Source of the DNA: Anaerolineales bacterium
Lineage (GTDB): Bacteria; Chloroflexota; Anaerolineae; Anaerolineales; UBA4823
NCBI GenBank assembly: GCA_049287485.1
Contig: JBAQFX010000005.1
Span: 1,052-65,051, forward strand
DNA: 64,000 bases
Direction: 5' to 3'
Below, piece after piece: positions 1 to 64,000 of the stretch. Both the position numbers and the translations under genes were made by a program. The notes beneath the pieces were generated by a model, which searched no databases, had not been told where the DNA came from, and saw only the letters and a list, made by a program, of their open reading frames with translations. Positions within the stretch are counted from its first letter, which is position 1. Every line of letters begins with the position of its first letter.

Positions 1-1
1 A

Positions 2-172
2 CGGGCGCCGACGGTCATTCACCACCTGAATATCTTACGCCTGGCAGGATTGGTTTATATTACCCTGGTAGAGCGAGAAGAAAAGCGTTATACCGTTCGG
101 GAAACGGCAGTGGCAGACACTTTTGATGCGTTACGAAAGTTTTTGTCGGAAAATAAAATGGATTCCGTATGA
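2..172 (+). CDS. 3' end of an ArsR/SmtB-family HTH regulator (partial, runs off the window start)
   Basis: An open frame from position 2 translates to ...VIHHLNILRLAGLVYITLVEREEKRYTV..., which resembles the ArsR recognition helix and wing. The stop TGA at 170-172 overlaps the ATG of the next gene (ATGA). Confidence 0.5.
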   Translation, partial: RAPTVIHHLNILRLAGLVYITLVEREEKRYTVRETAVADTFDALRKFLSENKMDSV

Positions 173-1449
173 TTGCTAGAGTTAGGCGTAGTATGAAAGA
201 ATATAGCGAGCATCTGGTTGCCTTTCGACCGAATGCCCGCCTGTATCTGACTTATGGCATCATCTCTGGCATTGCCCTGGGAATATTTCGCCTGCTGTTT
301 AATTTTTATGCCCTCAGTCTGGGCTTTGATGAAAAATTACTGGGCAACCTGGTCACTACCAGCAACCTGACTGCATTGATCGTCGCCCTGCCCATGGGTT
401 ACCTGGCTGATTATTTAGGGCGTAAATCATCCTTGCTCATTGCGGGAATGGTCGTTTGTCTTTCTATTGCCATGATGGTTATTTGGCCGATCCAATCCAG
501 CCTGTACGTCATGAATATTTTATCTGGTGCGGCACAAAGCCTGGCTGCGGTGACGATGAGCCCGTTCCTGATGGAGAACAGCGGTGAGCATGAACGAACT
601 TATTTGTTTAGTTTTAGCTCTGGCATCCAGATGGTATCGGCCTCAGTCGGTAGCTGGATTGGCGGTTACCTTCCAAGCTGGATAGCCGGCATACGGAATG
701 TTGAGTCGGTCAGCAGCCAGGCATATGGCGGTTCTATCTTGGTGGTGGCCATTGCTCTCGCCTTAAGCATTATTCCATTGATGATGATCAAAATGCCTCG
801 TCTCACCTATGAAGAGCGCACCGTTTTTTCCCCCTTTTCTTATGCCGCTAAAAACCCAAAGAAATTAACCAAACTCATCCTGCCCATGCTGATTACCTCC
901 TTTGGGGCAGGCTTGATCATGCCTTTCATGAATGTGTTCTTCCGCGTTCAATATCACCAGTCAGACCAGGTGATTGGGGTTTTGTTTGCCTGGGGTTCAC
1001 TGGCCATGGGGCTTGGCTTGCTGGCGGCACCTCCCCTGGCCGACCGCTTGGGTAAGATTCAAATCGTGGTGATCACACAGGGGTTATCTATCCCGTTTTT
1101 GGTTATTCTGGGTTTCTCCCCCTTGTTTTGGGTCAGTGCGATCGCCTATTACATTCGGGTAGCGCTGATGAATATGAGCAGTCCCGTTTACCAGACCTTC
1201 GTTATGGAACAGGTGGAACCTTCGTCCAGGGCTATGGTCGCCAGCCTGGTGAGCATGTCCTGGAATTTCGGTTGGGCCATCAGCCCCACCATCAGCGGTA
1301 TCTTACAGGTACGTTACGGGTTTGGTCCTCCGTTCATGGGTACTATTATCCTTTATATTATCTCAGTATTTCTGTATTGGTATTTTTGGTGGCGTAAAAG
1401 TGAGGCAAGAGAGTCCGTCACACCTGAGATTGCTGAGGAAATAACCTGA
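169..1449 (+). CDS. MFS transporter
   Basis: A 426-aa ORF with about 12 hydrophobic helices. It has the MFS-like loop motif GYLADYLGRK after TM2. Confidence 0.8.
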   Translation: MIARVRRSMKEYSEHLVAFRPNARLYLTYGIISGIALGIFRLLFNFYALSLGFDEKLLGNLVTTSNLTALIVALPMGYLADYLGRKSSLLIAGMVVCLSIAMMVIWPIQSSLYVMNILSGAAQSLAAVTMSPFLMENSGEHERTYLFSFSSGIQMVSASVGSWIGGYLPSWIAGIRNVESVSSQAYGGSILVVAIALALSIIPLMMIKMPRLTYEERTVFSPFSYAAKNPKKLTKLILPMLITSFGAGLIMPFMNVFFRVQYHQSDQVIGVLFAWGSLAMGLGLLAAPPLADRLGKIQIVVITQGLSIPFLVILGFSPLFWVSAIAYYIRVALMNMSSPVYQTFVMEQVEPSSRAMVASLVSMSWNFGWAISPTISGILQVRYGFGPPFMGTIILYIISVFLYWYFWWRKSEARESVTPEIAEEIT

Positions 1450-1521
1450 GGGCGACCTTTTGGCTCATTTTGCATCCAATGTACTGATTACAGCTATTCT
1501 TACCTGAAGGAGTACATTTTA

Positions 1522-1935
1522 ATGGAAATGATGATTGATTTTCCGGGCGGTGATCGTGTGGACGCCCATTTTGGACCCTATACTGTAATGACTGACCAAC
1601 CCCACAACCCTACGGGCGAGCCGGGCTCAGCACCTGCGCCGTTTTCATTATTTTTAGCTTCCATTGCAACCTGTGCGGGAATTTATGTGCTAGGTTTTTG
1701 CAAACAACGCAACCTGCCAACCGATGGCATGCGCATCATCCAGCGTTCGCACAGGAACCAAGCCACGGGCATGATTGAGAATATTGACCTGGAGATTCAA
1801 GTCCCTGATGGCTTCCCCGAAAAATATCTTCCATCCCTGGTACGCTCAGCTGAGCTCTGTGCGGTGAAGAAACACCTCGAAATTCCTCCTGCCTTCAAGG
1901 TGTTCACTCAGACGATATCCATGGTAAAGGCATAA
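1522..1935 (+). CDS. OsmC family protein (peroxiredoxin-like)
   Basis: A 137-aa ORF with an OsmC-like layout and two conserved Cys contexts (IATCAGI, AELCAVKKH). The RBS GAAGGAG lies upstream. Confidence 0.7.
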   Translation: MEMMIDFPGGDRVDAHFGPYTVMTDQPHNPTGEPGSAPAPFSLFLASIATCAGIYVLGFCKQRNLPTDGMRIIQRSHRNQATGMIENIDLEIQVPDGFPEKYLPSLVRSAELCAVKKHLEIPPAFKVFTQTISMVKA

Positions 1936-1961
1936 TAGATATTTGCTCATGACCTTATAAC

Positions 1962-1998
1962 AAACCACCCGTTTTTGCTGTGTACGGGTGGTTTTTGC
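1962..1998 (+). terminator. Rho-independent terminator after the OsmC-like gene
   Basis: An 11-bp stem (aaaccacccgt / acgggtggttt) runs into a T tract. Confidence 0.6.
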
Positions 1999-2005
1999 AT
2001 TGTCT

Positions 2006-2090
2006 TGGTGCCGAAGGAGGGAATCGAACCCTCATTCCTTACGGAACACGATTTTGAGTCGTGCGCGTCTGCCTATTCCGCCACTTCGGC
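2006..2090 (-). tRNA. tRNA-Leu (anticodon CAA), CCA encoded
   Basis: The reverse complement reads GCCGAAG-TG-GCGGAATAGGCAGACGCGC-ACGACTCAAAATCGTG-long variable arm-AGGGTTCGATTCCCT-CTTCGGC-ACCA. The acceptor stem is 7 bp, the anticodon loop is CUCAAAA, and the long variable arm fits a class II tRNA. Confidence 0.9.
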
Positions 2091-2210
2091 TGATGTTGGC
2101 TCAGATTATACCCGAAAGTAAAATGAAAGTTTAGAGGTTCATTCATCCGCGTTATAATCATCCATGTAGGATCAGGACGGCTTTTATTTACCTGAAGCGG
2201 GAGAAACATC

Positions 2211-3275
2211 ATGCGACTTGGCATCATTGGATTGCCTCAATCAGGGAAGACAACCATTTTCAATGCTCTGACGCGCGGTAACCAGCCGTTGACCACCAGT
2301 GGGGGCCGTTTTGATGTACATACCGGGGTGGTGGATGTGCCGGACGCACGCGTCGATCGCTTGTCTAACCTGTTTAAACCCAAGAAGACCATCTATGCCA
2401 AAGTAACTTACGCTGATATCGCTGGGTTGGAAGGTAGCCAGAGTGCAATCTCAGGTCAGCTGTTGAATAGTTTGACTCAGATGGATGGCTTGCTACATGT
2501 TGTGCGCTACTTTGAAGATCCAGGTGTCCCTCATCCCTCTGGCAGTGTAAATCCTTTACGAGATATCGCCACCATGGATGCTGAATTGCTGTTGAACGAC
2601 TTGATTGCTGTGGAGCGTAAGCTTGAACGCCTGGCAGACGAAAGGAAAAAGGGTGGCGGGCGCGAGAAATCGCTGATCGACCGTGAGATGGTCCTCTTCG
2701 AGCGTTTTAAGGATGCTCTTTCTCGGGAGATTCCCCTGCGAGAGATTGACCTGACCGCTGAGGAAGAAAAAACCCTTTCAGGATTTGGTTTTCTCACCCG
2801 CAAACCCATGCTGGTCTTGCTTAACCTGCATGAAGGGCAGGAGATGCCTCCCGTAGAATACACACACCCGCATAGCAACCTGGCAGCCCTGCAAGGCAAG
2901 CTGGAAATGGAAATTGCCCAGCTTGCACCAGAAGACGCCGACGACTTTATGACCGAGTATGGTATCAACGAGCTAGGACTGGCACGTGTAATCCGACTTT
3001 CCTACGACCTGTTGGGTCTGATTTCATTTTTTACCGTCGGCCCCGATGAGGTGCGAGCTTGGACCATTCATCATGGATCAACTGCCTATGATGCTGCGGG
3101 AGAGATCCACACCGACCTGCAAAAGGGCTTTATCCGTGCTGAGGTCATCCCGTACGAAGAACTCATCGCTCTGGGCGGTTTGAATGAGGCCAAAGCCAAG
3201 GGTCGCCTGAGGTTGGAAGGTAAAGAATACGTTGTACAAGATGGCGAGATTGTCCACATCAGGTTTAACGTATAA
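2211..3275 (+). CDS. ychF: Redox-regulated ATPase YchF (Obg-family GTPase/ATPase)
   Basis: It has the N-terminal P-loop GLPQSGKTT and a C-terminal TGS-like end (YVVQDGEIVHIRFNV). The length is 354 aa. Confidence 0.9.
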   Translation: MRLGIIGLPQSGKTTIFNALTRGNQPLTTSGGRFDVHTGVVDVPDARVDRLSNLFKPKKTIYAKVTYADIAGLEGSQSAISGQLLNSLTQMDGLLHVVRYFEDPGVPHPSGSVNPLRDIATMDAELLLNDLIAVERKLERLADERKKGGGREKSLIDREMVLFERFKDALSREIPLREIDLTAEEEKTLSGFGFLTRKPMLVLLNLHEGQEMPPVEYTHPHSNLAALQGKLEMEIAQLAPEDADDFMTEYGINELGLARVIRLSYDLLGLISFFTVGPDEVRAWTIHHGSTAYDAAGEIHTDLQKGFIRAEVIPYEELIALGGLNEAKAKGRLRLEGKEYVVQDGEIVHIRFNV

Positions 3276-3336
3276 CTGGGAGAAATTATCAAGTGCTCAG
3301 TAATCAATAATACCCTGGTTAAAAAACTAATTACTT

Positions 3337-5121
3337 ATGGAGAGAACAATGACATATAAACAATCCCCTTGGAGTTTAGCCGATCTTTTTCCAGCACAGG
3401 ACAGCGTTGAGATGAAAGCAGCCTTTGACGAGCTTGACGGTAAAGTAGTTGAGTTCGAAGCGCTGCGTCCACGTCTTTCAGCGGATATGCCTGAAGAAGC
3501 ATTTCTGGGTGCAATCCACCAGCTTGAAGCTATCTCTCGCCTTGCCAATCGTATTGGTTCTTTCGCTGGACTTAGTTTTGCTGCTGATACACAGGACCAG
3601 TCTATCCTGGCTTTTCAGACAGATGTGGAGAACCGTATGGCAGTCATCGCCAACCGCACCTTATTTTTTAGCCTGTGGTGGAAAAGTCTCAATGACGAAG
3701 CAGCTGAACGTTTGATGGCAGTGTCTGGCGATTATCGCTATTGGCTGGAAGAGATGCGCCACTTTAAGCCTCATACACTCACCGAACCGGAAGAAAAGAT
3801 CATCAATATCAAAGATGTCACCGGTTTCAGTGCAATCGTCAACCTGTATAACACACTGACCAATCGCTATGTTTTCCGAATCGAAGTAGATGGTGAGGTT
3901 AAGGAGCTCACCCGGGGAGAATTAATGGTTTATGTGAGGAGTTATGATCCCGTGTTGCGTGCAGCTGCCTACCAGGAGCTCTACCGCGTTTATGGGCAGG
4001 ATGGCCCTATTCTGGGACAAATGTACCAGACCCTGGTACGTGATTGGCACAACGAAAACCTTGACCTAAGGCATTTTTCCAGCCCGCTTTCAGTGCGTAA
4101 CCTGGCAAATGATATTCCCGACGACGTCGTCGACACCCTGTTAGGTGTCTGTCAGGACAATATCTCCGTTTTCCAGCGTTTCTTCCAGCTGAAAGCCCGC
4201 TGGCTGGGCCTGGAACACTTGCGGCGCTATGATATCTATGCACCCGTGGTCAAAACAGAGAAAAAGTACAACTTTGACCAAGCTACAGATTTAGTATTTG
4301 AAGCATTTCAGCTTTTTGAACCGAAAGTTGCTGCTTTAGCTCGTCGGGTCCTGGATCAAAACCACCTGGATAGTGAGGTGCGCCGTGGAAAGATGAGCGG
4401 GGCTTTTTGTTCGACAGTTGCTCCGGATATAACCCCCTGGGTGCTGGTTAATTATCAAGGCAAGCCGGATGATGTGGCTACCATGGCTCACGAGCTGGGT
4501 CATGCCATCCATTCCCAATTAGCCGGAGAACATAGCCTGTTTACCTTCCATTCATCGCTCCCCTTGGCAGAAACAGCCTCCACCTTTGGTGAAATGATGC
4601 TGGTGGATCGCTTGCTGGCGACTGAAAGTGATGCTTCGGTTCGTCGAACCCTGCTGTTCCGTCAGGTGGATGACGCTTATGCCACGATCATGCGTCAGGC
4701 ACAGTTCGCTTTATTTGAACGCAGGGCACATACCATGGTCCAGCAAGGTGCTACCGTTGATGAGTTGTCAGATGCTTATCTGGATAATTTGTGTCAGCAG
4801 TTTGGAGAGGCAGTCGAGGTCAGCGATGAATTTCGCTGGGAGTGGGTATCCATCCCCCACATTTACCATACGCCATTCTACGTATATGCTTATACTTTCG
4901 GTCAGCTATTGGTTTTATCTCTATACCAGCAGTACAAAGAAGAAGGTAAGGCGTTCATACCACGCTATTTGAGCTTGCTTTCAGCTGGCGGGTCGAAATC
5001 GCCAGAGAAAATATTGTCAGACGCCGGGATCAACATGCACAGTGCCAGTTTCTGGCAAGGCGGATTCAACGTCATCCAGGAGCTCGTCAAGCAGCTCGAA
5101 TCTATTCCGGTGATTAAATAA
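3337..5121 (+). CDS. pepF: M3B oligoendopeptidase F family metallopeptidase
   Basis: A 594-aa ORF with the HELGH zinc motif (MAHELGHAIH). An alternative start at 3349 follows GGAGAG. Confidence 0.85.
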   Translation: MERTMTYKQSPWSLADLFPAQDSVEMKAAFDELDGKVVEFEALRPRLSADMPEEAFLGAIHQLEAISRLANRIGSFAGLSFAADTQDQSILAFQTDVENRMAVIANRTLFFSLWWKSLNDEAAERLMAVSGDYRYWLEEMRHFKPHTLTEPEEKIINIKDVTGFSAIVNLYNTLTNRYVFRIEVDGEVKELTRGELMVYVRSYDPVLRAAAYQELYRVYGQDGPILGQMYQTLVRDWHNENLDLRHFSSPLSVRNLANDIPDDVVDTLLGVCQDNISVFQRFFQLKARWLGLEHLRRYDIYAPVVKTEKKYNFDQATDLVFEAFQLFEPKVAALARRVLDQNHLDSEVRRGKMSGAFCSTVAPDITPWVLVNYQGKPDDVATMAHELGHAIHSQLAGEHSLFTFHSSLPLAETASTFGEMMLVDRLLATESDASVRRTLLFRQVDDAYATIMRQAQFALFERRAHTMVQQGATVDELSDAYLDNLCQQFGEAVEVSDEFRWEWVSIPHIYHTPFYVYAYTFGQLLVLSLYQQYKEEGKAFIPRYLSLLSAGGSKSPEKILSDAGINMHSASFWQGGFNVIQELVKQLESIPVIK

Positions 5122-5122
5122 A

Positions 5123-5165
5123 ATCAGGGATTCGGAACATAAGCTACATCCTCCGAATCCCTGAT
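5123..5165. terminator. Bidirectional hairpin terminator between convergent pepF and ssb
   Basis: A perfect 14-bp stem (atcagggattcgga / tccgaatccctgat) is flanked by an A-run and a T-run. Confidence 0.65.
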
Positions 5166-5175
5166 CTTTTAATAA

Positions 5176-5571
5176 CTACGGATTTACCGGGAGTTCATCT
5201 TCACCAGAGGGTTCTTCAGCCTCTACGGCAGGCAGCTCCTCAGCTTTTCGGTCCAGCATTTGCATCTGGGTTGCGACTACTTTTGTGAAGTAGTGAGGTA
5301 CACCTTCGTGTTCATAGCGATCTGTCCGTAGCTGGCCCTCAAGGAACACCAGCCGTCCTTTACGCAGATATTGTTTGCATATCTCGCCCAAGCGTCCCCA
5401 CGCTTCAACGTTGAACCAATCGGTGGATTCCTTGTCTTCACCTGAACTGCTCTTCCAGCGACGACTCACTGCCAGGCTAAAGGTGCATACCTTACTGCCC
5501 TTGGGTGTGAAGCGAACCTCAGGGTTTTTCCCAAGGTGACCAATCAATTGGATGCGATTAAGAGTAGGCAT
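5176..5571 (-). CDS. ssb: Single-stranded DNA-binding protein
   Basis: It has an OB-fold N-terminus (LNRIQLIGHLGKNPEVRFTPKG...WFNVEAWG) and an acidic C-terminal tail. Confidence 0.85.
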   Translation of the reverse strand: MPTLNRIQLIGHLGKNPEVRFTPKGSKVCTFSLAVSRRWKSSSGEDKESTDWFNVEAWGRLGEICKQYLRKGRLVFLEGQLRTDRYEHEGVPHYFTKVVATQMQMLDRKAEELPAVEAEEPSGEDELPVNP

Positions 5572-5632
5572 ATTATTCTCCGTCTAAGAAACTGCTTCTC
5601 CTCAGGAAGAGAAATCGGTCTCTCTCCATCGG

Positions 5633-6037
5633 TTAGTAAGTGATCACTCTTGGTAATTTCTTGGCTTGTTCGATCCAGTCTGCAACTTGCGATTCTACGG
5701 GGAGCTTGCGTACTAGTTTCTTTTCGCGGTTAACAGCTTCAATTTTCTGAATCAGATTACTGGCGTTCCTTTGGGCTAATTCAGGAATCGTGTCTACCCC
5801 GGCAGCTTCTAACAGGTCAGAATATTCTGATCCGACGCCTTTAATGCGATACAAATCCACATGGTTTACCCATTCCAGGATGAGTGCATCACCAATACCG
5901 GTCTTCTCAGCCAGTTCTTTGCGACCTTTGGGTGTTGCACCAACTTTCAATAATGCATCCGTGGTGCTTACACCCACCTTAGTCAGCTTGTCAGCATATT
6001 TGGTCCCTATCCCTTCGACATCTATTATTTTTGCCAT
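5633..6037 (-). CDS. DUF4332-like helix-hairpin-helix domain protein
   Basis: A 134-aa ORF with two HhH-like repeats (IEGIG..YADKL, IKGVGSEYSDLLEAAGV). Confidence 0.55.
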   Translation of the reverse strand: MAKIIDVEGIGTKYADKLTKVGVSTTDALLKVGATPKGRKELAEKTGIGDALILEWVNHVDLYRIKGVGSEYSDLLEAAGVDTIPELAQRNASNLIQKIEAVNREKKLVRKLPVESQVADWIEQAKKLPRVITY

Positions 6038-6060
6038 TTTATCTCTCCTTTTTGAAGTTT

Positions 6061-6264
6061 TTATTTTTTTCCGCCCAGCAGGTCCCCAATACCTTTGGTT
6101 AGATTGTCCTGGAGATTCCCACCTGCGAGTAACGCATCAAGTTGCCCAGCGATACTCGGCGGTAATTTCTGTTTAAGGAAATTGATTACCGTCTCAACAG
6201 CTACCTTGGCTTTGTCCTGTGGTAGTCCGGTTTTCTGCGATACCAGTTTTACAAGTTCATCCAT
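6061..6264 (-). CDS. Small conserved hypothetical protein (67 aa)
   Basis: The ORF has good coding appearance and lies directly upstream of, and co-oriented with, the DUF4332-like gene. I recognise no family. Confidence 0.4.
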   Translation of the reverse strand: MDELVKLVSQKTGLPQDKAKVAVETVINFLKQKLPPSIAGQLDALLAGGNLQDNLTKGIGDLLGGKK

Positions 6265-6386
6265 TTCACTATCCTCCTCAATTTAATCAAGCACAGGTTA
6301 TATAATTCGAGTATGTCCGTTGAGTAATTATAATCTCTTTGAAATTTAATGTGTGAATATCAAAACTGCCTTATATCCATAAAAAA

Positions 6387-6413
6387 GTAACGCAAGCAAG
6401 TCGCTTGCGTTAC
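6387..6413 (-). terminator. Terminator of the 6450-7472 membrane-protein gene
   Basis: An 11-bp stem (gtaacgcaagc / gcttgcgttac) is followed on the minus strand by a T6 run. Confidence 0.55.
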
Positions 6414-6449
6414 TGTAAAATTTTTATCATCAATTCAGCGATAAAATAA

Positions 6450-7472
6450 TTATTCGCTTGGTGGTGTTGGGACCTCCGGCGCCTGTGGTGGTTCAGGGAT
6501 CATAGGTGGTTCAATCTTCGTCGTCGGGGTTTGGGGTGATTCCGGAGGTACAGGTGCTTCAATCGCTGGCGGCAAGGGTTTGGTAGTCAAGCGTAGATAG
6601 GTCAGCGTCCACCCGGATGCGGTATATGCTCGCAAGATGCCACTGAACACAAGCAAGAACGGCAGGTAGATGACAAAGAACACACCTGATAGGATCAATC
6701 CGTTGCGGATATTTTCTGTCACCCCGCTGGCTATTCCGAACGCTGCTGGCGCTGCTACTGCAAGCAGGGGCAAGCCAACAATGAACCCACCAATCACGCT
6801 GACTCCCAACGTCAGGATCAGACCCATCACGATCATACTGCCAATGTTATTGATGAATACCTGCCAGCCACGTTTGATAGCTTCGGTTATGCTTAAATTT
6901 TCAACCACCAGGGCTACATTGGCTTGTTCAATGATGATGGACACCAGCCACATTACCGGCACCAGCAGGCACAAAAGCGGGATCAGGCAAACCAAAAATA
7001 TTCCCAGCGTGCCTACAGTCAGGATTATTCCCAGTGTAAAGAGAACTAACAAGGCCAATATGACCAATATTCCAATCACCAGGTTTAGACCAAATACTCT
7101 CCAGAAATAAGTCAGACCATCACGCCACAACTCGCCAAACATAAGGCGTTCAGTGCCTTGCTCGGCCTTAACTGTTCCTCGGATCAGGCCAATCCGCCCA
7201 ACGGTCGCCAATAATATCACCACGACTACCAGAATGATGGCTACGATAATTGCCATCATGATCAGTATGCCGGAGATAGCAGGGTTGAGCTGGTTGAAGT
7301 AATTTTGAATCTGTGGTCCTACATTAGTGTCTTGGTATGAGAAACGATACCCCGAGTTACTCCCCGACGAGGTGCTTGCCTGACCGCAGCTAGCCAGTAT
7401 GCCGAAAATCCATAGCACCTTGAATTTCCAGATGATTTCCCATGCCCTTTTTAATACGTATCCAAAATCCAT
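6450..7472 (-). CDS. Polytopic membrane protein with a Pro-rich C-terminal tail (unknown function)
   Basis: A 340-aa ORF with multiple TM helices. Its N-terminal motif (..AWEIIWKFKVLWIFG..) is shared with the 53281-54537 ORF. Confidence 0.6.
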   Translation of the reverse strand: MDFGYVLKRAWEIIWKFKVLWIFGILASCGQASTSSGSNSGYRFSYQDTNVGPQIQNYFNQLNPAISGILIMMAIIVAIILVVVVILLATVGRIGLIRGTVKAEQGTERLMFGELWRDGLTYFWRVFGLNLVIGILVILALLVLFTLGIILTVGTLGIFLVCLIPLLCLLVPVMWLVSIIIEQANVALVVENLSITEAIKRGWQVFINNIGSMIVMGLILTLGVSVIGGFIVGLPLLAVAAPAAFGIASGVTENIRNGLILSGVFFVIYLPFLLVFSGILRAYTASGWTLTYLRLTTKPLPPAIEAPVPPESPQTPTTKIEPPMIPEPPQAPEVPTPPSE

Positions 7473-7568
7473 AGGTCTCTCCTCTCATGAGCATTTATGT
7501 TGTATACGAAATACTGGTTGATTGGTTGCTTGTACGGTGCTTTATCTATGAAACCTGTTTCTGTGTTC

Positions 7569-9113
7569 TTACTCCCATTCGATGGTAGCTGGTGGCTTAC
7601 TAGTTATATCATAGACCACTCGATTAACCCCGTCAACTTCATTAACAATCCGGTTGGCGATGTGAGCCAGCAGATCATAGGGCAAGCGAGCCCAATCTGC
7701 TGTCATAAAATCGTCTGTAGTGACGGCGCGTAAAGCTATTGTTTCCTGGTATGTACGGCTGTCTCCCATCACGCCCACCGAGCGTACAGGTAATAAAACC
7801 GCGAAGGCCTGGGCAGTGCCTTCATCTTCATTCACTGATAGCAAACCAGCTTTTGACAACTCGCTGGTGAAAATGGCATCTGCTTGGCGTAAAAGCTCCA
7901 GGCGCGGTTGCGTCACCTCACCCAGGCAACGTACAGCCAGCCCAGGGCCTGGGAAAGGCTGTCTCCAAATCAGCGAATTTGGAAGTCCGAGAGCCTCACC
8001 CACCTTACGCACTTCATCTTTAAAAAGATAGCGTAGTGGCTCGACTAGCTCAAAGTGCATGCTATCGGGCAAACCGCCCACATTATGATGGCTCTTGATG
8101 CGTGCTGCCTGCGCCCGGTCGGGAGCACTGGATTCAACCACATCGGGATAAATTGTCCCTTGAACCAGGAAACGTGGCATACCAAGCTGGCGTGCCTGTG
8201 CCTCGAAAATGCGGATAAATTTCTCTCCAATGATGTGCCTTTTTTGTTCTGGGTCAACTACGCCATGCAGGGCATGCATAAACTCACTGACCGCCTCAAT
8301 CGTCACCAGTTCGGACCCTATCGTGTTCTGAAAAACCTTCACCACCTGTGCCGCTTCATCCATGCGTAACAGGCCGTTATTTACAAACACGGCCACCAGC
8401 TGATCGCCCACGGCGCGATGGACCAGAGCCGTTGCCACACTGGAATCTACCCCACCACTCACTGCGGATAACACTCTTTCATTGCCCACCTGTTCCTGGA
8501 TGCGCCTCACCGCTTCTGTGATGATGGATTCGGGGGTCCATTCAGGCTGGGCAGCACAGATTTCGATCGCAAACCGGCGCAAGATTTCACTTCCACCCTG
8601 TGTATGGCGTACTTCAGGATGGAATTGCACACCAAAGTAACGCCGCTTTAGATTACCGATCGCAGCATACGGTGAGTTATCGCTGTATGCCAATGTGACA
8701 AAACCATCCGCTGGTCGCTCGATACGATCCCCGTGCGACATCCATACAGATCGCATCCCCTCAGGCAAGAGGGGATTGATTTGAACCGTCTGCACTTCTG
8801 CCAGACCATACTCCCGCTTGGTTGAGGCTGCTACCACCCCGCCTAATGTATACGTGAGCGCCTGCATCCCATAACAGATTCCCAGGATCGGCAGTTGGCT
8901 CTCCAGAATATATGTGGGGATACTCGGGGCCTGGGTATCGTATACAGACGCAGGCCCCCCGGACAGGATGAAACCCTTGGGTCTCAGTGCCAGTACTTTA
9001 TCGGCAGGTGTAGTCCACGCGAATAGCTCGCAATATACATGCGCTTCACGCACCCTTCTGGCGATGAGTTGGGCATATTGCGAACCAAAATCGATGACCG
9101 CAATTGTGTCCAC
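7569..9113 (-). CDS. guaA: GMP synthase (glutamine-hydrolysing)
   Basis: It has a GATase-1 N-terminus, the PP-loop SGGVDSSV, and the conserved C-terminal ...KPPATIEWE. The GTG start overlaps the xpt stop by 1 nt. Confidence 0.95.
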
Positions 9114-9694
9114 TACCCCTCATCAGCGGCGAATAGTATTTGACCATCCTCCATCGAGGTTACCTTTACCAGAGATTCGATCGGTATCCCTAGATAGGCT
9201 AAGGCCTGCCGACCACCTTCAAAGGTTTTCTCAATCAGAGTTCCAATACCAACGATTGTGGACCCTGCGGTTTGGGCCAGGCGCACCAGCCCTAATATGG
9301 TTGCACCGGTTGCTAAAAAGTCATCAATAATGACGATGCGCTCTCCATTGCCAAGATATTCCGGTGAAATAATCAACTCGACCATACGACCTTTCGTATG
9401 AGAGGGGCTGAGGGTGAGAAAAACCTCATCTGGCATCGTGATGGGTTTATGTTTACGAGCATATACCACTGGTAATCTCAGGTGATAGGCTGCAGAAACC
9501 GCTGGAGCAATACCAGAGATTTCTGCTGTTAATATCTTGGTTGCCCCAATGTCTTTGAAACGGTTCGCCAGTTCTTTCCCACAGGCATCCATCAAGACCG
9601 GATCCACCTGATGATTGATGAATCCATCCACTTTCAGGATACCGTTGCCCAGGTTTTTCCCTTCTTGCTTGATGCGGTTTTTTAATTCGCGCAT
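9113..9694 (-). CDS. xpt: Xanthine phosphoribosyltransferase
   Basis: A 193-aa ORF with the PRPP-binding motif [12 protein letters not shown] and a Xpt-like N-terminus (LKNRI..EG..L...ILKVD.F.NHQ). Confidence 0.85.
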
Positions 9695-9775
9695 AATACA
9701 CTCCTGAATCTGTTGTTTGGAAAATGAGGCGCTCTCATTTTACAACGCCTTGAAAGAAAGAACCAGAGTGAGAGT

Positions 9776-10486
9776 GTGTTAGAATCGCCGGATATGAAAC
9801 CTGGCAACAAGGTTGATGATCAGCTTTATTTGGCTTCCAATTCTCCCCGTCGAAAGGAATTACTATCTCTCATTGGATGGAAATATGCTACGCTGCCAAC
9901 GCAGGTAGATGAAACACCCCAGCCATCTGAAGAAGTAGTGGAATATGTAAAGCGCCTTGCTTTGTGCAAAGCATCCACAGCCGCTGACCTCAATGGAGTC
10001 AATGGTGTGATCATAGCTGCGGATACTACCGTCGTTGACTTCGATACGAGCGGAAACATCGAGATTTTAGGCAAGCCCGGGGATAGCCATGAAGCGATTG
10101 AGATTCTTCACCGTCTACGTGGGCACAATCACCGGGTATTTACCGCAATTTCAATCATACGCACCAGTGATGGTACAATTCTGTCCGATTTATGCGCCAC
10201 AGATGTGCCCATGCGTGATTACACTGACGAAGAGATTGATGCGTATGTCGCCAGTGGCGACCCACTGGACAAAGCTGGCGCATATGCCATCCAAAACCAT
10301 GGTTTCCACCCCGTCGAAAAGTTGTATGGCTGTTATGCCAATGTTATGGGTTTACCCTTGTGTCACCTTACGCGTAATTTGAGCCAGCTAGGTTTGACCC
10401 CGCTAGTAGATGTTCCTCAGGTTTGTCAGGCTGCGCTGGAGTATGATTGCCCTGTTTTCCCTCAAATTTTTGCTGGGAAGGCGTAG
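9776..10486 (+). CDS. maf: Maf-like nucleoside-triphosphate pyrophosphatase
   Basis: It carries Maf motifs (LASNSPRRKELL, AADTTV, DKAGAYAIQ). The start could be GTG 9776 or ATG 9794. Confidence 0.8.
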   Translation: MLESPDMKPGNKVDDQLYLASNSPRRKELLSLIGWKYATLPTQVDETPQPSEEVVEYVKRLALCKASTAADLNGVNGVIIAADTTVVDFDTSGNIEILGKPGDSHEAIEILHRLRGHNHRVFTAISIIRTSDGTILSDLCATDVPMRDYTDEEIDAYVASGDPLDKAGAYAIQNHGFHPVEKLYGCYANVMGLPLCHLTRNLSQLGLTPLVDVPQVCQAALEYDCPVFPQIFAGKA

Positions 10487-10504
10487 TATTTTCTTATTCG
10501 TTGA

Positions 10505-12817
10505 ATGAGTAAACGAGCATCCAAAAAGTTTATGAATAATAGAATTGCGAAAATCCGCCTATTGATGATGATCATCATGGCGCTCATCCTGATGGGATGC
10601 AGCCAATCTGCGCTCACAACCCCAACATCCACCGTAATTGCCGAACCTACTTCTACCCTGCCTGGACCACAAGTGAAGACTACCGATGTTCCAGATCCGC
10701 GTCTGACGGCACAAGCATACCTCGCCCATTGGAAGGCAGAGGAGTATCCTGCCATGTATGCCATGCTGACTGAAGTCAGTCAGGATGCGATTAACGAAGC
10801 TGATTTCACCGCTCGTTACCAGAGTGTCGCAAACGAAGCTGCTTTAAGTTCTTGGGATTACGAGATTCTCTCTTCCTTGAAAAACCCGGAAAGCGGTCAG
10901 GTGGGATATAAAGTGATCCTGCATAGCATCCTGGTTGGTGATATTAACCGCGATACGCTGATGAACCTGAGTCTGGAAAACGGGCAATGGCGCATCCAAT
11001 GGGACGATTCGTTAATCCTGCCCGAATTGCGTGGGGGCAACCACCTTTATATGGACTATCGCATCCCTTCTCGGGGAAATATCTATTCGAGTGACGGTCG
11101 TGCGCTTGTGGCTCAGGCTGATGCTGTTGCCATTGGTTTGGATACTGCAGCGGTCGACCCCGATCAGGAAGATGGATTATTAGGTGAAATTTATCGCCTT
11201 ACCGGGGTTCACCCTGAGACATTGTCTGGGATGATCGAAGCCTGGCGCCCATTTGGGTATTACCTTCCTGTAGCTGATATTTCCATCGATGCCTTGGGAT
11301 CCAGGGAGGCAGTTTTGGCAGGTTACTCAGGGGTTATCCTGTCGCCATTTCGTACTCGTTATTATTTTGATGATGGCATTTCCCCTCATGTTTTGGGCTA
11401 CATGAGCCTGATCCAACCTGACGAAGTGGATTATTATAAACGTCTGGGTTATCGGATAGACGAACGTGTGGGGCGCGATGGGCTGGAATATTATGCTGAA
11501 AAATCGCTGGCTGGTGCGCGCGGCGGTGCTTTATATGTCGTCGATGCCAATAAAAACATCATCACTCAGCTGGACTCCAGGGAACCTCAACCAGCCGAGG
11601 CGGTTTATACCACTCTCGATTATGACTTGCAATTGGGGCTGCAGCGCAGTAACGCTCTTAGTGAAGGTATGCAAGGTGCTGTTGTTGTCTTGGAGCGCGA
11701 TACTGGCAGGGTGTTGGCTATGCTTTCTTCGCCTGGCTTCAACCCCAATCTATTCGAGCCAGCCAACTTCAATTACAGCTATTTAATCAATGATCTGTAT
11801 GCCCCTACCACCCCACTGCTTAATCGGGCAACTCAGGGCTTATATCCGCTTGGTTCAGTTTTTAAGATTGTGACCATGTCGGCGGCTTTACAGAGCGGGT
11901 TATATACCCAGGATAGTGAATATGATTGCGGTTACTTCTTTACCGAGCTTCCGGGTATGCAACCACATGATTGGACCTATGATCATTACCTGGAGGATGG
12001 AAAAACTCAGCCTAGCGGCCGGTTAACCTTACCGGAAGGTCTGATGCGCTCATGCAACCCCTTCTTCTGGCACATCGGATTGGATTTTTACAACCGCGGT
12101 ATGTTCACTGCCATATCCGATATGGCGCGCGGGTTTGGTTTGGGCAGCTCAACTGGCATCGAGATCGGTGATGCCGAAGGGCAGATCCCAGACCCGACGA
12201 GTCAGGTTGACGCCATCAATCTGGCGATTGCTCAAGGGAACACATTAATCACCCCCTTGCAGGTGGCTGATTTTGTGGCTGCGGTGGGTAACGGGGGCAC
12301 ACTATACACACCTCATGTCATCGATCGGATTGTGCCTGTGGTGGGCGATCCAACCTATGTCTTTACTCCTACCGTGCGTGGAACGTTGCCTGTCTCACCT
12401 GAAAATCTTTCGATTGTCCAGGACGCCTTGGTTAGTGTGGTCATGAATCCACGTGGTACCGCATATCGCACCAGTGCGTTTGGCCTTAACAGCTTCGTAA
12501 CCAACACTGGCATCCCGGTAGCCGCTAAAACTGGAACAGCAGAATCAGGGTATGGCGATCCCCATGCTTGGTTTGCGGGTTATACCTTTGCAGAACGTGA
12601 AAATCGTCCTGATATTGCTGTAGCTGTCCTGGTGGAGAATGGTGGTGAAGGCTCGGTGGTAGCTGAGCCAATCTTCCGGCGTGTTTTGGAAATTTATTTC
12701 CTGGGAAGTCCGCAGATTCGTTATCCATGGGAAGCGCAGGTTGGCATAGTTGCCACGCCCACACCCGAGGCAACGGAGACCGCCACCCCTGAAGCCACCG
12801 AAACCAGCACTCCCTAG
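10505..12817 (+). CDS. Class B penicillin-binding protein (PBP2-type transpeptidase) with an NTF2-like N-terminal domain
   Basis: It has SxxK (GSVFK), SxN (SCN) and KTGT motifs, and a lipoprotein-like signal. The C-terminal tail is a PEATET repeat. Confidence 0.85.
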   Translation: MSKRASKKFMNNRIAKIRLLMMIIMALILMGCSQSALTTPTSTVIAEPTSTLPGPQVKTTDVPDPRLTAQAYLAHWKAEEYPAMYAMLTEVSQDAINEADFTARYQSVANEAALSSWDYEILSSLKNPESGQVGYKVILHSILVGDINRDTLMNLSLENGQWRIQWDDSLILPELRGGNHLYMDYRIPSRGNIYSSDGRALVAQADAVAIGLDTAAVDPDQEDGLLGEIYRLTGVHPETLSGMIEAWRPFGYYLPVADISIDALGSREAVLAGYSGVILSPFRTRYYFDDGISPHVLGYMSLIQPDEVDYYKRLGYRIDERVGRDGLEYYAEKSLAGARGGALYVVDANKNIITQLDSREPQPAEAVYTTLDYDLQLGLQRSNALSEGMQGAVVVLERDTGRVLAMLSSPGFNPNLFEPANFNYSYLINDLYAPTTPLLNRATQGLYPLGSVFKIVTMSAALQSGLYTQDSEYDCGYFFTELPGMQPHDWTYDHYLEDGKTQPSGRLTLPEGLMRSCNPFFWHIGLDFYNRGMFTAISDMARGFGLGSSTGIEIGDAEGQIPDPTSQVDAINLAIAQGNTLITPLQVADFVAAVGNGGTLYTPHVIDRIVPVVGDPTYVFTPTVRGTLPVSPENLSIVQDALVSVVMNPRGTAYRTSAFGLNSFVTNTGIPVAAKTGTAESGYGDPHAWFAGYTFAERENRPDIAVAVLVENGGEGSVVAEPIFRRVLEIYFLGSPQIRYPWEAQVGIVATPTPEATETATPEATETSTP

Positions 12818-12832
12818 AGACTTGTAAATAGC

Positions 12833-13738
12833 TTGCGTGGCTTAATTATTCGCTCACAATCTGGTTTTTATACCGTTGAGACTGAAACGGGTAATCTTAT
12901 CTGCCAGTTGCGAGGCCGGCTAAAACAGGGCAGGCGTAAGGGAGATATTGTCGCAGTGGGGGATTGGGTTAAACTATCCCCATTACCAGATGGCTCGGGG
13001 ATCATAGAAGAAGTAGAGCCTCGCCAGCGCTTGCTGTCACGCATCGCACCCACACCACGCGGAGAATACCAGCAGATCATCGTTGCCAATCTCGACCAGG
13101 CAGTCTTTGTATTTGCCTGCACCAAGCCTGGATTAAGGCCAGGCATGCTGGATCGTTTCCTGGTGGTCGCTGAAAAGCAGGCTATCCCTGTTTTGATCGT
13201 AGCCAACAAGGTGGATTTGGTGGGTATCTCTCAAGCCGAAGCATTGTTTTCCCATTATGAAGCTCTTGGATATTCTCTTATTTATTCCTCCGCGAAAACT
13301 AGAGCTGGTGTACCGGAGTTGGCTGAAATGCTCCACGGGAAAATTTCGGTTTTTGCGGGCCCCTCTGGTGTGGGCAAATCTAGCCTACTAAATGCCATCC
13401 AGCCGGGGCTTGGGCTGGCTGTCCGCTCAGTAAGCGATCTGACAGAGAAAGGTCGACATACAACTGTTGTCCGGCAATTATTTCCCTTGTCCGGTGGTGG
13501 GTATGTAGCCGATACACCGGGTCTTAAAGCCATGGCGCTGTGGGATATCCGCCCGGAAGAGCTCGATGGTTATTTTCCAGAATTGCGTCGATTAGTGGAT
13601 GACTGCCAATTTAGCGATTGTACCCATACGCATGAACCTGGTTGTGCTGTGCTCGCAGCACTAAAGAGAGGAGAAATCCATCCCGAACGCTACGCTTCCT
13701 ATGTGAGGATGCGGTTGAGCCAGGACGAATACGATTGA
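12833..13738 (+). CDS. rsgA: Ribosome small-subunit biogenesis GTPase RsgA
   Basis: It has the circularly permuted GTPase motifs (NKVDL ... GPSGVGKSSLLN) and the zinc cluster CQFSDCTHTHEPGC. The start codon is TTG. Confidence 0.9.
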   Translation: MRGLIIRSQSGFYTVETETGNLICQLRGRLKQGRRKGDIVAVGDWVKLSPLPDGSGIIEEVEPRQRLLSRIAPTPRGEYQQIIVANLDQAVFVFACTKPGLRPGMLDRFLVVAEKQAIPVLIVANKVDLVGISQAEALFSHYEALGYSLIYSSAKTRAGVPELAEMLHGKISVFAGPSGVGKSSLLNAIQPGLGLAVRSVSDLTEKGRHTTVVRQLFPLSGGGYVADTPGLKAMALWDIRPEELDGYFPELRRLVDDCQFSDCTHTHEPGCAVLAALKRGEIHPERYASYVRMRLSQDEYD

Positions 13739-13946
13739 TGAACAATGCGATGAGTAGATATTTTATGGAATAATTTGTTCAGAAAGATGTATAATTTATC
13801 TTAAGTTATGTTTTTCAAAGAAAATATTTTTGAGCTTAAGTTACCCACAGGATGAGTTTCTCTCTTATGGGGTGTTTTCGTCTCAATAATGTATTGCCTT
13901 TGAACCATTTCAATTCCGAAGGAGTATTAATAAAAGGGAACTAGGC

Positions 13947-14552
13947 ATGTCGAGTTGTTCGGAGAAGAAGGAAGCGATTTTAGATTCTGAATTGATCATT
14001 AGCTTGCAGACTGGTAGTCTCGACTCGTTGGGCGTTCTCTATGATCGCCATCGAGGATTGGTCTTTCGCACAGCGATAGCCGTCACCGGGGACGCAGAAG
14101 CAGCAGCTGATCTGTTGCATGATGTCTTTCTACGGCTGCATCGTTTTGCCAGTCATGTTGACCCTGAAAGGCCACTTGAACCCTGGTTGTGCCGCATGAC
14201 TACCAATCTGTCTTACACCTGGGTCAAACGCCGGCAGCGTTGGTTGCGTCCTTTGGAGGATGTGGCAGATTGGCTGGCTGGCACACGCAAGGATACGCCT
14301 GCCTATCAGGCTGAGATGGATGACTCGTGGCGACAGGTGCAGCAAGCAGTATCGTCATTACCTCTTTCTCACCGAGGCGTGGTTGTGCTGTATTATGTCA
14401 ACGACCTCTCGCTGCAAGAGATATCTGAGATCCTCGACATCCCTGTGGGAACGGTAAAATCACGCTTGCACTATGGCCGTCAGGCATTAAAACAAAAGCT
14501 GGGACTAATGGCTGGTGAGATCTTGCCTGAGTTGCAATATGAGTTTACCTAG
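13947..14552 (+). CDS. ECF-type RNA polymerase sigma-70 factor
   Basis: A 201-aa ORF with sigma region 2 (DLLHDVFLRL) and region 4 HTH (LSLQEISEILDIPVGTVKSRLHYGR). Confidence 0.8.
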   Translation: MSSCSEKKEAILDSELIISLQTGSLDSLGVLYDRHRGLVFRTAIAVTGDAEAAADLLHDVFLRLHRFASHVDPERPLEPWLCRMTTNLSYTWVKRRQRWLRPLEDVADWLAGTRKDTPAYQAEMDDSWRQVQQAVSSLPLSHRGVVVLYYVNDLSLQEISEILDIPVGTVKSRLHYGRQALKQKLGLMAGEILPELQYEFT

Positions 14553-14639
14553 TTCAGGTTACTACTCCGTGGATAGTGGTTGATGGATGGAAGGCTTGGT
14601 TCAAATCATGCTTTCCCATGGGTTCAAAGGTGGTGAGTT

Positions 14640-14900
14640 ATGGATAAAAAGTCAGATGCGCTCCTCAGAAAAATACTGAAAAATTGGGTGAACAAGCAAT
14701 GCCCACCTGAAAACGGACGCGCCCGTTTATTATGGGAAGCAGCACAGGTTTCTCACAGTAAATTTGATTTATCTGTGTTTCGCGTGCTTCCTCAATACAG
14801 ATCATTTCCTTCATCCTCTTCAAACGATTGGCCACAGACGCTCTTCACCTGGATAAGTCAAAACTCTTTCCAGTTTGGAATCCAGGCACGCCTTAGTTAG
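14640..14900 (+). CDS. Small hypothetical protein downstream of the ECF sigma (possible cognate partner or anti-sigma)
   Basis: An 86-aa ORF with the RBS GGTGGTGAG upstream. Its stop lies 1 nt before the ATG of the following SBP gene. I see no recognisable domain. Confidence 0.4.
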   Translation: MDKKSDALLRKILKNWVNKQCPPENGRARLLWEAAQVSHSKFDLSVFRVLPQYRSFPSSSSNDWPQTLFTWISQNSFQFGIQARLS

Positions 14901-14901
14901 C

Positions 14902-16854
14902 ATGCGTTATAAAAACCTGATGATGGTTTTGATGCTAATTGGGTTAGTGGCGTGCAACCAGGGGAATGCGTACACAGGAAACCTGCCCCAAAAACCGACT
15001 GGTGAGGTGATGGTGGTTTCTCCTTCTTCGACAACCTCTTCTTCCCCGATAATAACGAGTACACCTACCTTAACACCGGCTCGTTTGCTAACGGTTTGTT
15101 TAGTACATGAGCCACGTTCGCTATTCTTGTATAACGCTGTATCTAAATCTGAGCAAAGTGTCTTGGCTGCTATTTATGATGGCCCGATTGACGTAAAGGA
15201 TTTCACTGCCAAACCGGTCATACTACAGAACATGCCCTCCTTGGCAAATGGAACTGCTGTGCTTCAAAGTGTTCAAGTCAATGCGGGAGATTTAATCGTG
15301 GACGCCCAGGGGAACGTGGCCAACCTGGAGCAGGGTACGTCTTATCGACCAAGTGGCTGTAGTGAGCTTGCCTGCACGCAAGTTTATTCGGGCACCGTCC
15401 CAATCCAGATGGATCAGCTCGTCTTGGATTTCAAACTGCTACCTGACTTACAATGGTCAGATGGCACGCCCCTCACCGCTGCCGATTCAGTCTATTCTTA
15501 TGAAATCGCCCATAGTTTATACCCATCTGCTTTGCCAGATCTAGTGAGTCGCACTACCTCATACAAGTCACTGGATGATCTCACCGTGGAATGGGTGGGC
15601 TTACCAGGCTATATGGATGGCCTTTATCAGACCAAGTTTTTTTCACCGCTACCGCAACATGCCTGGGCAAGCATTCCCGTCAGTGACCTATCCAGTGATG
15701 AAATTTCCTCCAGAAAACCGATTGGCTGGGGCGCCTACGTGATTGATGAATGGGTAACGGGTGACCACATCTCTTTACACGAAAACCCCCTTTACTTTCG
15801 AGCAGCTGAAGGTTTACCACACTTTAATAACTTGGTATACCGATTTGTTGCTGATGATAGCGAAGGCTTATCCGCGGTCCTGGCCGGTGAATGTGATCTG
15901 GTGGAGCAATCTGCTGGGTTTGAGATCCAGACTGATTCACTATTTCAGCTAGAAAACGAGGGTAGGATCTCCCTCGAATTTCAGCCTGCTTTTGCCTGGG
16001 ATTTGATTGAGTTCAATATCACCCCTTTGAGTGCAGATCGTCCATCATTTTTTGCTTCCAAAGAAGTTCGCCAGGCTGTGGCAATGTGTATTGATCGTCA
16101 GTCCTTGGTGAATCACCTCTCCGCAGGGCACATGCAAGTAGCTGATCTGTATGTACCTTCTGAACACCCATACTATAACCCTGAGGCAGTGCACTATTCC
16201 TTCGATCCACAGGCGGCCTCAGATTTGCTGAGTGCTTCAGGTTGGCTGGATGTGGATAATGATTCATCCACCCCACGTGTATCACAAGGTGTCGAGGCTA
16301 TTGCCGATGGCACAGCCTTTTCTGTGCAGTTTTTGACCTCAGATGACGCAGAACATCAAATGGCTGCGCAGATGATCCAATCAGATCTGTCTCAATGCGG
16401 TATTCAGTTGAATATTGAGGCACTACCTGCACAACAATTCCTGGCTTCTGGACCTGATGGTCCTGTGTTTGGGCGCCAGTTTGATCTGGCCCAGTATGCC
16501 TGGATGACTTCTATAGAGCCTCCCTGTTCCTTGTTCCTTAACAATGAAATTCCAGGCCCGTACCCCGACTACCCGAAAGGGTGGGGAGGCGTTAATGCCA
16601 GTGGGTATCGTAATCCACAATATGACCAATCCTGCCTGGATGCGCTATACTCCCTGCCCGATATGCCACAACACGTGCAAGAACACGCCGAGGCACAAGC
16701 CATTTTCGCTGAGGATCTGCCTGCGCTACCACTTTACTGGCATTACCGGGTGACCGTGGGACGCCCGGATTTGTGTGGTATCCCTCAACAAACTGTGACC
16801 GAAAGTATCTTTTCAGATTTAGAGTTGTTTAATTACGGAGAGGGTTGCCCGTAA
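14902..16854 (+). CDS. ABC transporter substrate-binding lipoprotein, family 5 (peptide/nickel type), paralogue 1
   Basis: It has a lipobox (LIGLVAC). It shares blocks with the next SBP (AIYDGPID, WSDGTPLTAADSVY, IGWG.YVIDEW). Confidence 0.8.
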   Translation: MRYKNLMMVLMLIGLVACNQGNAYTGNLPQKPTGEVMVVSPSSTTSSSPIITSTPTLTPARLLTVCLVHEPRSLFLYNAVSKSEQSVLAAIYDGPIDVKDFTAKPVILQNMPSLANGTAVLQSVQVNAGDLIVDAQGNVANLEQGTSYRPSGCSELACTQVYSGTVPIQMDQLVLDFKLLPDLQWSDGTPLTAADSVYSYEIAHSLYPSALPDLVSRTTSYKSLDDLTVEWVGLPGYMDGLYQTKFFSPLPQHAWASIPVSDLSSDEISSRKPIGWGAYVIDEWVTGDHISLHENPLYFRAAEGLPHFNNLVYRFVADDSEGLSAVLAGECDLVEQSAGFEIQTDSLFQLENEGRISLEFQPAFAWDLIEFNITPLSADRPSFFASKEVRQAVAMCIDRQSLVNHLSAGHMQVADLYVPSEHPYYNPEAVHYSFDPQAASDLLSASGWLDVDNDSSTPRVSQGVEAIADGTAFSVQFLTSDDAEHQMAAQMIQSDLSQCGIQLNIEALPAQQFLASGPDGPVFGRQFDLAQYAWMTSIEPPCSLFLNNEIPGPYPDYPKGWGGVNASGYRNPQYDQSCLDALYSLPDMPQHVQEHAEAQAIFAEDLPALPLYWHYRVTVGRPDLCGIPQQTVTESIFSDLELFNYGEGCP

Positions 16855-17241
16855 ACTTGTAATCGCTAGTGCTTTTTGCTAGTGTTAATTGTCATCGCGG
16901 AATCCATCGGCTTGTTGATGGAAGGAGAACGCTCTTTGCTCGATGAAGCTATCTTGTAATTGTATTATTCATAACAAGTGTGTCTGCATAACGCAAAGAT
17001 CATTCCTCGCTATGACCACAATGAGTCATAAAGATGACCATTGACCAATTGGAGGATTTTGAGTATATTTTAGAGGTTAACGAAAGGTTAGGAATACGTT
17101 ATAATAATCCTCCATAAATTAACCTAACCCACTGAAAGGAGGTGGTTTTTCGGGAATAACGTGATGTTATGAACGCAAGACCCAAAATTAATTGAGCAAC
17201 AAAATCCAAACCAAACTAAATTCTCTTTGGAGGAGAAAATA

Positions 17242-19266
17242 ATGTCCCGTAAATCAATTTTATTAGCCCTGAGCTTTTTGGCTCTCGTAGCCCTGGCGCT
17301 CGCGGCATGCACACCGACGGAAGTTGTCAAGACCGTCATTGTGACTCAAGAAGTCATGGTAGAAGGGACCCCGGTGGTGCAAGAGGTTGTTGTGACAGCC
17401 ACCCCCGCTCCCGTTCTACCCACCGAAGCCGCCCCTCGCACCCTGGTCATCTGCATGGGTCAGGAGCCTGACACCCTGTATATTAATGGTGGTAGCATGC
17501 TGGCCGCTTCACAGGTTCAGGAAGCCATTTACGATGGCCCGATCGATAACCGAACCTTCGACTATCAGCCAATCATCCTGGAGAAGCTGCCCAGCCTGGC
17601 TGATGGCGATGCAGTGATCAATCAGGTCGCTGTTGCCGAGGGTGATACCGTGGCGGATAACGATGGCAACCCGGCTACCCTGACCGCTAAGACCACCGAT
17701 ACCCCCGGTACCCTGGTGCGCCCGGCTGGCTGCCGCTCGGCAGACTGCGCTGTGGAGTATGATGGCAGCAACGTCACCCAGATGGACCAGATGGAAGTCA
17801 CCTTCAAGTTGCTGCCTGGTCTGATGTGGTCGGATGGCACCCCGCTGACTGCCGCTGACTCGGTTTATGACTTCGGTTTGTATATGGATCCTGATACCCC
17901 CACCCCGAGCCGCTACACTGGTGAACGGACTGCTTCTTATGTAGCCACAGATGATGTGACCAATGTCTGGACCGGCTTACCGGGCTACATGGACTCCGTG
18001 TACTTTGCCAACTTCTGGCATCCACTCCCGCAGCATGTCATGGGTCAATATGCCGCTGCCGATCTGGTTACAGCGTTTGATGCCGATCAGTTGTGGATAG
18101 GTTGGGGACCGTATGTCATCGACGAGTGGGTCAAGGGTGAGCAAATCACCCTGCACAAGAACCCCAATTACTTCCGCGCCAGCGAAGGCCTGCCCAAGTT
18201 CGATAACCTGGTCTATCGCCTGACTGCTGGCGATGCCAATGCCGCTATCGCCGCCGTGCTGGCTGGCGAGTGCGACATCGTCGACCAAACCACTTCTCTG
18301 GACGCCCAGTCACAATTGTTGCTCCAGTTGCAGGCCAAGGGTCAGGTCAACGCCACCTTCGTCACCGGCACCACCTGGGAGCATGCAGATTTTGGAATCC
18401 GGCCTGCTGTCGACTATCTCAATACTGGTGACTTTTCCGGTATGGACACAGATGGTGATGGTGTAGGTCCCTTCGGGGATGCCCGCCTGCGCCAGGCTGT
18501 GGCCATGTGCATGGACCGCCAGTCCGTGGTTGACACCGTGCTGTATGGTCAGTCGATCGTGATCGATACCTACCTGCCACCCAACCACCCGCTGTATAAC
18601 GCTGATTCTAAGCATTACGATTATGACCCAGATGCCGCCGCGGCTCTCTTGGATGAGGTCGGCTGGCTGGATGCAGATGGCGACCCGGCAACCCCACGCG
18701 TTGCTTCGGGTGTAACCGGTGTTCCGGATGGTACGGAACTGATCTTCAAGTTCGAGACTACCAATGCCGCCATGCGCCAGCAATATACCCAGATTCTGGC
18801 TCAGAGCATGGCAGGTTGCGGCATTGGAGTCACCCTGAATTACTGGAACTCCACCCAGTGGTTCGCCGATGGTCCAGAAGGACCGCTCTTCGGTTGCCAC
18901 TTCGACCTAGGTGCTTTCGCCTGGCTGACCGGCGTCCAACCACCTTGCGACCTGTACCTGACCTCCCAAATCCCCACAGCCGACACGGGTTGGGCTGGAC
19001 AGAACGATCCTGGCTACAGCAACCCTGATTACGATACGGCTTGCAACATGCAGCTCCAATCGCTACCTGGTGAGGATGCTTATGTAAAAGGCGCCAAGGA
19101 TGCCCAATACATCTTCTCGGAAGACTTACCGGTAGTGCCTCTGTTCCTGCGCCTCAAGCTGGCGGTAACTCGTCCGGATATGTGCAACTTCGTCATGGAT
19201 CCGACTGCCAATAGTGAGATGTGGAACATCGAGGAATTTGACTACGGTCCTAGCTGCGGTCAGTAA
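17242..19266 (+). CDS. ABC transporter substrate-binding lipoprotein, family 5, paralogue 2
   Basis: RBS GGAGGAG, lipobox LALAAC, and family-5 SBP blocks as in paralogue 1. Confidence 0.85.
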   Translation: MSRKSILLALSFLALVALALAACTPTEVVKTVIVTQEVMVEGTPVVQEVVVTATPAPVLPTEAAPRTLVICMGQEPDTLYINGGSMLAASQVQEAIYDGPIDNRTFDYQPIILEKLPSLADGDAVINQVAVAEGDTVADNDGNPATLTAKTTDTPGTLVRPAGCRSADCAVEYDGSNVTQMDQMEVTFKLLPGLMWSDGTPLTAADSVYDFGLYMDPDTPTPSRYTGERTASYVATDDVTNVWTGLPGYMDSVYFANFWHPLPQHVMGQYAAADLVTAFDADQLWIGWGPYVIDEWVKGEQITLHKNPNYFRASEGLPKFDNLVYRLTAGDANAAIAAVLAGECDIVDQTTSLDAQSQLLLQLQAKGQVNATFVTGTTWEHADFGIRPAVDYLNTGDFSGMDTDGDGVGPFGDARLRQAVAMCMDRQSVVDTVLYGQSIVIDTYLPPNHPLYNADSKHYDYDPDAAAALLDEVGWLDADGDPATPRVASGVTGVPDGTELIFKFETTNAAMRQQYTQILAQSMAGCGIGVTLNYWNSTQWFADGPEGPLFGCHFDLGAFAWLTGVQPPCDLYLTSQIPTADTGWAGQNDPGYSNPDYDTACNMQLQSLPGEDAYVKGAKDAQYIFSEDLPVVPLFLRLKLAVTRPDMCNFVMDPTANSEMWNIEEFDYGPSCGQ

Positions 19267-19311
19267 TCCACGCAGTGCACGTACATAGTCAAGTTTTATA
19301 GTAATGTTAGT

Positions 19312-19341
19312 AATGGTGGCAGTCAGATGACTGCCACCATT
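19312..19341 (+). terminator. Perfect 13-bp stem-loop downstream of the SBP gene (partial terminator or mRNA stabiliser)
   Basis: The sequence is aatggtggcagtc-agat-gactgccaccatt. There is no clean T-run after it. Confidence 0.5.
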
Positions 19342-19611
19342 CTTCATATTATGTTTGTAGATGAAACCGGGCATTTATTATTGGAATAATTCTATCCTAA
19401 CAATTTGAGCAATAGATTTTATTTTGCTGTATATTCAAAATAAATCCTTTTGTGCTAAGTATTAAATATACGCATTGAACCAAAACCTTGATAAATAGTA
19501 TTACTTATGAATTTGAAACTTTTCTGATCGATCGGTAAGGCAACTTTCCATAGCCGCTTGAGGTTGGCAGCTATGGAAGTTTGCCTTGCATCAATTGATG
19601 TGGAGGTTGTT

Positions 19612-21138
19612 ATGACCAATTATCTGATCCGCCGCTTCTTCCAGATGATCATTGTGGTGCTGCTCTCTACCGTGGCGATCTATGTCTTGCTTAACATCGC
19701 CCCGGGGGGACCCTTATCTGGGATTAAGCTCGGTAGCTTACGCAATCGCCCCTCTGAGGCGGATATGGCTCGTCTGGAGGCGTATCTGGGAATCAACAAA
19801 CCGATCTTCCTGCGCTACCTGACCTGGCTGATTGGTGATGATTGGCTGGGTTCTGATTGGGTCTACGTGGGGTTGGGCAATTATCGTTATCCGAAGTTGG
19901 GCACCGATGGGCAGCAGCTGGTGACCACCGATCGCAATACGGGTGAAATGACCCCCCAGTGGGATTACGCTCGCTTCTGGACAGATCCCGGTCCTGCCTT
20001 GCTGCCCACCGGCTACACCCTGTGGGTGTGGGGAGAGAAGACTGCCACGCGGGAGTTTACCGCCGATCACATCCAGGTGAAACCACCCATGGGAGAAGCT
20101 CGCCCTAAGGACCTGGTTGCTTTCGGCAATGTGATCAGTGTGGTAGCCAATACGGTTACCATTGAAGATGCCGGTGGGGTCAAATCCACGGTCACAGTGT
20201 CCAAGGATACTACCTATACGTTCCCAACCGGTGAAGGTTTGCCCCGGCCAGAAAATGGAGTCTGGTTGAAAATCTCCGGTTTAACAGGCTCATATGGGCT
20301 GCTGAAACAGTATTCAGGTTTTCACGGCAGCAACCGCGGCATCCTGCGCCTGGACTTTGGCTGGTCGTGGAAACTGGCCATTGGTCAGCCGGTGGTGGAC
20401 TTGATAAAGAGCCGCCTGGGTAACACCCTGATCCTGATGATCACTGCCACCGTGGTTTCACTGATCATTGCCATCCCCATAGGCATCTATTCTGGGGTTC
20501 ACCAGTACAGCGGGACGGATTACGCCGTGACCACCTTCGCCTTCTTCGGTTCAGCCATGCCGGTGTTCTGGTTTGGCTTGATGTTGATTCTGCTGTTCTC
20601 TTATGGTTTCAAGCAATGGGGATTGCCTTACATGCCCTCGGGGGGCACGGTGCTGGTGCGTGAAGCGCAGCCCGGCACCGTGGAAGCACTCCTGAATATA
20701 TCCAAGGGCAGTTTTGTGGATCGTTTTGTTCACATCATCCTGCCATCGATCATGCTCAGCCTGTTGTATCTGGCGGGCTGGTCGCGTTACATGCGCTCTT
20801 CCATGCTGGAAGTACTGCGCCAGGATTACGTGCGTACCGCCCGTGCCAAGGGTTTGATCGAGCGTGTGGTGATCATTAAACACGCTTTGCGTAACGCCCT
20901 CATCCCCATCATCACTATCGTGGTCTTTCAGCTTCCCGGCATCTTTGGCGGGGCCATCCTCACCGAGACCGTCTTCTCTTACCCGGGTGTAGGTCGACTG
21001 TACTTTGAAGCCCTGGGCGCAAGCGACTGGCCGGTAGCCATGGCTTACTTGTTCATCCAGGCTGTTCTGGTCGTCATCGCCACCTTGTTGGGTGATGTGT
21101 TGTACACCGTGGTAGACCCACGTATTCGCTTCAAGTAG
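19612..21138 (+). CDS. ABC transporter permease (DppB/OppB-like) with an enlarged extracytoplasmic loop
   Basis: The ATG at 19612 follows GGAGG. The N-terminus MTNYLIRRFFQMIIV is typical of DppB. The EAA-type region lies near ...YVRTARAKGL.... Confidence 0.85.
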   Translation: MTNYLIRRFFQMIIVVLLSTVAIYVLLNIAPGGPLSGIKLGSLRNRPSEADMARLEAYLGINKPIFLRYLTWLIGDDWLGSDWVYVGLGNYRYPKLGTDGQQLVTTDRNTGEMTPQWDYARFWTDPGPALLPTGYTLWVWGEKTATREFTADHIQVKPPMGEARPKDLVAFGNVISVVANTVTIEDAGGVKSTVTVSKDTTYTFPTGEGLPRPENGVWLKISGLTGSYGLLKQYSGFHGSNRGILRLDFGWSWKLAIGQPVVDLIKSRLGNTLILMITATVVSLIIAIPIGIYSGVHQYSGTDYAVTTFAFFGSAMPVFWFGLMLILLFSYGFKQWGLPYMPSGGTVLVREAQPGTVEALLNISKGSFVDRFVHIILPSIMLSLLYLAGWSRYMRSSMLEVLRQDYVRTARAKGLIERVVIIKHALRNALIPIITIVVFQLPGIFGGAILTETVFSYPGVGRLYFEALGASDWPVAMAYLFIQAVLVVIATLLGDVLYTVVDPRIRFK

Positions 21139-21150
21139 GAGTGAAAGACA

Positions 21151-22086
21151 ATGGCAGTTGCAGAGCTCGATCGTGAAACCTTAGCCTCCATAAAAGAAGA
21201 AAGTTACCTATCCATTGTTTGGACCCGCTTCAGAAGGCACAAACTGGCGGTGATCAGTGCAGTCGTCTTGATATTTATCATCCTGGCCTGTGCCCTGGCT
21301 CCTGTCATCGCACCGTATAATCCCACCCAGAGTCTGAAAGATGCCTCCGGGATGATTCTCAAAAATGCTCCTCCTTCGTTACAAAATATTATGGGTACGG
21401 ATGCCATCGGGCGGGATGTATTCAGCCGCCTGTTGTATGCCGGGCGTATTTCCCTGATGGTTGCCTTCGTGGTCACCCTTTGTGCAGAGACCTTCGGTGC
21501 ATTCATTGGAGCAATTTCAGGTTTTTTTGGCGGCTGGGTGGATGAAGTCATCCAGCGTATCATCGAATTTTTGTTGACCCTGCCTTTATTACCCCTGCTG
21601 CTGGCTTTATCAGCATTGTTGCGTGGCATTCAGATACCGTTCCTTCCGCCTGAATGGAGCAGCGCGGTTATTATTGCTGTGATTCTAATCGTTTTTGGCT
21701 GGATGGGCCCGGCGCGTTTAATGCGCGGCATGGTACTCTCCCTGCGCAACCAGGACTTTACCGAAGCCGCCCGGGCGATGGGATTGAGTAATTTGGGTAT
21801 CATCCTGCGACATATGATTCCTAATGCCATGGCCCCCATTATCGTTTCCGCTACGCTTGACCTGGGTGGCGTGATCATTCTTGAATCTGCGCTCTCATTC
21901 CTGGGCTTCGGCATCCAGCCACCCGTTCCCACCTGGGGCAACATGTTGTCTGAGTATCAATCGGATATGTGGACTCAGCCCGCCAAGGTGTTCTACCCTG
22001 GTCTGGCCATCTTTGTGGTCAACCTGGCTTTCAACTATATGGGCGATGCCTTGCGTGATGCTCTTGATCCACGCTTGAAGAGATAA
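21151..22086 (+). CDS. ABC transporter permease (DppC/OppC-like)
   Basis: A 311-aa ORF. The motif FTEAARAMGLSN and six TM segments are typical of DppC. Confidence 0.9.
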   Translation: MAVAELDRETLASIKEESYLSIVWTRFRRHKLAVISAVVLIFIILACALAPVIAPYNPTQSLKDASGMILKNAPPSLQNIMGTDAIGRDVFSRLLYAGRISLMVAFVVTLCAETFGAFIGAISGFFGGWVDEVIQRIIEFLLTLPLLPLLLALSALLRGIQIPFLPPEWSSAVIIAVILIVFGWMGPARLMRGMVLSLRNQDFTEAARAMGLSNLGIILRHMIPNAMAPIIVSATLDLGGVIILESALSFLGFGIQPPVPTWGNMLSEYQSDMWTQPAKVFYPGLAIFVVNLAFNYMGDALRDALDPRLKR

Positions 22087-22088
22087 AA

Positions 22089-22628
22089 ATGCCCGAGGCC
22101 AAGCCACATTCACCATCTTTACTCAAAGCCGCTATATCCGGTGTGGTGATATTTGGCGCCATTATTTTCGCCGTCATCGCCATGAACACGGGTGATCTTT
22201 TATGGTTTTGGCCGGTATTCAAAGAGGTTCCGGTTGGTATCACCGTGAATTGCTATGGTACGAACATAGATATCCAGCCAGGCACAACCGCATTTGAAGC
22301 AGTCAACAATGCGGTTAATACTGCTCTCACCGGGGTTAAGCGCTGGGATCAGCTCAGTATGTCAGATGTCACTTACCAGGAATATCAGGCCAGTTCCTCG
22401 GTGATGGTGCTCCAATTACACTATGATCCCCCGGTAACTATCCATTCACAGTATGCTTTTATGAAAGCGGTGAATTGGCTGATTATCCCCCTGGATGGGC
22501 GCCATGCTCCCACCAATCCCGTATTTGGGCTGGAAGGTGGCTACACCGATCCAGGATCATACCATGTCAAAACTACTGCACCGATTGTTACTGCCTTGCA
22601 AGAACAGGATGTATGTACGAAAAGATGA
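22089..22628 (+). CDS. Membrane-anchored hypothetical protein embedded in the ABC operon
   Basis: A 179-aa ORF whose ATG lies 2 nt after the permease stop. It has one N-terminal TM helix (AISGVVIFGAIIFAVIAM) followed by a soluble domain of about 140 aa. I recognise no family. Confidence 0.55.
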   Translation: MPEAKPHSPSLLKAAISGVVIFGAIIFAVIAMNTGDLLWFWPVFKEVPVGITVNCYGTNIDIQPGTTAFEAVNNAVNTALTGVKRWDQLSMSDVTYQEYQASSSVMVLQLHYDPPVTIHSQYAFMKAVNWLIIPLDGRHAPTNPVFGLEGGYTDPGSYHVKTTAPIVTALQEQDVCTKR

Positions 22629-22689
22629 TGCTAAACATAGATATCCATTATGGATGTAGAATTTATAATATTAATAGAAGAGGACGCTC

Positions 22690-23712
22690 ATGATAGATAA
22701 AAAGGATACTTTACTTGAGGTTCACAACCTGAAGACATATTTTTACACCGAGGATGGTGTGGTTAAAGCCGTGGACGGTGTAGATCTCACCGTCGGACGA
22801 GGCGAGGTGTTGGGATTAGTGGGGGAATCGGGCTGCGGAAAGAGTGTTACATCTCTATCCATCATGCGCCTGATTGGTATTCCCGGAAAGGTTGTAGAAG
22901 GCACCATCATCTTTGAAGGCCGCAACCTGCTGGAATTATCCGAATCGGAGATGGTGCACATGCGCGGTAACCGCATGTCGATGATCTTCCAGCAGCCACA
23001 GTCCAGCCTTAACCCCGTGTTCAAGATTGGTGACCAGGTGGCAGAAGTGATGCAAATCCACCAGAACATGGGCAAGGAAGAATCCTGGAACAAAGCCGTG
23101 GAGCTGTTGACCCTGGTGGGCATGCCCGACCCCGAAAGCAAGGCGCATTCCTTTCCCCATGAGGTATCGGGTGGGCAGGCACAGCGCGTGATGATCGCCA
23201 TGGCCCTGGCTTTGAACCCACAGTTGCTGATCGCTGACGAACCCACCACCGCCCTGGATGTGACTATCCAGGCGCAGATCCTCGACCTGTTGCGCGACCT
23301 GCGCACTCGCATGGACACTGCCGTCATCCTGATTACCCACGATCTGGGTGTGATCTCTGAAATGGCCGATCGTGTAGCCGTCATGTACGCCGGGCGTATT
23401 GTGGAACAGGCGGATATCAGGACCTTGTTCAAAAGACCCGTCCACCCGTACACGCAAGGTTTGATGGCATCTATCCCGGTTCTGGGTACTGTCAAGGAAG
23501 TACTGGATGTCATCCCCGGTTCGGTTCCCAACCTGGTCAATCTGCCCCCAGGCTGCCAGTTTGCACCTCGCTGCCGCGCCCGTATTGAACACCAATTAAC
23601 CATCTGTACCCAGGTGGAACCCCAACTGATCCCCTACGAGCCCGATCATTTTTGCCGCTGCTGGCTCTACCAGGATTATGAGGGCTTTAAAGCCCCACTA
23701 AAACCTTCCTGA
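22690..23712 (+). CDS. ABC transporter ATP-binding protein (DppD/OppD-like)
   Basis: Walker A GESGCGKS, signature VSGGQAQR, Walker [13 protein letters not shown], and the C-terminal oligopeptide-type extension. Confidence 0.9.
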
Positions 23713-23737
23713 TCTTAATGACTTGGAGAAATTAATC

Positions 23738-24733
23738 ATGACTGATCAAGCTGTACATACCAATGGTAAGAAAAATCTACTTGAGATCAAGGAGTTGGTT
23801 AAATATTTCCCGGTACGCGGTGGTTTTTTGCAACGCGTCGTGGCCTGGGTGCAGGCAGTGGACGACATCAGTTTTAACATCCGCCAGGGCGAGACGCTCG
23901 GTCTCGTAGGCGAATCGGGTTGCGGTAAGACTACGGTCGGGCGTACCCTGTTGAGGCTGATCGAACCCACCAGCGGGCAGGTCATTTTCAATGGAGTGGA
24001 TGTTGCCGCATTGAGGGGCAAAAATCTAAAAGCCATGCGGCGCAATATGCAGATCATCTTCCAGGACCCATATGCCTCACTGGACCCACGTATGCCCATC
24101 GGTGAATCGATTTCCGAAGGATTAAAGATCCATAACATTGGCACACCACGCGAGCGGTTTGAGACCACCATCGAGATGTTACGCAAAGTGGGTATGGAAG
24201 ATTACCATGCCCGCCGTTACCCGCATGAGTTCTCGGGTGGGCAGCGCCAGCGGATTGGCATTGCCCGCGCCCTGGCCTTGCGCCCGAAATTCATCGTTGC
24301 CGATGAGCCTGTATCCGCGTTGGATGTTTCCATCCAGTCGCAGGTGCTCAACATCCTGAAAGACCTGCAGCGTGAGTTTGGCCTCACTTATCTGTTTATC
24401 GCCCACAACCTGAGTGTGGTTGAGCACATCTCTGACCGGGTGGCAGTCATGTACCTGGGCAAGATGGTCGAAATGACCACCCGTGAACACCTGTTCCGCA
24501 ACCCACTACACCCTTATACCCAGGCTTTATTATCCGCCATCCCCATCCCCGACCCCACCTTGAAGCGCGACCGCATCATCCTGGAAGGGGATGTACCCAG
24601 CCCGTTGAATCCACCTGGTGGCTGTCGCTTCCATCCACGTTGCCCGGTGGCGCTGGATGTATGTGGCATTGAACAGCCACCTTTCCGCGAGGTCAGCGAT
24701 GACCACCTGGTGGCTTGCTGGCGGGTCGAGTAA
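23738..24733 (+). CDS. ABC transporter ATP-binding protein (DppF/OppF-like)
   Basis: Walker A GESGCGKT, signature FSGGQRQR, Walker [13 protein letters not shown]. The ATG at 23738 follows GGAGAAA. Confidence 0.9.
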
Positions 24734-24768
24734 TACCTTTTATCTTTGATAGATGGTCATTTCTTTGT

Positions 24769-24798
24769 AGGGGCACGATATATCGTGCCCCTACTTTT
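24769..24798 (+). terminator. Rho-independent terminator of the ABC operon
   Basis: A perfect palindrome aggggcacgata/tatcgtgcccct is followed by acTTTT. Confidence 0.65.
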
Positions 24799-24893
24799 GA
24801 ACTAAGGGATGTGCATAATATCTGTAAGGACGATCATTTCCCTCATTGTGACCGTCTTCTTCATTATTAAATCCATGATAGAATGATTCCAGC

Positions 24894-26018
24894 ATGGCTG
24901 CATACCGTGTGTTAGTAGTCGAAGATAATCCCCAAGTCCGGCGTATGGTAACTGCCAGCATCAAGACGCTTGGAGCAGAGATCGATGTGCTGGATGTCCC
25001 ATCTGCAGAAGAAGCATTGTTCATTAGTTCCTCATTGCCGCTCGACCTGGTAGTACTGGATTACCGTCTTCCAGGCATGACAGGCCTGGAGATGGTCACC
25101 CGTCTGCAGAAGCGTCGACCTGAGGCAAAGATCATCCTGGTTACCGGGGTTGAAGATGCCACCACTCGCCAGCAGGTGGCTGAAGCAGACGTGGAAGCCT
25201 TTTTCTATAAGCCGATTCATATTGACACATTCCTGGAAGTAGTGAAGCGCAGCCTTTGGTCAGACCGTGGTGAGCAAAACCAGCCATTGAATAACCAGGA
25301 GCCAGCCATCACCTCACCCGTGGGCATCACCTTACCCACGCCTGAAGTCAAGCCTAGCAGCCCTCAGAGTTTCAGGCTTTCTCTGGGTGAGCGCCTGACT
25401 GCCTTAAAGCAACAATTGAAAGCTGTGTCAGCCTTGTTGGTGAATAATGAGGGTCAGGTCCTCGAGGTGGCTGGCAATCCTTCACAAATTACCACCGGCT
25501 CGGTACTACTCTCAGCGTTGATCACTGCTTACAAGGCCAGCCAGCAGGTCTCAGAGGCGATGAGCAGGGGCACAAGTTCCAGCTTGCAGTATTTCACTGC
25601 TCATCGGCAGGTCTTGTATGTGGTGACAGTCGGTCAGAACCATGCCCTTTTTGTGCTCACTTCCGGCTATTTTGAACCCGATAAACTCTCTGCAATCAAC
25701 CATACCCTCCAGGTTGCGGCGCGTGACCTGCAAACTATCTTGGCAAACCAGCTTGCCGAAGAGCAGGCCAAGCAGGATAAATCATCACAGCTGGTGACCG
25801 AATTACCCAAAGATGTTACTGTCGATCAAGAGACCCTGGCTGGGGTGGAGAAGTTATTTGCCGGGGCTGCGGAAACCACCACTAAGGAAAGAGCGGACGG
25901 TTTTTGGGAGGCTTTAGAGGCCAGCGATGCTTTGGAAGGGGTGCATGGAAAAGACGTGATCTCCTACGACCAGGCGCGTGATTTAGGCCTAGCACCGGAT
26001 AAAGAAGAGGAACCTTGA
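24894..26018 (+). CDS. Orphan response regulator: REC domain plus C-terminal Roadblock/LC7-like region and acidic tail
   Basis: REC motifs are present (VVEDN, phospho-acceptor context VVLDYRLPGMTG, and a conserved Lys context FFYKP). It has no DNA-binding output domain. The Roadblock-like call for residues ~170-290 is tentative. Confidence 0.7.
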   Translation: MAAYRVLVVEDNPQVRRMVTASIKTLGAEIDVLDVPSAEEALFISSSLPLDLVVLDYRLPGMTGLEMVTRLQKRRPEAKIILVTGVEDATTRQQVAEADVEAFFYKPIHIDTFLEVVKRSLWSDRGEQNQPLNNQEPAITSPVGITLPTPEVKPSSPQSFRLSLGERLTALKQQLKAVSALLVNNEGQVLEVAGNPSQITTGSVLLSALITAYKASQQVSEAMSRGTSSSLQYFTAHRQVLYVVTVGQNHALFVLTSGYFEPDKLSAINHTLQVAARDLQTILANQLAEEQAKQDKSSQLVTELPKDVTVDQETLAGVEKLFAGAAETTTKERADGFWEALEASDALEGVHGKDVISYDQARDLGLAPDKEEEP

Positions 26019-26105
26019 GCATTATGCTCGGGGTCATCCCCACTCCAGGGGAATGGCTGAAAATATGATAAAATACCAGACGCTCTGAAAATAGGGCGTC
26101 ATGAT

Positions 26106-26176
26106 TGGGGCATGGTGCAATGGCAGCACAGCAGACTTTGGATCTGTTTATTCTGGTTCGAGTCCGGATGCCCCAG
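26106..26176 (+). tRNA. tRNA-Gln (anticodon UUG), CCA not encoded
   Basis: The sequence folds as TGGGGCA-TG-GTGC-AATGGCA-GCAC-A-GCAGA-CTTTGGA-TCTGT-TTAT-TCTGG-TTCGAGT-CCGGA-TGCCCCA-G. The U1:A72 pair and G73 discriminator are typical of bacterial tRNA-Gln. Confidence 0.85.
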
Positions 26177-26287
26177 CTAGTTACTACAGATGACATCAGA
26201 TACGTCTAACGCAAGGTCCCCGAGGTATAGAGGCACAGGCTGCCGCTGCCCGGTATGGCTTTGCGTTTTTGCTTTCAGGGAGGCATA

Positions 26288-27634
26288 ATGAAGCTGTCCA
26301 CAATGATCCTGGCAGCAGGGCAGGGTACACGCATGAAATCCGGCCTGCCCAAGGTGTTGCACCAGCTCGTGGGTAAACCCATGGCCTGGTACCCGCTGCA
26401 GGCTGCCAGGCAAGTCAGCCCGGAAAAGCCCGTGATGGTGGTCGGGTATGCTGCCGACCAGGTGCGCAAGGTCTTGGGAGACGCAGCAGATTACGTGCTG
26501 CAGGAACCACTGCTTGGCACTGGTCACGCTGTGATGCAAGCTGAACCACAGCTTCTTGGGAAGAGCGACCTGTTGCTGGTGACCTATGCTGACATGCCCT
26601 TGCTCACCGGCTCGACTTTGGGCAAGCTGGTGGAATTGGCCCAAACCCATCGCGGTCCGCTCAGCATGCTCACCGTGATTAGCAATGAAACGCGAGGTTT
26701 TGGTCGTATCCTGCGAGACGCCTCCGGGCATGTGATTGGGGTTGTGGAAGAAGCCGAGGCCACGCCCGAGCAGCTGCTCATCCATGAGCTCAACCCTGGG
26801 GTATACTGCTTCCGTGCAGCCTGGTTATGGCCAGCCTTGAAACGCATCAGGCTTTCGCCCAAAGGTGAATACTACCTGACCGACCTGGTGAGCATGGCGG
26901 TAGCGGAAGGTCATACCATCTATAGCCTGGCCGTAGAAGACCCGAATGAGGTGATTGGCATCAACACCCGCATCCACCTGGCACAGGCAGATGCCCTGCT
27001 CAGGCAGCGCATCAACCAGCAATGGATGCTGGCGGGAGTGAGCATGATCGACCCGGGCTCTACCTATATTGAGCCGGAAGTCACCCTGGGGCAGGATACC
27101 ATCCTGTGGCCTGGCACCTACCTGCATGGCAGCACCCAGATCGGCAAGAATTGTGTCATCGGTCCCAATACCATCATCAAGGATACGCGGGTGGGCGATC
27201 ACTGCACCTTGCTTGCTTCAGTGCTGGAAGGAGCCTTGCTGGAAGACCACGTGGAGATGGGCCCGTACTGCCACCTGCGTAAGGGAGCCCACCTGTGCAC
27301 GGGTGTGCATATGGGTAACTTTGGCGAGGTGAAGGACTCCACCCTGGGTGCGCGTGCCAAGATGGGGCACTTTTCGTACCTGGGCGATGCCCAGGTGGGT
27401 GCGGAGGTGAACATCGGCGCCGGCACCATCACCTGCAACTATGATGGCACGCAGAAGTTCGCCACCGAGATTGGTGAGGGCGCTTTCATTGGCTCAGATA
27501 CCATGCTGGTGGCGCCGGTGAAGGTGGGGGCGGGGGCACGCACCGGGGCCGGGTCGGTCGTTACCAAGGACATACCACCCAACTCGTTGGCATTAGGCGT
27601 GCCTGCCAGGGTGATCAAAGAGCTGAAAAAGTGA
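26288..27634 (+). CDS. glmU: Bifunctional UDP-N-acetylglucosamine pyrophosphorylase / glucosamine-1-phosphate N-acetyltransferase
   Basis: It has the motif LAAGQGTRMKS and C-terminal left-handed beta-helix hexapeptide repeats. The ATG at 26288 follows AGGGAGG. Confidence 0.9.
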   Translation: MKLSTMILAAGQGTRMKSGLPKVLHQLVGKPMAWYPLQAARQVSPEKPVMVVGYAADQVRKVLGDAADYVLQEPLLGTGHAVMQAEPQLLGKSDLLLVTYADMPLLTGSTLGKLVELAQTHRGPLSMLTVISNETRGFGRILRDASGHVIGVVEEAEATPEQLLIHELNPGVYCFRAAWLWPALKRIRLSPKGEYYLTDLVSMAVAEGHTIYSLAVEDPNEVIGINTRIHLAQADALLRQRINQQWMLAGVSMIDPGSTYIEPEVTLGQDTILWPGTYLHGSTQIGKNCVIGPNTIIKDTRVGDHCTLLASVLEGALLEDHVEMGPYCHLRKGAHLCTGVHMGNFGEVKDSTLGARAKMGHFSYLGDAQVGAEVNIGAGTITCNYDGTQKFATEIGEGAFIGSDTMLVAPVKVGAGARTGAGSVVTKDIPPNSLALGVPARVIKELKK

Positions 27635-28917
27635 CCCATTTCATCATCCTCGGGTTATTGGTACTATTCCTCCTCGATCTGTTCATCATCGCCTACCGGG
27701 CGGCATTGCTGAAAGCCAGCCTGGCGCGCTTGTTATCCATGAAGGATGAACTTGGGCTAAAGGTCAACCGGGTGACCAATCTATTGCATACCCCGCAGAA
27801 TTGGCTGGCAGCCAGTAACCTGGTCCAGCTTTTCACCCGTTTTTTAGGGGCTGGCTTGCTGCTGGCATTGTTCATTCCACAAGCCTGGACGGTTACTGCG
27901 GTCTTATTGGATCTGGGCATCCTGCTCCTAACCATGGCGCTGGTGTTCTGGCTGGAGTGGGTGGTGGAATTGGTGGTCACCCACCAGCCCGAGACCTGGG
28001 CAATGCGCCTGGCGCCTTATGTGCACACCCTCATAGTAATCCTCTCGCCGTTGTTGGTGCTGCCACTGGCATTGGGCAGGCGCAAGGGTGAAGCCCAGGA
28101 ACCGATGATCACCGTCACCGAAGAGGAGCTGAAGAGCATGGTGGATGCCGGGCACGAGGGTGGCGTGCTGGAGGGGGATGAGCGCCAGATGATCTACTCC
28201 ATCTTCGAGCTCGGTGATACCCTGGTGCGCGAGATCATGCTACCCCGCATCTACATCACTGCTCTGGAGGCCTCCACCCCACTCTCGGCGGCGGTAGATG
28301 CCCTGATCAAATCTGGCCATTCGCGCATGCCGGTGTACGAGGAGTCGGTGGATAACATCCTGGGCCTGCTGTACGCCAAAGACCTGTTGCGGGTGTGGCG
28401 CATGGGCGAGCAGATCGATTCGCTCAAGAGCCTGCTGCGCCCGGCGACCTTTGTGCCGGAAGCCAAGAAGGTGGACGAGCTGCTGGAGGAGATGCAGGCT
28501 GGGCATGTTCACATGGCGATGGTGGTGGATGAGTATGGAGGCATTGCCGGGCTGGTGACGCTGGAGGACATCTTCGAGGAAATTGTAGGGGAGATCCAGG
28601 ATGAGTATGACCAGAGCGAGGAAGCCCCATACACGCAGGTGGGGGAGGGCGAATATGTCTTCCAGGGGCGGGTAGACTTGCGGGATTTTAATGAAGTAAT
28701 GGGCAGCCAATTGCCCACCGAAGAGGCCGAATCACTGGGCGGATTCATCTACGAGCAGGTGGGGCGGGTGCCCTCCACCGGTGAAAGCCTGCAGGTGGGG
28801 GACATCAGCCTGACCATAGAACAGGTCACCGGACGGCGCATCCGCAAGGTGAGGGCCAAGAAGCAACCTGCAGAATCACAGGAAGAGAGGCAGGATGGAG
28901 AAAGAACTGACCAATGA
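27631..28917 (+). CDS. CNNM/DUF21 - CBS pair - CorC_HlyC domain membrane protein (hemolysin-family / Mg-Co efflux-like)
   Basis: The N-terminal 4 TM segments, the CBS pair and the C-terminal CorC/HlyC region are in the usual order. The GTG start overlaps the glmU stop. Confidence 0.85.
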   Translation: MTHFIILGLLVLFLLDLFIIAYRAALLKASLARLLSMKDELGLKVNRVTNLLHTPQNWLAASNLVQLFTRFLGAGLLLALFIPQAWTVTAVLLDLGILLLTMALVFWLEWVVELVVTHQPETWAMRLAPYVHTLIVILSPLLVLPLALGRRKGEAQEPMITVTEEELKSMVDAGHEGGVLEGDERQMIYSIFELGDTLVREIMLPRIYITALEASTPLSAAVDALIKSGHSRMPVYEESVDNILGLLYAKDLLRVWRMGEQIDSLKSLLRPATFVPEAKKVDELLEEMQAGHVHMAMVVDEYGGIAGLVTLEDIFEEIVGEIQDEYDQSEEAPYTQVGEGEYVFQGRVDLRDFNEVMGSQLPTEEAESLGGFIYEQVGRVPSTGESLQVGDISLTIEQVTGRRIRKVRAKKQPAESQEERQDGERTDQ

Positions 28918-29308
28918 GCTGCGCCAAAGATTGATCGAGCTGGCGCGGCAAGCACGAAAGAACGCCTATGCACCTTATTCCAGCTACCGGGTGGGGGCAG
29001 CCCTGCTGACGCCCTCGGGGAAGTTCTTCACTGGCTGCAACGTGGAGAGTGCGGCTTACCCCACCAGCATGTGTGCCGAACGGGTGGCGGTGTTCAAGGC
29101 CGTCTCGGAGGGGGAGCGCGAGTTCCTGGCCATTGCCGTAGTCACCAGCAATGGGGGTATGCCTTGTGGCGCTTGCCGGCAGGTGCTGGCGGAGTTCGGG
29201 CTGGAGACGCTGGTGGTGATTGCCGATGATCAGGGTCAGATAAAGCAGGAGGCCACCCTGGCGGAGCTGCTGCCGGGTGCTTTTGGGCCAGGGGACCTGA
29301 GGAAATAA
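28895..29308 (+). CDS. cdd: Cytidine deaminase
   Basis: A 137-aa ORF with zinc/catalytic motifs CAERVA and PCGACRQ. It overlaps the upstream gene by 23 nt. Confidence 0.9.
   Translation: MEKELTNELRQRLIELARQARKNAYAPYSSYRVGAALLTPSGKFFTGCNVESAAYPTSMCAERVAVFKAVSEGEREFLAIAVVTSNGGMPCGACRQVLAEFGLETLVVIADDQGQIKQEATLAELLPGAFGPGDLRK
29076..29308 (+). repeat. Left 233-bp direct repeat (functional 3' end of cdd)
   Basis: It aligns without gaps to 32673-32905, a constant offset of 3597 nt. There are 8 mismatches (29080, 29140, 29152, 29158, 29160, 29161, 29164, 29212). Confidence 0.9.
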
Positions 29309-29361
29309 CAAGCCACAGGTAAACGCAGATACACACAGATGATTTCTGGCAGAGAAATATC

Positions 29362-29411
29362 TTGACAATCTATTTTAGTTGTATTATCCTATACAATTAT
29401 GTATAGGATAA
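29362..29411 (+). promoter_or_regulatory. Putative abiE promoter plus a 12-bp perfect inverted repeat (candidate AbiEi operator) spanning the start codon
   Basis: TTGACA lies at 29362-29367, with TATTAT (14-nt spacing) or TATCCT (17-nt spacing) downstream. The inverted repeat is ttatcctataca (29384-29395), atta, tgtataggataa (29400-29411). The ATG is at 29399 and has no SD. Confidence 0.45.
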
Positions 29412-29935
29412 GCGAATTAATCCAACTCGATAAGAAATTAGTTCACACGAACGATCTGGCCATTCTTTGGGGCATAAAGAACAGGCAGACTTTATACCAA
29501 ACCATCACGCGCTACATCGATAAAGGCATCCTGTTTCAAGTTTATAAAGGACTGTATGCCACTGTTCCGCCTGAATCACTTAACCCGCTCGAGCTCGGCC
29601 GAGCCATCATCCATCGCTATGCCTATCTCACCACTGAAACCGTTCTTGCCCAGGCCGGGGTAATCTCACAGAGGGTTTTTGCTTACACCTTCGCCACCGA
29701 CCAGTCGAAGCACCTCTCGGTTGGCCAGTGGACTTTTCGCTTTCGCAAGCTCAAAGAAATCTACCTTTACAATACTGCCGGTATCGATGAGCAAAATGGA
29801 AGTTTTGTGGCCACGCTCGAGCGTGCTGTGGCCGACATGCTTTACTTTAACCCCAGATATCATTTTGACCTTCGCGAAGCAATCGATTTTGAAAAAGTCC
29901 ATGCATTACAAAGGGAAATCGGTTATCCATGTTAA
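29399..29935 (+). CDS. abiEi: AbiEi-family antitoxin / transcriptional regulator (type IV TA, abortive infection)
   Basis: A 178-aa ORF with an N-terminal wHTH-like region. It overlaps the downstream AbiEii-family nucleotidyltransferase gene by 7 nt, the typical abiE gene order. Confidence 0.65.
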   Translation: MYRISELIQLDKKLVHTNDLAILWGIKNRQTLYQTITRYIDKGILFQVYKGLYATVPPESLNPLELGRAIIHRYAYLTTETVLAQAGVISQRVFAYTFATDQSKHLSVGQWTFRFRKLKEIYLYNTAGIDEQNGSFVATLERAVADMLYFNPRYHFDLREAIDFEKVHALQREIGYPC

Positions 29936-30669
29936 GCCTGCGTCCTGAAGATCTCATCCACAAATCACAGCTCAATCGGCTGCTGATGGATATCGTTGAT
30001 CAGCCTTTATTGGCTCATGCTTTGGCCTTCAAAGGGGGCTCTTGCGCGGCTATGTTGGGCTACCTGGACCGTTTCTCAGTAGACCTTGACTTCGATGTTT
30101 TGTTGGAGATTGACAAATCTAAATTTCGGCAGGTATTCCATCAAGTTTTTGACCATTTGGGGCTGGATATAACCCTTGAATATAAGACTGCACTCGTTTT
30201 TCAGCTTCGTTATTTGAATACCCCGGGCAAGCGCAGCACCATAAAAATCAGCGCTAGTGATACGAAAGTCTTAGCCAACCAATACCGCGTGCAGTACTTT
30301 CCCGAGATTGACCGTCTGATTAACAGCCAGAGCATAGAAACCATGTTTGCCAATAAGCTGGTGGCTTTGACTGATCGTTATACACGTCACAAAAGCATCG
30401 CTGGACGTGACCTTTATGATATCCATCATTTTTTCGTTCAGGGTTACGCATATTTGGGTGGGGTGATCTTGGAGAGAACGGGTCTTGTTCCTCGAGAATA
30501 TTTCAGCAGATTGATTCAATTTATCCAGGAGCACTTCAATCAGACAGTCATCAATGAAGACTTGAATTCTCTCCTTCCGATGAAGCAATTCCAACAGGTC
30601 CGGAAAATCTTGATCCCAGAAACCATTGCCCTGCTTGAGCGGGAGGTTAGCAGACTGGGATCAGATTAA
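29929..30669 (+). CDS. abiEii: AbiEii/AbiGii-family nucleotidyltransferase toxin
   Basis: A 246-aa ORF with the family-typical N-terminal block FKGGSCAAMLGYLDRFSVDLDFD and downstream K..A...R....RDLYDI. Confidence 0.8.
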   Translation: MLSLRPEDLIHKSQLNRLLMDIVDQPLLAHALAFKGGSCAAMLGYLDRFSVDLDFDVLLEIDKSKFRQVFHQVFDHLGLDITLEYKTALVFQLRYLNTPGKRSTIKISASDTKVLANQYRVQYFPEIDRLINSQSIETMFANKLVALTDRYTRHKSIAGRDLYDIHHFFVQGYAYLGGVILERTGLVPREYFSRLIQFIQEHFNQTVINEDLNSLLPMKQFQQVRKILIPETIALLEREVSRLGSD

Positions 30670-30866
30670 ATTTGCGAAGCAAACAAACGCTGGCATGTGT
30701 TGGTTTAATTATTATAGTAGGGGCGCAGCAGCCTATCCGGTCTAGTTTTCTGACCGGAACGCTGCGTCCATTCTGTCTCTCTAATCTTTGCCTATGCGGT
30801 TTCGTATGGGCGGTCATAGTGCAAGCGTTTTTAGCTTGCGCGTGAACCGCCCTTCTTCTCCGTTCC

Positions 30867-31301
30867 TCATGGGTAATACCGTATTTCAGCAATCTTCCCA
30901 CCAATGCTGTTGGTGGTTATGGCAGTACTACCCAGGTGATCCTCAAAGATATAATTTGCTGCGCTGGATCCAGTACGCATCGCTATCAGGGTACTTCCGG
31001 CATAATAATACCGGTCTCTTACGTTCATCGTACTGGTCGAGCCGGTCCATTCGAAGTAGCATTGTCCGGAGGGTACCGATGGATTTCCAATATAAGTTGT
31101 AGTGACTATGCTGGATATGTCCCTGTCAAATGCGCTCATTACCCGATTACCATCACCATCATAAGTGAATGTAGCGATCGTTTTGCTCGGGCTATCTACT
31201 TGAACCAGCCGGGTCACCTGCACGGTCACCTGCACGATCTTTATGCGGTTTTCTGTGCGGTTTTCGGCATCATAACTCATGGTGTATAGATTTCTCCCCA
31301 C
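30867..31301 (-). pseudogene. Orphan RHS-repeat / RHS-associated-core fragment (no N-terminal body, no C-terminal toxin tip)
   Basis: The translation contains YDAENR, FTYDGDGNRV, YYYAGSTLIAMR and FEDHLGSTAITTNSIGGKIAEIRYYP*. This is the stretch just before the usual RHS core cleavage motif. The 144 aa have no matching flanks. Confidence 0.65.
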
Positions 31302-31710
31302 ATATCTGGTGATCTGGTTGCCATTTTATCGTAGGTGAAGCTATCGGAACCTATCGCCATCATTGCAAGACCGTGATTACCTTAATCATGGATTGCATTC
31401 AGAATAGCAAAATTATCCTCACCTGTCAATCATTTAAAGCCGAGATCATCTCCGCTTCACATTTTTTCGACAATTGCTAAATGCTAACAGCCAAAAGCTA
31501 CTCTTTTATTAGAAATCTTAAAATATTCCGAATTTTTCAAAATCCTCTTGTGGACTAGAACAATTGTGCTATAATTAGAATGCCTTCAATAAATATGGTT
31601 TTTCAAATAAAGGCATTCGTATACCGGTTGTTCTTTACCGGTAAAAGTTGTAATTACTCAACTGTTTGCTAATATACCGTCTTTCTTATAATGATAGGTG
31701 GAATGAGTTC

Positions 31711-31758
31711 AAAAAAAGGGGTTCGCAGGGGCTACGCACCCCGTGTACCCCATTTTTT
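31711..31758. terminator. Terminator-like GC hairpin flanked by A7 and T6 inside the islet coding desert
   Basis: The sequence is aaaaaaa-ggggttcgcaggggctacgcaccccgtgtacccc-a-tttttt. The terminal ggggt/acccc and inner gggg/cccc pairings form a long stem. Confidence 0.45.
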
Positions 31759-31919
31759 GATAAATTTCCCCTCCCCCGCATGTGTAATTGCTGGTTATTT
31801 AGGTAGATATATCCAGCTGGGGAGGGGTCAGGGGTGGGGGCGTGAGTAATTACATAGAGCTGCAATAACCGGCACATTAACAATCCACGTTGCCCCTCAT
31901 TGCCCTCCCCGCCAACCAT

Positions 31920-32388
31920 GAATTGAATGCATTTGAATATTTTGAGGTTCAATTCCCCTTGTTATCATGCTCCATCCGCTAATCCGCTATGCAATCCGCT
32001 GACCAGCCATTCTTCCGCGTGTTCGCTAATTTTCGTGCCCTTCGTGTTATTTTTTCCCCCGCACCTTACCAACTTCATCCCACCTCAGGCCATATTCGTT
32101 CCTCTTCGTATTTTTCGCGGAACGAATACCGCACTGGATTAATGGTTCATCAAGGAATTGAATGCATTTTATTTTTTCTGAGATTCAAATACCTTCACCA
32201 TCCTGTATACCAACACTGCCCTTATCATATTTCTTTCATGATAAGGCTCCATCCGCTAATCCGCTATGCAATCCTCTGACCTGCTTCCCTTTCGTGTATT
32301 TACAAACCTTCGTGATCTTCGTGACATTCGTATCCATTGTGTTATTTTTTCGTTTCCCCCCGCACCTTACCAACCTCATCCCTCACCT
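31920..32388. repeat. Degenerate two-unit tandem repeat (units about 235-300 bp) built from short iterated motifs
   Basis: Four blocks are shared in the same order: gaattgaatgcatt (31920 / 32155); gctccatccgctaatccgctatgcaatccNctgacc (31969 / 32246); ttcgtg clusters ending in ttatttttt (32032-32055 / 32291-32350); cccgcaccttaccaacNtcatccc (32056 / 32356). Confidence 0.6.
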
Positions 32389-32672
32389 GGAAAATAAATT
32401 GAAGGCTTTTATCAAGGGCGCTTTTTGCCCGATGTCGGGAGCGTATTTTGCGATCGATTTCGAGAAACAATTCATCTTTGTCGCCTAGCCTAACATTTCT
32501 CTCGATATTTCCACGCCTCACCCTTTATCGTTTGCTGTATTAGGAAGAAAAAGACCCCTCGCGCTTCTCAAGGGGTTTGGAGTATCCTTTGCAACAGATC
32601 ATTAACCAGGGGCTGGGGTGGGAACTTCACTCTGCTCTTCAGGGGTGGCTCCGGCCATGAGCAAGCCAAGCT

Positions 32673-32905
32673 CCGAGCGGGTGGCGGTGTTCAAGGCCGT
32701 CTCGGAGGGGGAGCGCGAGTTCCTGGCCATTGCCGTGGTCACCAGCAACGGGGGCACACCCTGTGGCGCTTGCCGGCAGGTGCTGGCGGAGTTCGGGCTG
32801 GAGACGCTTGTGGTGATTGCCGATGATCAGGGTCAGATAAAGCAGGAGGCCACCCTGGCGGAGCTGCTGCCGGGTGCTTTTGGGCCAGGGGACCTGAGGA
32901 AATAA
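32673..32905 (+). pseudogene. Right direct repeat: orphan 3' fragment of cdd (last 77 codons plus stop)
   Basis: It is about 96.6% identical to 29076-29308. Homology starts abruptly inside the CAE codons, so the fragment lacks the N-terminal 61 residues, including part of the catalytic CAE motif. Confidence 0.85.
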
Positions 32906-33211
32906 TCGTGAGAGAGCGAGGCGATTTATTTATAAATAGAGGATGAATGTGCAAAAAGACCTTTCGTGTTAATCTAAAGGGCCTTGAATATTAGCTGCAC
33001 TTGACGGTACACTTCCGTGTGTTCTTGGCTATGCACTTCGCTGGTTGAACAGATCAAGCCTTACTTTAAATATGTGGAATTTTGTGCGCGTCGAAAGAAT
33101 AATAATTATAAGTGTAGAAAAACACATTGCCAACTTTTTATGAGTGTGCTAAACTTATAAAGGCAATTGGCCATCCTATACCCAAATCTAATTAAAAAAG
33201 AGGAGAATCGT

Positions 33212-34258
33212 ATGAAGAAACTTTCATTATTACTGGCCGTTCTGATGATTGTCTCTGTGCTGCTATCGGCTTGCGGTGGTGGTGCAAGCACCAAGCTGAT
33301 GATTGGCCTGGTAACTGACACGGGTGGAGTGAACGACAAGTCCTTCAACCAGTCAGCATGGGCAGGTGTACAAAAGGCAGCTACCGAATTTGGTTGGACT
33401 GCAAACTACATCGAATCCAAGGTAGCCTCCGACTATAGCAAGAATATAGACCAGTTCGCTACCGAAAAGTATGATGTAATCGTCACAGTTGGTTTTTTGA
33501 TGGGTGATGACACTGCTGTAAAAGCCAAACAATATCCAGACATCAATTTCGCCATCATTGATAACTCATACTTCCCCACAGCTGGCTCTGTAGCTTGCGA
33601 TGATACTGTCACGGACTGCTATGCTGACGGTGGCTTAACGAATGTCACCAGCCTGATGTTCCAGGAAGACCAGGTTGGCTATCTAGCAGGTGTCTTGGCG
33701 GCTGGGATGACCGGAACTGGCACTGTATGCACTGTATCTGGTATGGAAATCCCTCCAGTTGTACGCTTCGTCGTTGGCTTCCAGTCCGGCGCCAAGTGGA
33801 TGGAACCATCAACAGAGACGCTCAACGTCTACATTCCATCCTTCACTGACCCCGCCAAGGGCAAGGAAACTGCCATCAGCATGATCGGTCAGGGTTGCGA
33901 TGTAATCTTCGGCGTGGGCGGCAATACAGGCAATGGCGGTCTGCTGGCTGCCAAAGAGCAGGGCTTGATGGCTATCGGAGTAGATGTGGATCAATACAAC
34001 ACCTATCCTGAGGTGCAGAGTGCCTTACTTTCAAGTGCAGCCAAGAACGTTGACGTTGCTGTCTATGAGTATCTAAAGACAGTCAACGCTGGCACGGTAA
34101 AGGCTGGCGTTGTAACCGCTACTCTCGCCAACGGCGGTGTAGGTCTGGCTCCCTACCATGATTGGGACAGCAAGATTCCCCAGAGTGTAAAGGACAAAAT
34201 TGACGAAGCAAAAGCAGCCTTGATCGCTGGAACCATCACTACCGGTTATACACCCTAG
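33212..34258 (+). CDS. BMP-family (PnrA/Med-like) ABC substrate-binding lipoprotein
   Basis: RBS AGGAGA, lipobox LLSAC, and the BMP blocks D.GGVNDKSFNQSAW and GVDVDQ. Confidence 0.85.
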   Translation: MKKLSLLLAVLMIVSVLLSACGGGASTKLMIGLVTDTGGVNDKSFNQSAWAGVQKAATEFGWTANYIESKVASDYSKNIDQFATEKYDVIVTVGFLMGDDTAVKAKQYPDINFAIIDNSYFPTAGSVACDDTVTDCYADGGLTNVTSLMFQEDQVGYLAGVLAAGMTGTGTVCTVSGMEIPPVVRFVVGFQSGAKWMEPSTETLNVYIPSFTDPAKGKETAISMIGQGCDVIFGVGGNTGNGGLLAAKEQGLMAIGVDVDQYNTYPEVQSALLSSAAKNVDVAVYEYLKTVNAGTVKAGVVTATLANGGVGLAPYHDWDSKIPQSVKDKIDEAKAALIAGTITTGYTP

Positions 34259-34278
34259 ACTTTAGTAAGATTGATTTA

Positions 34279-34311
34279 AGAGGGTGCTGTATCTAAGGTA
34301 CAGCACCCTCT
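34279..34311 (+). terminator. Stem-loop after the SBP gene (intra-operon attenuator or stabiliser)
   Basis: A perfect 13-bp stem (agagggtgctgta / tacagcaccctct) with no T-run. Confidence 0.5.
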
Positions 34312-34357
34312 ATAAATATAATCAAATACAGTAATAATCTTGGAATTGGAGAAAGCT

Positions 34358-35905
34358 ATGGCTTATGCCTTACAAGCCACAGACATTACCAAGCGTTTCC
34401 CCGGTGTACTTGCCAATGATCACGTCAACTTTACCTTAGAAAAAGGTGAAATTCATGCCCTGCTAGGGGAGAATGGTGCAGGGAAATCGACTTTAATGAA
34501 TATCCTTTATGGGCTATACCAGCCTGATGAAGGAGAGATACGGATCAACGGACAGCTGAAGCGCATCAATACGCCCCACGATGCGATTGCTCAAGGCATT
34601 GGCATGGTACACCAGCACTTTATGCTTGTTCCCCCGCTCACCGTGACTGAAAATATCATGCTGGGTCAAGAGTCGGTTATCAGCTCTACCAAAGCATTTG
34701 GTCAGCTAGCGAAGCTCGACCGGCGCGTGGTAGCTAAGAGTATCACAGAATTAAGCCAGAAGTATGAATTGGCGGTTGACCCCAATGCCCTGGTGCAAGA
34801 CTTGGCGGTAGGGGCGCAACAGCGTATTGAGATCATTAAGGCACTGTACCGCAACGCCGACATATTGATCCTGGACGAGCCCACTGCGGTACTGACGCCT
34901 CAAGAGGCGGATGAGCTATTCATTATCATGCGTAACCTTATTGAGCAAGAAAAGTCCATTGTTTTCATCACCCACAAATTGCGTGAAGTTTTCGAAGTTG
35001 CAGACCGCATTAGTGTAATGCGCACAGGGCAAATGGTGGGTACGGTTAAGCCAAATGAAGCCACCCGTGAGAAGTTAGCGGAAATGATGGTTGGCCGTGA
35101 AGTGATCTTACAGATCGATAAACTAAAAGCTCAACCTGGTGAAACGGTCTTGACCGTTGACGACCTGCACGTGATGGATGAGCGTAAGCACATGGCAGTG
35201 GATGGTGTAACCTTTGCTGTACAAGCCGGTGAAATCCTGGGAGTGGCCGGGGTGCAGGGTAATGGTCAAACTGAGCTTGTGGAAGCATTGACCGGTTTAC
35301 GCCGAAGTTATTCTGGCAAAATACAAATCATGGGTCAAAATGTCACGAATTTCTCACCTCGCCAGATTACCGAGACGGGTTCCGCGCATGTGCCAGAGGA
35401 TCGGCATAAGCATGGGTTGGTATTATCTTTCTCGGTACGAGACAACCTGGTGCTGTGTACTTATTATAACCCACCATTCGCCAATGGGGTGGAAATGGAC
35501 TTCCCCGTTATCGATCAGTACGCCCAGGAGCTGGTGACTACATTTGACATACGCACCCCCAGCATCGAAACACAGGTTAGCTCATTATCGGGAGGCAACC
35601 AGCAAAAAGTGATCGTGGCAAGAGAGCTGGCGCGCCCGGTAAAGCTGCTAATTGTTAACCAACCTACACGTGGATTGGATGTTGGCAGCATTGAGTTCAT
35701 TCATCACCGCATAGTGGAGGCACGTGATAAGGGTGCGGCAGTTCTGTTGGTTAGCGCAGAGCTCGATGAGATCATGAGCCTCTCTGACCGTATCGCAGTC
35801 ATGTACAAAGGTTGTATCCTAGAAACGTTGGAGGCGCGAGCTGCCACGCGAGAGCAGCTGGGTCTATTAATGGCTGGGGTTGAAAAGGAAGGTGCCTATG
35901 TCTGA
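34358..35905 (+). CDS. ABC transporter ATP-binding protein, duplicated ATPase (sugar/nucleoside type)
   Basis: It has two NBDs. The first has Walker A GENGAGKST, and signature LSGGNQQK lies in the second half. Confidence 0.9.
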   Translation: MAYALQATDITKRFPGVLANDHVNFTLEKGEIHALLGENGAGKSTLMNILYGLYQPDEGEIRINGQLKRINTPHDAIAQGIGMVHQHFMLVPPLTVTENIMLGQESVISSTKAFGQLAKLDRRVVAKSITELSQKYELAVDPNALVQDLAVGAQQRIEIIKALYRNADILILDEPTAVLTPQEADELFIIMRNLIEQEKSIVFITHKLREVFEVADRISVMRTGQMVGTVKPNEATREKLAEMMVGREVILQIDKLKAQPGETVLTVDDLHVMDERKHMAVDGVTFAVQAGEILGVAGVQGNGQTELVEALTGLRRSYSGKIQIMGQNVTNFSPRQITETGSAHVPEDRHKHGLVLSFSVRDNLVLCTYYNPPFANGVEMDFPVIDQYAQELVTTFDIRTPSIETQVSSLSGGNQQKVIVARELARPVKLLIVNQPTRGLDVGSIEFIHHRIVEARDKGAAVLLVSAELDEIMSLSDRIAVMYKGCILETLEARAATREQLGLLMAGVEKEGAYV

Positions 35906-37271
35906 AGCACCACTCATCATGCCAAAGCCCACTAGCACATGGCGTAAAAGGCTTTCACAATTCTGGGAAGCGATTCGAATTCCAACACTGGCAATCCTTG
36001 CTGCTTTCTTCCTGGGCGGTATTATTATTTGGATTACGTATGGCAGCCCGCTTACCGTCGTTGAAGCCTATTGGGGAATGATCCGCGGGGCATTTATAAA
36101 GCAGCGAGGGTTCACAGAGACATTGGTCGCAACCACACCGTATATTTTGCTCAGTCTGGGTGTGGCATTGGGTTTCAAGACTGGGTTATTCAATATAGGT
36201 ATTGAAGGGCAGTTTTATATAGGTGCCATCAGCGCCGCCTTTGTTGGTCAGGCGTTCCATAACTTGCCTGCCATCATCCACCTGCCCCTGACCTTATTAG
36301 CCGGAATAATTGGGGGAGGTATTTGGGCGGCTATACCGGGGTATCTCAAGGCGCGCACTGGAGCGCACGAGGTCATCAGTACGATGATGATGAACTATAT
36401 CGCCTTCCGGCTGCAAGAGTATATTGTGACTTTTAAACTTAAAGATCCAGGTGCAGGTCTGGTGCAAACGCCTCCTGTCTCAATGCAAGCCGAGATTTGG
36501 CTCATGAGTGAAATTCCAGTGCGATTGACAGAGCCGCTTAACGCCCTGATGGTGGCACTAGTGATTGGCTTCATCTTTCTGCTGATTGGGCGCTGGGTGA
36601 TTAGGTTACCTAGCCTGCAGAAGCGCTTCACAACCACCCTACAGCGACGCCTTATCATGTGGGGGATTGGTCTGTTTGTAACAGTAATCACCTACTTTGG
36701 ATTGCCGGCCTTGACGAATTTATGGTGGCCTTTTAAAGATCCATATGATCGCCTGCACACTGGCCTGTTCATCGCCCTGTTCGCGGCTGTCGGAGTGTGG
36801 TGGTTACTGTCGAAGACAACCATTGGCTTTGAGCTGCGTAGCGTGGGCGCAAACCTGAATGCAGCCCAGTATGCTGGCATGAGCATCACGCGCAATATCA
36901 TGATCGCCATGGCGCTCTCTGGTGCCCTGGGTGGATTGGCAGGGACAATCGAGGTGCTGGGTGTCTCCACCTGCCGCTGTGTACAGGTAGCTTTCGTCAG
37001 TGGCTATGGTTGGGACAGTATTGGTATTGCGCTGCTGGCGAAAAACAGTCCTTTTGGCATCATCGCAGCTTCATTCCTGTGGGCTGCCATGCGCAATGGT
37101 GCAGACCTGATGGAACTGAGCTCTGGGGTCTCAAAATACATTATTTCTCTGATTCAGGGGCTGGTGCTCTTGTTTATTGCCGCACCTGCTATTGTGCGTT
37201 GGGTATTCCGGATTAAGGGGGGAAAACAGGAGGTTCAAGGACCATTGACGCACGGCTGGGGAGGAGGCTAG
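35898..37271 (+). CDS. ABC transporter permease (BMP/nucleoside-type, first)
   Basis: A polytopic protein with the block NIGIEGQ typical of this permease family. The ATG at 35898 follows AAGGAAGG. Confidence 0.85.
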   Translation: MSEAPLIMPKPTSTWRKRLSQFWEAIRIPTLAILAAFFLGGIIIWITYGSPLTVVEAYWGMIRGAFIKQRGFTETLVATTPYILLSLGVALGFKTGLFNIGIEGQFYIGAISAAFVGQAFHNLPAIIHLPLTLLAGIIGGGIWAAIPGYLKARTGAHEVISTMMMNYIAFRLQEYIVTFKLKDPGAGLVQTPPVSMQAEIWLMSEIPVRLTEPLNALMVALVIGFIFLLIGRWVIRLPSLQKRFTTTLQRRLIMWGIGLFVTVITYFGLPALTNLWWPFKDPYDRLHTGLFIALFAAVGVWWLLSKTTIGFELRSVGANLNAAQYAGMSITRNIMIAMALSGALGGLAGTIEVLGVSTCRCVQVAFVSGYGWDSIGIALLAKNSPFGIIAASFLWAAMRNGADLMELSSGVSKYIISLIQGLVLLFIAAPAIVRWVFRIKGGKQEVQGPLTHGWGGG

Positions 37272-37274
37272 AGC

Positions 37275-38375
37275 ATGACTGCAACAACTGAAGTAACTGT
37301 TAAAAGCCGACTATCCAACCTGCGCTCTGCCTGGTGGGTGACCGCCCTCATGATTGCATTCGGGGCATTTGCCCTCTGGGTGCTGTTGAACTTTGTGATT
37401 GGGGGTCAATGCAAAGAAAAGTGTGTGATTGATACGCTGAACCAGATGTTCCGCACAGCGACACCCATCGTATTTGCGGCTTTAACTGGACTCCTTTGCG
37501 AGCGTTCCGGCATTATTAATATAGGCATCGAGGGTCAGATGCTGATGGCTGCCATGACAGCCTATGCGATTAACCTGTTTTCCTACCAATGGTTAAAAAC
37601 CATCATGGATCCGACTGCCGCAGGCGACATCAGCCGTTGGCTGGCACTGGTGATTGCAGTGCTTTCGGCAGTCTTGTTGGGTGCGCTGCACGCGGTCGTG
37701 TCTATCAAGTTCAAAGCAGACCAGATCATCAGCGGTACAGTGATTAACATCCTCGCTATTGGCATCACCGGTTTTATATACCATAAATACCTGGCCGAAA
37801 ATCTACCCCCTGGCCCGGGGACTTTCCCGATATTTAATTTTCCCTTATTATCGAAGATACCGATTATAGGTCAGATCTTATTTGAACAAAAACCACTCAC
37901 CTACATCATGCTGATCACGGTCTTCGTACTGAACTATGTGCTGTTCAGCACACCCTGGGGATTACGCACGCGGGCAGTGGGTGAGCATCCGCGGGCTGCG
38001 GACACCCTGGGTGTGAATGTGATCAAGAATCGTTACATCAACACTTTGATAGGCAGTGCGTTTGCGGGATTAGGGGGCGCCTGGTTCACCCTGGAGGCAG
38101 TGGATGTATTCAACCCACTGATGACCAATGGATTGGGCTTCATCGGATTGGCAGCCATGATCTTCGGCAAGTGGATGCCCTTCGGAGCAATGCTGGGGGC
38201 GTTAATCTTCGGCCTGGGCAACAGCGTCACCTCTGTGTTGAGCATCTTCCGCCCGGATATACCCTCGCATATTCCACAAATGCTGCCATATATCCTAACC
38301 ATCATCGTCCTGACGGGGGTAGTAGGCCGTGCGATTCCTCCAGCTGCAGAAGGAAAGCCGTACGAGAAACAGTGA
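37275..38375 (+). CDS. ABC transporter permease (BMP/nucleoside-type, second)
   Basis: A 366-aa polytopic protein with the NIGIEGQ block. Confidence 0.85.
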   Translation: MTATTEVTVKSRLSNLRSAWWVTALMIAFGAFALWVLLNFVIGGQCKEKCVIDTLNQMFRTATPIVFAALTGLLCERSGIINIGIEGQMLMAAMTAYAINLFSYQWLKTIMDPTAAGDISRWLALVIAVLSAVLLGALHAVVSIKFKADQIISGTVINILAIGITGFIYHKYLAENLPPGPGTFPIFNFPLLSKIPIIGQILFEQKPLTYIMLITVFVLNYVLFSTPWGLRTRAVGEHPRAADTLGVNVIKNRYINTLIGSAFAGLGGAWFTLEAVDVFNPLMTNGLGFIGLAAMIFGKWMPFGAMLGALIFGLGNSVTSVLSIFRPDIPSHIPQMLPYILTIIVLTGVVGRAIPPAAEGKPYEKQ

Positions 38376-38406
38376 TGTGTGTCACAATCAGTCTATGCAG
38401 AAAATA

Positions 38407-39441
38407 TTACTTACCTGAATTGTAGCCGGTGGTGATGGAACCACCATTCAAACCAGAAATTACCTGGTTAATTTTATCTTTGACTCCCTGCGGGATGGTA
38501 CTGTCAAAGTCGTGGTAGGGAGCCAGTCCCGAGGCGCCATAGAAGTTGCCAGCTGGCATAGAACCATCTTTAGCCAGTTTGAGGAGGTCGAACACACCTG
38601 AGCTGACCAACTTAATCGTGCTGGAGATCAGGCAAGGGTGAGCCTCAGGGACAAGTCCCCATTGATCAGCATCAACACCGATGCAGTACAAACCGGGATG
38701 GCTGGCCACTTCGATCAGAACCCCATTTCCAGTCCTGCCACCAGCCCCTAAGATGACATCTGCCCCGTTCTGGATTGCCTGGGCAGCGGTGCCAGCACCC
38801 CATCTTGGGTCAGTGGATGCAGTCTCTAAACTATTGGGATAATAGGTGGAGATAATATTAACACTGGGGTTGATATATTTAGCCCCGGCTTCATAGCCTT
38901 CTTTGAAAGCCACCATCGACTTTGTAGCATCAGAACCGAGAACAGCAGCAATTGTATTGGTCTTGGTAAGTTGAGCGGCCAAAGCGCCAGCCAGAAAACC
39001 GGCCTGGTCCTCCTGGAAGACAAGACCCACCAGGTTAGGTAATACCTCATCTTGATTCTGATCCACGCCAATGAAAAGAATGCCAGGGAATGTTTTTGCA
39101 GCGGAAGTAGTAGCTTCGCCCAGGATAGTGCCGACAGTCACTATAACATCGTAACCAGCGTCTACAAAAGTTGCGATATTCTGGCTATAATCCTTCGAGT
39201 CAACGGTCTCGATGGCTCGTACCCAATCTACAAGCTTCTCATGCTGCGCCTTAAGCAAGCCCTCCCATGCAGATTGGTTGAACGACATATCATTGACTCC
39301 GCCGAGTCCGGTGACTAGACCTACGCACATAACATCGGGTTTAGTACAGTCAGCCTCAGTGGGTGGGGCAATCTGACAAGCTCCCAGCAAGATAGCCGCA
39401 ATTATTAGAAATACAATCGTTAATGAGAACTTCTTTTGCAT
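38407..39441 (-). CDS. BMP-family substrate-binding lipoprotein (second copy, convergent)
   Basis: Lipobox LLGAC at the ATG-39441 start, and the BMP blocks GLGGVNDMSFNQSAW and GVDADQ. Confidence 0.85.
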   Translation of the reverse strand: MQKKFSLTIVFLIIAAILLGACQIAPPTEADCTKPDVMCVGLVTGLGGVNDMSFNQSAWEGLLKAQHEKLVDWVRAIETVDSKDYSQNIATFVDAGYDVIVTVGTILGEATTSAAKTFPGILFIGVDQNQDEVLPNLVGLVFQEDQAGFLAGALAAQLTKTNTIAAVLGSDATKSMVAFKEGYEAGAKYINPSVNIISTYYPNSLETASTDPRWGAGTAAQAIQNGADVILGAGGRTGNGVLIEVASHPGLYCIGVDADQWGLVPEAHPCLISSTIKLVSSGVFDLLKLAKDGSMPAGNFYGASGLAPYHDFDSTIPQGVKDKINQVISGLNGGSITTGYNSGK

Positions 39442-39547
39442 ATAATTATCAAATAATTGAGTTTGGAATAAACCGGTATTTCCAGCGAAGGACACGCATA
39501 ATACATTGATATTCAGGCAGATTGTCAATCGATCAGCTTATCGCATA

Positions 39548-40624
39548 TTATGGACGATTTTCGCCGGTTGTCAAATCCACACTGGTATCAATAAACCCGG
39601 ACTGAAGATCGGACAAAACTTGCTCAGCCATGCGCTGCTTTCCGGGTGTTAAAAGAAGTGGATTGAGGTGGGTGAATTGGATCGGAACTGCCAGCGTTTG
39701 ACCCATGGACAGGTTACCATATAAAATACCCTCCACCTGGCTTTGAATAAGGGGGAGAGGATCGGTGGTGAGTGAAACGACCCAGCTCGAGCTGGCTGAG
39801 GGGGGAGGATCACCACTGCTGATGAGGTTCACTTTGGCAGTTGCCAGAATGGAGAGCATAGCTTCATCTGTCACGCCCGGGTAAATATATACCGTTTGAA
39901 CATAATGGTCAACCATGTAATTGGCAGCCTCCTGCCATTCAATGCCAGAGGCGGTGGATGGCAATTCAAAGGGGAGCGGATACTCGTAGAAGGGAGGCTG
40001 GGCCGGGCGGCAGAGACCGCAGAAATAAATTACGCCGTTCAGAAAACCGGTGCGAGCGGCACGCCCCTCAACGGTATCAGACAAGCTGATCACCCCTACG
40101 CGCCAATCGTCAGAAAGCATGGCGGCAATAACGCCGGCGATGAATCCCTGCTGGTCGAAACGACCACCACTTGCACCGATTGAGGTCAGGTTAGGGAAGG
40201 ATGGTAACCCTTGAATACCGAGAGCTAGAAATTGGGTATCGGGAGCAGCGGCGACCAGATCTGCCAGACCAGGATCAGGGAGGACCACCACCACCAATCG
40301 CAGCGCAGGCACCAGATCGGTTGTGGTGAGCTGTTGCCTGACCTGCCAACGTAATCCAGCCTGGGTGACGATATCGTTAAGGGCAGTCTGCAGGAGGCCC
40401 ACCTGTGCCTGGTCGGCTCCCGCAGCTGCTAAAAGGACTGCCATGGGAGGTTGGGGTGTGGGTGTGGGAGTGAGGGTGGGAGTGGGAGTGATGGAGGCGG
40501 TTGGGCTGGGGAAGGGGGTGAGGGTGGGTTTAGAGGTCGGGATGACCGTGCCACAGGCGGATAGCCACAAGATCAGGCAAGATATTAACGTAATGTAGAT
40601 TGTGTAGCGAGTGTGTTGCCTCAA
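39548..40624 (-). CDS. Divergent BMP-like / periplasmic-binding-fold lipoprotein with a PT-rich linker
   Basis: I prefer the TTG start at 40624, preceded by GGAG, which gives the signal MRQHTRYTIYITLISCLILWLSAC. The longer ORF to 40948 would overlap the HAD gene. Weak BMP-like blocks are present (FDQQGFIAGVIAA). Confidence 0.5.
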   Translation of the reverse strand: MRQHTRYTIYITLISCLILWLSACGTVIPTSKPTLTPFPSPTASITPTPTLTPTPTPQPPMAVLLAAAGADQAQVGLLQTALNDIVTQAGLRWQVRQQLTTTDLVPALRLVVVVLPDPGLADLVAAAPDTQFLALGIQGLPSFPNLTSIGASGGRFDQQGFIAGVIAAMLSDDWRVGVISLSDTVEGRAARTGFLNGVIYFCGLCRPAQPPFYEYPLPFELPSTASGIEWQEAANYMVDHYVQTVYIYPGVTDEAMLSILATAKVNLISSGDPPPSASSSWVVSLTTDPLPLIQSQVEGILYGNLSMGQTLAVPIQFTHLNPLLLTPGKQRMAEQVLSDLQSGFIDTSVDLTTGENRP

Positions 40625-40712
40625 GACATAGCGCTCCAACAATTGGGTCGGCGCGTATTGTACTACAAGGCAGGAAATTGAGGGGAACTGGATCGGCATA
40701 TGAGAAAAACCG

Positions 40713-41201
40713 ATGGGGTATAATACATTTATGATCGAGCTGAACATCCCAGGGTGTGGTTTGCTCCAGCTGCAACATCTGGTGTGTGACGTCAACGGTA
40801 CCCTGGCAGTAGATGGGCAGCTCCTGGATGGTGTGAAGCAAAGGTTATCTGGCCTGTGCGACCGCCTGAGCCTGCACCTGTTGACTGCAGACACCCATGG
40901 AAAACAAGACAGCATTGACCAGCAGCTCGGAATCAGAGCTGTACGCATTCAACCAGGGGATGAAGCAGGACACAAAGCGAATTACGTTCTGCAACTGGGT
41001 GCGGGAACGGTGGTGGCGATAGGGCAGGGTGCAAACGATGCGGCGATGCTGCGGGCTGCTGGAATGGGGATATGTGTGCTTTCTCCCGAAGGAACGGCAG
41101 TGGAAACACTGATGAGTGCTGACCTGGTGGTCAGCAGTATTTTTGAGGCATTGGAATTGCTTGAAAAACCACTCAGGATTGTAGCCAGTTTACGTAAATG
41201 A
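40713..41201 (+). CDS. HAD-superfamily hydrolase (soluble P-type-ATPase-like phosphatase)
   Basis: It has motif I DVNGTL and motif IV GQGANDAAML. The length is 162 aa. Confidence 0.7.
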   Translation: MGYNTFMIELNIPGCGLLQLQHLVCDVNGTLAVDGQLLDGVKQRLSGLCDRLSLHLLTADTHGKQDSIDQQLGIRAVRIQPGDEAGHKANYVLQLGAGTVVAIGQGANDAAMLRAAGMGICVLSPEGTAVETLMSADLVVSSIFEALELLEKPLRIVASLRK

Positions 41202-42397
41202 GCCTACCCAAGACTGACAATATCCCGGACGACCCAGACCTGATGCCACCGGCACGACGTCGACGAGCGCGTCGCTTGCTTGCACCTCTGGAGATTAATG
41301 AGCGGGCAGTGGTCCTTGACCAGATGAGGCAGCGCACCTCACCCAGTTTTGATTTTTTCCTGTTCTCGGTGATTTCAGGGATCATTTTCTGTATTGGGCT
41401 GATGCTGGATTCACCAGCCATACTGGTCTTGGGAGCTATATTTGCCCCGTTGATGGCGCCGGTGATTGGCCTTTCATTGGCAACGGTAGTGGGATCGTAT
41501 AAATTCTTCTTTCGCAACCTAGTGGGTCTGGTGATTGGTTGCTGGATGGTGTTCGTGGTGGGGATCGCAGCTGGCTTACTGGGACGGGTATGGGACCCAG
41601 AAGCTTTGACACAGGCGTATTTAAACGCCAGGCTTTCATTGATCAGCTTTATAGTGCTGACTGTAGGGGCTGTTTTCACTGCAGCGACCATGGTACATCA
41701 CGAGAAGAACCCAGCTGCTCCGAGCGTGGCACTGGCTTACACACTCTACCTGCCACTGGTAGTGGCAGGTTATGGTTTGGGTAGCGGAGCGCCTCATTTA
41801 TTTCCAGATGGACTGGTTGTATTCGCGATTTATCTTGCCTGGGGGGCACTCCTGGGGGCAATCATCCTGGCGATCCTGGGTTTTCGACCGATGACTGTAT
41901 TAGGCTATACCCTTGGAGGCGTGGTCACCTTGCTAGGATTGGCAATGATATTTGGGGTGGGGGTGTATAGTATTACATTGGGGTGGTTTGGACCGCCATT
42001 GGCAGTGCCAACTTATACAGCCACACCGACTACTACATTAACACCAATTCCTCCAACGGCGACCCGCACGGCCACCCCGGTGCCTCCCACATTTACGCCC
42101 ACCATTACAATTACTCCAACGCGAACCCCAACCCCCACAGAAACGTTCACGCCAACTCCAGTACCGGTGTACGCACGCATTGGTCCGGATGAAGGTGCGA
42201 TATTGCGAGCAAGACCGGGATTCACGGAACAGGTGTTGTCTCCGGGCGTGATCCAGGGGACGCTGGTCCAGCTCCTGGGAGATGCACAGGAGGTGGATGG
42301 ATACCGGTGGGTGGAAGTGCGGGTAATTGAGGACGGCAGGCAAGGGTGGATGCTGCAATCCCTGTTGGATATCGCTACACCCGAGCCAAATTGGTAG
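41198..42397 (+). CDS. DUF389-like membrane protein fused via a PT-rich linker to a C-terminal SH3b-like domain
   Basis: The order is a basic N-terminus, about 6 TM segments, a TPxxTP linker, then ARIGPDEGAILRARPG...GYRWVEVRV..GRQGWMLQSLL. The start overlaps the HAD stop (ATGA). Confidence 0.6.
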   Translation: MSLPKTDNIPDDPDLMPPARRRRARRLLAPLEINERAVVLDQMRQRTSPSFDFFLFSVISGIIFCIGLMLDSPAILVLGAIFAPLMAPVIGLSLATVVGSYKFFFRNLVGLVIGCWMVFVVGIAAGLLGRVWDPEALTQAYLNARLSLISFIVLTVGAVFTAATMVHHEKNPAAPSVALAYTLYLPLVVAGYGLGSGAPHLFPDGLVVFAIYLAWGALLGAIILAILGFRPMTVLGYTLGGVVTLLGLAMIFGVGVYSITLGWFGPPLAVPTYTATPTTTLTPIPPTATRTATPVPPTFTPTITITPTRTPTPTETFTPTPVPVYARIGPDEGAILRARPGFTEQVLSPGVIQGTLVQLLGDAQEVDGYRWVEVRVIEDGRQGWMLQSLLDIATPEPNW

Positions 42398-42404
42398 TGG
42401 GGCG

Positions 42405-43046
42405 TTAAATCCAATTCAGGACACCTACAAACAAAACCAGGCAAATGAGGTCGAAGCCAAGGATCCCGGTGACAGTGATGGCTTTCTGCCGGACGGTAGG
42501 CATATCGAAGACCCAGAACGAGACCAGGAAGAAGGGTAGGTAGCCGATGAGGAAGATTAACCATGGGGCACCCACGTTCCACCAGGTGTAGTCCCAAGTG
42601 AGCGCACCGGCGGCGTTCAAGAGCAGCTCGACGATCACGCAAAATATCGAACCCGCAATAGCAAAGACCAGGCGGTTGGGCAAGCCGAAGAGCTTAAGGC
42701 TTTTATCGACGGGCAGCATTTTGGAGAAGGCCACCCCGGCGATGGCAAACATGAAGCATATCTCGATGTTTAAGCCGATCAGGAGCAGGTAAGCCGTCCT
42801 ACCGGGCGCTCCCCAAACAGGGGCGTAATTGGTGAAGTGAAAGACCAGCCCATTCCAGATTTCATTGAACCAATCCATGCCCCAAAATGCCAGACCGGCA
42901 AAGACCAGGCTCCAATTGCGACGTTCGACTTCGACGGTGTAGACGTACACGATGAGAGCAAACAGCGGAATGACATACCATTGGAATGTGATGGGGTTAC
43001 GCAAGATGGCGATGGCTTGAGAAGCAGATTCAGTAGGCACGATCAT
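42405..43046 (-). CDS. Hypothetical polytopic membrane protein
   Basis: A 213-aa ORF with about 6 TM segments. I recognise no family. Confidence 0.5.
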   Translation of the reverse strand: MIVPTESASQAIAILRNPITFQWYVIPLFALIVYVYTVEVERRNWSLVFAGLAFWGMDWFNEIWNGLVFHFTNYAPVWGAPGRTAYLLLIGLNIEICFMFAIAGVAFSKMLPVDKSLKLFGLPNRLVFAIAGSIFCVIVELLLNAAGALTWDYTWWNVGAPWLIFLIGYLPFFLVSFWVFDMPTVRQKAITVTGILGFDLICLVLFVGVLNWI

Positions 43047-43131
43047 CCTCCTCAGGAATTTGGTATACCCATTGATTTAATAAACCATGTTCGAGAGGTC
43101 GGTGTAAGGCTGGAAACAGGGAGGCAAGACC

Positions 43132-43770
43132 TCAGGCAAACAAATGTCCCATTTTACGGATTGTATTGACGACTTCCGGTGGTATCACCGGCGGTGTGAT
43201 ACCCATTGCCCTGCAGGTGAGGAGCTTGAGTGCGGTCACCTCAATGATATCCGTGAAATTGGCGGCACGGCGCAGGTTGTCGGCGGCTACGACCAGCCCA
43301 TGATTTTGCATTAATACCGCAAAACCAATGCCTATAGCCTTAGCGACAGCTTCACCCAGCTCATCGGTGCCTGGCATGATGAAGGGCACAACGGGGATAT
43401 CGCCAAGAAATGCTGATTCAAGCGAGATAGGAAGAAAACGTGTTCCTGTAAGGGCCATCAGGGTGGCTTGGGGGGCATGGGTGTGGATCACGGCGGTGAT
43501 TTCAGGCCTTAATCGATATATGGCACAGTGGACACGGAGCTCACTGGAGGCGGTGTAAGAAGTGGCCTCTTTTATATTACCCTGCAAATCGATACGCACC
43601 ATCATCTCAGGTTGCAAATCTCCTTTGAAAATGGCACTGGGAGTGATCCAAATTTCATCAGGATCATCTTCACAGCGGGCACTGATGTTACCTCCGGTGG
43701 GGGTTAGCAGACTTTTTTGGTACAACTCGGAGGCGATTTGTACGATTTGTTGGCGTAGGTCATTGTTCAT
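43132..43770 (-). CDS. Class II aldolase / adducin-domain protein
   Basis: A 212-aa ORF with the metal-binding His cluster context (AVIHTHAP) and a GGNIS-type N-terminal block. Confidence 0.8.
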
Positions 43771-43971
43771 GATGGTTTCCTGTCCTTTGATGATGAAATT
43801 ATAGCCTGAAAGCTGTTCGCGGGTGCAAGGCTAAAACCAAGGGTGAGGTGTATATCGTTTTTTATAGCATTGGGAAGCTGGAATATGAGATGCGGACGAA
43901 ATTTCCGGCAGGGGTAAAAGTTAGCCCGATTCTGAAGAAACCTATCGGAGCAAAGGTGTTATAAGAATTGC

Positions 43972-45291
43972 ATGACCATACCAACAAGCGCCAACATCAA
44001 GAGATCGGTAGGATTCCTGTTTGGGTTAAACAGCCTGATGATAGGGGCGAACCTGGTCTGGGTGTCGTACAACACCATCCTATTACCCACACTGGTTGAA
44101 CATGTCATCACTGCCAGCCGGGGATTGGTGGTGGGATTGATTGGTTTCTTCGGCACGCTGCTTTCTATACTGGTGAGCCTGTTATGGGGGATTATCAGCG
44201 ATCATTCTTCCAACCGGTGGGGAAAGCGCACTCCGTCAATCCTGATGGGGGCGGTGATGGCATTCCCGTTGATTGGGCTACCAGCCTTGTTCCTATCCCC
44301 TGAATGGAAAGCCGTCTTTTTCCCGGTGGCATTGCCCATGGTTATCCTCAGTTACTTTGGGATGCAATTTTTCACCAACGTGAGCAACGGTGCCTGGTGG
44401 CCCCTGCTGGTGGATATGGTACCTGAAAACCAACGTGGCATGGCGGCGGGCATGGGAGGATTTTTAACCTTAATGGGATCTGCCGCTGGCATCCTGGTGG
44501 TTACCAGGATGAACCAAAACGGGCAAACTGGAAGTGCATTACTGATGATTGGAGGCATCTTTACCCTGACAGGGATCATCAATGTGCTGGTGATCAAAGG
44601 CAAGGATAAACCAGCGCAGAAATCCCAACGTATCAACCTATGGGAAGCCATGAGCGACATGTTCAAGGTGCGCAGGCGCGTGGAGGTGTTTTTCTGGCTG
44701 GTGTTAGCCATGCTGCTGGCAAATATGGGCTTTAACAGCCTGCAGTTTTTTGCACGTTATTTCTTTGAAGTGTATTTCCCGATGATCAGTCCTGACGCAG
44801 GCTACAGGATAATGGGTGGCATAAGCCTGGTGGTGATGATGCTCTCTGCAGTAGGGTCGGGCATCCTGTCGGATAAGATTGGGCGTCGTACGATGATCTT
44901 GTGGGCAATGGTAGCTTGCGGAGTGAGTACCTTGTTAATGGGGTTCACCAGCAACTTCATGGTCTTCCTGGTTTTCACCGGGTTACGCTCTATTGCCATG
45001 GGACCTATCCTGGCAACTGCCCCGGCGCTGGCAAGCGACCTGGCTCCCAAGGATGAAGCAGGACATTATATGGCGTATAACAATATCTCAACCAGTTTAT
45101 CCGGTGCACTTTCATCACTGATCTTTGGGGTATTGTTAGCCCAGTTAACGCAGACCACTTTTGAGTATCTGTTCATCATATCGGCTATCCTTTTCCTGGT
45201 AGGCGCGATCGTTTTCTCCAGGAGAGTGACCCAAAGCGCGCTTGATATGCGTTTTGAAGCCGTCATGGATGAAGTAGGTGAAATGGTTTGA
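43972..45291 (+). CDS. MFS transporter
   Basis: A 439-aa ORF with 12 predicted TM segments and the motif SDKIGRR. Confidence 0.8.
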   Translation: MTIPTSANIKRSVGFLFGLNSLMIGANLVWVSYNTILLPTLVEHVITASRGLVVGLIGFFGTLLSILVSLLWGIISDHSSNRWGKRTPSILMGAVMAFPLIGLPALFLSPEWKAVFFPVALPMVILSYFGMQFFTNVSNGAWWPLLVDMVPENQRGMAAGMGGFLTLMGSAAGILVVTRMNQNGQTGSALLMIGGIFTLTGIINVLVIKGKDKPAQKSQRINLWEAMSDMFKVRRRVEVFFWLVLAMLLANMGFNSLQFFARYFFEVYFPMISPDAGYRIMGGISLVVMMLSAVGSGILSDKIGRRTMILWAMVACGVSTLLMGFTSNFMVFLVFTGLRSIAMGPILATAPALASDLAPKDEAGHYMAYNNISTSLSGALSSLIFGVLLAQLTQTTFEYLFIISAILFLVGAIVFSRRVTQSALDMRFEAVMDEVGEMV

Positions 45292-45296
45292 TTTAA

Positions 45297-46517
45297 CTAT
45301 CCCACTTTCACATTTCTAGGAAGGGGATCTTTCATCTGTGTAATTACCCCAACTAGCACGACCAGCAGGCCGATTGAAAGGATCAACGAGGGTGTAAATG
45401 CACCATTTGCACTCTGCATGGCTTCCATGATGTATACGAAGACTACAGACAGCTGCCCAAATAGCTGAATCACACCATTCGAGGTGCCCTCTGGGGCGGG
45501 GTAGGTGACCTCTGCGACGTATTGCATGCCTATGGGGGCGACACTGATCAGGAAAAAACCCATCCAGAAAGCTGACACAAGCAGCAACCAGAATGCTGTT
45601 GCAAAAGTCACCCCTGCCAGACCAGGGATAGACAGTGCAACACCGAGCAGCATGTAACGCTGGCGTTTGTGTTGTTTATCGGAGAAAGCCGGGATAACAA
45701 CAGCTCCGATAATTCCGCCAAGGATCATCAAGGCTCCCAGGGTGCCAGCGTCGGTGGGGGTGAAACCGCGCGGACGAATGATATTCTCCACCCAGGTGCT
45801 GATGCCATTGAATATGCCCAGCCCGACGAAATAAACAATTACGAACAACCAAAAGGGGGCGGATTTTATGATTTGCTTAAGCCCATCGAGCATCAGGGAG
45901 CGCACTTCCATGCCCGGAGGGCAGGGAGGCGTGGGTGGATGCTCACGGGAGAGGGCAATGAAGAGCACTGCAGCGAAGGCCGCCACACCACCATAGATGA
46001 GCTGGACAGTGGGAATGGGCAGCTGTTCGGTGAGGATGGGCGTGAGCACCATACCCAGGGCGGTCCCGACCAGGTTGGCCAAGGTCACCAGCCCTACTGC
46101 TGTGGCACGTTCATCGATGGAGAACCAATTCGCCGGCACTTTTGTCCAGGCGTTCATCAGGAAGGGTTGGCCGATAGCTATCCCGATACTGCCTGCCAGG
46201 ACAAGGGCATAATTGGTGCCAGCCAAGCCACGGAGGATACTGAACACAGCCATGAAGATCACCCCGAGGCTGACTGCCTTGCGAAAACCGTAGGTATCAA
46301 TCACCCACGAGGCTGGGAAGGAGAGAGGAATAAACGTGATCATGAAGGACATGGCTAACAGGCCAATCTGGAGGTCGGATACCCCGTAAAACTCAGCCGC
46401 GGGACCGGTGATGGGGGCATAGGTGATCCAGAGCATTTGCATGGTAAGGTTGATCAGCATGAAAACAGCCAGCACCACCCAGCGATAACCGTACACCCGG
46501 AATGATTGATTCTTCAT
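45297..46517 (-). CDS. MFS transporter
   Basis: A 406-aa ORF with 12 predicted TM segments. Confidence 0.8.
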   Translation of the reverse strand: MKNQSFRVYGYRWVVLAVFMLINLTMQMLWITYAPITGPAAEFYGVSDLQIGLLAMSFMITFIPLSFPASWVIDTYGFRKAVSLGVIFMAVFSILRGLAGTNYALVLAGSIGIAIGQPFLMNAWTKVPANWFSIDERATAVGLVTLANLVGTALGMVLTPILTEQLPIPTVQLIYGGVAAFAAVLFIALSREHPPTPPCPPGMEVRSLMLDGLKQIIKSAPFWLFVIVYFVGLGIFNGISTWVENIIRPRGFTPTDAGTLGALMILGGIIGAVVIPAFSDKQHKRQRYMLLGVALSIPGLAGVTFATAFWLLLVSAFWMGFFLISVAPIGMQYVAEVTYPAPEGTSNGVIQLFGQLSVVFVYIMEAMQSANGAFTPSLILSIGLLVVLVGVITQMKDPLPRNVKVG

Positions 46518-46658
46518 GAGGTTCCTCCAAATACGGGATTAATGTTTTGTATTCGCCTGTTACGAGATTGTGATCACCATGAACAGGGTATTGTATCCCA
46601 AAGGTTGAGGATTTCCAACTCTATCTCAGCATGGATAGTGTCGTAAAAAGAAATTTTG

Positions 46659-47648
46659 TTATTTCAAAAGATAATCTTCTTGCGCCTTTCTTAAATCTTT
46701 CATGTGATCGTTGAAATATTCGTCGTTGAGAAAATCGATGCCCCAATCCGGGGAATTTTGGGTATGCACACCCATGTGCCAAAGGTAACGGGCGCAGACG
46801 AATAAGGGGACTGCCTGCACGTCACGATCGTGAATGGTCCGGTTTGCACGGTAGCTATCCAAGAAAGGTTCCCAGCGCGAGCCTACTGCATCTTCCAGCC
46901 GGCAACACCACAGGAAAACGGCCAGGTCGTAAGCCCGGTAGCCAAAACCGCCGCAGTCGAAATCGAAGAAAGTCAGCGTGCCATCTGGAGTGAGTTTGGC
47001 ATGGTACCCTTGCAAATCACCATGGCAAAAGCCCTGCTCGAGCATTTCTACAGGCATTGCCAGAATCCGCTGGCGCAGGGTGGCAGCGAACTGTTGGATG
47101 AAATCCCAATCATCTGGTCGATGGGACAGGAAAGGTTGAATATTGCGTAACGGCTGGTCAATAAAGTGAGCCAAATCCAGGTGAAAACGAAAGTGAGGGC
47201 TATGAAAATCATCCAGGGCGTTGTGCATGCGGGCTACAGCCTGCCCGTAACGTTGGGCGTTACTCTCAGGCTCATGATCGTAAGAAATTTCAACACCAGG
47301 CGCTTCGGTGAAGAGTGCCAGGAGGCGAGTGCCCTCCGGGGCAGGAACGGCACAGTAGTGTTGCCCATCGTGGTAGGGGATCGGCTGGATGGCAGGGATA
47401 CCTTTACGCTTCAGATGGTTGAGCACATCCAGCTCAACTTGGATATCGTCCAGCGTGCGCCATTGAAGGCGGTAGGCTCGCAAATAATAGGTCTTGCCAT
47501 CAGCGGTTTTAATGCGGTATGTATGGTTGAACCCGCCAGAATAAAATTTACAATCCGTCACCACACCAATGCCAAAACCTGGCAGGACATCGGTGATGAG
47601 TGCCTCGGGTGATAGGATGGAGGCAATCACAGGAAATGAGGTTTTCAT
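46659..47648 (-). CDS. Aminoglycoside-phosphotransferase-fold kinase (APH / homoserine-kinase type II-like)
   Basis: It has the catalytic loop CHGDLQGYH and the metal-binding FFDFDCGG motif. Confidence 0.75.
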   Translation of the reverse strand: MKTSFPVIASILSPEALITDVLPGFGIGVVTDCKFYSGGFNHTYRIKTADGKTYYLRAYRLQWRTLDDIQVELDVLNHLKRKGIPAIQPIPYHDGQHYCAVPAPEGTRLLALFTEAPGVEISYDHEPESNAQRYGQAVARMHNALDDFHSPHFRFHLDLAHFIDQPLRNIQPFLSHRPDDWDFIQQFAATLRQRILAMPVEMLEQGFCHGDLQGYHAKLTPDGTLTFFDFDCGGFGYRAYDLAVFLWCCRLEDAVGSRWEPFLDSYRANRTIHDRDVQAVPLFVCARYLWHMGVHTQNSPDWGIDFLNDEYFNDHMKDLRKAQEDYLLK

Positions 47649-47666
47649 CTTGTGGTTTTTCGTGGG

Positions 47667-47999
47667 TTAATTTGACTTCAGGATAGATTCAAACACCCAG
47701 CCGGAGGGGGTCTTTGAAAGTGTAATATACAGGTAATGTGTGTGCGAGTCATGACCTCCCAGATGGAGGACAGTCTCTTGCTCTGGGAAGGAAGTGATGC
47801 GCTTGTGCTCCAGGAAGACATGCTTGAGGGTTTCGGCATTTTGGATCTCGCGCAAGTCTTGAAAGAAGATATCTTTCCAGAACTCGTGGGTCTCCACGGT
47901 GAAAGCTGCGTATAGCTTAGCAGGATCGTTCTGCTGGAGGCAAAGGCGAATGAATTCGATTGCCTGGATGGGGGTAGTGAAAGTGGGTTGTTGGGGCAT
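47667..47999 (-). CDS. Hypothetical protein (110 aa)
   Basis: The ORF lies 18 nt upstream of, and co-oriented with, the kinase gene. I recognise no family. Confidence 0.4.
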   Translation of the reverse strand: MPQQPTFTTPIQAIEFIRLCLQQNDPAKLYAAFTVETHEFWKDIFFQDLREIQNAETLKHVFLEHKRITSFPEQETVLHLGGHDSHTHYLYITLSKTPSGWVFESILKSN

Positions 48000-48213
48000 G
48001 ATATTTACTCACCTGGGTTTCGCTGTTAGTCATAACCAGTATATCGGAATTCTTCACTAAATTCAATAGAAAATCTCTTCCCCGTATGTGTATCTAATCC
48101 TGATACTTCATAAATTCTGTTCCGCTCAGATTGAAAAAGTGCAAAAATCGGCTTGCCCACTTAACCTGGCTTGATCAACTCAAGATAAAACACGTGGTCA
48201 AACCTTTTTGTGG

Positions 48214-48558
48214 TCAGGTGATAGAAACCGATTTCCCTGTTTCGCTCAGTTGGGATAACCTTTGACTTACTTCTTCCCGCCCCAGCGAGGTCAATGCATA
48301 TCGCTCCCCCTCATAAATAATCCAACCGCGCTTGATTAAATCTTCGAGCCTGTTTTTAACAGACACGGCCTGGTTACACACCTGCCGTTCGGTCAGCTTG
48401 AATAAACCAAGGGGTGCGAGGTAGACGTAAGAACGATGTGCGATTTCCTCAAACGTCCTTGAGCCATCCAGCATGGTTACAGCCACCCGGATATCACCTA
48501 TATATTGTCTGTGTTTTTGGTTCCTCGAATTTAGTTTACGCATAGAATTTCCTGACAT
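48214..48558 (-). CDS. Hypothetical protein, possible winged-helix DNA-binding fold
   Basis: A 114-aa ORF. The segment ...NRLEDLIKRGWIIYEGERYALTSLG... resembles a wHTH wing. This call is tentative. Confidence 0.35.
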   Translation of the reverse strand: MSGNSMRKLNSRNQKHRQYIGDIRVAVTMLDGSRTFEEIAHRSYVYLAPLGLFKLTERQVCNQAVSVKNRLEDLIKRGWIIYEGERYALTSLGREEVSQRLSQLSETGKSVSIT

Positions 48559-48668
48559 GGATCAGTCAGCGAAAGGTTTCAAAGTGTGTTCCCGACAAAA
48601 ATAATTAAACTTATATACTTTCAACAGGGTTGTGGGCTTTATGTCAATAATCATTTTGTATGGATCCT

Positions 48669-49478
48669 TCATACAACCATGCCACAAAACATAGAATAAG
48701 TAAAAAAGGCATAATAATCCGGATGATTTAGGATGAAATCGGGTGACTTTGACAGACACAGGCGCTGGTATTCTGTTCGATCCTCAGGTTTTAGCTCTGC
48801 CTCCACACCTGGCCAGCGCATCTCAAAGAGAGCGATTAAGGCACGGCGAAGATTATCCGTCAGTGGGGCATAAGCCTGGCCAGAGAAGGTAAAGGATACG
48901 GGTTTTCCCAAACCTGCCTCACGGAACCAACCCAGGGCGCGCAGGAAGTGCATCTCCGGTGGTTTGCCCTCAAAAAATGGTGCAATCCCGGCAGAGGTTG
49001 CATTAAGGTGAGCTTCCAGGATGGGATAGCCTGGCAGCAACATTTGTGAGGACCAGGCCAGGATAGCTACCATGCCACCCGGTTTTACCACACGGACCAG
49101 CTCCTTCACCAGTGGTAATGGCTCCAGAGGGGCATATCCAACACAATCAGCGCTCCATGCCCAATCGAAGCTATGATTGTCGAATGGCAGCTGCCTAACA
49201 TCTCCTCCTTGAAAGGAGATACTCCTTGACAAACCGGCTTGCTCCACTATATCTCTGGCGTAAGCTAAAAACTCAGGAGATATGTCGAGTCCGGTGATGT
49301 GCCCGACTGGACCGACTGCTTCTGCCATCTGCAAGGATTGGAGACCAATACCACAACCTGCATCGAGTCCCTGGCTTGCTAAAGGGAGCCGCAATGCTTT
49401 TATTGCTTTAGAGATGAGAGGCTCTACTAAAGGATTGATTACTAAAAGGTTTTGTATGTATGCATCTGCATCGGTCAT
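48669..49478 (-). CDS. Class I SAM-dependent methyltransferase
   Basis: It has SAM motif I LDAGCGIG and the post-I/II blocks. Confidence 0.8.
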   Translation of the reverse strand: MTDADAYIQNLLVINPLVEPLISKAIKALRLPLASQGLDAGCGIGLQSLQMAEAVGPVGHITGLDISPEFLAYARDIVEQAGLSRSISFQGGDVRQLPFDNHSFDWAWSADCVGYAPLEPLPLVKELVRVVKPGGMVAILAWSSQMLLPGYPILEAHLNATSAGIAPFFEGKPPEMHFLRALGWFREAGLGKPVSFTFSGQAYAPLTDNLRRALIALFEMRWPGVEAELKPEDRTEYQRLCLSKSPDFILNHPDYYAFFTYSMFCGMVV

Positions 49479-49509
49479 TTTATGTTCAGCCTGTTTTTAT
49501 TTAGGTCCC

Positions 49510-50295
49510 TTAGGTCATACTTTTCTTTCCGACAAACAATCCATAGCCAAAATATTCGTCAAGGTGATCTGGGATAATCCCACCCTGGCGGACTTCCCGC
49601 ACAAACTTCCTATAAGCGGGGCTGTGGGTGTAGAGTAGAAGCGTTCTCCGCATCACGCGCAACATCCCCCAGAAACCATAGCGCTGCAGAATGCCTTTGG
49701 CTTCAGCCTGAGTGTTGACGGAGTATGTTTTTACTACGATCTCCTTCAGGCCAGCGGATAAGAGCAATCCAGTCCACTCGTCCGGAGTAAGTGGTTTTAC
49801 GCTAGCGCCAACATCCTGTTGTGCCCAGGCAACGACTTCAGGTGGGGGTGGAACTTTTAACCAGGCGGTCTCGTTAAGCCCAACGTACCCTCCCGGCTTT
49901 ATCACGCGTGTATATTCGTTTACAGCTTTTTGTTTATCTTCTGGGAAGGCTGTTACCGATTCGGTGATGACAGCATCAAAAAGGTCATGCTCGAAGGGAA
50001 GTTCCTGTGCATCAGCTACGCGGAACTCAACCCGGTCGGTCACCTTCTGGCGATTTACCCTTTCCCAAGACCTCTCGACCATCTTCTCCATGATGTCGAC
50101 ACCCATGACTCGACAGTCAACTTTCTCAGCAATAAAGCACGGTGTTACCCCAACACCACAACCAACATCGAGGACATAGCTATCTTGACTAATGTGACAT
50201 AGCTTAATGAGGGCTTCAGTGGCTTCAAGCCCTCCTATATGCTTTGTCAGGCCCACCTCAGCGGCAAAATCGAAGAGATGCGGCTGGTTGTTCAT
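49510..50295 (-). CDS. Class I SAM-dependent methyltransferase
   Basis: It has SAM motif I LDVGCGVG and the downstream IKPGG block. Confidence 0.8.
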   Translation of the reverse strand: MNNQPHLFDFAAEVGLTKHIGGLEATEALIKLCHISQDSYVLDVGCGVGVTPCFIAEKVDCRVMGVDIMEKMVERSWERVNRQKVTDRVEFRVADAQELPFEHDLFDAVITESVTAFPEDKQKAVNEYTRVIKPGGYVGLNETAWLKVPPPPEVVAWAQQDVGASVKPLTPDEWTGLLLSAGLKEIVVKTYSVNTQAEAKGILQRYGFWGMLRVMRRTLLLYTHSPAYRKFVREVRQGGIIPDHLDEYFGYGLFVGKKSMT

Positions 50296-50395
50296 TGTTT
50301 CCCCTCCCTCATAAGTTCATATTGGGTGATTAATCATCCTACACTTATATTATGCAAAGTCTGCCGCCAAAGTTCACAGAAAATCTGTGGAAAAT

Positions 50396-51433
50396 TCAGG
50401 TTAATTCACGATACATGGCCGGGTGAGTTGGGGGGAGTTTCTTCCACATATGGTCGATCAGGATAAGCATCAATACGACAATCACTTTGAGCAAGAGATA
50501 CCCATTCCAATCTGAGATGAGAAGAATCCTTGCGGTAGTATTTTCGGCTGCATGGACGATCCCGGCTACCAGGATACTGCCTTGGCTGCGGTTATAGAAC
50601 CAACCCGTGACAATGGATCCAAGGATAATCAGATAACTATTCGTATTAATCCAGAAATTCCGGGTCAGGACGGGTTGTCCTTGGGATTGCCACAAGAAAA
50701 AATGCCAGGGTATCCAGAAGCAAGCGATGATCAGGGCAGCAATTAATGGGCTGGTGGAAGCTTGCAGTCTGGGAAGCGCAAACCCTCGCCAGCCGACTTC
50801 TTCACCAACGGCATTGTAAAAGAAGAACTGATAGAGGAATTTAACCACGATCAAACTGACCAGTGACAGACTTATTTCTGGGAACAGGTAGGTTGCCTGG
50901 TAGGTGGCGATAGGTTGCCTGCCAAGGAGTTTACTGATGGGGATCGAAAGCAGGAGTAAAGCCGGGTAAAACACTAAAGCCAGGAGAGACCAACCCCATA
51001 CACCGCGCAGCCGAATCAATGAAGACAGATAGTTCTTTACTTCCGGGAGGCGAGAATAAGCCATGCTTACCACATAGGCGACTGGTATGGTGATGAGGAG
51101 GCTTAGAATTGCCACGGCTATGGAAAACGGAGCAAGTTTATTTAATAGAAGATAAGCCAACCAAACAAGTGTAACCACAACCCAGGCAACCAGAAAAGCG
51201 AGCCAGGCGGTCCTTCGTGAACCTTGCCGGGGTAATTTGCTGATCACAACCGTAATAATGATGCCTGCCAATGCAGGTCCGCAGGTGGCAAGGGAAGCCA
51301 CTGGATAAAGCAAGAATATGCCTTTGACCTGGGAAGCGCTGTAGGAAAACCCCAATCCCCATGTGATGGCAAATGTGAGGATGAAAAAGGCTATGATTTG
51401 ATGGCGTTTAATCATTTCAGTCAGCTTGCCCAT
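50396..51433 (-). CDS. CPBP-family intramembrane glutamic endopeptidase (CAAX/Rce1-like)
   Basis: It has motif 1 EEVGWRGF and the C-terminal His motif HAAEN. The protein is polytopic and has a strong RBS. Confidence 0.75.
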   Translation of the reverse strand: MGKLTEMIKRHQIIAFFILTFAITWGLGFSYSASQVKGIFLLYPVASLATCGPALAGIIITVVISKLPRQGSRRTAWLAFLVAWVVVTLVWLAYLLLNKLAPFSIAVAILSLLITIPVAYVVSMAYSRLPEVKNYLSSLIRLRGVWGWSLLALVFYPALLLLSIPISKLLGRQPIATYQATYLFPEISLSLVSLIVVKFLYQFFFYNAVGEEVGWRGFALPRLQASTSPLIAALIIACFWIPWHFFLWQSQGQPVLTRNFWINTNSYLIILGSIVTGWFYNRSQGSILVAGIVHAAENTTARILLISDWNGYLLLKVIVVLMLILIDHMWKKLPPTHPAMYRELT

Positions 51434-51520
51434 CTTACAATCTCCTTCTATATTGTTCTTAATAAAACGAGGGATTAAATAAATTTTGTCTCGTCATTAT
51501 CATCAAGAGATTGATTCAGC

Positions 51521-53284
51521 CTAAGTGCCTAATATAACCGCACCCAATAGGACGATGATGCTTAACAAGACCCACCACCATAACTTGCGCCATGGAGGAG
51601 TGCTGACTTTGCCAGTGCCCAAAGCCAAGACGCTCCAAGCACGGAAACCGTGATGCACTGCCCAGAGTTCGTAGAGCAGGACTAGTAATATCCCCAGGCA
51701 AGCACCAGCGAACACCGCTACTAAGAGACTGACTATTGTCCACGGTGTCGGCTCCATCATCGAACAGGTGCTGGTAATCCAATTTACCAAGCGTAAAGCC
51801 AGCACGAAGGTACCAGCCATGCCCAGGTTGCTCGCTACCCAGGCTGCTGGAAAGCGTTGGGCAAGTGTGCGCAGATAGCCACGGCGTGCCGTCAACGCCA
51901 GCCACGGGCCCTGATAGAACAACCATCCTAGCACCAAAGGCAGGATGAAAATAAAGGCGATCTGCCATAGCTGGTTGGATTGGACCTCAGGAAACAGCAG
52001 AGTCATGAACAGCAGCAGCATGAAGGTTACAGCAACAGGGGGTAGATGCCCGGCAGCTTCAAGCAAGGCAGTTTGCCAGGGATGCGCATCCTGTTTGCGC
52101 CCGGCAATCAGCAAAATCAGCAGCGCCAAAGGTCCAAGGATGATCGTGACGGGCAGCCAATATAGCAACGCTTTGGGTTTTCGAATGGATAGAATGGTCA
52201 TCAATACCAGGCTGGCAAGCACCAAACCTACCCAGGCTTTACCGATGGGTGAACAGAGACCCTGGCTGGATAAGGCGCGCTGGTAGCGAAGGGCTGCCTC
52301 CTGGCGTACTTCTTCAGGGAAAAGCTTGCTCAGCGGGCCAGAGGGGCGATCATTTATGAGCTCTTCGGTGATATTCAAGACCACTGGCTTGTCGAACTGA
52401 TAGAAATAATAAAGGTACACCACCCCGTTAGGTAAATCGGCCAGCAGGGTTTCAAGGGTCCAACTACTGCCACCTTCGGTATGGACAGCATCCATAACAC
52501 CAGTAACATCCTGAAAGGTCAAGTCGCCTTCCTGGTTGAGCAACTGGCTCAATCTCGTGGTAGCAATCGCGTAATTGTCATTAGGGTAACCATTACTGGG
52601 ATTTGCTGCATTAACGTTCGTTGATACCAGGAAGCTATCCCCAGGTGGCTTGCGGGTGAAAACCAGCTCGCCATCGGCACCGGCGCTGATAATCACGGCA
52701 TCTCCACTGGCATCGGCGAAGTGCATCTGGTCGTGCATGTAGGAATGCCAGCGGTGGGTGCTGGCCCACTCAATCACCTCTTGTACTGTTGCGCATTCGT
52801 GCAGGATTTGGATTGGATAATACGTGTAACCTCCCAAGGCTGGTTGCCGCTCCAGATGGGGATTGGTATCCACACGGGGTAAACCATTGGCGTCATAGGC
52901 CAGGCCTTTCTCGTTAATACCTTGCTGAACATTATCCGACGTGCCAATCCAGATGGCGCCATATCTATTATCATTGCCGGGATCGACCCAATAATAGCTA
53001 TCAGGGTTGATATAGTCGTCGTTGCCGCCGAAGAAGACCTGCTCTCCTTTGGAAATGGTAACCACAGTACAGCCAGGAGTGAGCTCTTCAACGCATGTTT
53101 CTCCGGTCGGTAGTTTGGAAGTGCAGGGCTGCGGGGCTGAGCTGGCGATATCCTGGGACATACGGGCTTGAACTTCTTCGAGTGGGAGAAATGGAGAAGA
53201 TAGCGAAGTTGTGGTGGAGTAAATGGCACCACCGAGGAGGCATAGAGCTAAAAATGGAAGAAGTATTTGAATATGCTTGTTCAT
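51521..53284 (-). CDS. Secreted Ntn-hydrolase-like (C45 / choloylglycine-hydrolase-type) domain fused to a C-terminal polytopic membrane domain
   Basis: The order is a signal peptide, a Gly-Cys-Thr site (PGCTVVTISKG..FFGGNDDY), a soluble domain of about 330 aa, then about 7 TM helices. The start overlaps the upstream stop (ATGA) and the RBS is AGGAG. The fold assignment rests on motifs only. Confidence 0.5.
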   Translation of the reverse strand: MNKHIQILLPFLALCLLGGAIYSTTTSLSSPFLPLEEVQARMSQDIASSAPQPCTSKLPTGETCVEELTPGCTVVTISKGEQVFFGGNDDYINPDSYYWVDPGNDNRYGAIWIGTSDNVQQGINEKGLAYDANGLPRVDTNPHLERQPALGGYTYYPIQILHECATVQEVIEWASTHRWHSYMHDQMHFADASGDAVIISAGADGELVFTRKPPGDSFLVSTNVNAANPSNGYPNDNYAIATTRLSQLLNQEGDLTFQDVTGVMDAVHTEGGSSWTLETLLADLPNGVVYLYYFYQFDKPVVLNITEELINDRPSGPLSKLFPEEVRQEAALRYQRALSSQGLCSPIGKAWVGLVLASLVLMTILSIRKPKALLYWLPVTIILGPLALLILLIAGRKQDAHPWQTALLEAAGHLPPVAVTFMLLLFMTLLFPEVQSNQLWQIAFIFILPLVLGWLFYQGPWLALTARRGYLRTLAQRFPAAWVASNLGMAGTFVLALRLVNWITSTCSMMEPTPWTIVSLLVAVFAGACLGILLVLLYELWAVHHGFRAWSVLALGTGKVSTPPWRKLWWWVLLSIIVLLGAVILGT

Positions 53285-54537
53285 GATTTTCTCCTCTTAA
53301 ATTTCGATGGCTGCTTCTCTGCTAAGGGTACGGTCATTACCACGCTTACAGGAAAATTGTGCGATTCCTGGTTTACCATGCGGTTAACCACAACCCCTGC
53401 CGACTGGAAGGTTGGTTCATGAACGGCAATCTCCAATGCTTTTAGATCACGGTAGGCCAGGGTCCAGATGGATGACTTGTAGATCTCCACAAACCCACTG
53501 AAGAATAGGATGGGCGAGATCATCACCAGGATGAAGATTGGGATCCCTGCCAGCGCACCCATGATCCATGGAGTCGCGCCGCCCATAAACAGGGCGGTGG
53601 TAGTGGCCACCAGGACAGCTGGCAAGCTACCCGCGGCAGCGCCGAGAATGATCGCCAGTAAAAAGATTGGAAAAAGCAGGATCATAATGGGTACGAGGAA
53701 AGGCACCCATAACAAGCGAAGCCCCATCCAGATTAGCCATACAGGGGCAATCTTGTTGAGATGGTGTTTTGTAAGCTGGATTCCCTGGTGAATAGAAGTC
53801 AACAAGTTTTGCTTTTCTAAAACGCAGGCACGCCTGATGGTCTGCAGCACCAACGACAACACAGCACTGACTGCAAGCCACAAGTAATAGGTGATAATAA
53901 GTAGGCTAAAAGTGCCTGCCCCTGTGGTAATGAGAACGATATCTTGGCTACCAATCGCTAATAAGATGGGTGTGATTGCCAGCCTAATGACAATGGTAAA
54001 TACAATGACGGTAAGTATACCGGCCGTAAAATCGAGTAAAAAAAGACGCCAAGCCCCGAAGGAGATTCCTCTCCGTAAACCTTGCCACACGGTAAGATAT
54101 TTACCTGTCACCTCAGCATCATTTACCATGCGAATTACAGCGGTCTCTACGATGTACCGGGAAATTGTTCCGAGGATAAGCAAGATAAGCAGGATTACAG
54201 CGAATTCGATCAGAATTGGCCAGAGATTGAGTGACAATTCGCGATCGAGTTCTTCGACGATGCCGCGAAACTCACGCCATGAGGTGCTATCTGGGGTGAT
54301 GAGGCGGAATCCTCCAGGCGCAGTCAGGTCGATAGTCATATCGACCCCAGGCATTTGTATTGTTGTGGTGTCAGATAGCTTGATTTTAGTCCACTGGTCA
54401 TTATTCTCCCAATCACGCCTGGAAATGGGATGAATGGTGTTGGCACCCACCAGTGCCAGAATTGCACCGAACAGCCACAATGCACGGTACCCCCAGATTA
54501 TTCGCAAGGATTTGTGTAGAATTGTATTGAGGTTCAT
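53281..54537 (-). CDS. Polytopic membrane protein, paralogue of 6450-7472
   Basis: A 418-aa ORF. Its N-terminal block L..SLRIIWGYRALWLFG matches L.RAWEIIWKFKVLWIFG in the 6450-7472 ORF. Confidence 0.55.
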   Translation of the reverse strand: MNLNTILHKSLRIIWGYRALWLFGAILALVGANTIHPISRRDWENNDQWTKIKLSDTTTIQMPGVDMTIDLTAPGGFRLITPDSTSWREFRGIVEELDRELSLNLWPILIEFAVILLILLILGTISRYIVETAVIRMVNDAEVTGKYLTVWQGLRRGISFGAWRLFLLDFTAGILTVIVFTIVIRLAITPILLAIGSQDIVLITTGAGTFSLLIITYYLWLAVSAVLSLVLQTIRRACVLEKQNLLTSIHQGIQLTKHHLNKIAPVWLIWMGLRLLWVPFLVPIMILLFPIFLLAIILGAAAGSLPAVLVATTTALFMGGATPWIMGALAGIPIFILVMISPILFFSGFVEIYKSSIWTLAYRDLKALEIAVHEPTFQSAGVVVNRMVNQESHNFPVSVVMTVPLAEKQPSKFKRRKS

Positions 54538-54779
54538 GGTTTTCTCCTAATTTTCTTACACTGAACCAGGATGCTACAAACGCCCGATAACAGGGTGACA
54601 GACTCGATAACAACATCGTTAATCCTAGAATAATGTAGATTGACAGAAAACACACGAGCCTAGAGGGAGGTTTGCGGTTTACCGATGATGTGTTAAAGAA
54701 TGGGTCTAGAGATTGGCCTCCCTCCCTCTATAGTAGCTTGTAAAATCCTCTGCAGATATGCCCAGGGAATAAACAAGGA

Positions 54780-54810
54780 GGTTGCCAGCTATCCCATAGT
54801 GCTGGCAACC
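54780..54810 (-). terminator. Hairpin downstream of the S41 peptidase gene
   Basis: A perfect 10-bp stem (ggttgccagc / gctggcaacc) with an 11-nt loop. The T tract on the minus strand is weak. Confidence 0.4.
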
Positions 54811-54860
54811 CCCCGATTATAAAGTGGGCTTTGCACCTACCTATTCACCTGGGCTGCAGC

Positions 54861-56186
54861 TTAATGTTCCAGGTAGTTGAGCGCTGCTTCGAGCTGGGTA
54901 TCCCTGCCCTGTAGAAGCTGTTGGCGATCCAGGGTAACCTCGATATCTGGGACGACGCCATTGTTCTCCAGCACTCGTCCGTCTGAGGTCTGCGGCTGGC
55001 CGAAGGGATAACCCAGGATCGTGCCATACGGTAGCGACTCAATGTTCATCACGAGACAGCTACCTGGCGTCTGTCCGCCTATAATCGTAGCGCGTCCCAA
55101 AGCTTGCAGGCTGCCAGCGAACTCCTCGCTGGATGAGGTACTATACTCATCGACCAGGATTACCACTTTGCCCTGATACGCCTCGGCAACCGGATCGAGA
55201 TAAGCCTCTTCCAGGCTGTCGCGGTATTGATAGCGGATGAATAGTTCCGGTGTGCCCACGAGCTGACTGGCGATGGCCTTACGCACGAAGAACAGGCCGC
55301 CCGGGTTGCCGCGCAGGTCGATGATTAAGGCAGGTGTGTCGTGAAAGTTGTCGATGGCCTGGAGCACACGGTCCAAAACTGCATTGAGGAACCCCGAGAA
55401 ACGAAGGTAACCGATATTATTGGCTAGGCGTCTCACCTCGATTTCAGCACAGCCCGAAGGTAAGGATGGGTCGAACGAGGCACAAGCACTATCATTGCGT
55501 GAGGTAAACCGTAAGGTAGCAAGCTGTGGGTGGTCGTTTTCATCCAGGTATTCAACAATAACTTCCGTGCCCGTTTCCCCATACAACCGGCCACGCATGC
55601 TCTGGACGGCAATACCCTGCTGGTGGCGATCGTTATAGGGTGGTGTATGCAGTCCTTGAGCCGAAAGGTCCTCTAATGTCCAGCCATCTACCGAAGTGAT
55701 CATGAAGCCTGTCCGCAATCCGGCCTTGTCAGCCGCAGAGCCAACTGCAACCTGGGTAACAACAGCCATTCCGTCCAGCAGGCGAATGTCCATGCCCAGC
55801 GATCCGGTGGCAAAGGTCATGCGGTCGAGCTCATTGGCCAAGTCGGGCGGTAGGGCTATAACGTGTGACACGCCAAGTTCGAACAACATTGGGTTCAGCA
55901 CCTGACGCCAGAAGGTGTCGTCGTCCTGGACCGAGGCGAGTTTTTGACGATACTCTGTCCCTATAGCCTGCCAGTCCTTACCACCGAAGGTGGGATCGAA
56001 GTACTTATCGTTGATCGTCTGCCAGACCGCATTGAAGATGGTGAGGCGCTCGGCAGAGATCAGCCTGGTCTTGATCAAGGCTATCGGATGAGCGGTGCGT
56101 GTCGGTGTAGGTATGGATTGTGGCTTACACGCCACAACTACCAGCACGATTAAGCATAGCGTCAGGAGGAGGTTAATCCGCTTCAT
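54861..56186 (-). CDS. S41-family peptidase with PDZ domain (secreted lipoprotein)
   Basis: The ATG at 56186 follows AAAGGAAA. It has the lipobox VVVAC, a PDZ-like segment, and the catalytic-Ser context VDEYSTSSSEEFAG. Confidence 0.8.
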   Translation of the reverse strand: MKRINLLLTLCLIVLVVVACKPQSIPTPTRTAHPIALIKTRLISAERLTIFNAVWQTINDKYFDPTFGGKDWQAIGTEYRQKLASVQDDDTFWRQVLNPMLFELGVSHVIALPPDLANELDRMTFATGSLGMDIRLLDGMAVVTQVAVGSAADKAGLRTGFMITSVDGWTLEDLSAQGLHTPPYNDRHQQGIAVQSMRGRLYGETGTEVIVEYLDENDHPQLATLRFTSRNDSACASFDPSLPSGCAEIEVRRLANNIGYLRFSGFLNAVLDRVLQAIDNFHDTPALIIDLRGNPGGLFFVRKAIASQLVGTPELFIRYQYRDSLEEAYLDPVAEAYQGKVVILVDEYSTSSSEEFAGSLQALGRATIIGGQTPGSCLVMNIESLPYGTILGYPFGQPQTSDGRVLENNGVVPDIEVTLDRQQLLQGRDTQLEAALNYLEH

Positions 56187-56467
56187 AGTTATTTTCCTTT
56201 CTTGTGGGAAAACGATTTGCATTACAGGTTGATCGCTTCGTATGCACCTAGCATAGCGCATTAGGAAACGAATCACACGAGTCTGAAAGGGAGTTCTTAA
56301 TTTGCTGTGGATACATTTATGAACATATCTTGAGAGTCGCTTATTCCCATCTAAAGTACCCTGTAAGCATTACCAGAAGATATGTTTCAGAATTAAAAAG
56401 CAGCAAGGTTGTCAGCAAGCTTACGAAGCTGGCAACCTCGCAACTACAATAATATGGATAGATGCAT

Positions 56468-57130
56468 TTATTCGCGGCGGACGATCCCTTTCTGCCAGGC
56501 ATAGGCAGCGGCCTGGGTGCGATCGACCAGGTGCAATTTGCTAAGAATGTTGCTGACATGACCCTTGACAGTACCCACGCTGATGACCAGTTGCTCAGCG
56601 ATTTTGTCATTGGAGTAACCTTTGGCGATCAGCTTTAGCACTTCCAGCTCGCGTTCGGTTAGCATCATGAAGGGGGTTGCCTCTTCAGGGTCCAGGCTGC
56701 GGAAGGTTTTGATCACGCGCGCGGCGATTTTTGGGTGAAGGGTGGCTTCTCCCCGCGCCGCGCGTCGGATCGCTTCAACAAGTTCGGAAGCTTTAACGTC
56801 CTTAAGCAAGTATGAGATAGCACCTGCCTGAAGGGCAGGAAAGATAAACTCATCTTGATGGAAGGAGGTGAGGATAATAATTTGAGTACGTGGGCTGATA
56901 TCCTTTACTTTGCGGGTAGCCTCAACGCCGTTCAAGCCGGGCATCACCACGTCCATCAAGACTACATCGGGAACGAATTCCCAAGCCAGCCTGACAGCCT
57001 CTTCACCCGAGCTGGCCTGGGCAACAACAGCAATATCTGCTTGAGCTTCCAAATAGCTACAGGCACCGCGACGAACCATTTCATGGTCATCTACAATCAT
57101 TACACGAATTGCTTCCGTTGGATCCGCCAT
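56468..57130 (-). CDS. NarL/FixJ-type response regulator (REC + LuxR HTH)
   Basis: REC motifs are present (IVDDH, VVLMDVVMPGLNG), along with the LuxR HTH LTERELEVLKLIAKGYSNDKIAEQLVISVGTVKGHV. Confidence 0.9.
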   Translation of the reverse strand: MADPTEAIRVMIVDDHEMVRRGACSYLEAQADIAVVAQASSGEEAVRLAWEFVPDVVLMDVVMPGLNGVEATRKVKDISPRTQIIILTSFHQDEFIFPALQAGAISYLLKDVKASELVEAIRRAARGEATLHPKIAARVIKTFRSLDPEEATPFMMLTERELEVLKLIAKGYSNDKIAEQLVISVGTVKGHVSNILSKLHLVDRTQAAAYAWQKGIVRRE

Positions 57131-57142
57131 ATTAACTCCTTC

Positions 57143-58630
57143 CTAAGTCATCGGCAATTTCACCACGACCTGGGTGCCCTGTTCTGGCTCACTTTCAATT
57201 ACAAAGCTACCTCCCAACGCTTCTGTGCGCTCCCGCATCGAGGTTAGACCTAAGCCGGGAGATTGTGTGTTAATGTCAAATCCATGGCCATTATCCTTGA
57301 TCATCATTGTAACAGTGTGGTCCTCAAATTCAAGAGATATATCGACAGAACTGGCAGAACTGTGGCGATCCACATTTGCCAGGGCTTCCTGGGCGATGCG
57401 GAACAATGCTTCCCGGGTCTCTAGCGACGATTCATCGTTTGCTTCAATATTAATATTTAACTCAATCCCGCTTCTCTGAGACCATTCTAGTATGTACTCT
57501 CTCAGGATTTCAGAAAAATCCTGCCCATCTAATGATTGAGGGCGCAACTCGTGGACCAGGTCGGTAAGCTCATTGCGTACAGAATCAACCAGGGCATCGG
57601 CTTCTACCAGGTGTTTTTTTGCCATTTGTGGATCGCGTTCATATAAAGTGAGAGCAGTCCCCAATTGAAAGGAAGCTGCCAGCGCTTGCTGCTTGGCGCT
57701 GTCGTGAAGGTCACGCGCCAGGCGGTTACGCTCTTCAGAAACAGCCATATCTTGTCGCCTGTGCAGCAGGTCTTGTAATTGTTTAGCCATATTGTTCAGG
57801 CGCTGGGCCAGTTGTGAAATCTCATCCCCGGTGGTGTCATCAATAAACTTTGTGAAATCACCCTGGCTCCATGCATCAATGGTGGTGGATAAACGCTTGA
57901 AGCGATTAGCTATCCCATTAGCAAAAAAGATCCCAAATAACGCTCCCATGATCCCTGCGACAAGCAGGAGGATTAACAGGCTCCTCCCGGCAATATTCAG
58001 GATGTGCATGGGAACATCCCCTTGGGTGGGAAGTGAATCGATCATTAGCACAACCACCCCGACAAGATGGTGATCATTTCTGCTGGTGGGACTAGAGATC
58101 GGAATTGCTGCCACCCAGCGATTATTCAGCTCATAGATGGTGTATAGATTTCCTGGATCTGTCTCCCCCGTCATGGCGGCGTTGTAGGGTGCCTCTAAAC
58201 CTTGAATCAGGGTAGGATCGAATGGATCACCAATGTTTAAATCCGTAACCAAACCAGGCACAGTCCTTCCTAATAAAGTTCCGTCAGCGCCAATCACCAA
58301 GGCGCGCATCGAAGCTATGGTCCTCACCGAGAATTGTATAGAACCAATGCGAAGGAAATCAGCCCCGGTGATGGTTCCGTTTGACTCCCTGAGGAGCAAA
58401 CGCACCAGTTCAGTGTCAACGGGAGATTGGGAGAGAACGTGACTCCATAAGGGACTTGAATTACTTTGTACTATCTCAATTAATCCCTCAGGACTCAAAA
58501 TATTATTAGGCACAAATATACGGGGCAACATGATTGCGCCCAGGGCCAGTATCACCACCAAGAAAGCACCTACCGTTACAACGGTGTAGCTCAGGGTCAT
58601 TTTCCAACGAAGTTTACGAAAGATGTTCAT
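57143..58630 (-). CDS. Sensor histidine kinase (extracytoplasmic sensor - HAMP - HisKA_3 - HATPase_c)
   Basis: It has two TM segments flanking a loop of about 180 aa, the H-box ERNRLARDLHDSAKQ, and the G-box DNGHGF...GLGLTSMRER. Confidence 0.85.
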   Translation of the reverse strand: MNIFRKLRWKMTLSYTVVTVGAFLVVILALGAIMLPRIFVPNNILSPEGLIEIVQSNSSPLWSHVLSQSPVDTELVRLLLRESNGTITGADFLRIGSIQFSVRTIASMRALVIGADGTLLGRTVPGLVTDLNIGDPFDPTLIQGLEAPYNAAMTGETDPGNLYTIYELNNRWVAAIPISSPTSRNDHHLVGVVVLMIDSLPTQGDVPMHILNIAGRSLLILLLVAGIMGALFGIFFANGIANRFKRLSTTIDAWSQGDFTKFIDDTTGDEISQLAQRLNNMAKQLQDLLHRRQDMAVSEERNRLARDLHDSAKQQALAASFQLGTALTLYERDPQMAKKHLVEADALVDSVRNELTDLVHELRPQSLDGQDFSEILREYILEWSQRSGIELNINIEANDESSLETREALFRIAQEALANVDRHSSASSVDISLEFEDHTVTMMIKDNGHGFDINTQSPGLGLTSMRERTEALGGSFVIESEPEQGTQVVVKLPMT

Positions 58631-58944
58631 AGTACTGCCTGCTTGTGTTATCTCTTCATAAGTTTTAAGCTTTTTTTATAGTTGTTTTTGCGATATCGAT
58701 CTTTTCTTAATTCGGATCTAAAATTCCATCAGTATTTCTAGACTGTGTTATTAGAATAACATAGATTCAAGCCTAAGAAACCTATCCCGAGTATGGTTTT
58801 TTTACTACCTTTGGGCAGGTATTCAGTTGGTGTGGTTATATTATAAAATTCCTGGATAAAGATGCAAATATGGATCGCACATCTGCAAGAAGTGAAAAAA
58901 GAGCACTTTCACTACAGCAAAAATCTCGAGCCCCAGCTTAAAAC

Positions 58945-58972
58945 AAAAAGGCGGCGAAAAAGCCGCCTTTTT
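58945..58972. terminator. Bidirectional terminator downstream of lysS
   Basis: The sequence is aaaaa-ggcggc-gaaaaa-gccgcc-tttttt. Confidence 0.6.
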
Positions 58973-58986
58973 TCTGTTTTACGGGT

Positions 58987-60519
58987 TTATTCTTCACGAG
59001 TGCGCAAAGGGGGAAATAGGATGACTTCGCGTATGTTGGGGTGATCGGTGAGCAGCATGACCAGCCGGTCAACACCCATGCCAAAACCTCCACTGGGTGG
59101 CATGCCATAGCGCATGGCTCTCAAGTAATCTTCGTCCATGGGGTGGCGCTCCTCGTCCTCAGCGGCGTAATCGCGTCCCATTTCCAGGAAGCGTTGCTCC
59201 TGGTCGAGCGGATCGTTCAGCTCAGTAAAGGCGTTGCAAAGCTCCAAGCCAGCCACATAGCCTTCAAAGCGCTCCACGGTCAATGGATCACCAGGTTTAC
59301 TCTTGGCCAGGGGGGATACATCGCGTGGATAATCATATAAAAATGTGGGCTGGATCAGGGTGGGTTCGAGGAAGTCGGATAACAGCTGGTCGATCAGCTT
59401 GCCGCGCGTTTCACCGGGTTTGGTCTCAATACCGCGCTGTCTCATCTCCGCTTCCAGGCTTTTAGTTGTGGGATAGGCAGCGATATCAATTCCGCAGGTA
59501 TTCAAGATTCCCTGGCGTAATTCCAGACGCGGCCACGGGATCTCAAAATTCAATACAACACCGTTATAAGTAACCTTACGCTGACCCAGCACCCGGTCAC
59601 ACACGAAAGCCAGCATCTGTTCGGTCAGCTGCATGACCTGCAGATAATCGGCATAGGCCCAATAGAATTCTAGCTGGGTGAACTCGGGACTATGCTTGAA
59701 GGATACGCCTTCATTGCGAAAATCACGGCCAATTTCATAAACGCGTTCGAGCCCACCAACCAGCAAACGCTTGAGGTACAGCTCAAAGGAGATGCGCAGG
59801 TATAAATCCTGATGAAGCTGGTTATGGTGTGTTATGAAAGGCTTAGCAGCAGCCCCACCATAGATGGGTTGGAGAATGGGAGTTTCCACTTCAAGGAAAC
59901 CCTGCCCATCCAGGAAGCCACGTAAGGCAGTAATGATGGCTGTGCGAGTCTTAAAGAGCTGGCGTACTTCCGGGTTCACCGCCAGGTCGGCATAGCGCTG
60001 GCGGTAGCGCACCTCGGGGTCGGCCAAGAGGGCATGGCGGACAACCTCGCCATCCACCACTTCATCCTTGGAGGCAGGTAAGGGGCTGAGAGCTTTGGCC
60101 AGCATTTGAAAAGATTCGACCCGCAGGGTAATCTCTCCCGAGCGTGTGCGGAACATCTCACCGCTGGCCTGGATGAAGTCACCCAGGTCAAATTCACGGT
60201 TAAACAGGTCAAGTTGCTCCTGGCCAATGTCATTTTCCCGGAAGAACAGCTGAATCTGGCCTTCGCCATCCTCAATATGGGCGAAGGTAATCTTTCCCAT
60301 GGGACGCATCGAGCGTAGCCGACCCGCCAGTGAGGCTTTGATCGGAGGGATTTGCTCACCCTGAGTGGCAGCGCTTTCAGCAGCTTCAAAAATGCGGCTG
60401 ATTGATTGGCTGGTATGGGTACGCACGGACCGCGTGGGATAGGGTTCAATCCCTCTTGCCCGTAAACGTTCCAATTTTTCCAAACGGTTCCTTTCCAAGC
60501 TGGTTAGTTCATTCATCAT
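58987..60519 (-). CDS. lysS: Lysine--tRNA ligase (class II)
   Basis: It has the OB anticodon-binding N-domain and class II motifs (..FRNEG.., ..GGFGMGVDRLVM..). The ORF extends to 60534, but I prefer the ATG pair at 60519/60516. Confidence 0.9.
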   Translation of the reverse strand: MMNELTSLERNRLEKLERLRARGIEPYPTRSVRTHTSQSISRIFEAAESAATQGEQIPPIKASLAGRLRSMRPMGKITFAHIEDGEGQIQLFFRENDIGQEQLDLFNREFDLGDFIQASGEMFRTRSGEITLRVESFQMLAKALSPLPASKDEVVDGEVVRHALLADPEVRYRQRYADLAVNPEVRQLFKTRTAIITALRGFLDGQGFLEVETPILQPIYGGAAAKPFITHHNQLHQDLYLRISFELYLKRLLVGGLERVYEIGRDFRNEGVSFKHSPEFTQLEFYWAYADYLQVMQLTEQMLAFVCDRVLGQRKVTYNGVVLNFEIPWPRLELRQGILNTCGIDIAAYPTTKSLEAEMRQRGIETKPGETRGKLIDQLLSDFLEPTLIQPTFLYDYPRDVSPLAKSKPGDPLTVERFEGYVAGLELCNAFTELNDPLDQEQRFLEMGRDYAAEDEERHPMDEDYLRAMRYGMPPSGGFGMGVDRLVMLLTDHPNIREVILFPPLRTREE

Positions 60520-60570
60520 GGCATCACTCCACATTATTTTACTGTCAATCTTATCGTCGCATATTTAAGA

Positions 60571-60603
60571 AAAAGCCCCGCGCAAGGAGTCCATGCGCGG
60601 GGC
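60571..60603 (-). terminator. Rho-independent terminator of greA
   Basis: A 10-bp stem (gccccgcgca / tgcgcggggc) is followed on the minus strand by T5. Confidence 0.6.
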
Positions 60604-60621
60604 TGAATATGAGCCCCTTTC

Positions 60622-61083
60622 TTACTCCACCTTTAAAAGGCTGACGGTGAAGGACCCACCGGGTGCATCAACTCGGACCACATCACCAGGATGATGGTCC
60701 ATCAATGCCCGGCCTAAAGGTGATTCGTTTGATATGCGACCATCGCGAGGTGAAGCCTCTGCGGGGCCCACGATGGTGTAAACTTCTTCTGGGTTGTCAC
60801 CTTCCTTGATGGTAACAGTGGAACCAACCTGAACATGATCTTCTTTGGCTGTGTCTTCGATCACGCGAGCATTTGCCAGGAGCACTTCCAGCTCCATGAT
60901 GCGACCTTCAACGAAAGCCTGCTCGTTCTTGGCTGCTTCGTATTCGGCATCTTCAATTAACTCACCACCTTCCATTGCCTCGTGCAAGCGTTCGGCAACT
61001 TCGTGGCGTTTTACGGTTCGCAAGTATTCCAGCTCATCCTGCAATTTCTGGTAACCTTGCTTGGTCAAGAATGAGGGAGGCAT
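60622..61083 (-). CDS. greA: Transcription elongation factor GreA
   Basis: A 153-aa ORF with a coiled-coil N-terminus carrying acidic tip residues and a GreA C-terminal domain (SPLGRAL.....GD.V.V..P.G). Confidence 0.9.
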   Translation of the reverse strand: MPPSFLTKQGYQKLQDELEYLRTVKRHEVAERLHEAMEGGELIEDAEYEAAKNEQAFVEGRIMELEVLLANARVIEDTAKEDHVQVGSTVTIKEGDNPEEVYTIVGPAEASPRDGRISNESPLGRALMDHHPGDVVRVDAPGGSFTVSLLKVE

Positions 61084-61269
61084 CTTCCTGTCCTATCAAT
61101 AAAGATGAAAGAACCACTCTTGAGGAGCGATTCTTCATATTTTAAATTGGGAAGCTGGTGGTTAACCTGGGCTGCCCCTTATGAAAAGTATGCGGTATGA
61201 GGGGAAACATACTTTCCCGACTACCGCGGCGTGATTTTAGCACACATCCCATGGAAACGCAAGGATTAT

Positions 61270-62013
61270 TCAGGCTGCAGGCTTTCTCCATAAGCGAATC
61301 CCGTTATACCAACTCAGATATTCTGTGATTGCCCGCCGCATGGCAAGCTCATCCAGCCAATATGTGCTTATTTGAGAGCGATGAGCGTTAATCGAATCCT
61401 GCCAGGCAGCCAGTCCGTCCTGTGAGATCGGAAAGACCTGGCTGGCCCAGCCTTCCTGCTCTAATTGTTCGAGCTGAGCTTTATCGCGAATCACATAGGG
61501 AAAATCAGCATAGTACCAGCGAATAAGCCCTGCTTCCTCCGCTGCCTGGCGAGTAAGCTGATGATCCACATGAGTTCCTAACGCAAGTGGGCAAACCACA
61601 ACCGTGTCTGATTTCAGAGACATGCGTAATTGCTCAGACAAATCTTGCATGAGCTGATCATCTCCTGGATGAAGAGGACCGTTTAAAGCCGACTCTGAAG
61701 CATACATAAACTCAGCTGTTTGCGGGTGACAGCGATAAATACAATCGAGGATAGGGATATGACGGTAGCTCGCTCCGAGGTATTGGCAGGAAAGGATGTC
61801 CTCCTTACTACGCTGCTGCGCAGGTGCATTTTGACCTATCTGCCAGCGCGCATGCAATTCTTGAGCGAAGGGAGATAAATCTCCTGAAGGAGGTTCCGCG
61901 GCACATATCGTCCAAATGTCGACCTGTTCATTGTGGCGTGACTGTTCCCATACCAGTCCTCCACATGAAAGAGCAGCATCATCAAAATGGGGTGACAGAT
62001 ATACCCAGGACAT
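61270..62013 (-). CDS. PIG-L / LmbE-family deacetylase
   Basis: It has the N-terminal SPHFDDAALSCGG motif and a downstream HVDH motif. Confidence 0.8.
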   Translation of the reverse strand: MSWVYLSPHFDDAALSCGGLVWEQSRHNEQVDIWTICAAEPPSGDLSPFAQELHARWQIGQNAPAQQRSKEDILSCQYLGASYRHIPILDCIYRCHPQTAEFMYASESALNGPLHPGDDQLMQDLSEQLRMSLKSDTVVVCPLALGTHVDHQLTRQAAEEAGLIRWYYADFPYVIRDKAQLEQLEQEGWASQVFPISQDGLAAWQDSINAHRSQISTYWLDELAMRRAITEYLSWYNGIRLWRKPAA

Positions 62014-62118
62014 GCCACTATTTTACCCTAAGACAATCAGTCGAGAATTGGGATGACAAGGCCTTGATTGCCATTTTATAGACTTGGTGTTATCATCTAC
62101 CCGCATTAGGTCACATTC

Positions 62119-62634
62119 ATGACATCTGATCCATTTGCACGTTCCCGTTTGCGCAAGGTATTAGTTGCCGTGATTCTCGCAACCATCCCTTGTTATTGTG
62201 CCGGGTTGGTGGCAGTGCTGCTGGCACCGGGGGGTCCAGCACAAAAATCCAGTACAGCAACAGCTGTTGCTTCCTGGACCCCTGTGGTTTTTTTTACGCG
62301 TACACCCACAACCAGCTTCACACCACCATTGTCCACCAGCTCAACCACTCCCAGCCAGACACCAACGATTACTATGACTGCTACGACGACCCATACACCA
62401 ACGATTACCCCAACCCCGACCATTAGCACCACGCCGACCCCCAGCAATACACCCTTCATACCACCACCCAGCCCAACCCAAACTATCATTCCTTCTTCAA
62501 CCTCTACGCCTCTGCCGACATACACCAGCAACCCCACACTTACCAGTAGTCCAACCCTCACCAGTAGCCCCGCATTGACCGAGGCTCCGCCAACCTCTCC
62601 AACAACATCTGCCACGGTACCTTCCCAGCCATAA
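62119..62634 (+). CDS. Membrane-anchored protein made almost entirely of a Pro/Thr/Ser-rich low-complexity region
   Basis: A 171-aa ORF with one TM segment (VLVAVILATIPCYCAGLVAVLLA), followed by about 120 aa of TPT/TSS repeats. Confidence 0.5.
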   Translation: MTSDPFARSRLRKVLVAVILATIPCYCAGLVAVLLAPGGPAQKSSTATAVASWTPVVFFTRTPTTSFTPPLSTSSTTPSQTPTITMTATTTHTPTITPTPTISTTPTPSNTPFIPPPSPTQTIIPSSTSTPLPTYTSNPTLTSSPTLTSSPALTEAPPTSPTTSATVPSQP

Positions 62635-62676
62635 CAACCACATCCTAAACCTAATGAGTGCAATATTAAAAAAAAT

Positions 62677-63735
62677 ATGTCTGAAATCATCCCATTATTA
62701 AAAGATTTACTCTCCGCTCCAGGAATTAGCGGTTGCGAAGCAAGCGTCCGGCCTATCATTGAGAAAGCCTGGAAACCTTTCACTGATAGCCTGAGTGTCA
62801 GTCGATTGGGTAGCCTGCACGGATTACAAAAAGGGATGGGAGCAGAGCCAAGACCCAGCCTCATCCTGGCGGCTCATATGGATGCAATTGGTTTGATGGT
62901 GAACGCATCCATCGATGGATTCTTACGAGTCACCTCGATTGGTGGCATTGACCCTCGAATTCTGCCTGGTCAGATGGTAACAGTGCATGGTCGGCAAGAC
63001 TTACCCGGCATGATCGTTCAACCACCTGCGCGACTGCTACCTGCGAATGTACAGGGTGGGGCTGTACCCATGGAATATCTCCTGGTGGATGTAGGCTTGC
63101 TGCCAGACGAAGTTGCAACCCTGGTGCGGGTTGGAGACCCGGTTTCATTCGCACAAGCGCCATTTGAAGCAGGAGGTGAGACCATCGTTGGTCACAGCCT
63201 GGACGACCGGGCAGCAGTGGTAGCCCTGACCAGTTGCCTGGAAATGCTGCACACGCGGCCGCATGTGTGGGATGTATGGGCAGTGGCTACCGTCCAGGAA
63301 GAAATTACCTATGCAGGGGCGATGACCTCAGCGTTTCAGCTCCATCCTAGCTTGTGTATAACCATTGATGTGACCTTCGGCAGCGAACCGAAGAGTCCGA
63401 GTCATCTGACTTTCCCCATGGGCGAAGGGCCTACGCTGATGTGGGGCTCGATCGTTCACCCATTCTTGTATATGAAAATGAAAGAACTGGCTGAACAACT
63501 AGAAATCCCATTTTCGGTTGAGCCAGCGCCACGTTATTCAGCAACCGATTCTGACGTAATGCAGGTGGTGGCTGAAGGCATTCCCAACCTGGTGTTAGGT
63601 ATTCCCTTAAGGTACATGCACACCCCTGTTGAGATGATCGTGCTAAAAGACATTACCAGAGTGGGAAGGTTGGCGGCTGAATTTATTGCTCAACTGGATG
63701 AAAACTTCATCAAAAGAATGACCTGGGATGATTGA
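62677..63735 (+). CDS. M42-family metallopeptidase (glutamyl aminopeptidase / FrvX-like)
   Basis: A 352-aa ORF with the blocks SG.E..V, AAHMDAIGLMV and GHSLDDRAAV. Confidence 0.85.
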   Translation: MSEIIPLLKDLLSAPGISGCEASVRPIIEKAWKPFTDSLSVSRLGSLHGLQKGMGAEPRPSLILAAHMDAIGLMVNASIDGFLRVTSIGGIDPRILPGQMVTVHGRQDLPGMIVQPPARLLPANVQGGAVPMEYLLVDVGLLPDEVATLVRVGDPVSFAQAPFEAGGETIVGHSLDDRAAVVALTSCLEMLHTRPHVWDVWAVATVQEEITYAGAMTSAFQLHPSLCITIDVTFGSEPKSPSHLTFPMGEGPTLMWGSIVHPFLYMKMKELAEQLEIPFSVEPAPRYSATDSDVMQVVAEGIPNLVLGIPLRYMHTPVEMIVLKDITRVGRLAAEFIAQLDENFIKRMTWDD

Positions 63736-63737
63736 TT

Positions 63738-64000
63738 ATGACCATTAAAGTAGAAGAGTATCATCCGCCCCTGATCGGGGAAGCCCAAATTAAGCTTCTG
63801 GAACGCCTTTCGAATGCCTGTGCAGTTTCTGGTGAGGAAGGTGAGGTGCGCAAAATTGTATTGGATGAGATTAAACCTCACGTGGACGAAGTGAAGATAG
63901 ATGCCCTGGGGAATGTGCTGGCAACCAAACGAGGCACGCAAGAACAGCCTATGCAAGTGATGTTGGCAGCGCACATGGACGAGGTGGGATTGATGCTCAC
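63738..64000 (+). CDS. Second M42-family metallopeptidase (5' part, runs off the window end)
   Basis: The ATG lies 2 nt after the previous stop. The translation ...LSNACAVSGEEGEVRKIV...AAHMDEVGLML is paralogous to the preceding gene. Confidence 0.7.
   Translation, partial: MTIKVEEYHPPLIGEAQIKLLERLSNACAVSGEEGEVRKIVLDEIKPHVDEVKIDALGNVLATKRGTQEQPMQVMLAAHMDEVGLML

What the first reader, a model, noticed from the sequence alone, without database searches (positions are those of the whole stretch)
29076..32905. About 3.4-kb accessory islet inserted at the 3' end of cdd, bracketed by 233-bp direct repeats of the gene end
Coordinates 29076-29308 (the last 77 codons plus stop of the intact cdd) recur at 32673-32905, a constant offset of 3597 nt with no gaps. 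Homology begins abruptly inside the catalytic CAE codons and ends exactly at the stop codon.

Between the copies lie an AbiEi/AbiEii pair, an RHS-core fragment and about 1.4 kb of repeat- and hairpin-rich non-coding DNA. By eye this interval is much more AT-rich than the GC-rich glmU-CNNM-cdd flank.

This architecture is the footprint of a site-specific integrative element that targets a gene's 3' end and restores it with its own copy. Yet no integrase, recombinase or transposase is present. The element is therefore either a decayed island remnant, a cargo module mobilised in trans, or a product of a different, uncharacterised insertion mechanism.
Basis: partly seen in the sequence, partly recalled or inferred. 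Interest (0 to 1): 0.7.

Follow-up and report, generated by a model that had tools for sequence, protein, structure and literature searches.

The report
Repeat-flanked AbiE islet downstream of cdd
A 3.4-kb stretch carrying an AbiE toxin-antitoxin (phage-defence) gene pair really is bracketed by two copies of the end of the cytidine deaminase gene and is missing from a close relative, but it looks like a scar of ordinary recombination between two versions of a variable locus, not the footprint of a self-inserting element.

Summary
Bases 29076-29308 (the last 77 codons plus stop of cdd) recur at 32673-32905 with 8 differences. Homology starts abruptly and ends at the stop codon.

A relative about 95% identical (L162) has the exact empty site: cdd runs straight into the sequence at 32906 onward.

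The integrative-element reading is not supported:
- No recombinase is detected in the islet or among the 50 of 54 window ORFs scanned.
- Only the AbiEi/AbiEii pair is cargo. It is a compact cassette with its own promoter, found in dozens of unrelated contexts.
- The rest of the islet matches sequence that natively lies between cdd and the Bmp transporter operon in related Anaerolineae. This comprises an orphan RHS remnant, the leader of a lost GH3 glycosidase gene, and a second, diverged copy of the segment that precedes the Bmp promoter.
- Related species carry cdd-end remnants next to AbiE at different boundaries (codons 61, 74 and about 103).

Best explanation: two alternative alleles of a hot spot were joined by one homologous exchange and one illegitimate joint at 32672|32673 (4-bp microhomology CCGA). 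RecA-type recombination between the repeats can delete the islet precisely.

This is a new member of a known kind, of modest interest. One side lead: direct repeats flank this AbiE cassette family more often than chance.

The parts
28895..29308 (+). Intact cdd (tetrameric-type cytidine deaminase, 137 aa).
   Evidence: Pfam PF00383 3.7e-18. NCBIfam TIGR01354 5.1e-41, above its cut-off. glmU-CNNM-cdd synteny holds in essentially all 79 related loci.
29076..29308 (+). Direct repeat copy A: the last 77 codons plus stop of the intact cdd. It carries a cluster of 5 unique substitutions at 29152-29164, including T89M next to the PCGAC zinc motif.
29362..29407 (+). AbiE promoter (-35 TTGACA, 17 nt, TATCCT) and the inverted repeat CCTATACA-ATTA-TGTATAGG (29388-29407) that spans the AbiEi start codon. 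This is the left limit of the DNA conserved across the whole cassette family.
   Evidence: Promoter scan, 10 of 12 matches. The same block is conserved in 64 loci from unrelated contexts, and sequence upstream of -35 is unrelated among them.
29399..29935 (+). AbiEi antitoxin/regulator (178 aa).
   Evidence: PADLOC AbiEi 3.6e-27. NCBIfam TAA_AbiEi 2.1e-12, 47 bits, below the curated cut-off of 150. Pfam AbiEi_4 is weak at 0.0019.
29929..30669 (+). AbiEii nucleotidyltransferase toxin (246 aa). It overlaps AbiEi by 7 nt. Its stop codon is the right limit of the conserved cassette DNA.
   Evidence: Pfam PF08843 1.1e-17. PADLOC 5e-23. 3297 homologues. Flanks downstream of the stop are unrelated among 75 loci.
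30867..31301 (-). Remnant of an orphan RHS/YD-shell C-terminal cassette. It is truncated at ...IRYYP, before the toxin tip.
   Evidence: Marginal HMM hits. 84 homologues carry PF25023/PF05593 and are all short proteins. They sit in orphan RHS arrays with immunity-like genes. Weak homologues lie directly downstream of cdd in L006, which has no AbiE, and after AbiEii in L035.
31506..32622 (+). Decayed leader region of a lost GH3 glycosidase gene. It holds a promoter-like block and a hairpin motif (31506-31648) and a diverged local duplication of about 280 nt (about 31913-32480).
   Evidence: Collinear with L006 11718-13066 in six ordered hits. Matches L163 221-732, upstream of GH3. Internal repeats D2-D5. 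No GH3 pseudogene detectable. No Rfam match.
32540..32672 (+). 'preBmp(i)': a terminator hairpin plus about 100 nt. It is a diverged second copy of the segment that precedes the Bmp promoter in relatives, cut off about 45 nt before where the promoter would lie.
   Evidence: Against the L014 cdd-Bmp spacer: 85/131 identical, z = 11.5. Against window copy (ii): 74/122, z = 5.6. Terminator-like hairpin at 32554-32576.
32669..32676 (.). The novel joint 32672|32673. preBmp(i) is joined to cdd codon 61, and both parental sequences share CCGA across the joint.
   Evidence: Read from the alignments. No homology to the left of it.
32673..32905 (+). Direct repeat copy B (cdd'). It is a promoterless 3' fragment of cdd that lacks the CAE catalytic motif, and it keeps the consensus state at 6 of the 8 sites where the copies differ.
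   Evidence: Contiguous with the L162 empty-site sequence.
32940..33159 (+). 'preBmp(ii)' (32940-33112) plus the conserved Bmp promoter block (33113-33159). This is the resident spacer between cdd and Bmp, as in the empty-site relatives.
33167..34258 (+). Bmp/PnrA-like substrate-binding protein, the first gene of a nucleoside-type ABC transporter operon. This is the right flank of the hot spot.
   Evidence: Pfam PF02608 1.5e-58. Orthologues at 75-97% in L007, L014, L080 and L162.

Best explanation
The 'islet' is a recombination scar in a variable hot spot that lies between the conserved glmU-CNNM-cdd block and a Bmp/ABC nucleoside-transporter operon in a clade of Anaerolineae.

The two alleles. 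Allele H1, as in L162 and L014, is cdd, a short spacer, then Bmp. Allele H2 is cdd, the AbiE cassette, an orphan RHS remnant, the leader of a GH3 gene that has since been lost, the pre-Bmp segment, then Bmp. The window carries almost the whole intergenic part of H2 stacked in front of H1.

How they were joined (inferred). DNA from a closely related H2 genome recombined with an H1 genome. One exchange was homologous, in or upstream of cdd. The other was an illegitimate joint between the pre-Bmp segment and cdd codon 61, at the 4-bp microhomology CCGA (32672|32673). This could have been homology-facilitated illegitimate recombination. An equivalent route is a single crossover of a circularised fragment. 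Either way, 233 bp of cdd ends up on both sides of the insert.

No dedicated recombinase is needed. The repeat ends at the stop codon only because the two alleles are unrelated beyond it.

The AbiEi/AbiEii pair is the only real cargo. It is presumably an abortive-infection or addiction module, which may favour retention of the arrangement.

The two repeats are each other's closest relatives. So either the donor was conspecific or gene conversion keeps the repeats alike. RecA-type recombination between them would delete the islet and regenerate exactly the empty site seen in L162.

Shown: the anatomy, the empty site, the homology of the insert to locus-native DNA, and the absence of detected recombinases. 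Inferred: the recombination pathway and its direction.
For: - Exact empty site. L162 1-1535 matches window 27774-29308 at 94.2%. L162 1303-2648 matches window 32673-34014 at 95.0%, as one continuous contig. L014 has the same arrangement.
- The insert is locus-native DNA plus AbiE. Window 30990-32126 is collinear with the L006 cdd-to-GH3 spacer. 31506-32622 matches the L163 GH3 leader. 32540-32672 is a diverged duplicate of the pre-Bmp segment (z = 11.5 against L014, z = 5.6 against window copy ii).
- The region between cdd and Bmp differs among relatives: GH3, HAD, HbpS-like, DUF4279, a Type ISP restriction enzyme, AbiE, or nothing.
- No recombinase family was detected in 50 of 54 window ORFs. 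None is seen in the ORFs within 7 kb downstream of cdd in 38 related loci.
- The cdd' remnants in relatives have different boundaries. L087 starts at codon 74, L010 at codon 103 and runs to 45 nt past the stop, and L009 starts near codon 105. They also sit differently relative to the spacer: before it in L010, after it in the window. This implies repeated independent events, not one att site.
- The AbiE cassette has no conserved ends beyond its promoter and stop codon. Only 4 of the 80 metagenome loci (L080-L159) are in the cdd/Bmp context.
- Experimental precedent. In E. coli, 56 of 60 recombinants from DNA carrying a gene-end homology showed the duplication by PCR. The 14 that were sequenced carried duplications of 109-950 bp of that gene end, attributed to single crossovers of a circular molecule (PMC3240628).
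Against: - The pathway is inferred from anatomy alone. A 4-bp microhomology is weak evidence, because it is expected by chance fairly often.
- No conspecific H2 genome (cdd-AbiE-...-preBmp-Bmp without cdd') was found, so the proposed donor allele is hypothetical.
- The two cdd copies are 96.6% alike, while the two pre-Bmp copies are only about 61% alike. This needs either a conspecific donor carrying an anciently diverged spacer allele, or later gene conversion confined to the cdd part. Neither is demonstrated.
- In three relatives the cdd' remnant starts within about 20 nt of the AbiEii stop. That is more regular than random illegitimate joints would predict.
- L162 is a short-read metagenome contig. 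A collapsed repeat could in principle mimic an empty site.
Confidence: 0.6

Rival explanations
1. The islet is a decayed integrative element, or a cis-/trans-mobilisable remnant (CIME-like). In this view an element with a tyrosine or serine recombinase once integrated at the 3' end of cdd and brought its own copy of the gene end. The recombinase and transfer genes were later deleted. The two repeats would then be attL and attR and could still be used by a related element's integrase.
For: - The architecture resembles such elements: an intact gene, an insert, then a displaced gene end. An exact empty site exists in a relative.
- AbiE systems are common cargo of integrative elements (papers listed).
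- CIMEs of 1.2-13 kb without any recombination genes are frequent at gene 3' ends in streptococci (PMC7563491).
- Short direct repeats (26-33 bp) flank the same cassette in some unrelated loci.
Against: - No recombinase is found in the islet or the scanned window ORFs. None is seen in the ORFs downstream of cdd in 38 related loci; these were only partly Pfam-tested.
- The right end of the 'element' is homologous to the chromosomal DNA just downstream of the target. It is not element-specific.
- Repeat extents differ among genomes (codons 61, 74, about 103; ending at the stop or 45 nt past it), unlike a fixed att core.
- Both copies share lineage-specific derived substitutions, so neither looks element-borne.
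Confidence: 0.15
2. The arrangement arose in two steps. First, a spontaneous tandem duplication in an H2 genome copied the segment from cdd codon 61 to the pre-Bmp region, through an illegitimate exchange between sister chromosomes at CCGA. Second, the downstream unit was replaced or trimmed by homologous recombination with an H1 allele or by deletion. No foreign DNA insertion occurred at the joint.
For: - The joint 32672|32673 has exactly the form of a tandem-duplication junction: the end of a segment joined to its own start.
- The two cdd copies are each other's closest relatives and share at least 5 derived states, as expected for copies made within one lineage.
- Other local duplications occur nearby, namely the 280-nt units at 31913-32480 and the two pre-Bmp copies.
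Against: - It needs two events where the best explanation needs one.
- The two pre-Bmp copies would then be the same age as the cdd copies, yet they are about 61% against 96.6% identical. A later allele replacement must therefore be added anyway.
- The final product cannot be told apart from that of the best explanation.
Confidence: 0.15
3. The second copy is an assembly artefact: contigs of two strains joined, or a mis-traversed repeat in a metagenome-assembled genome.
For: - The window comes from a metagenome-assembled genome (NCBI MAG, 100-kb contig).
- The copies share exact runs of 59, 47 and 96 bp, which can tangle an assembly graph.
Against: - The joint between preBmp(i) and cdd codon 61 is unique sequence that must be present in reads. 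Whichever way the repeat is traversed, that joint implies a second cdd end downstream of the islet (inference).
- The copies differ at 8 sites.
- Analogous cdd' remnants next to AbiE occur in independent assemblies from other projects: L010 and L009 on long contigs and L087 from JGI.
Confidence: 0.04

Closest known systems
[quoted passage not shown] 2017, PMC5635113)
   Same: There is a conserved core flank (glmU-CNNM-cdd) and, in part of the clade, a conserved Bmp operon on the other side. The content in between varies: AbiE, GH3, HAD, RHS remnants, DUF4279, a Type ISP restriction enzyme, or nothing. No integrase or transposase is detected.
   Different: A plain double crossover in both flanks leaves no duplication. 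Here one end was joined illegitimately inside the flank gene, which left a 233-bp direct repeat. Recombination rates in the flanks were not measured.
Homology-facilitated illegitimate recombination, and single-crossover (Campbell-type) integration of circularised fragments, as seen in transformation and conjugation experiments (PMC3240628)
   Same: One junction lies in homologous sequence and one is a novel joint. The duplicated gene end flanking the insert is 233 bp here, within the experimental range of 109-950 bp. Only host recombination functions are needed.
   Different: The experimental cases are laboratory constructs under selection. Here the pathway, the mode of DNA entry and the direction of the event are inferred. 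Whether these Anaerolineae are transformable is unknown.
Integrative elements that target the 3' end of a protein gene and carry a replacement end (for example e14 and phage 21 at icd, ICESt3 at fda, SGI1 at trmE), and their recombinase-less remnants (CIMEs)
   Same: The target gene is intact, the insert follows it, and a displaced gene-end copy lies beyond. Relatives have an empty site, and the cargo is a defence or addiction module.
   Different: There is no recombinase here or at this site in related genomes. The repeat boundaries vary. The right end of the insert is homologous to the target's own downstream region. Neither repeat copy looks foreign. The e14/phage 21 and SGI1 comparisons rest on my own knowledge. 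CIME properties are taken from PMC7563491.
AbiE type IV toxin-antitoxin / abortive-infection systems (AbiEi wHTH antitoxin-regulator plus AbiEii nucleotidyltransferase)
   Same: Both proteins match the family models. The genes form an overlapping two-gene operon, and the promoter carries an inverted repeat of the kind AbiEi is known to bind for autoregulation (the autoregulation point is from my knowledge of Dy et al. 2014 and Hampton et al. 2018).
   Different: The AbiEi here is short (178 aa) and scores below NCBIfam's equivalog cut-off. No functional test of toxicity or phage defence is possible here.
Orphan RHS C-terminal cassettes downstream of rhs genes
   Same: Homologues of the fragment at 30867-31301 are short YD-shell proteins. 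They lie in arrays behind large RHS genes, alongside small immunity-like genes such as DUF4279 and DUF4304.
   Different: The window copy stands alone. It is truncated before the toxin tip, has no main rhs gene nearby and is probably a dead remnant.

Membership tests
Integrase-mediated integrative element (island, IME, ICE or prophage) at a gene 3' end | Encodes a site-specific recombinase (tyrosine or serine) or transposase. | tested here: not met
   Islet ORFs hit only AbiEi, AbiEii and an RHS fragment; three further small ORFs had no hits. 50 of 54 window ORFs show no recombinase family.
Integrase-mediated integrative element (island, IME, ICE or prophage) at a gene 3' end | Flanking repeats are a fixed attachment core, the same in independent insertions. 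| tested here: not met
   The cdd' remnants start at codon 61 (window), 74 (L087), 103 (L010) and about 105 (L009). The repeat ends at the stop codon in the window but 45 nt past it in L010.
Integrase-mediated integrative element (island, IME, ICE or prophage) at a gene 3' end | Element ends are element-specific DNA, unrelated to the target locus. | tested here: not met
   The right-hand 1.7 kb is collinear with the native cdd-downstream DNA of L006 and L163. It ends in a duplicate of the pre-Bmp segment.
Integrase-mediated integrative element (island, IME, ICE or prophage) at a gene 3' end | Empty target site in related genomes. | tested here: met
   L162, at 94-95% identity, has cdd followed directly by the homologue of 32906 onward. 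L014 does likewise.
Integrase-mediated integrative element (island, IME, ICE or prophage) at a gene 3' end | Excision to a circular form and a repaired site. | not testable with these tools
   No reads are available.
Cis-mobilisable element (CIME) | Derived from an ICE or IME by deletion, keeps functional att sites, and is found alone or in tandem with an ICE or IME at the same target (PMC7563491). | tested here: inconclusive
   No ICE or IME is seen at cdd in the 38 related loci that carry a cdd at least 68% identical. The survey reached only 7-10 kb downstream, and att function cannot be tested.
AbiE type IV toxin-antitoxin / abortive infection system | AbiEi-family antitoxin adjacent to an AbiEii (PF08843/DUF1814) nucleotidyltransferase in one operon. 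| tested here: met
   PADLOC AbiEi 3.6e-27 and AbiEii 5e-23. Pfam PF08843 scores 65 bits against a cut-off of 22.5. The genes overlap by 7 nt.
AbiE type IV toxin-antitoxin / abortive infection system | Autoregulated promoter with inverted repeats bound by AbiEi. | tested here: inconclusive
   A conserved inverted repeat, CCTrTACA-N4-TGTAyAGG, spans the start codon in 64 loci. Binding was not tested.
AbiE type IV toxin-antitoxin / abortive infection system | Toxicity neutralised by the antitoxin; phage protection. | not testable with these tools
   Needs experiments.
Mobile-element-free hot spot evolving by recombination at core flanks | Conserved flanking core genes, variable content among relatives, and no mobility genes. 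| tested here: met
Mobile-element-free hot spot evolving by recombination at core flanks | Raised homologous recombination signal in the flanking core genes. | not tested
   Only hints exist: a mosaic patch in cdd and unequal flank identities to L162, about 95% upstream against 97-98% in Bmp.
HFIR or single-crossover integration product | One homologous junction, one novel joint at a microhomology, and a duplication of the homologous segment. | tested here: inconclusive
   The structure fits, with CCGA at 32672|32673 and a 233-bp duplication. A 4-bp microhomology is not diagnostic, and the parental molecules are not in hand.

The most novel reading that the evidence does not exclude
This AbiE cassette family may be a mobile unit that needs no recombinase of its own. 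In this reading a promoter-plus-two-gene module repeatedly picks up a piece of whatever lies next to it (here the cdd end) and uses that piece as a portable homology anchor. It would loop out by recombination between its flanking direct repeats and re-insert by host RecA into any genome that has the same gene. The toxin-antitoxin addiction would then fix each insertion.

The hints are as follows:
- Direct repeats of 26-386 bp flank the cassette in 8 of 52 loci. None of the 52 has inverted repeats. At random positions the rate is 7 of 260 (Fisher p = 0.0009, or 0.01 on a conservative count).
- There are at least three distinct cdd'-AbiE joints in related species.
- In three genomes the remnant starts within about 20 nt of the AbiEii stop.
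Probability: 0.15. Interest if true: 0.6.

Novelty: new member of a known kind. Interest (0 to 1): 0.35.

Why it matters
A gene-end duplication bracketing an insert is usually read as the signature of an integrase. This case shows the same picture arising where no integrase is involved. Here the insert is mostly the alternative allele of the same locus.

That matters for automated island and prophage callers, which use such repeats as att sites. It also matters for interpreting defence-islet turnover in uncultured Chloroflexota.

The case also documents a small defence and toxin hot spot downstream of cdd in Anaerolineae, holding AbiE, a Type ISP restriction enzyme and RHS orphan remnants.

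Finally, it gives a testable lead: toxin-antitoxin cassettes may spread by homology-anchored host recombination.

Tried and rejected
- Exact-protein look-ups of cdd and AbiEii found nothing. The identical AbiEii later surfaced as P0001 / MFZ2095049.1.
- I looked for a longer, decayed duplication to the left of copy B. There is none; the score is below the shuffle mean.
- Rfam found nothing in the islet, either on the whole window at gathering thresholds or on 29250-33250 at E <= 1. Tandem-repeat and terminator scans showed nothing beyond expectation.
- I looked for GH3, HAD or other pseudogene remains in 30600-33200. There are none.
- I tested whether the AbiE phylogeny conflicts with the core phylogeny. 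AbiE identities are 68-81% and core identities 74-84%. The closest pairs differ, but L035 has assembly frameshifts, so this is not decisive.
- My early idea was that the intact cdd of L010 carries a foreign 3' patch. I rejected it: its 3' end is 89/105 identical to L006 against 274/315 for the 5' part, which is no real difference. What does hold is that the L010 cdd' is closer to the L006 and L005 cdd (93% and 91%) than to L010's own gene (83%).
- I looked for conserved terminal repeats or att-like ends on the AbiE cassette. None exist beyond the promoter and the stop codon.
- I looked for integrases among ORFs downstream of cdd in 38 loci and saw none.
- I considered the L105 385-bp flanking repeat as a second 'gene-end' case. 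It is a non-coding repeat with a third local copy, so it is not comparable.
- The viral collections were not searched, because the relatives found in the genome-contig scan are MAG contigs showing conserved housekeeping synteny around cdd.

Full report
**1.
The tool finds one long direct repeat in 27000-35000. It spans 29076-29308 and 32673-32905: 233 nt, 97% identical, offset 3597, no gaps. BLASTN gives 96.6% and E = 7e-109.

The alignment shows the match stopping at the TAA of cdd. It begins abruptly, with CCGA shared at the left edge. A local alignment of the 370 nt left of copy B against cdd and its upstream region scores below the mean of shuffles, so the duplication is not a longer decayed one.

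Copy A is the end of an intact cytidine deaminase gene (Pfam PF00383; NCBIfam TIGR01354). Between the copies lie:
- AbiEi (PADLOC 3.6e-27) and AbiEii (PF08843 1.1e-17; PADLOC 5e-23);
- a minus-strand YD/RHS fragment at 30867-31301;
- about 1.4 kb with no credible ORF and no Rfam match.

The composition claim needs correcting. The window averages about 50% GC, the islet 36-49%, and the glmU-CNNM-cdd block is the outlier at 57-61%.

**2. Source and relatives.**
The identical AbiEii is MFZ2095049.1, from an Anaerolineales metagenome-assembled genome, on a 100-kb contig. A scan of species-representative genomes with the CNNM protein returned 79 Anaerolineae loci, with a best identity of 84%.

glmU-CNNM-cdd is syntenic in essentially all of them, but what follows cdd varies:
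- the orthologous Bmp/ABC operation directly (L014);
- HAD and a GH3 glycosidase, then Bmp (L007);
- GH3 (L006);
- an inverted ABC operon (L002, L008, L013 and others);
- AbiEi/AbiEii (L009, L010, L035, L049).

Further contexts from other searches add HbpS-like genes (L165), DUF4279 plus AbiE (L118), and AbiE plus a Type ISP restriction enzyme (L087). This is a hot spot of gene turnover. I saw no integrase or transposase in it. The cluster survey covered 38 loci and ten representative ORFs were Pfam-tested. None was detected in 50 of the window's 54 ORFs either.

**3. The empty site exists.**
The closest Bmp homologue (97% aa) lies on JGI contig L162, which reads CNNM, cdd, 265 nt, Bmp.
- L162 1-1535 aligns to window 27774-29308 at 94.2%.
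- L162 1303-2648 aligns to window 32673-34014 at 95.0%.

So one continuous sequence runs from cdd straight into the homologue of 32906 onward. Relative to L162 the window has exactly one repeat unit plus the islet extra. One caveat applies: a short-read contig could collapse a repeat. However, AbiE-less arrangements also occur on long contigs (L006, L007).

**4. What the islet is made of.**
The AbiE pair is a compact cassette. Across 64 loci the conserved DNA starts sharply at the -35 hexamer. This promoter block includes an inverted repeat spanning the start codon. Conservation ends at the AbiEii stop, and the flanks are unrelated. Of the 80 metagenome loci fetched with an AbiEii profile, only four are in the cdd/Bmp context.

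The rest of the islet is not foreign.
- The RHS fragment has weak homologues directly downstream of cdd in L006, which lacks AbiE, and after AbiEii in L035.
- Window 30990-32126 gives six ordered hits to the L006 cdd-to-GH3 spacer.
- 31506-32622 matches the leader upstream of GH3 in L163. No GH3 coding remnant survives.
- 32540-32672, immediately left of copy B, is a diverged second copy of the terminator-plus-100-nt segment that precedes the Bmp promoter. It matches L014 at 85/131 (z = 11.5) and the window's own resident copy at 32940-33112 at 74/122 (z = 5.6).

The insert therefore equals AbiE plus almost the entire cdd-to-Bmp intergenic region of another allele ('H2'). It is cut off about 45 nt before the Bmp promoter and joined to cdd codon 61 of an L162-like allele ('H1').

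Homologues of the RHS fragment are short YD-shell proteins in orphan-cassette arrays with immunity-like genes. So the fragment is a dead orphan rhs remnant.

**5. Relatives carry similar scars at different places.**
- L010 has a 106-141-bp cdd' starting 16 nt after AbiEii. It runs from codon 103 to 45 nt past the stop and lies before the spacer, not after it as in the window.
- L009 has a decayed remnant from about codon 105, with an internal stop.
- L087 has codons 74-96 starting 17 nt after AbiEii.
- L035, L049, L110 and L080 have AbiE without any remnant.

Sister species differ by presence or absence of the cassette: L010 has it and L006 does not; likewise L009 and L007, and L035 and L068. 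AbiE proteins differ among carriers about as much as core proteins do (68-81% against 74-84%). The association with cdd is therefore old, not a recent sweep.

The L010 cdd' is closer to the cdd of L006 and L005 (93% and 91%) than to L010's own gene (83%). It is thus another allele's gene end, not a fresh copy.

**6. The two window copies.**
A and B differ at 8 sites. A differs from L162 at 20 sites and B at 16. Polarising with 20 other species shows two things:
- A and B share at least five derived states, including two amino-acid changes (V to L at repeat position 51, G to R at position 225).
- At 6 of the 8 sites where they differ, A is the derived copy. That includes a 13-bp cluster at 29152-29164 giving T89M, at a residue invariant in all 20 outgroups.

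The copies are thus each other's closest relatives. So either both parental molecules were conspecific or gene conversion homogenises the copies. By contrast, the two pre-Bmp copies are only about 61% alike. This is the main loose end of my model.

**7. Mechanism.**
The simplest account has four elements:
- a homologous exchange in or upstream of cdd;
- an illegitimate joint at 32672|32673 across the CCGA microhomology;
- two alleles of the same hot spot as the partners;
- either homology-facilitated illegitimate recombination or a single crossover of a circularised fragment as the route.

There is experimental precedent. In E. coli, DNA carrying a gene-end homology mostly integrated by single crossover of a circular molecule, and the sequenced recombinants had 109-950 bp of that gene end duplicated (PMC3240628).

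Hot spots without mobility genes that evolve by recombination at core flanks are well documented (PMC5635113).

The repeat ends at the stop codon because the alleles are unrelated beyond it. It starts in CAE because that is where the illegitimate joint happened to fall.

A tandem duplication followed by allele replacement gives the same product, and I cannot separate the two.

The integrase or CIME reading (PMC7563491) fails three of its defining features when tested: recombinase, fixed att site and element-specific ends. I keep it at 0.15 because trans-acting enzymes and larger elements beyond my 10-kb flanks cannot be excluded.

An assembly artefact is unlikely. The unique joint must exist in reads, and independent assemblies show analogous scars.

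**8. A side lead.**
Direct repeats between the 560 nt upstream and the 2.5 kb downstream of the AbiE cassette occur in 8 of 52 testable loci: the window, L010, L089, L096, L105, L119, L122 and L150, at 26-386 bp. No locus has an inverted repeat. At random positions with the same geometry the counts are 7 direct and 2 inverted in 260. Fisher p is 0.0009, or 0.01 after dropping a dispersed-repeat case and merging the two cdd cases.

Some of these are local repeat families (L096, L105, L122) and the loci are not all independent. So this is a lead, not a finding. It is the basis of the 'homology-anchored cassette' reading given as the novel case.

**9. Verdict.**
The site-specific-integration interpretation is not supported. 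This is an ordinary though instructive product of general recombination in a small defence hot spot downstream of cdd. It is a new member of a known kind, with interest 0.35.

Noticed in passing
L080-L159 (for example L105 2505-2889 / 4300-4667; L089 381-413 / 1907-1936; L119 9367-9391 / 10830-10855; L150 5637-5664 / 7418-7445): Direct repeats of 26-386 bp flank this AbiE cassette family in 8 of 52 loci, against 0 inverted and against 7 of 260 random positions. The excess over chance is Fisher p = 0.0009. Some of the cases are local repeat families.
   Followed up: partly
window 29362-29407 and the equivalent positions in 64 loci: An almost invariant promoter block lies upstream of AbiEi: CTTGACA, 17 nt, TATTATCCT, then the inverted repeat CCTGTACA-N4-TGTACAGG across the start codon. 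It is conserved across very different genomic contexts and is presumably the AbiEi operator.
   Followed up: partly
window 29152-29164 (copy A): The intact cdd carries five clustered substitutions in 13 bp. One gives T89M, directly before the PCGAC zinc-ligand motif, at a residue invariant in 20 other species. The non-functional copy B keeps the consensus. The cluster looks like a single multi-nucleotide event or a short conversion tract.
   Followed up: partly
window 26000-29300: The glmU-CNNM-cdd block is 57-61% GC in a window that otherwise averages about 50%. The core flank, not the islet, is the compositional outlier.
   Followed up: no
window 33113-33159; L014 1508-1554; L007 14503-14546; L012 11690-11733; L006 15674-15720: A 47-nt block (GAAAAACACATTGCCAACTTTTTATnnGTGTGCTAAACTTAT) upstream of the Bmp transporter gene is 87-91% conserved across species whose proteins are only about 40-80% identical. 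It is probably a promoter or operator for nucleoside-transporter regulation.
   Followed up: no
window 31506-31648; L163 221-356; L010 13586-13656 and 13789-13867; L006 12103-12154 and 12480-12522; reverse orientation in L008, L087, L111, L160: A promoter-like block (CTTGTGGACTAGAACAATTGTGCTATAAT) is followed by the hairpin motif ACCGGTTGTTCTTTACCGGT. It recurs upstream of GH3 genes and, in either orientation, in several cdd-downstream spacers. It may be a regulatory module or a small repeated element.
   Followed up: partly
window 32000-32600: There is strong strand asymmetry (GC skew down to -0.39, AT skew -0.25), with a pyrimidine-rich plus strand. The stretch carries reiterated ATCCGCT and TTCGTG motifs inside two diverged units of about 280 nt. 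No Rfam match and no coding signal were found.
   Followed up: partly
L087 3958-7152: A Type ISP restriction-modification enzyme (PF18135 3e-83) and an unannotated 358-aa protein lie directly after AbiE plus the cdd' remnant. The cdd-downstream site thus acts as a small defence island in this clade.
   Followed up: partly
L150 4691-7445; L154 3713-5312: The same AbiE cassette sits between rpsG and the rest of the str operon region in L150. In L154 it sits between two tRNA-Ala genes. Both are insertions right after highly conserved genes.
   Followed up: no
L118 2109-2576; L167 2803-3252: A DUF4279 protein lies between cdd and AbiE in L118. The same domain sits among orphan RHS cassettes in L167. 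It may be an immunity protein left from an RHS toxin module in the hot spot.
   Followed up: no
window 33167-39528: cdd lies next to a Bmp/PnrA-type ABC transporter operon (33167-38375), and a second, divergent Bmp paralogue lies at 38407-39528 on the minus strand. Pyrimidine-nucleoside uptake and deamination genes are therefore linked, and the islet now separates cdd from that operon.
   Followed up: no
L035, L049, L068 (glmU and CNNM regions): These long contigs from the MFD project show split protein matches that suggest frameshift errors. This lowers apparent identities and limits their use in phylogenies.
   Followed up: no
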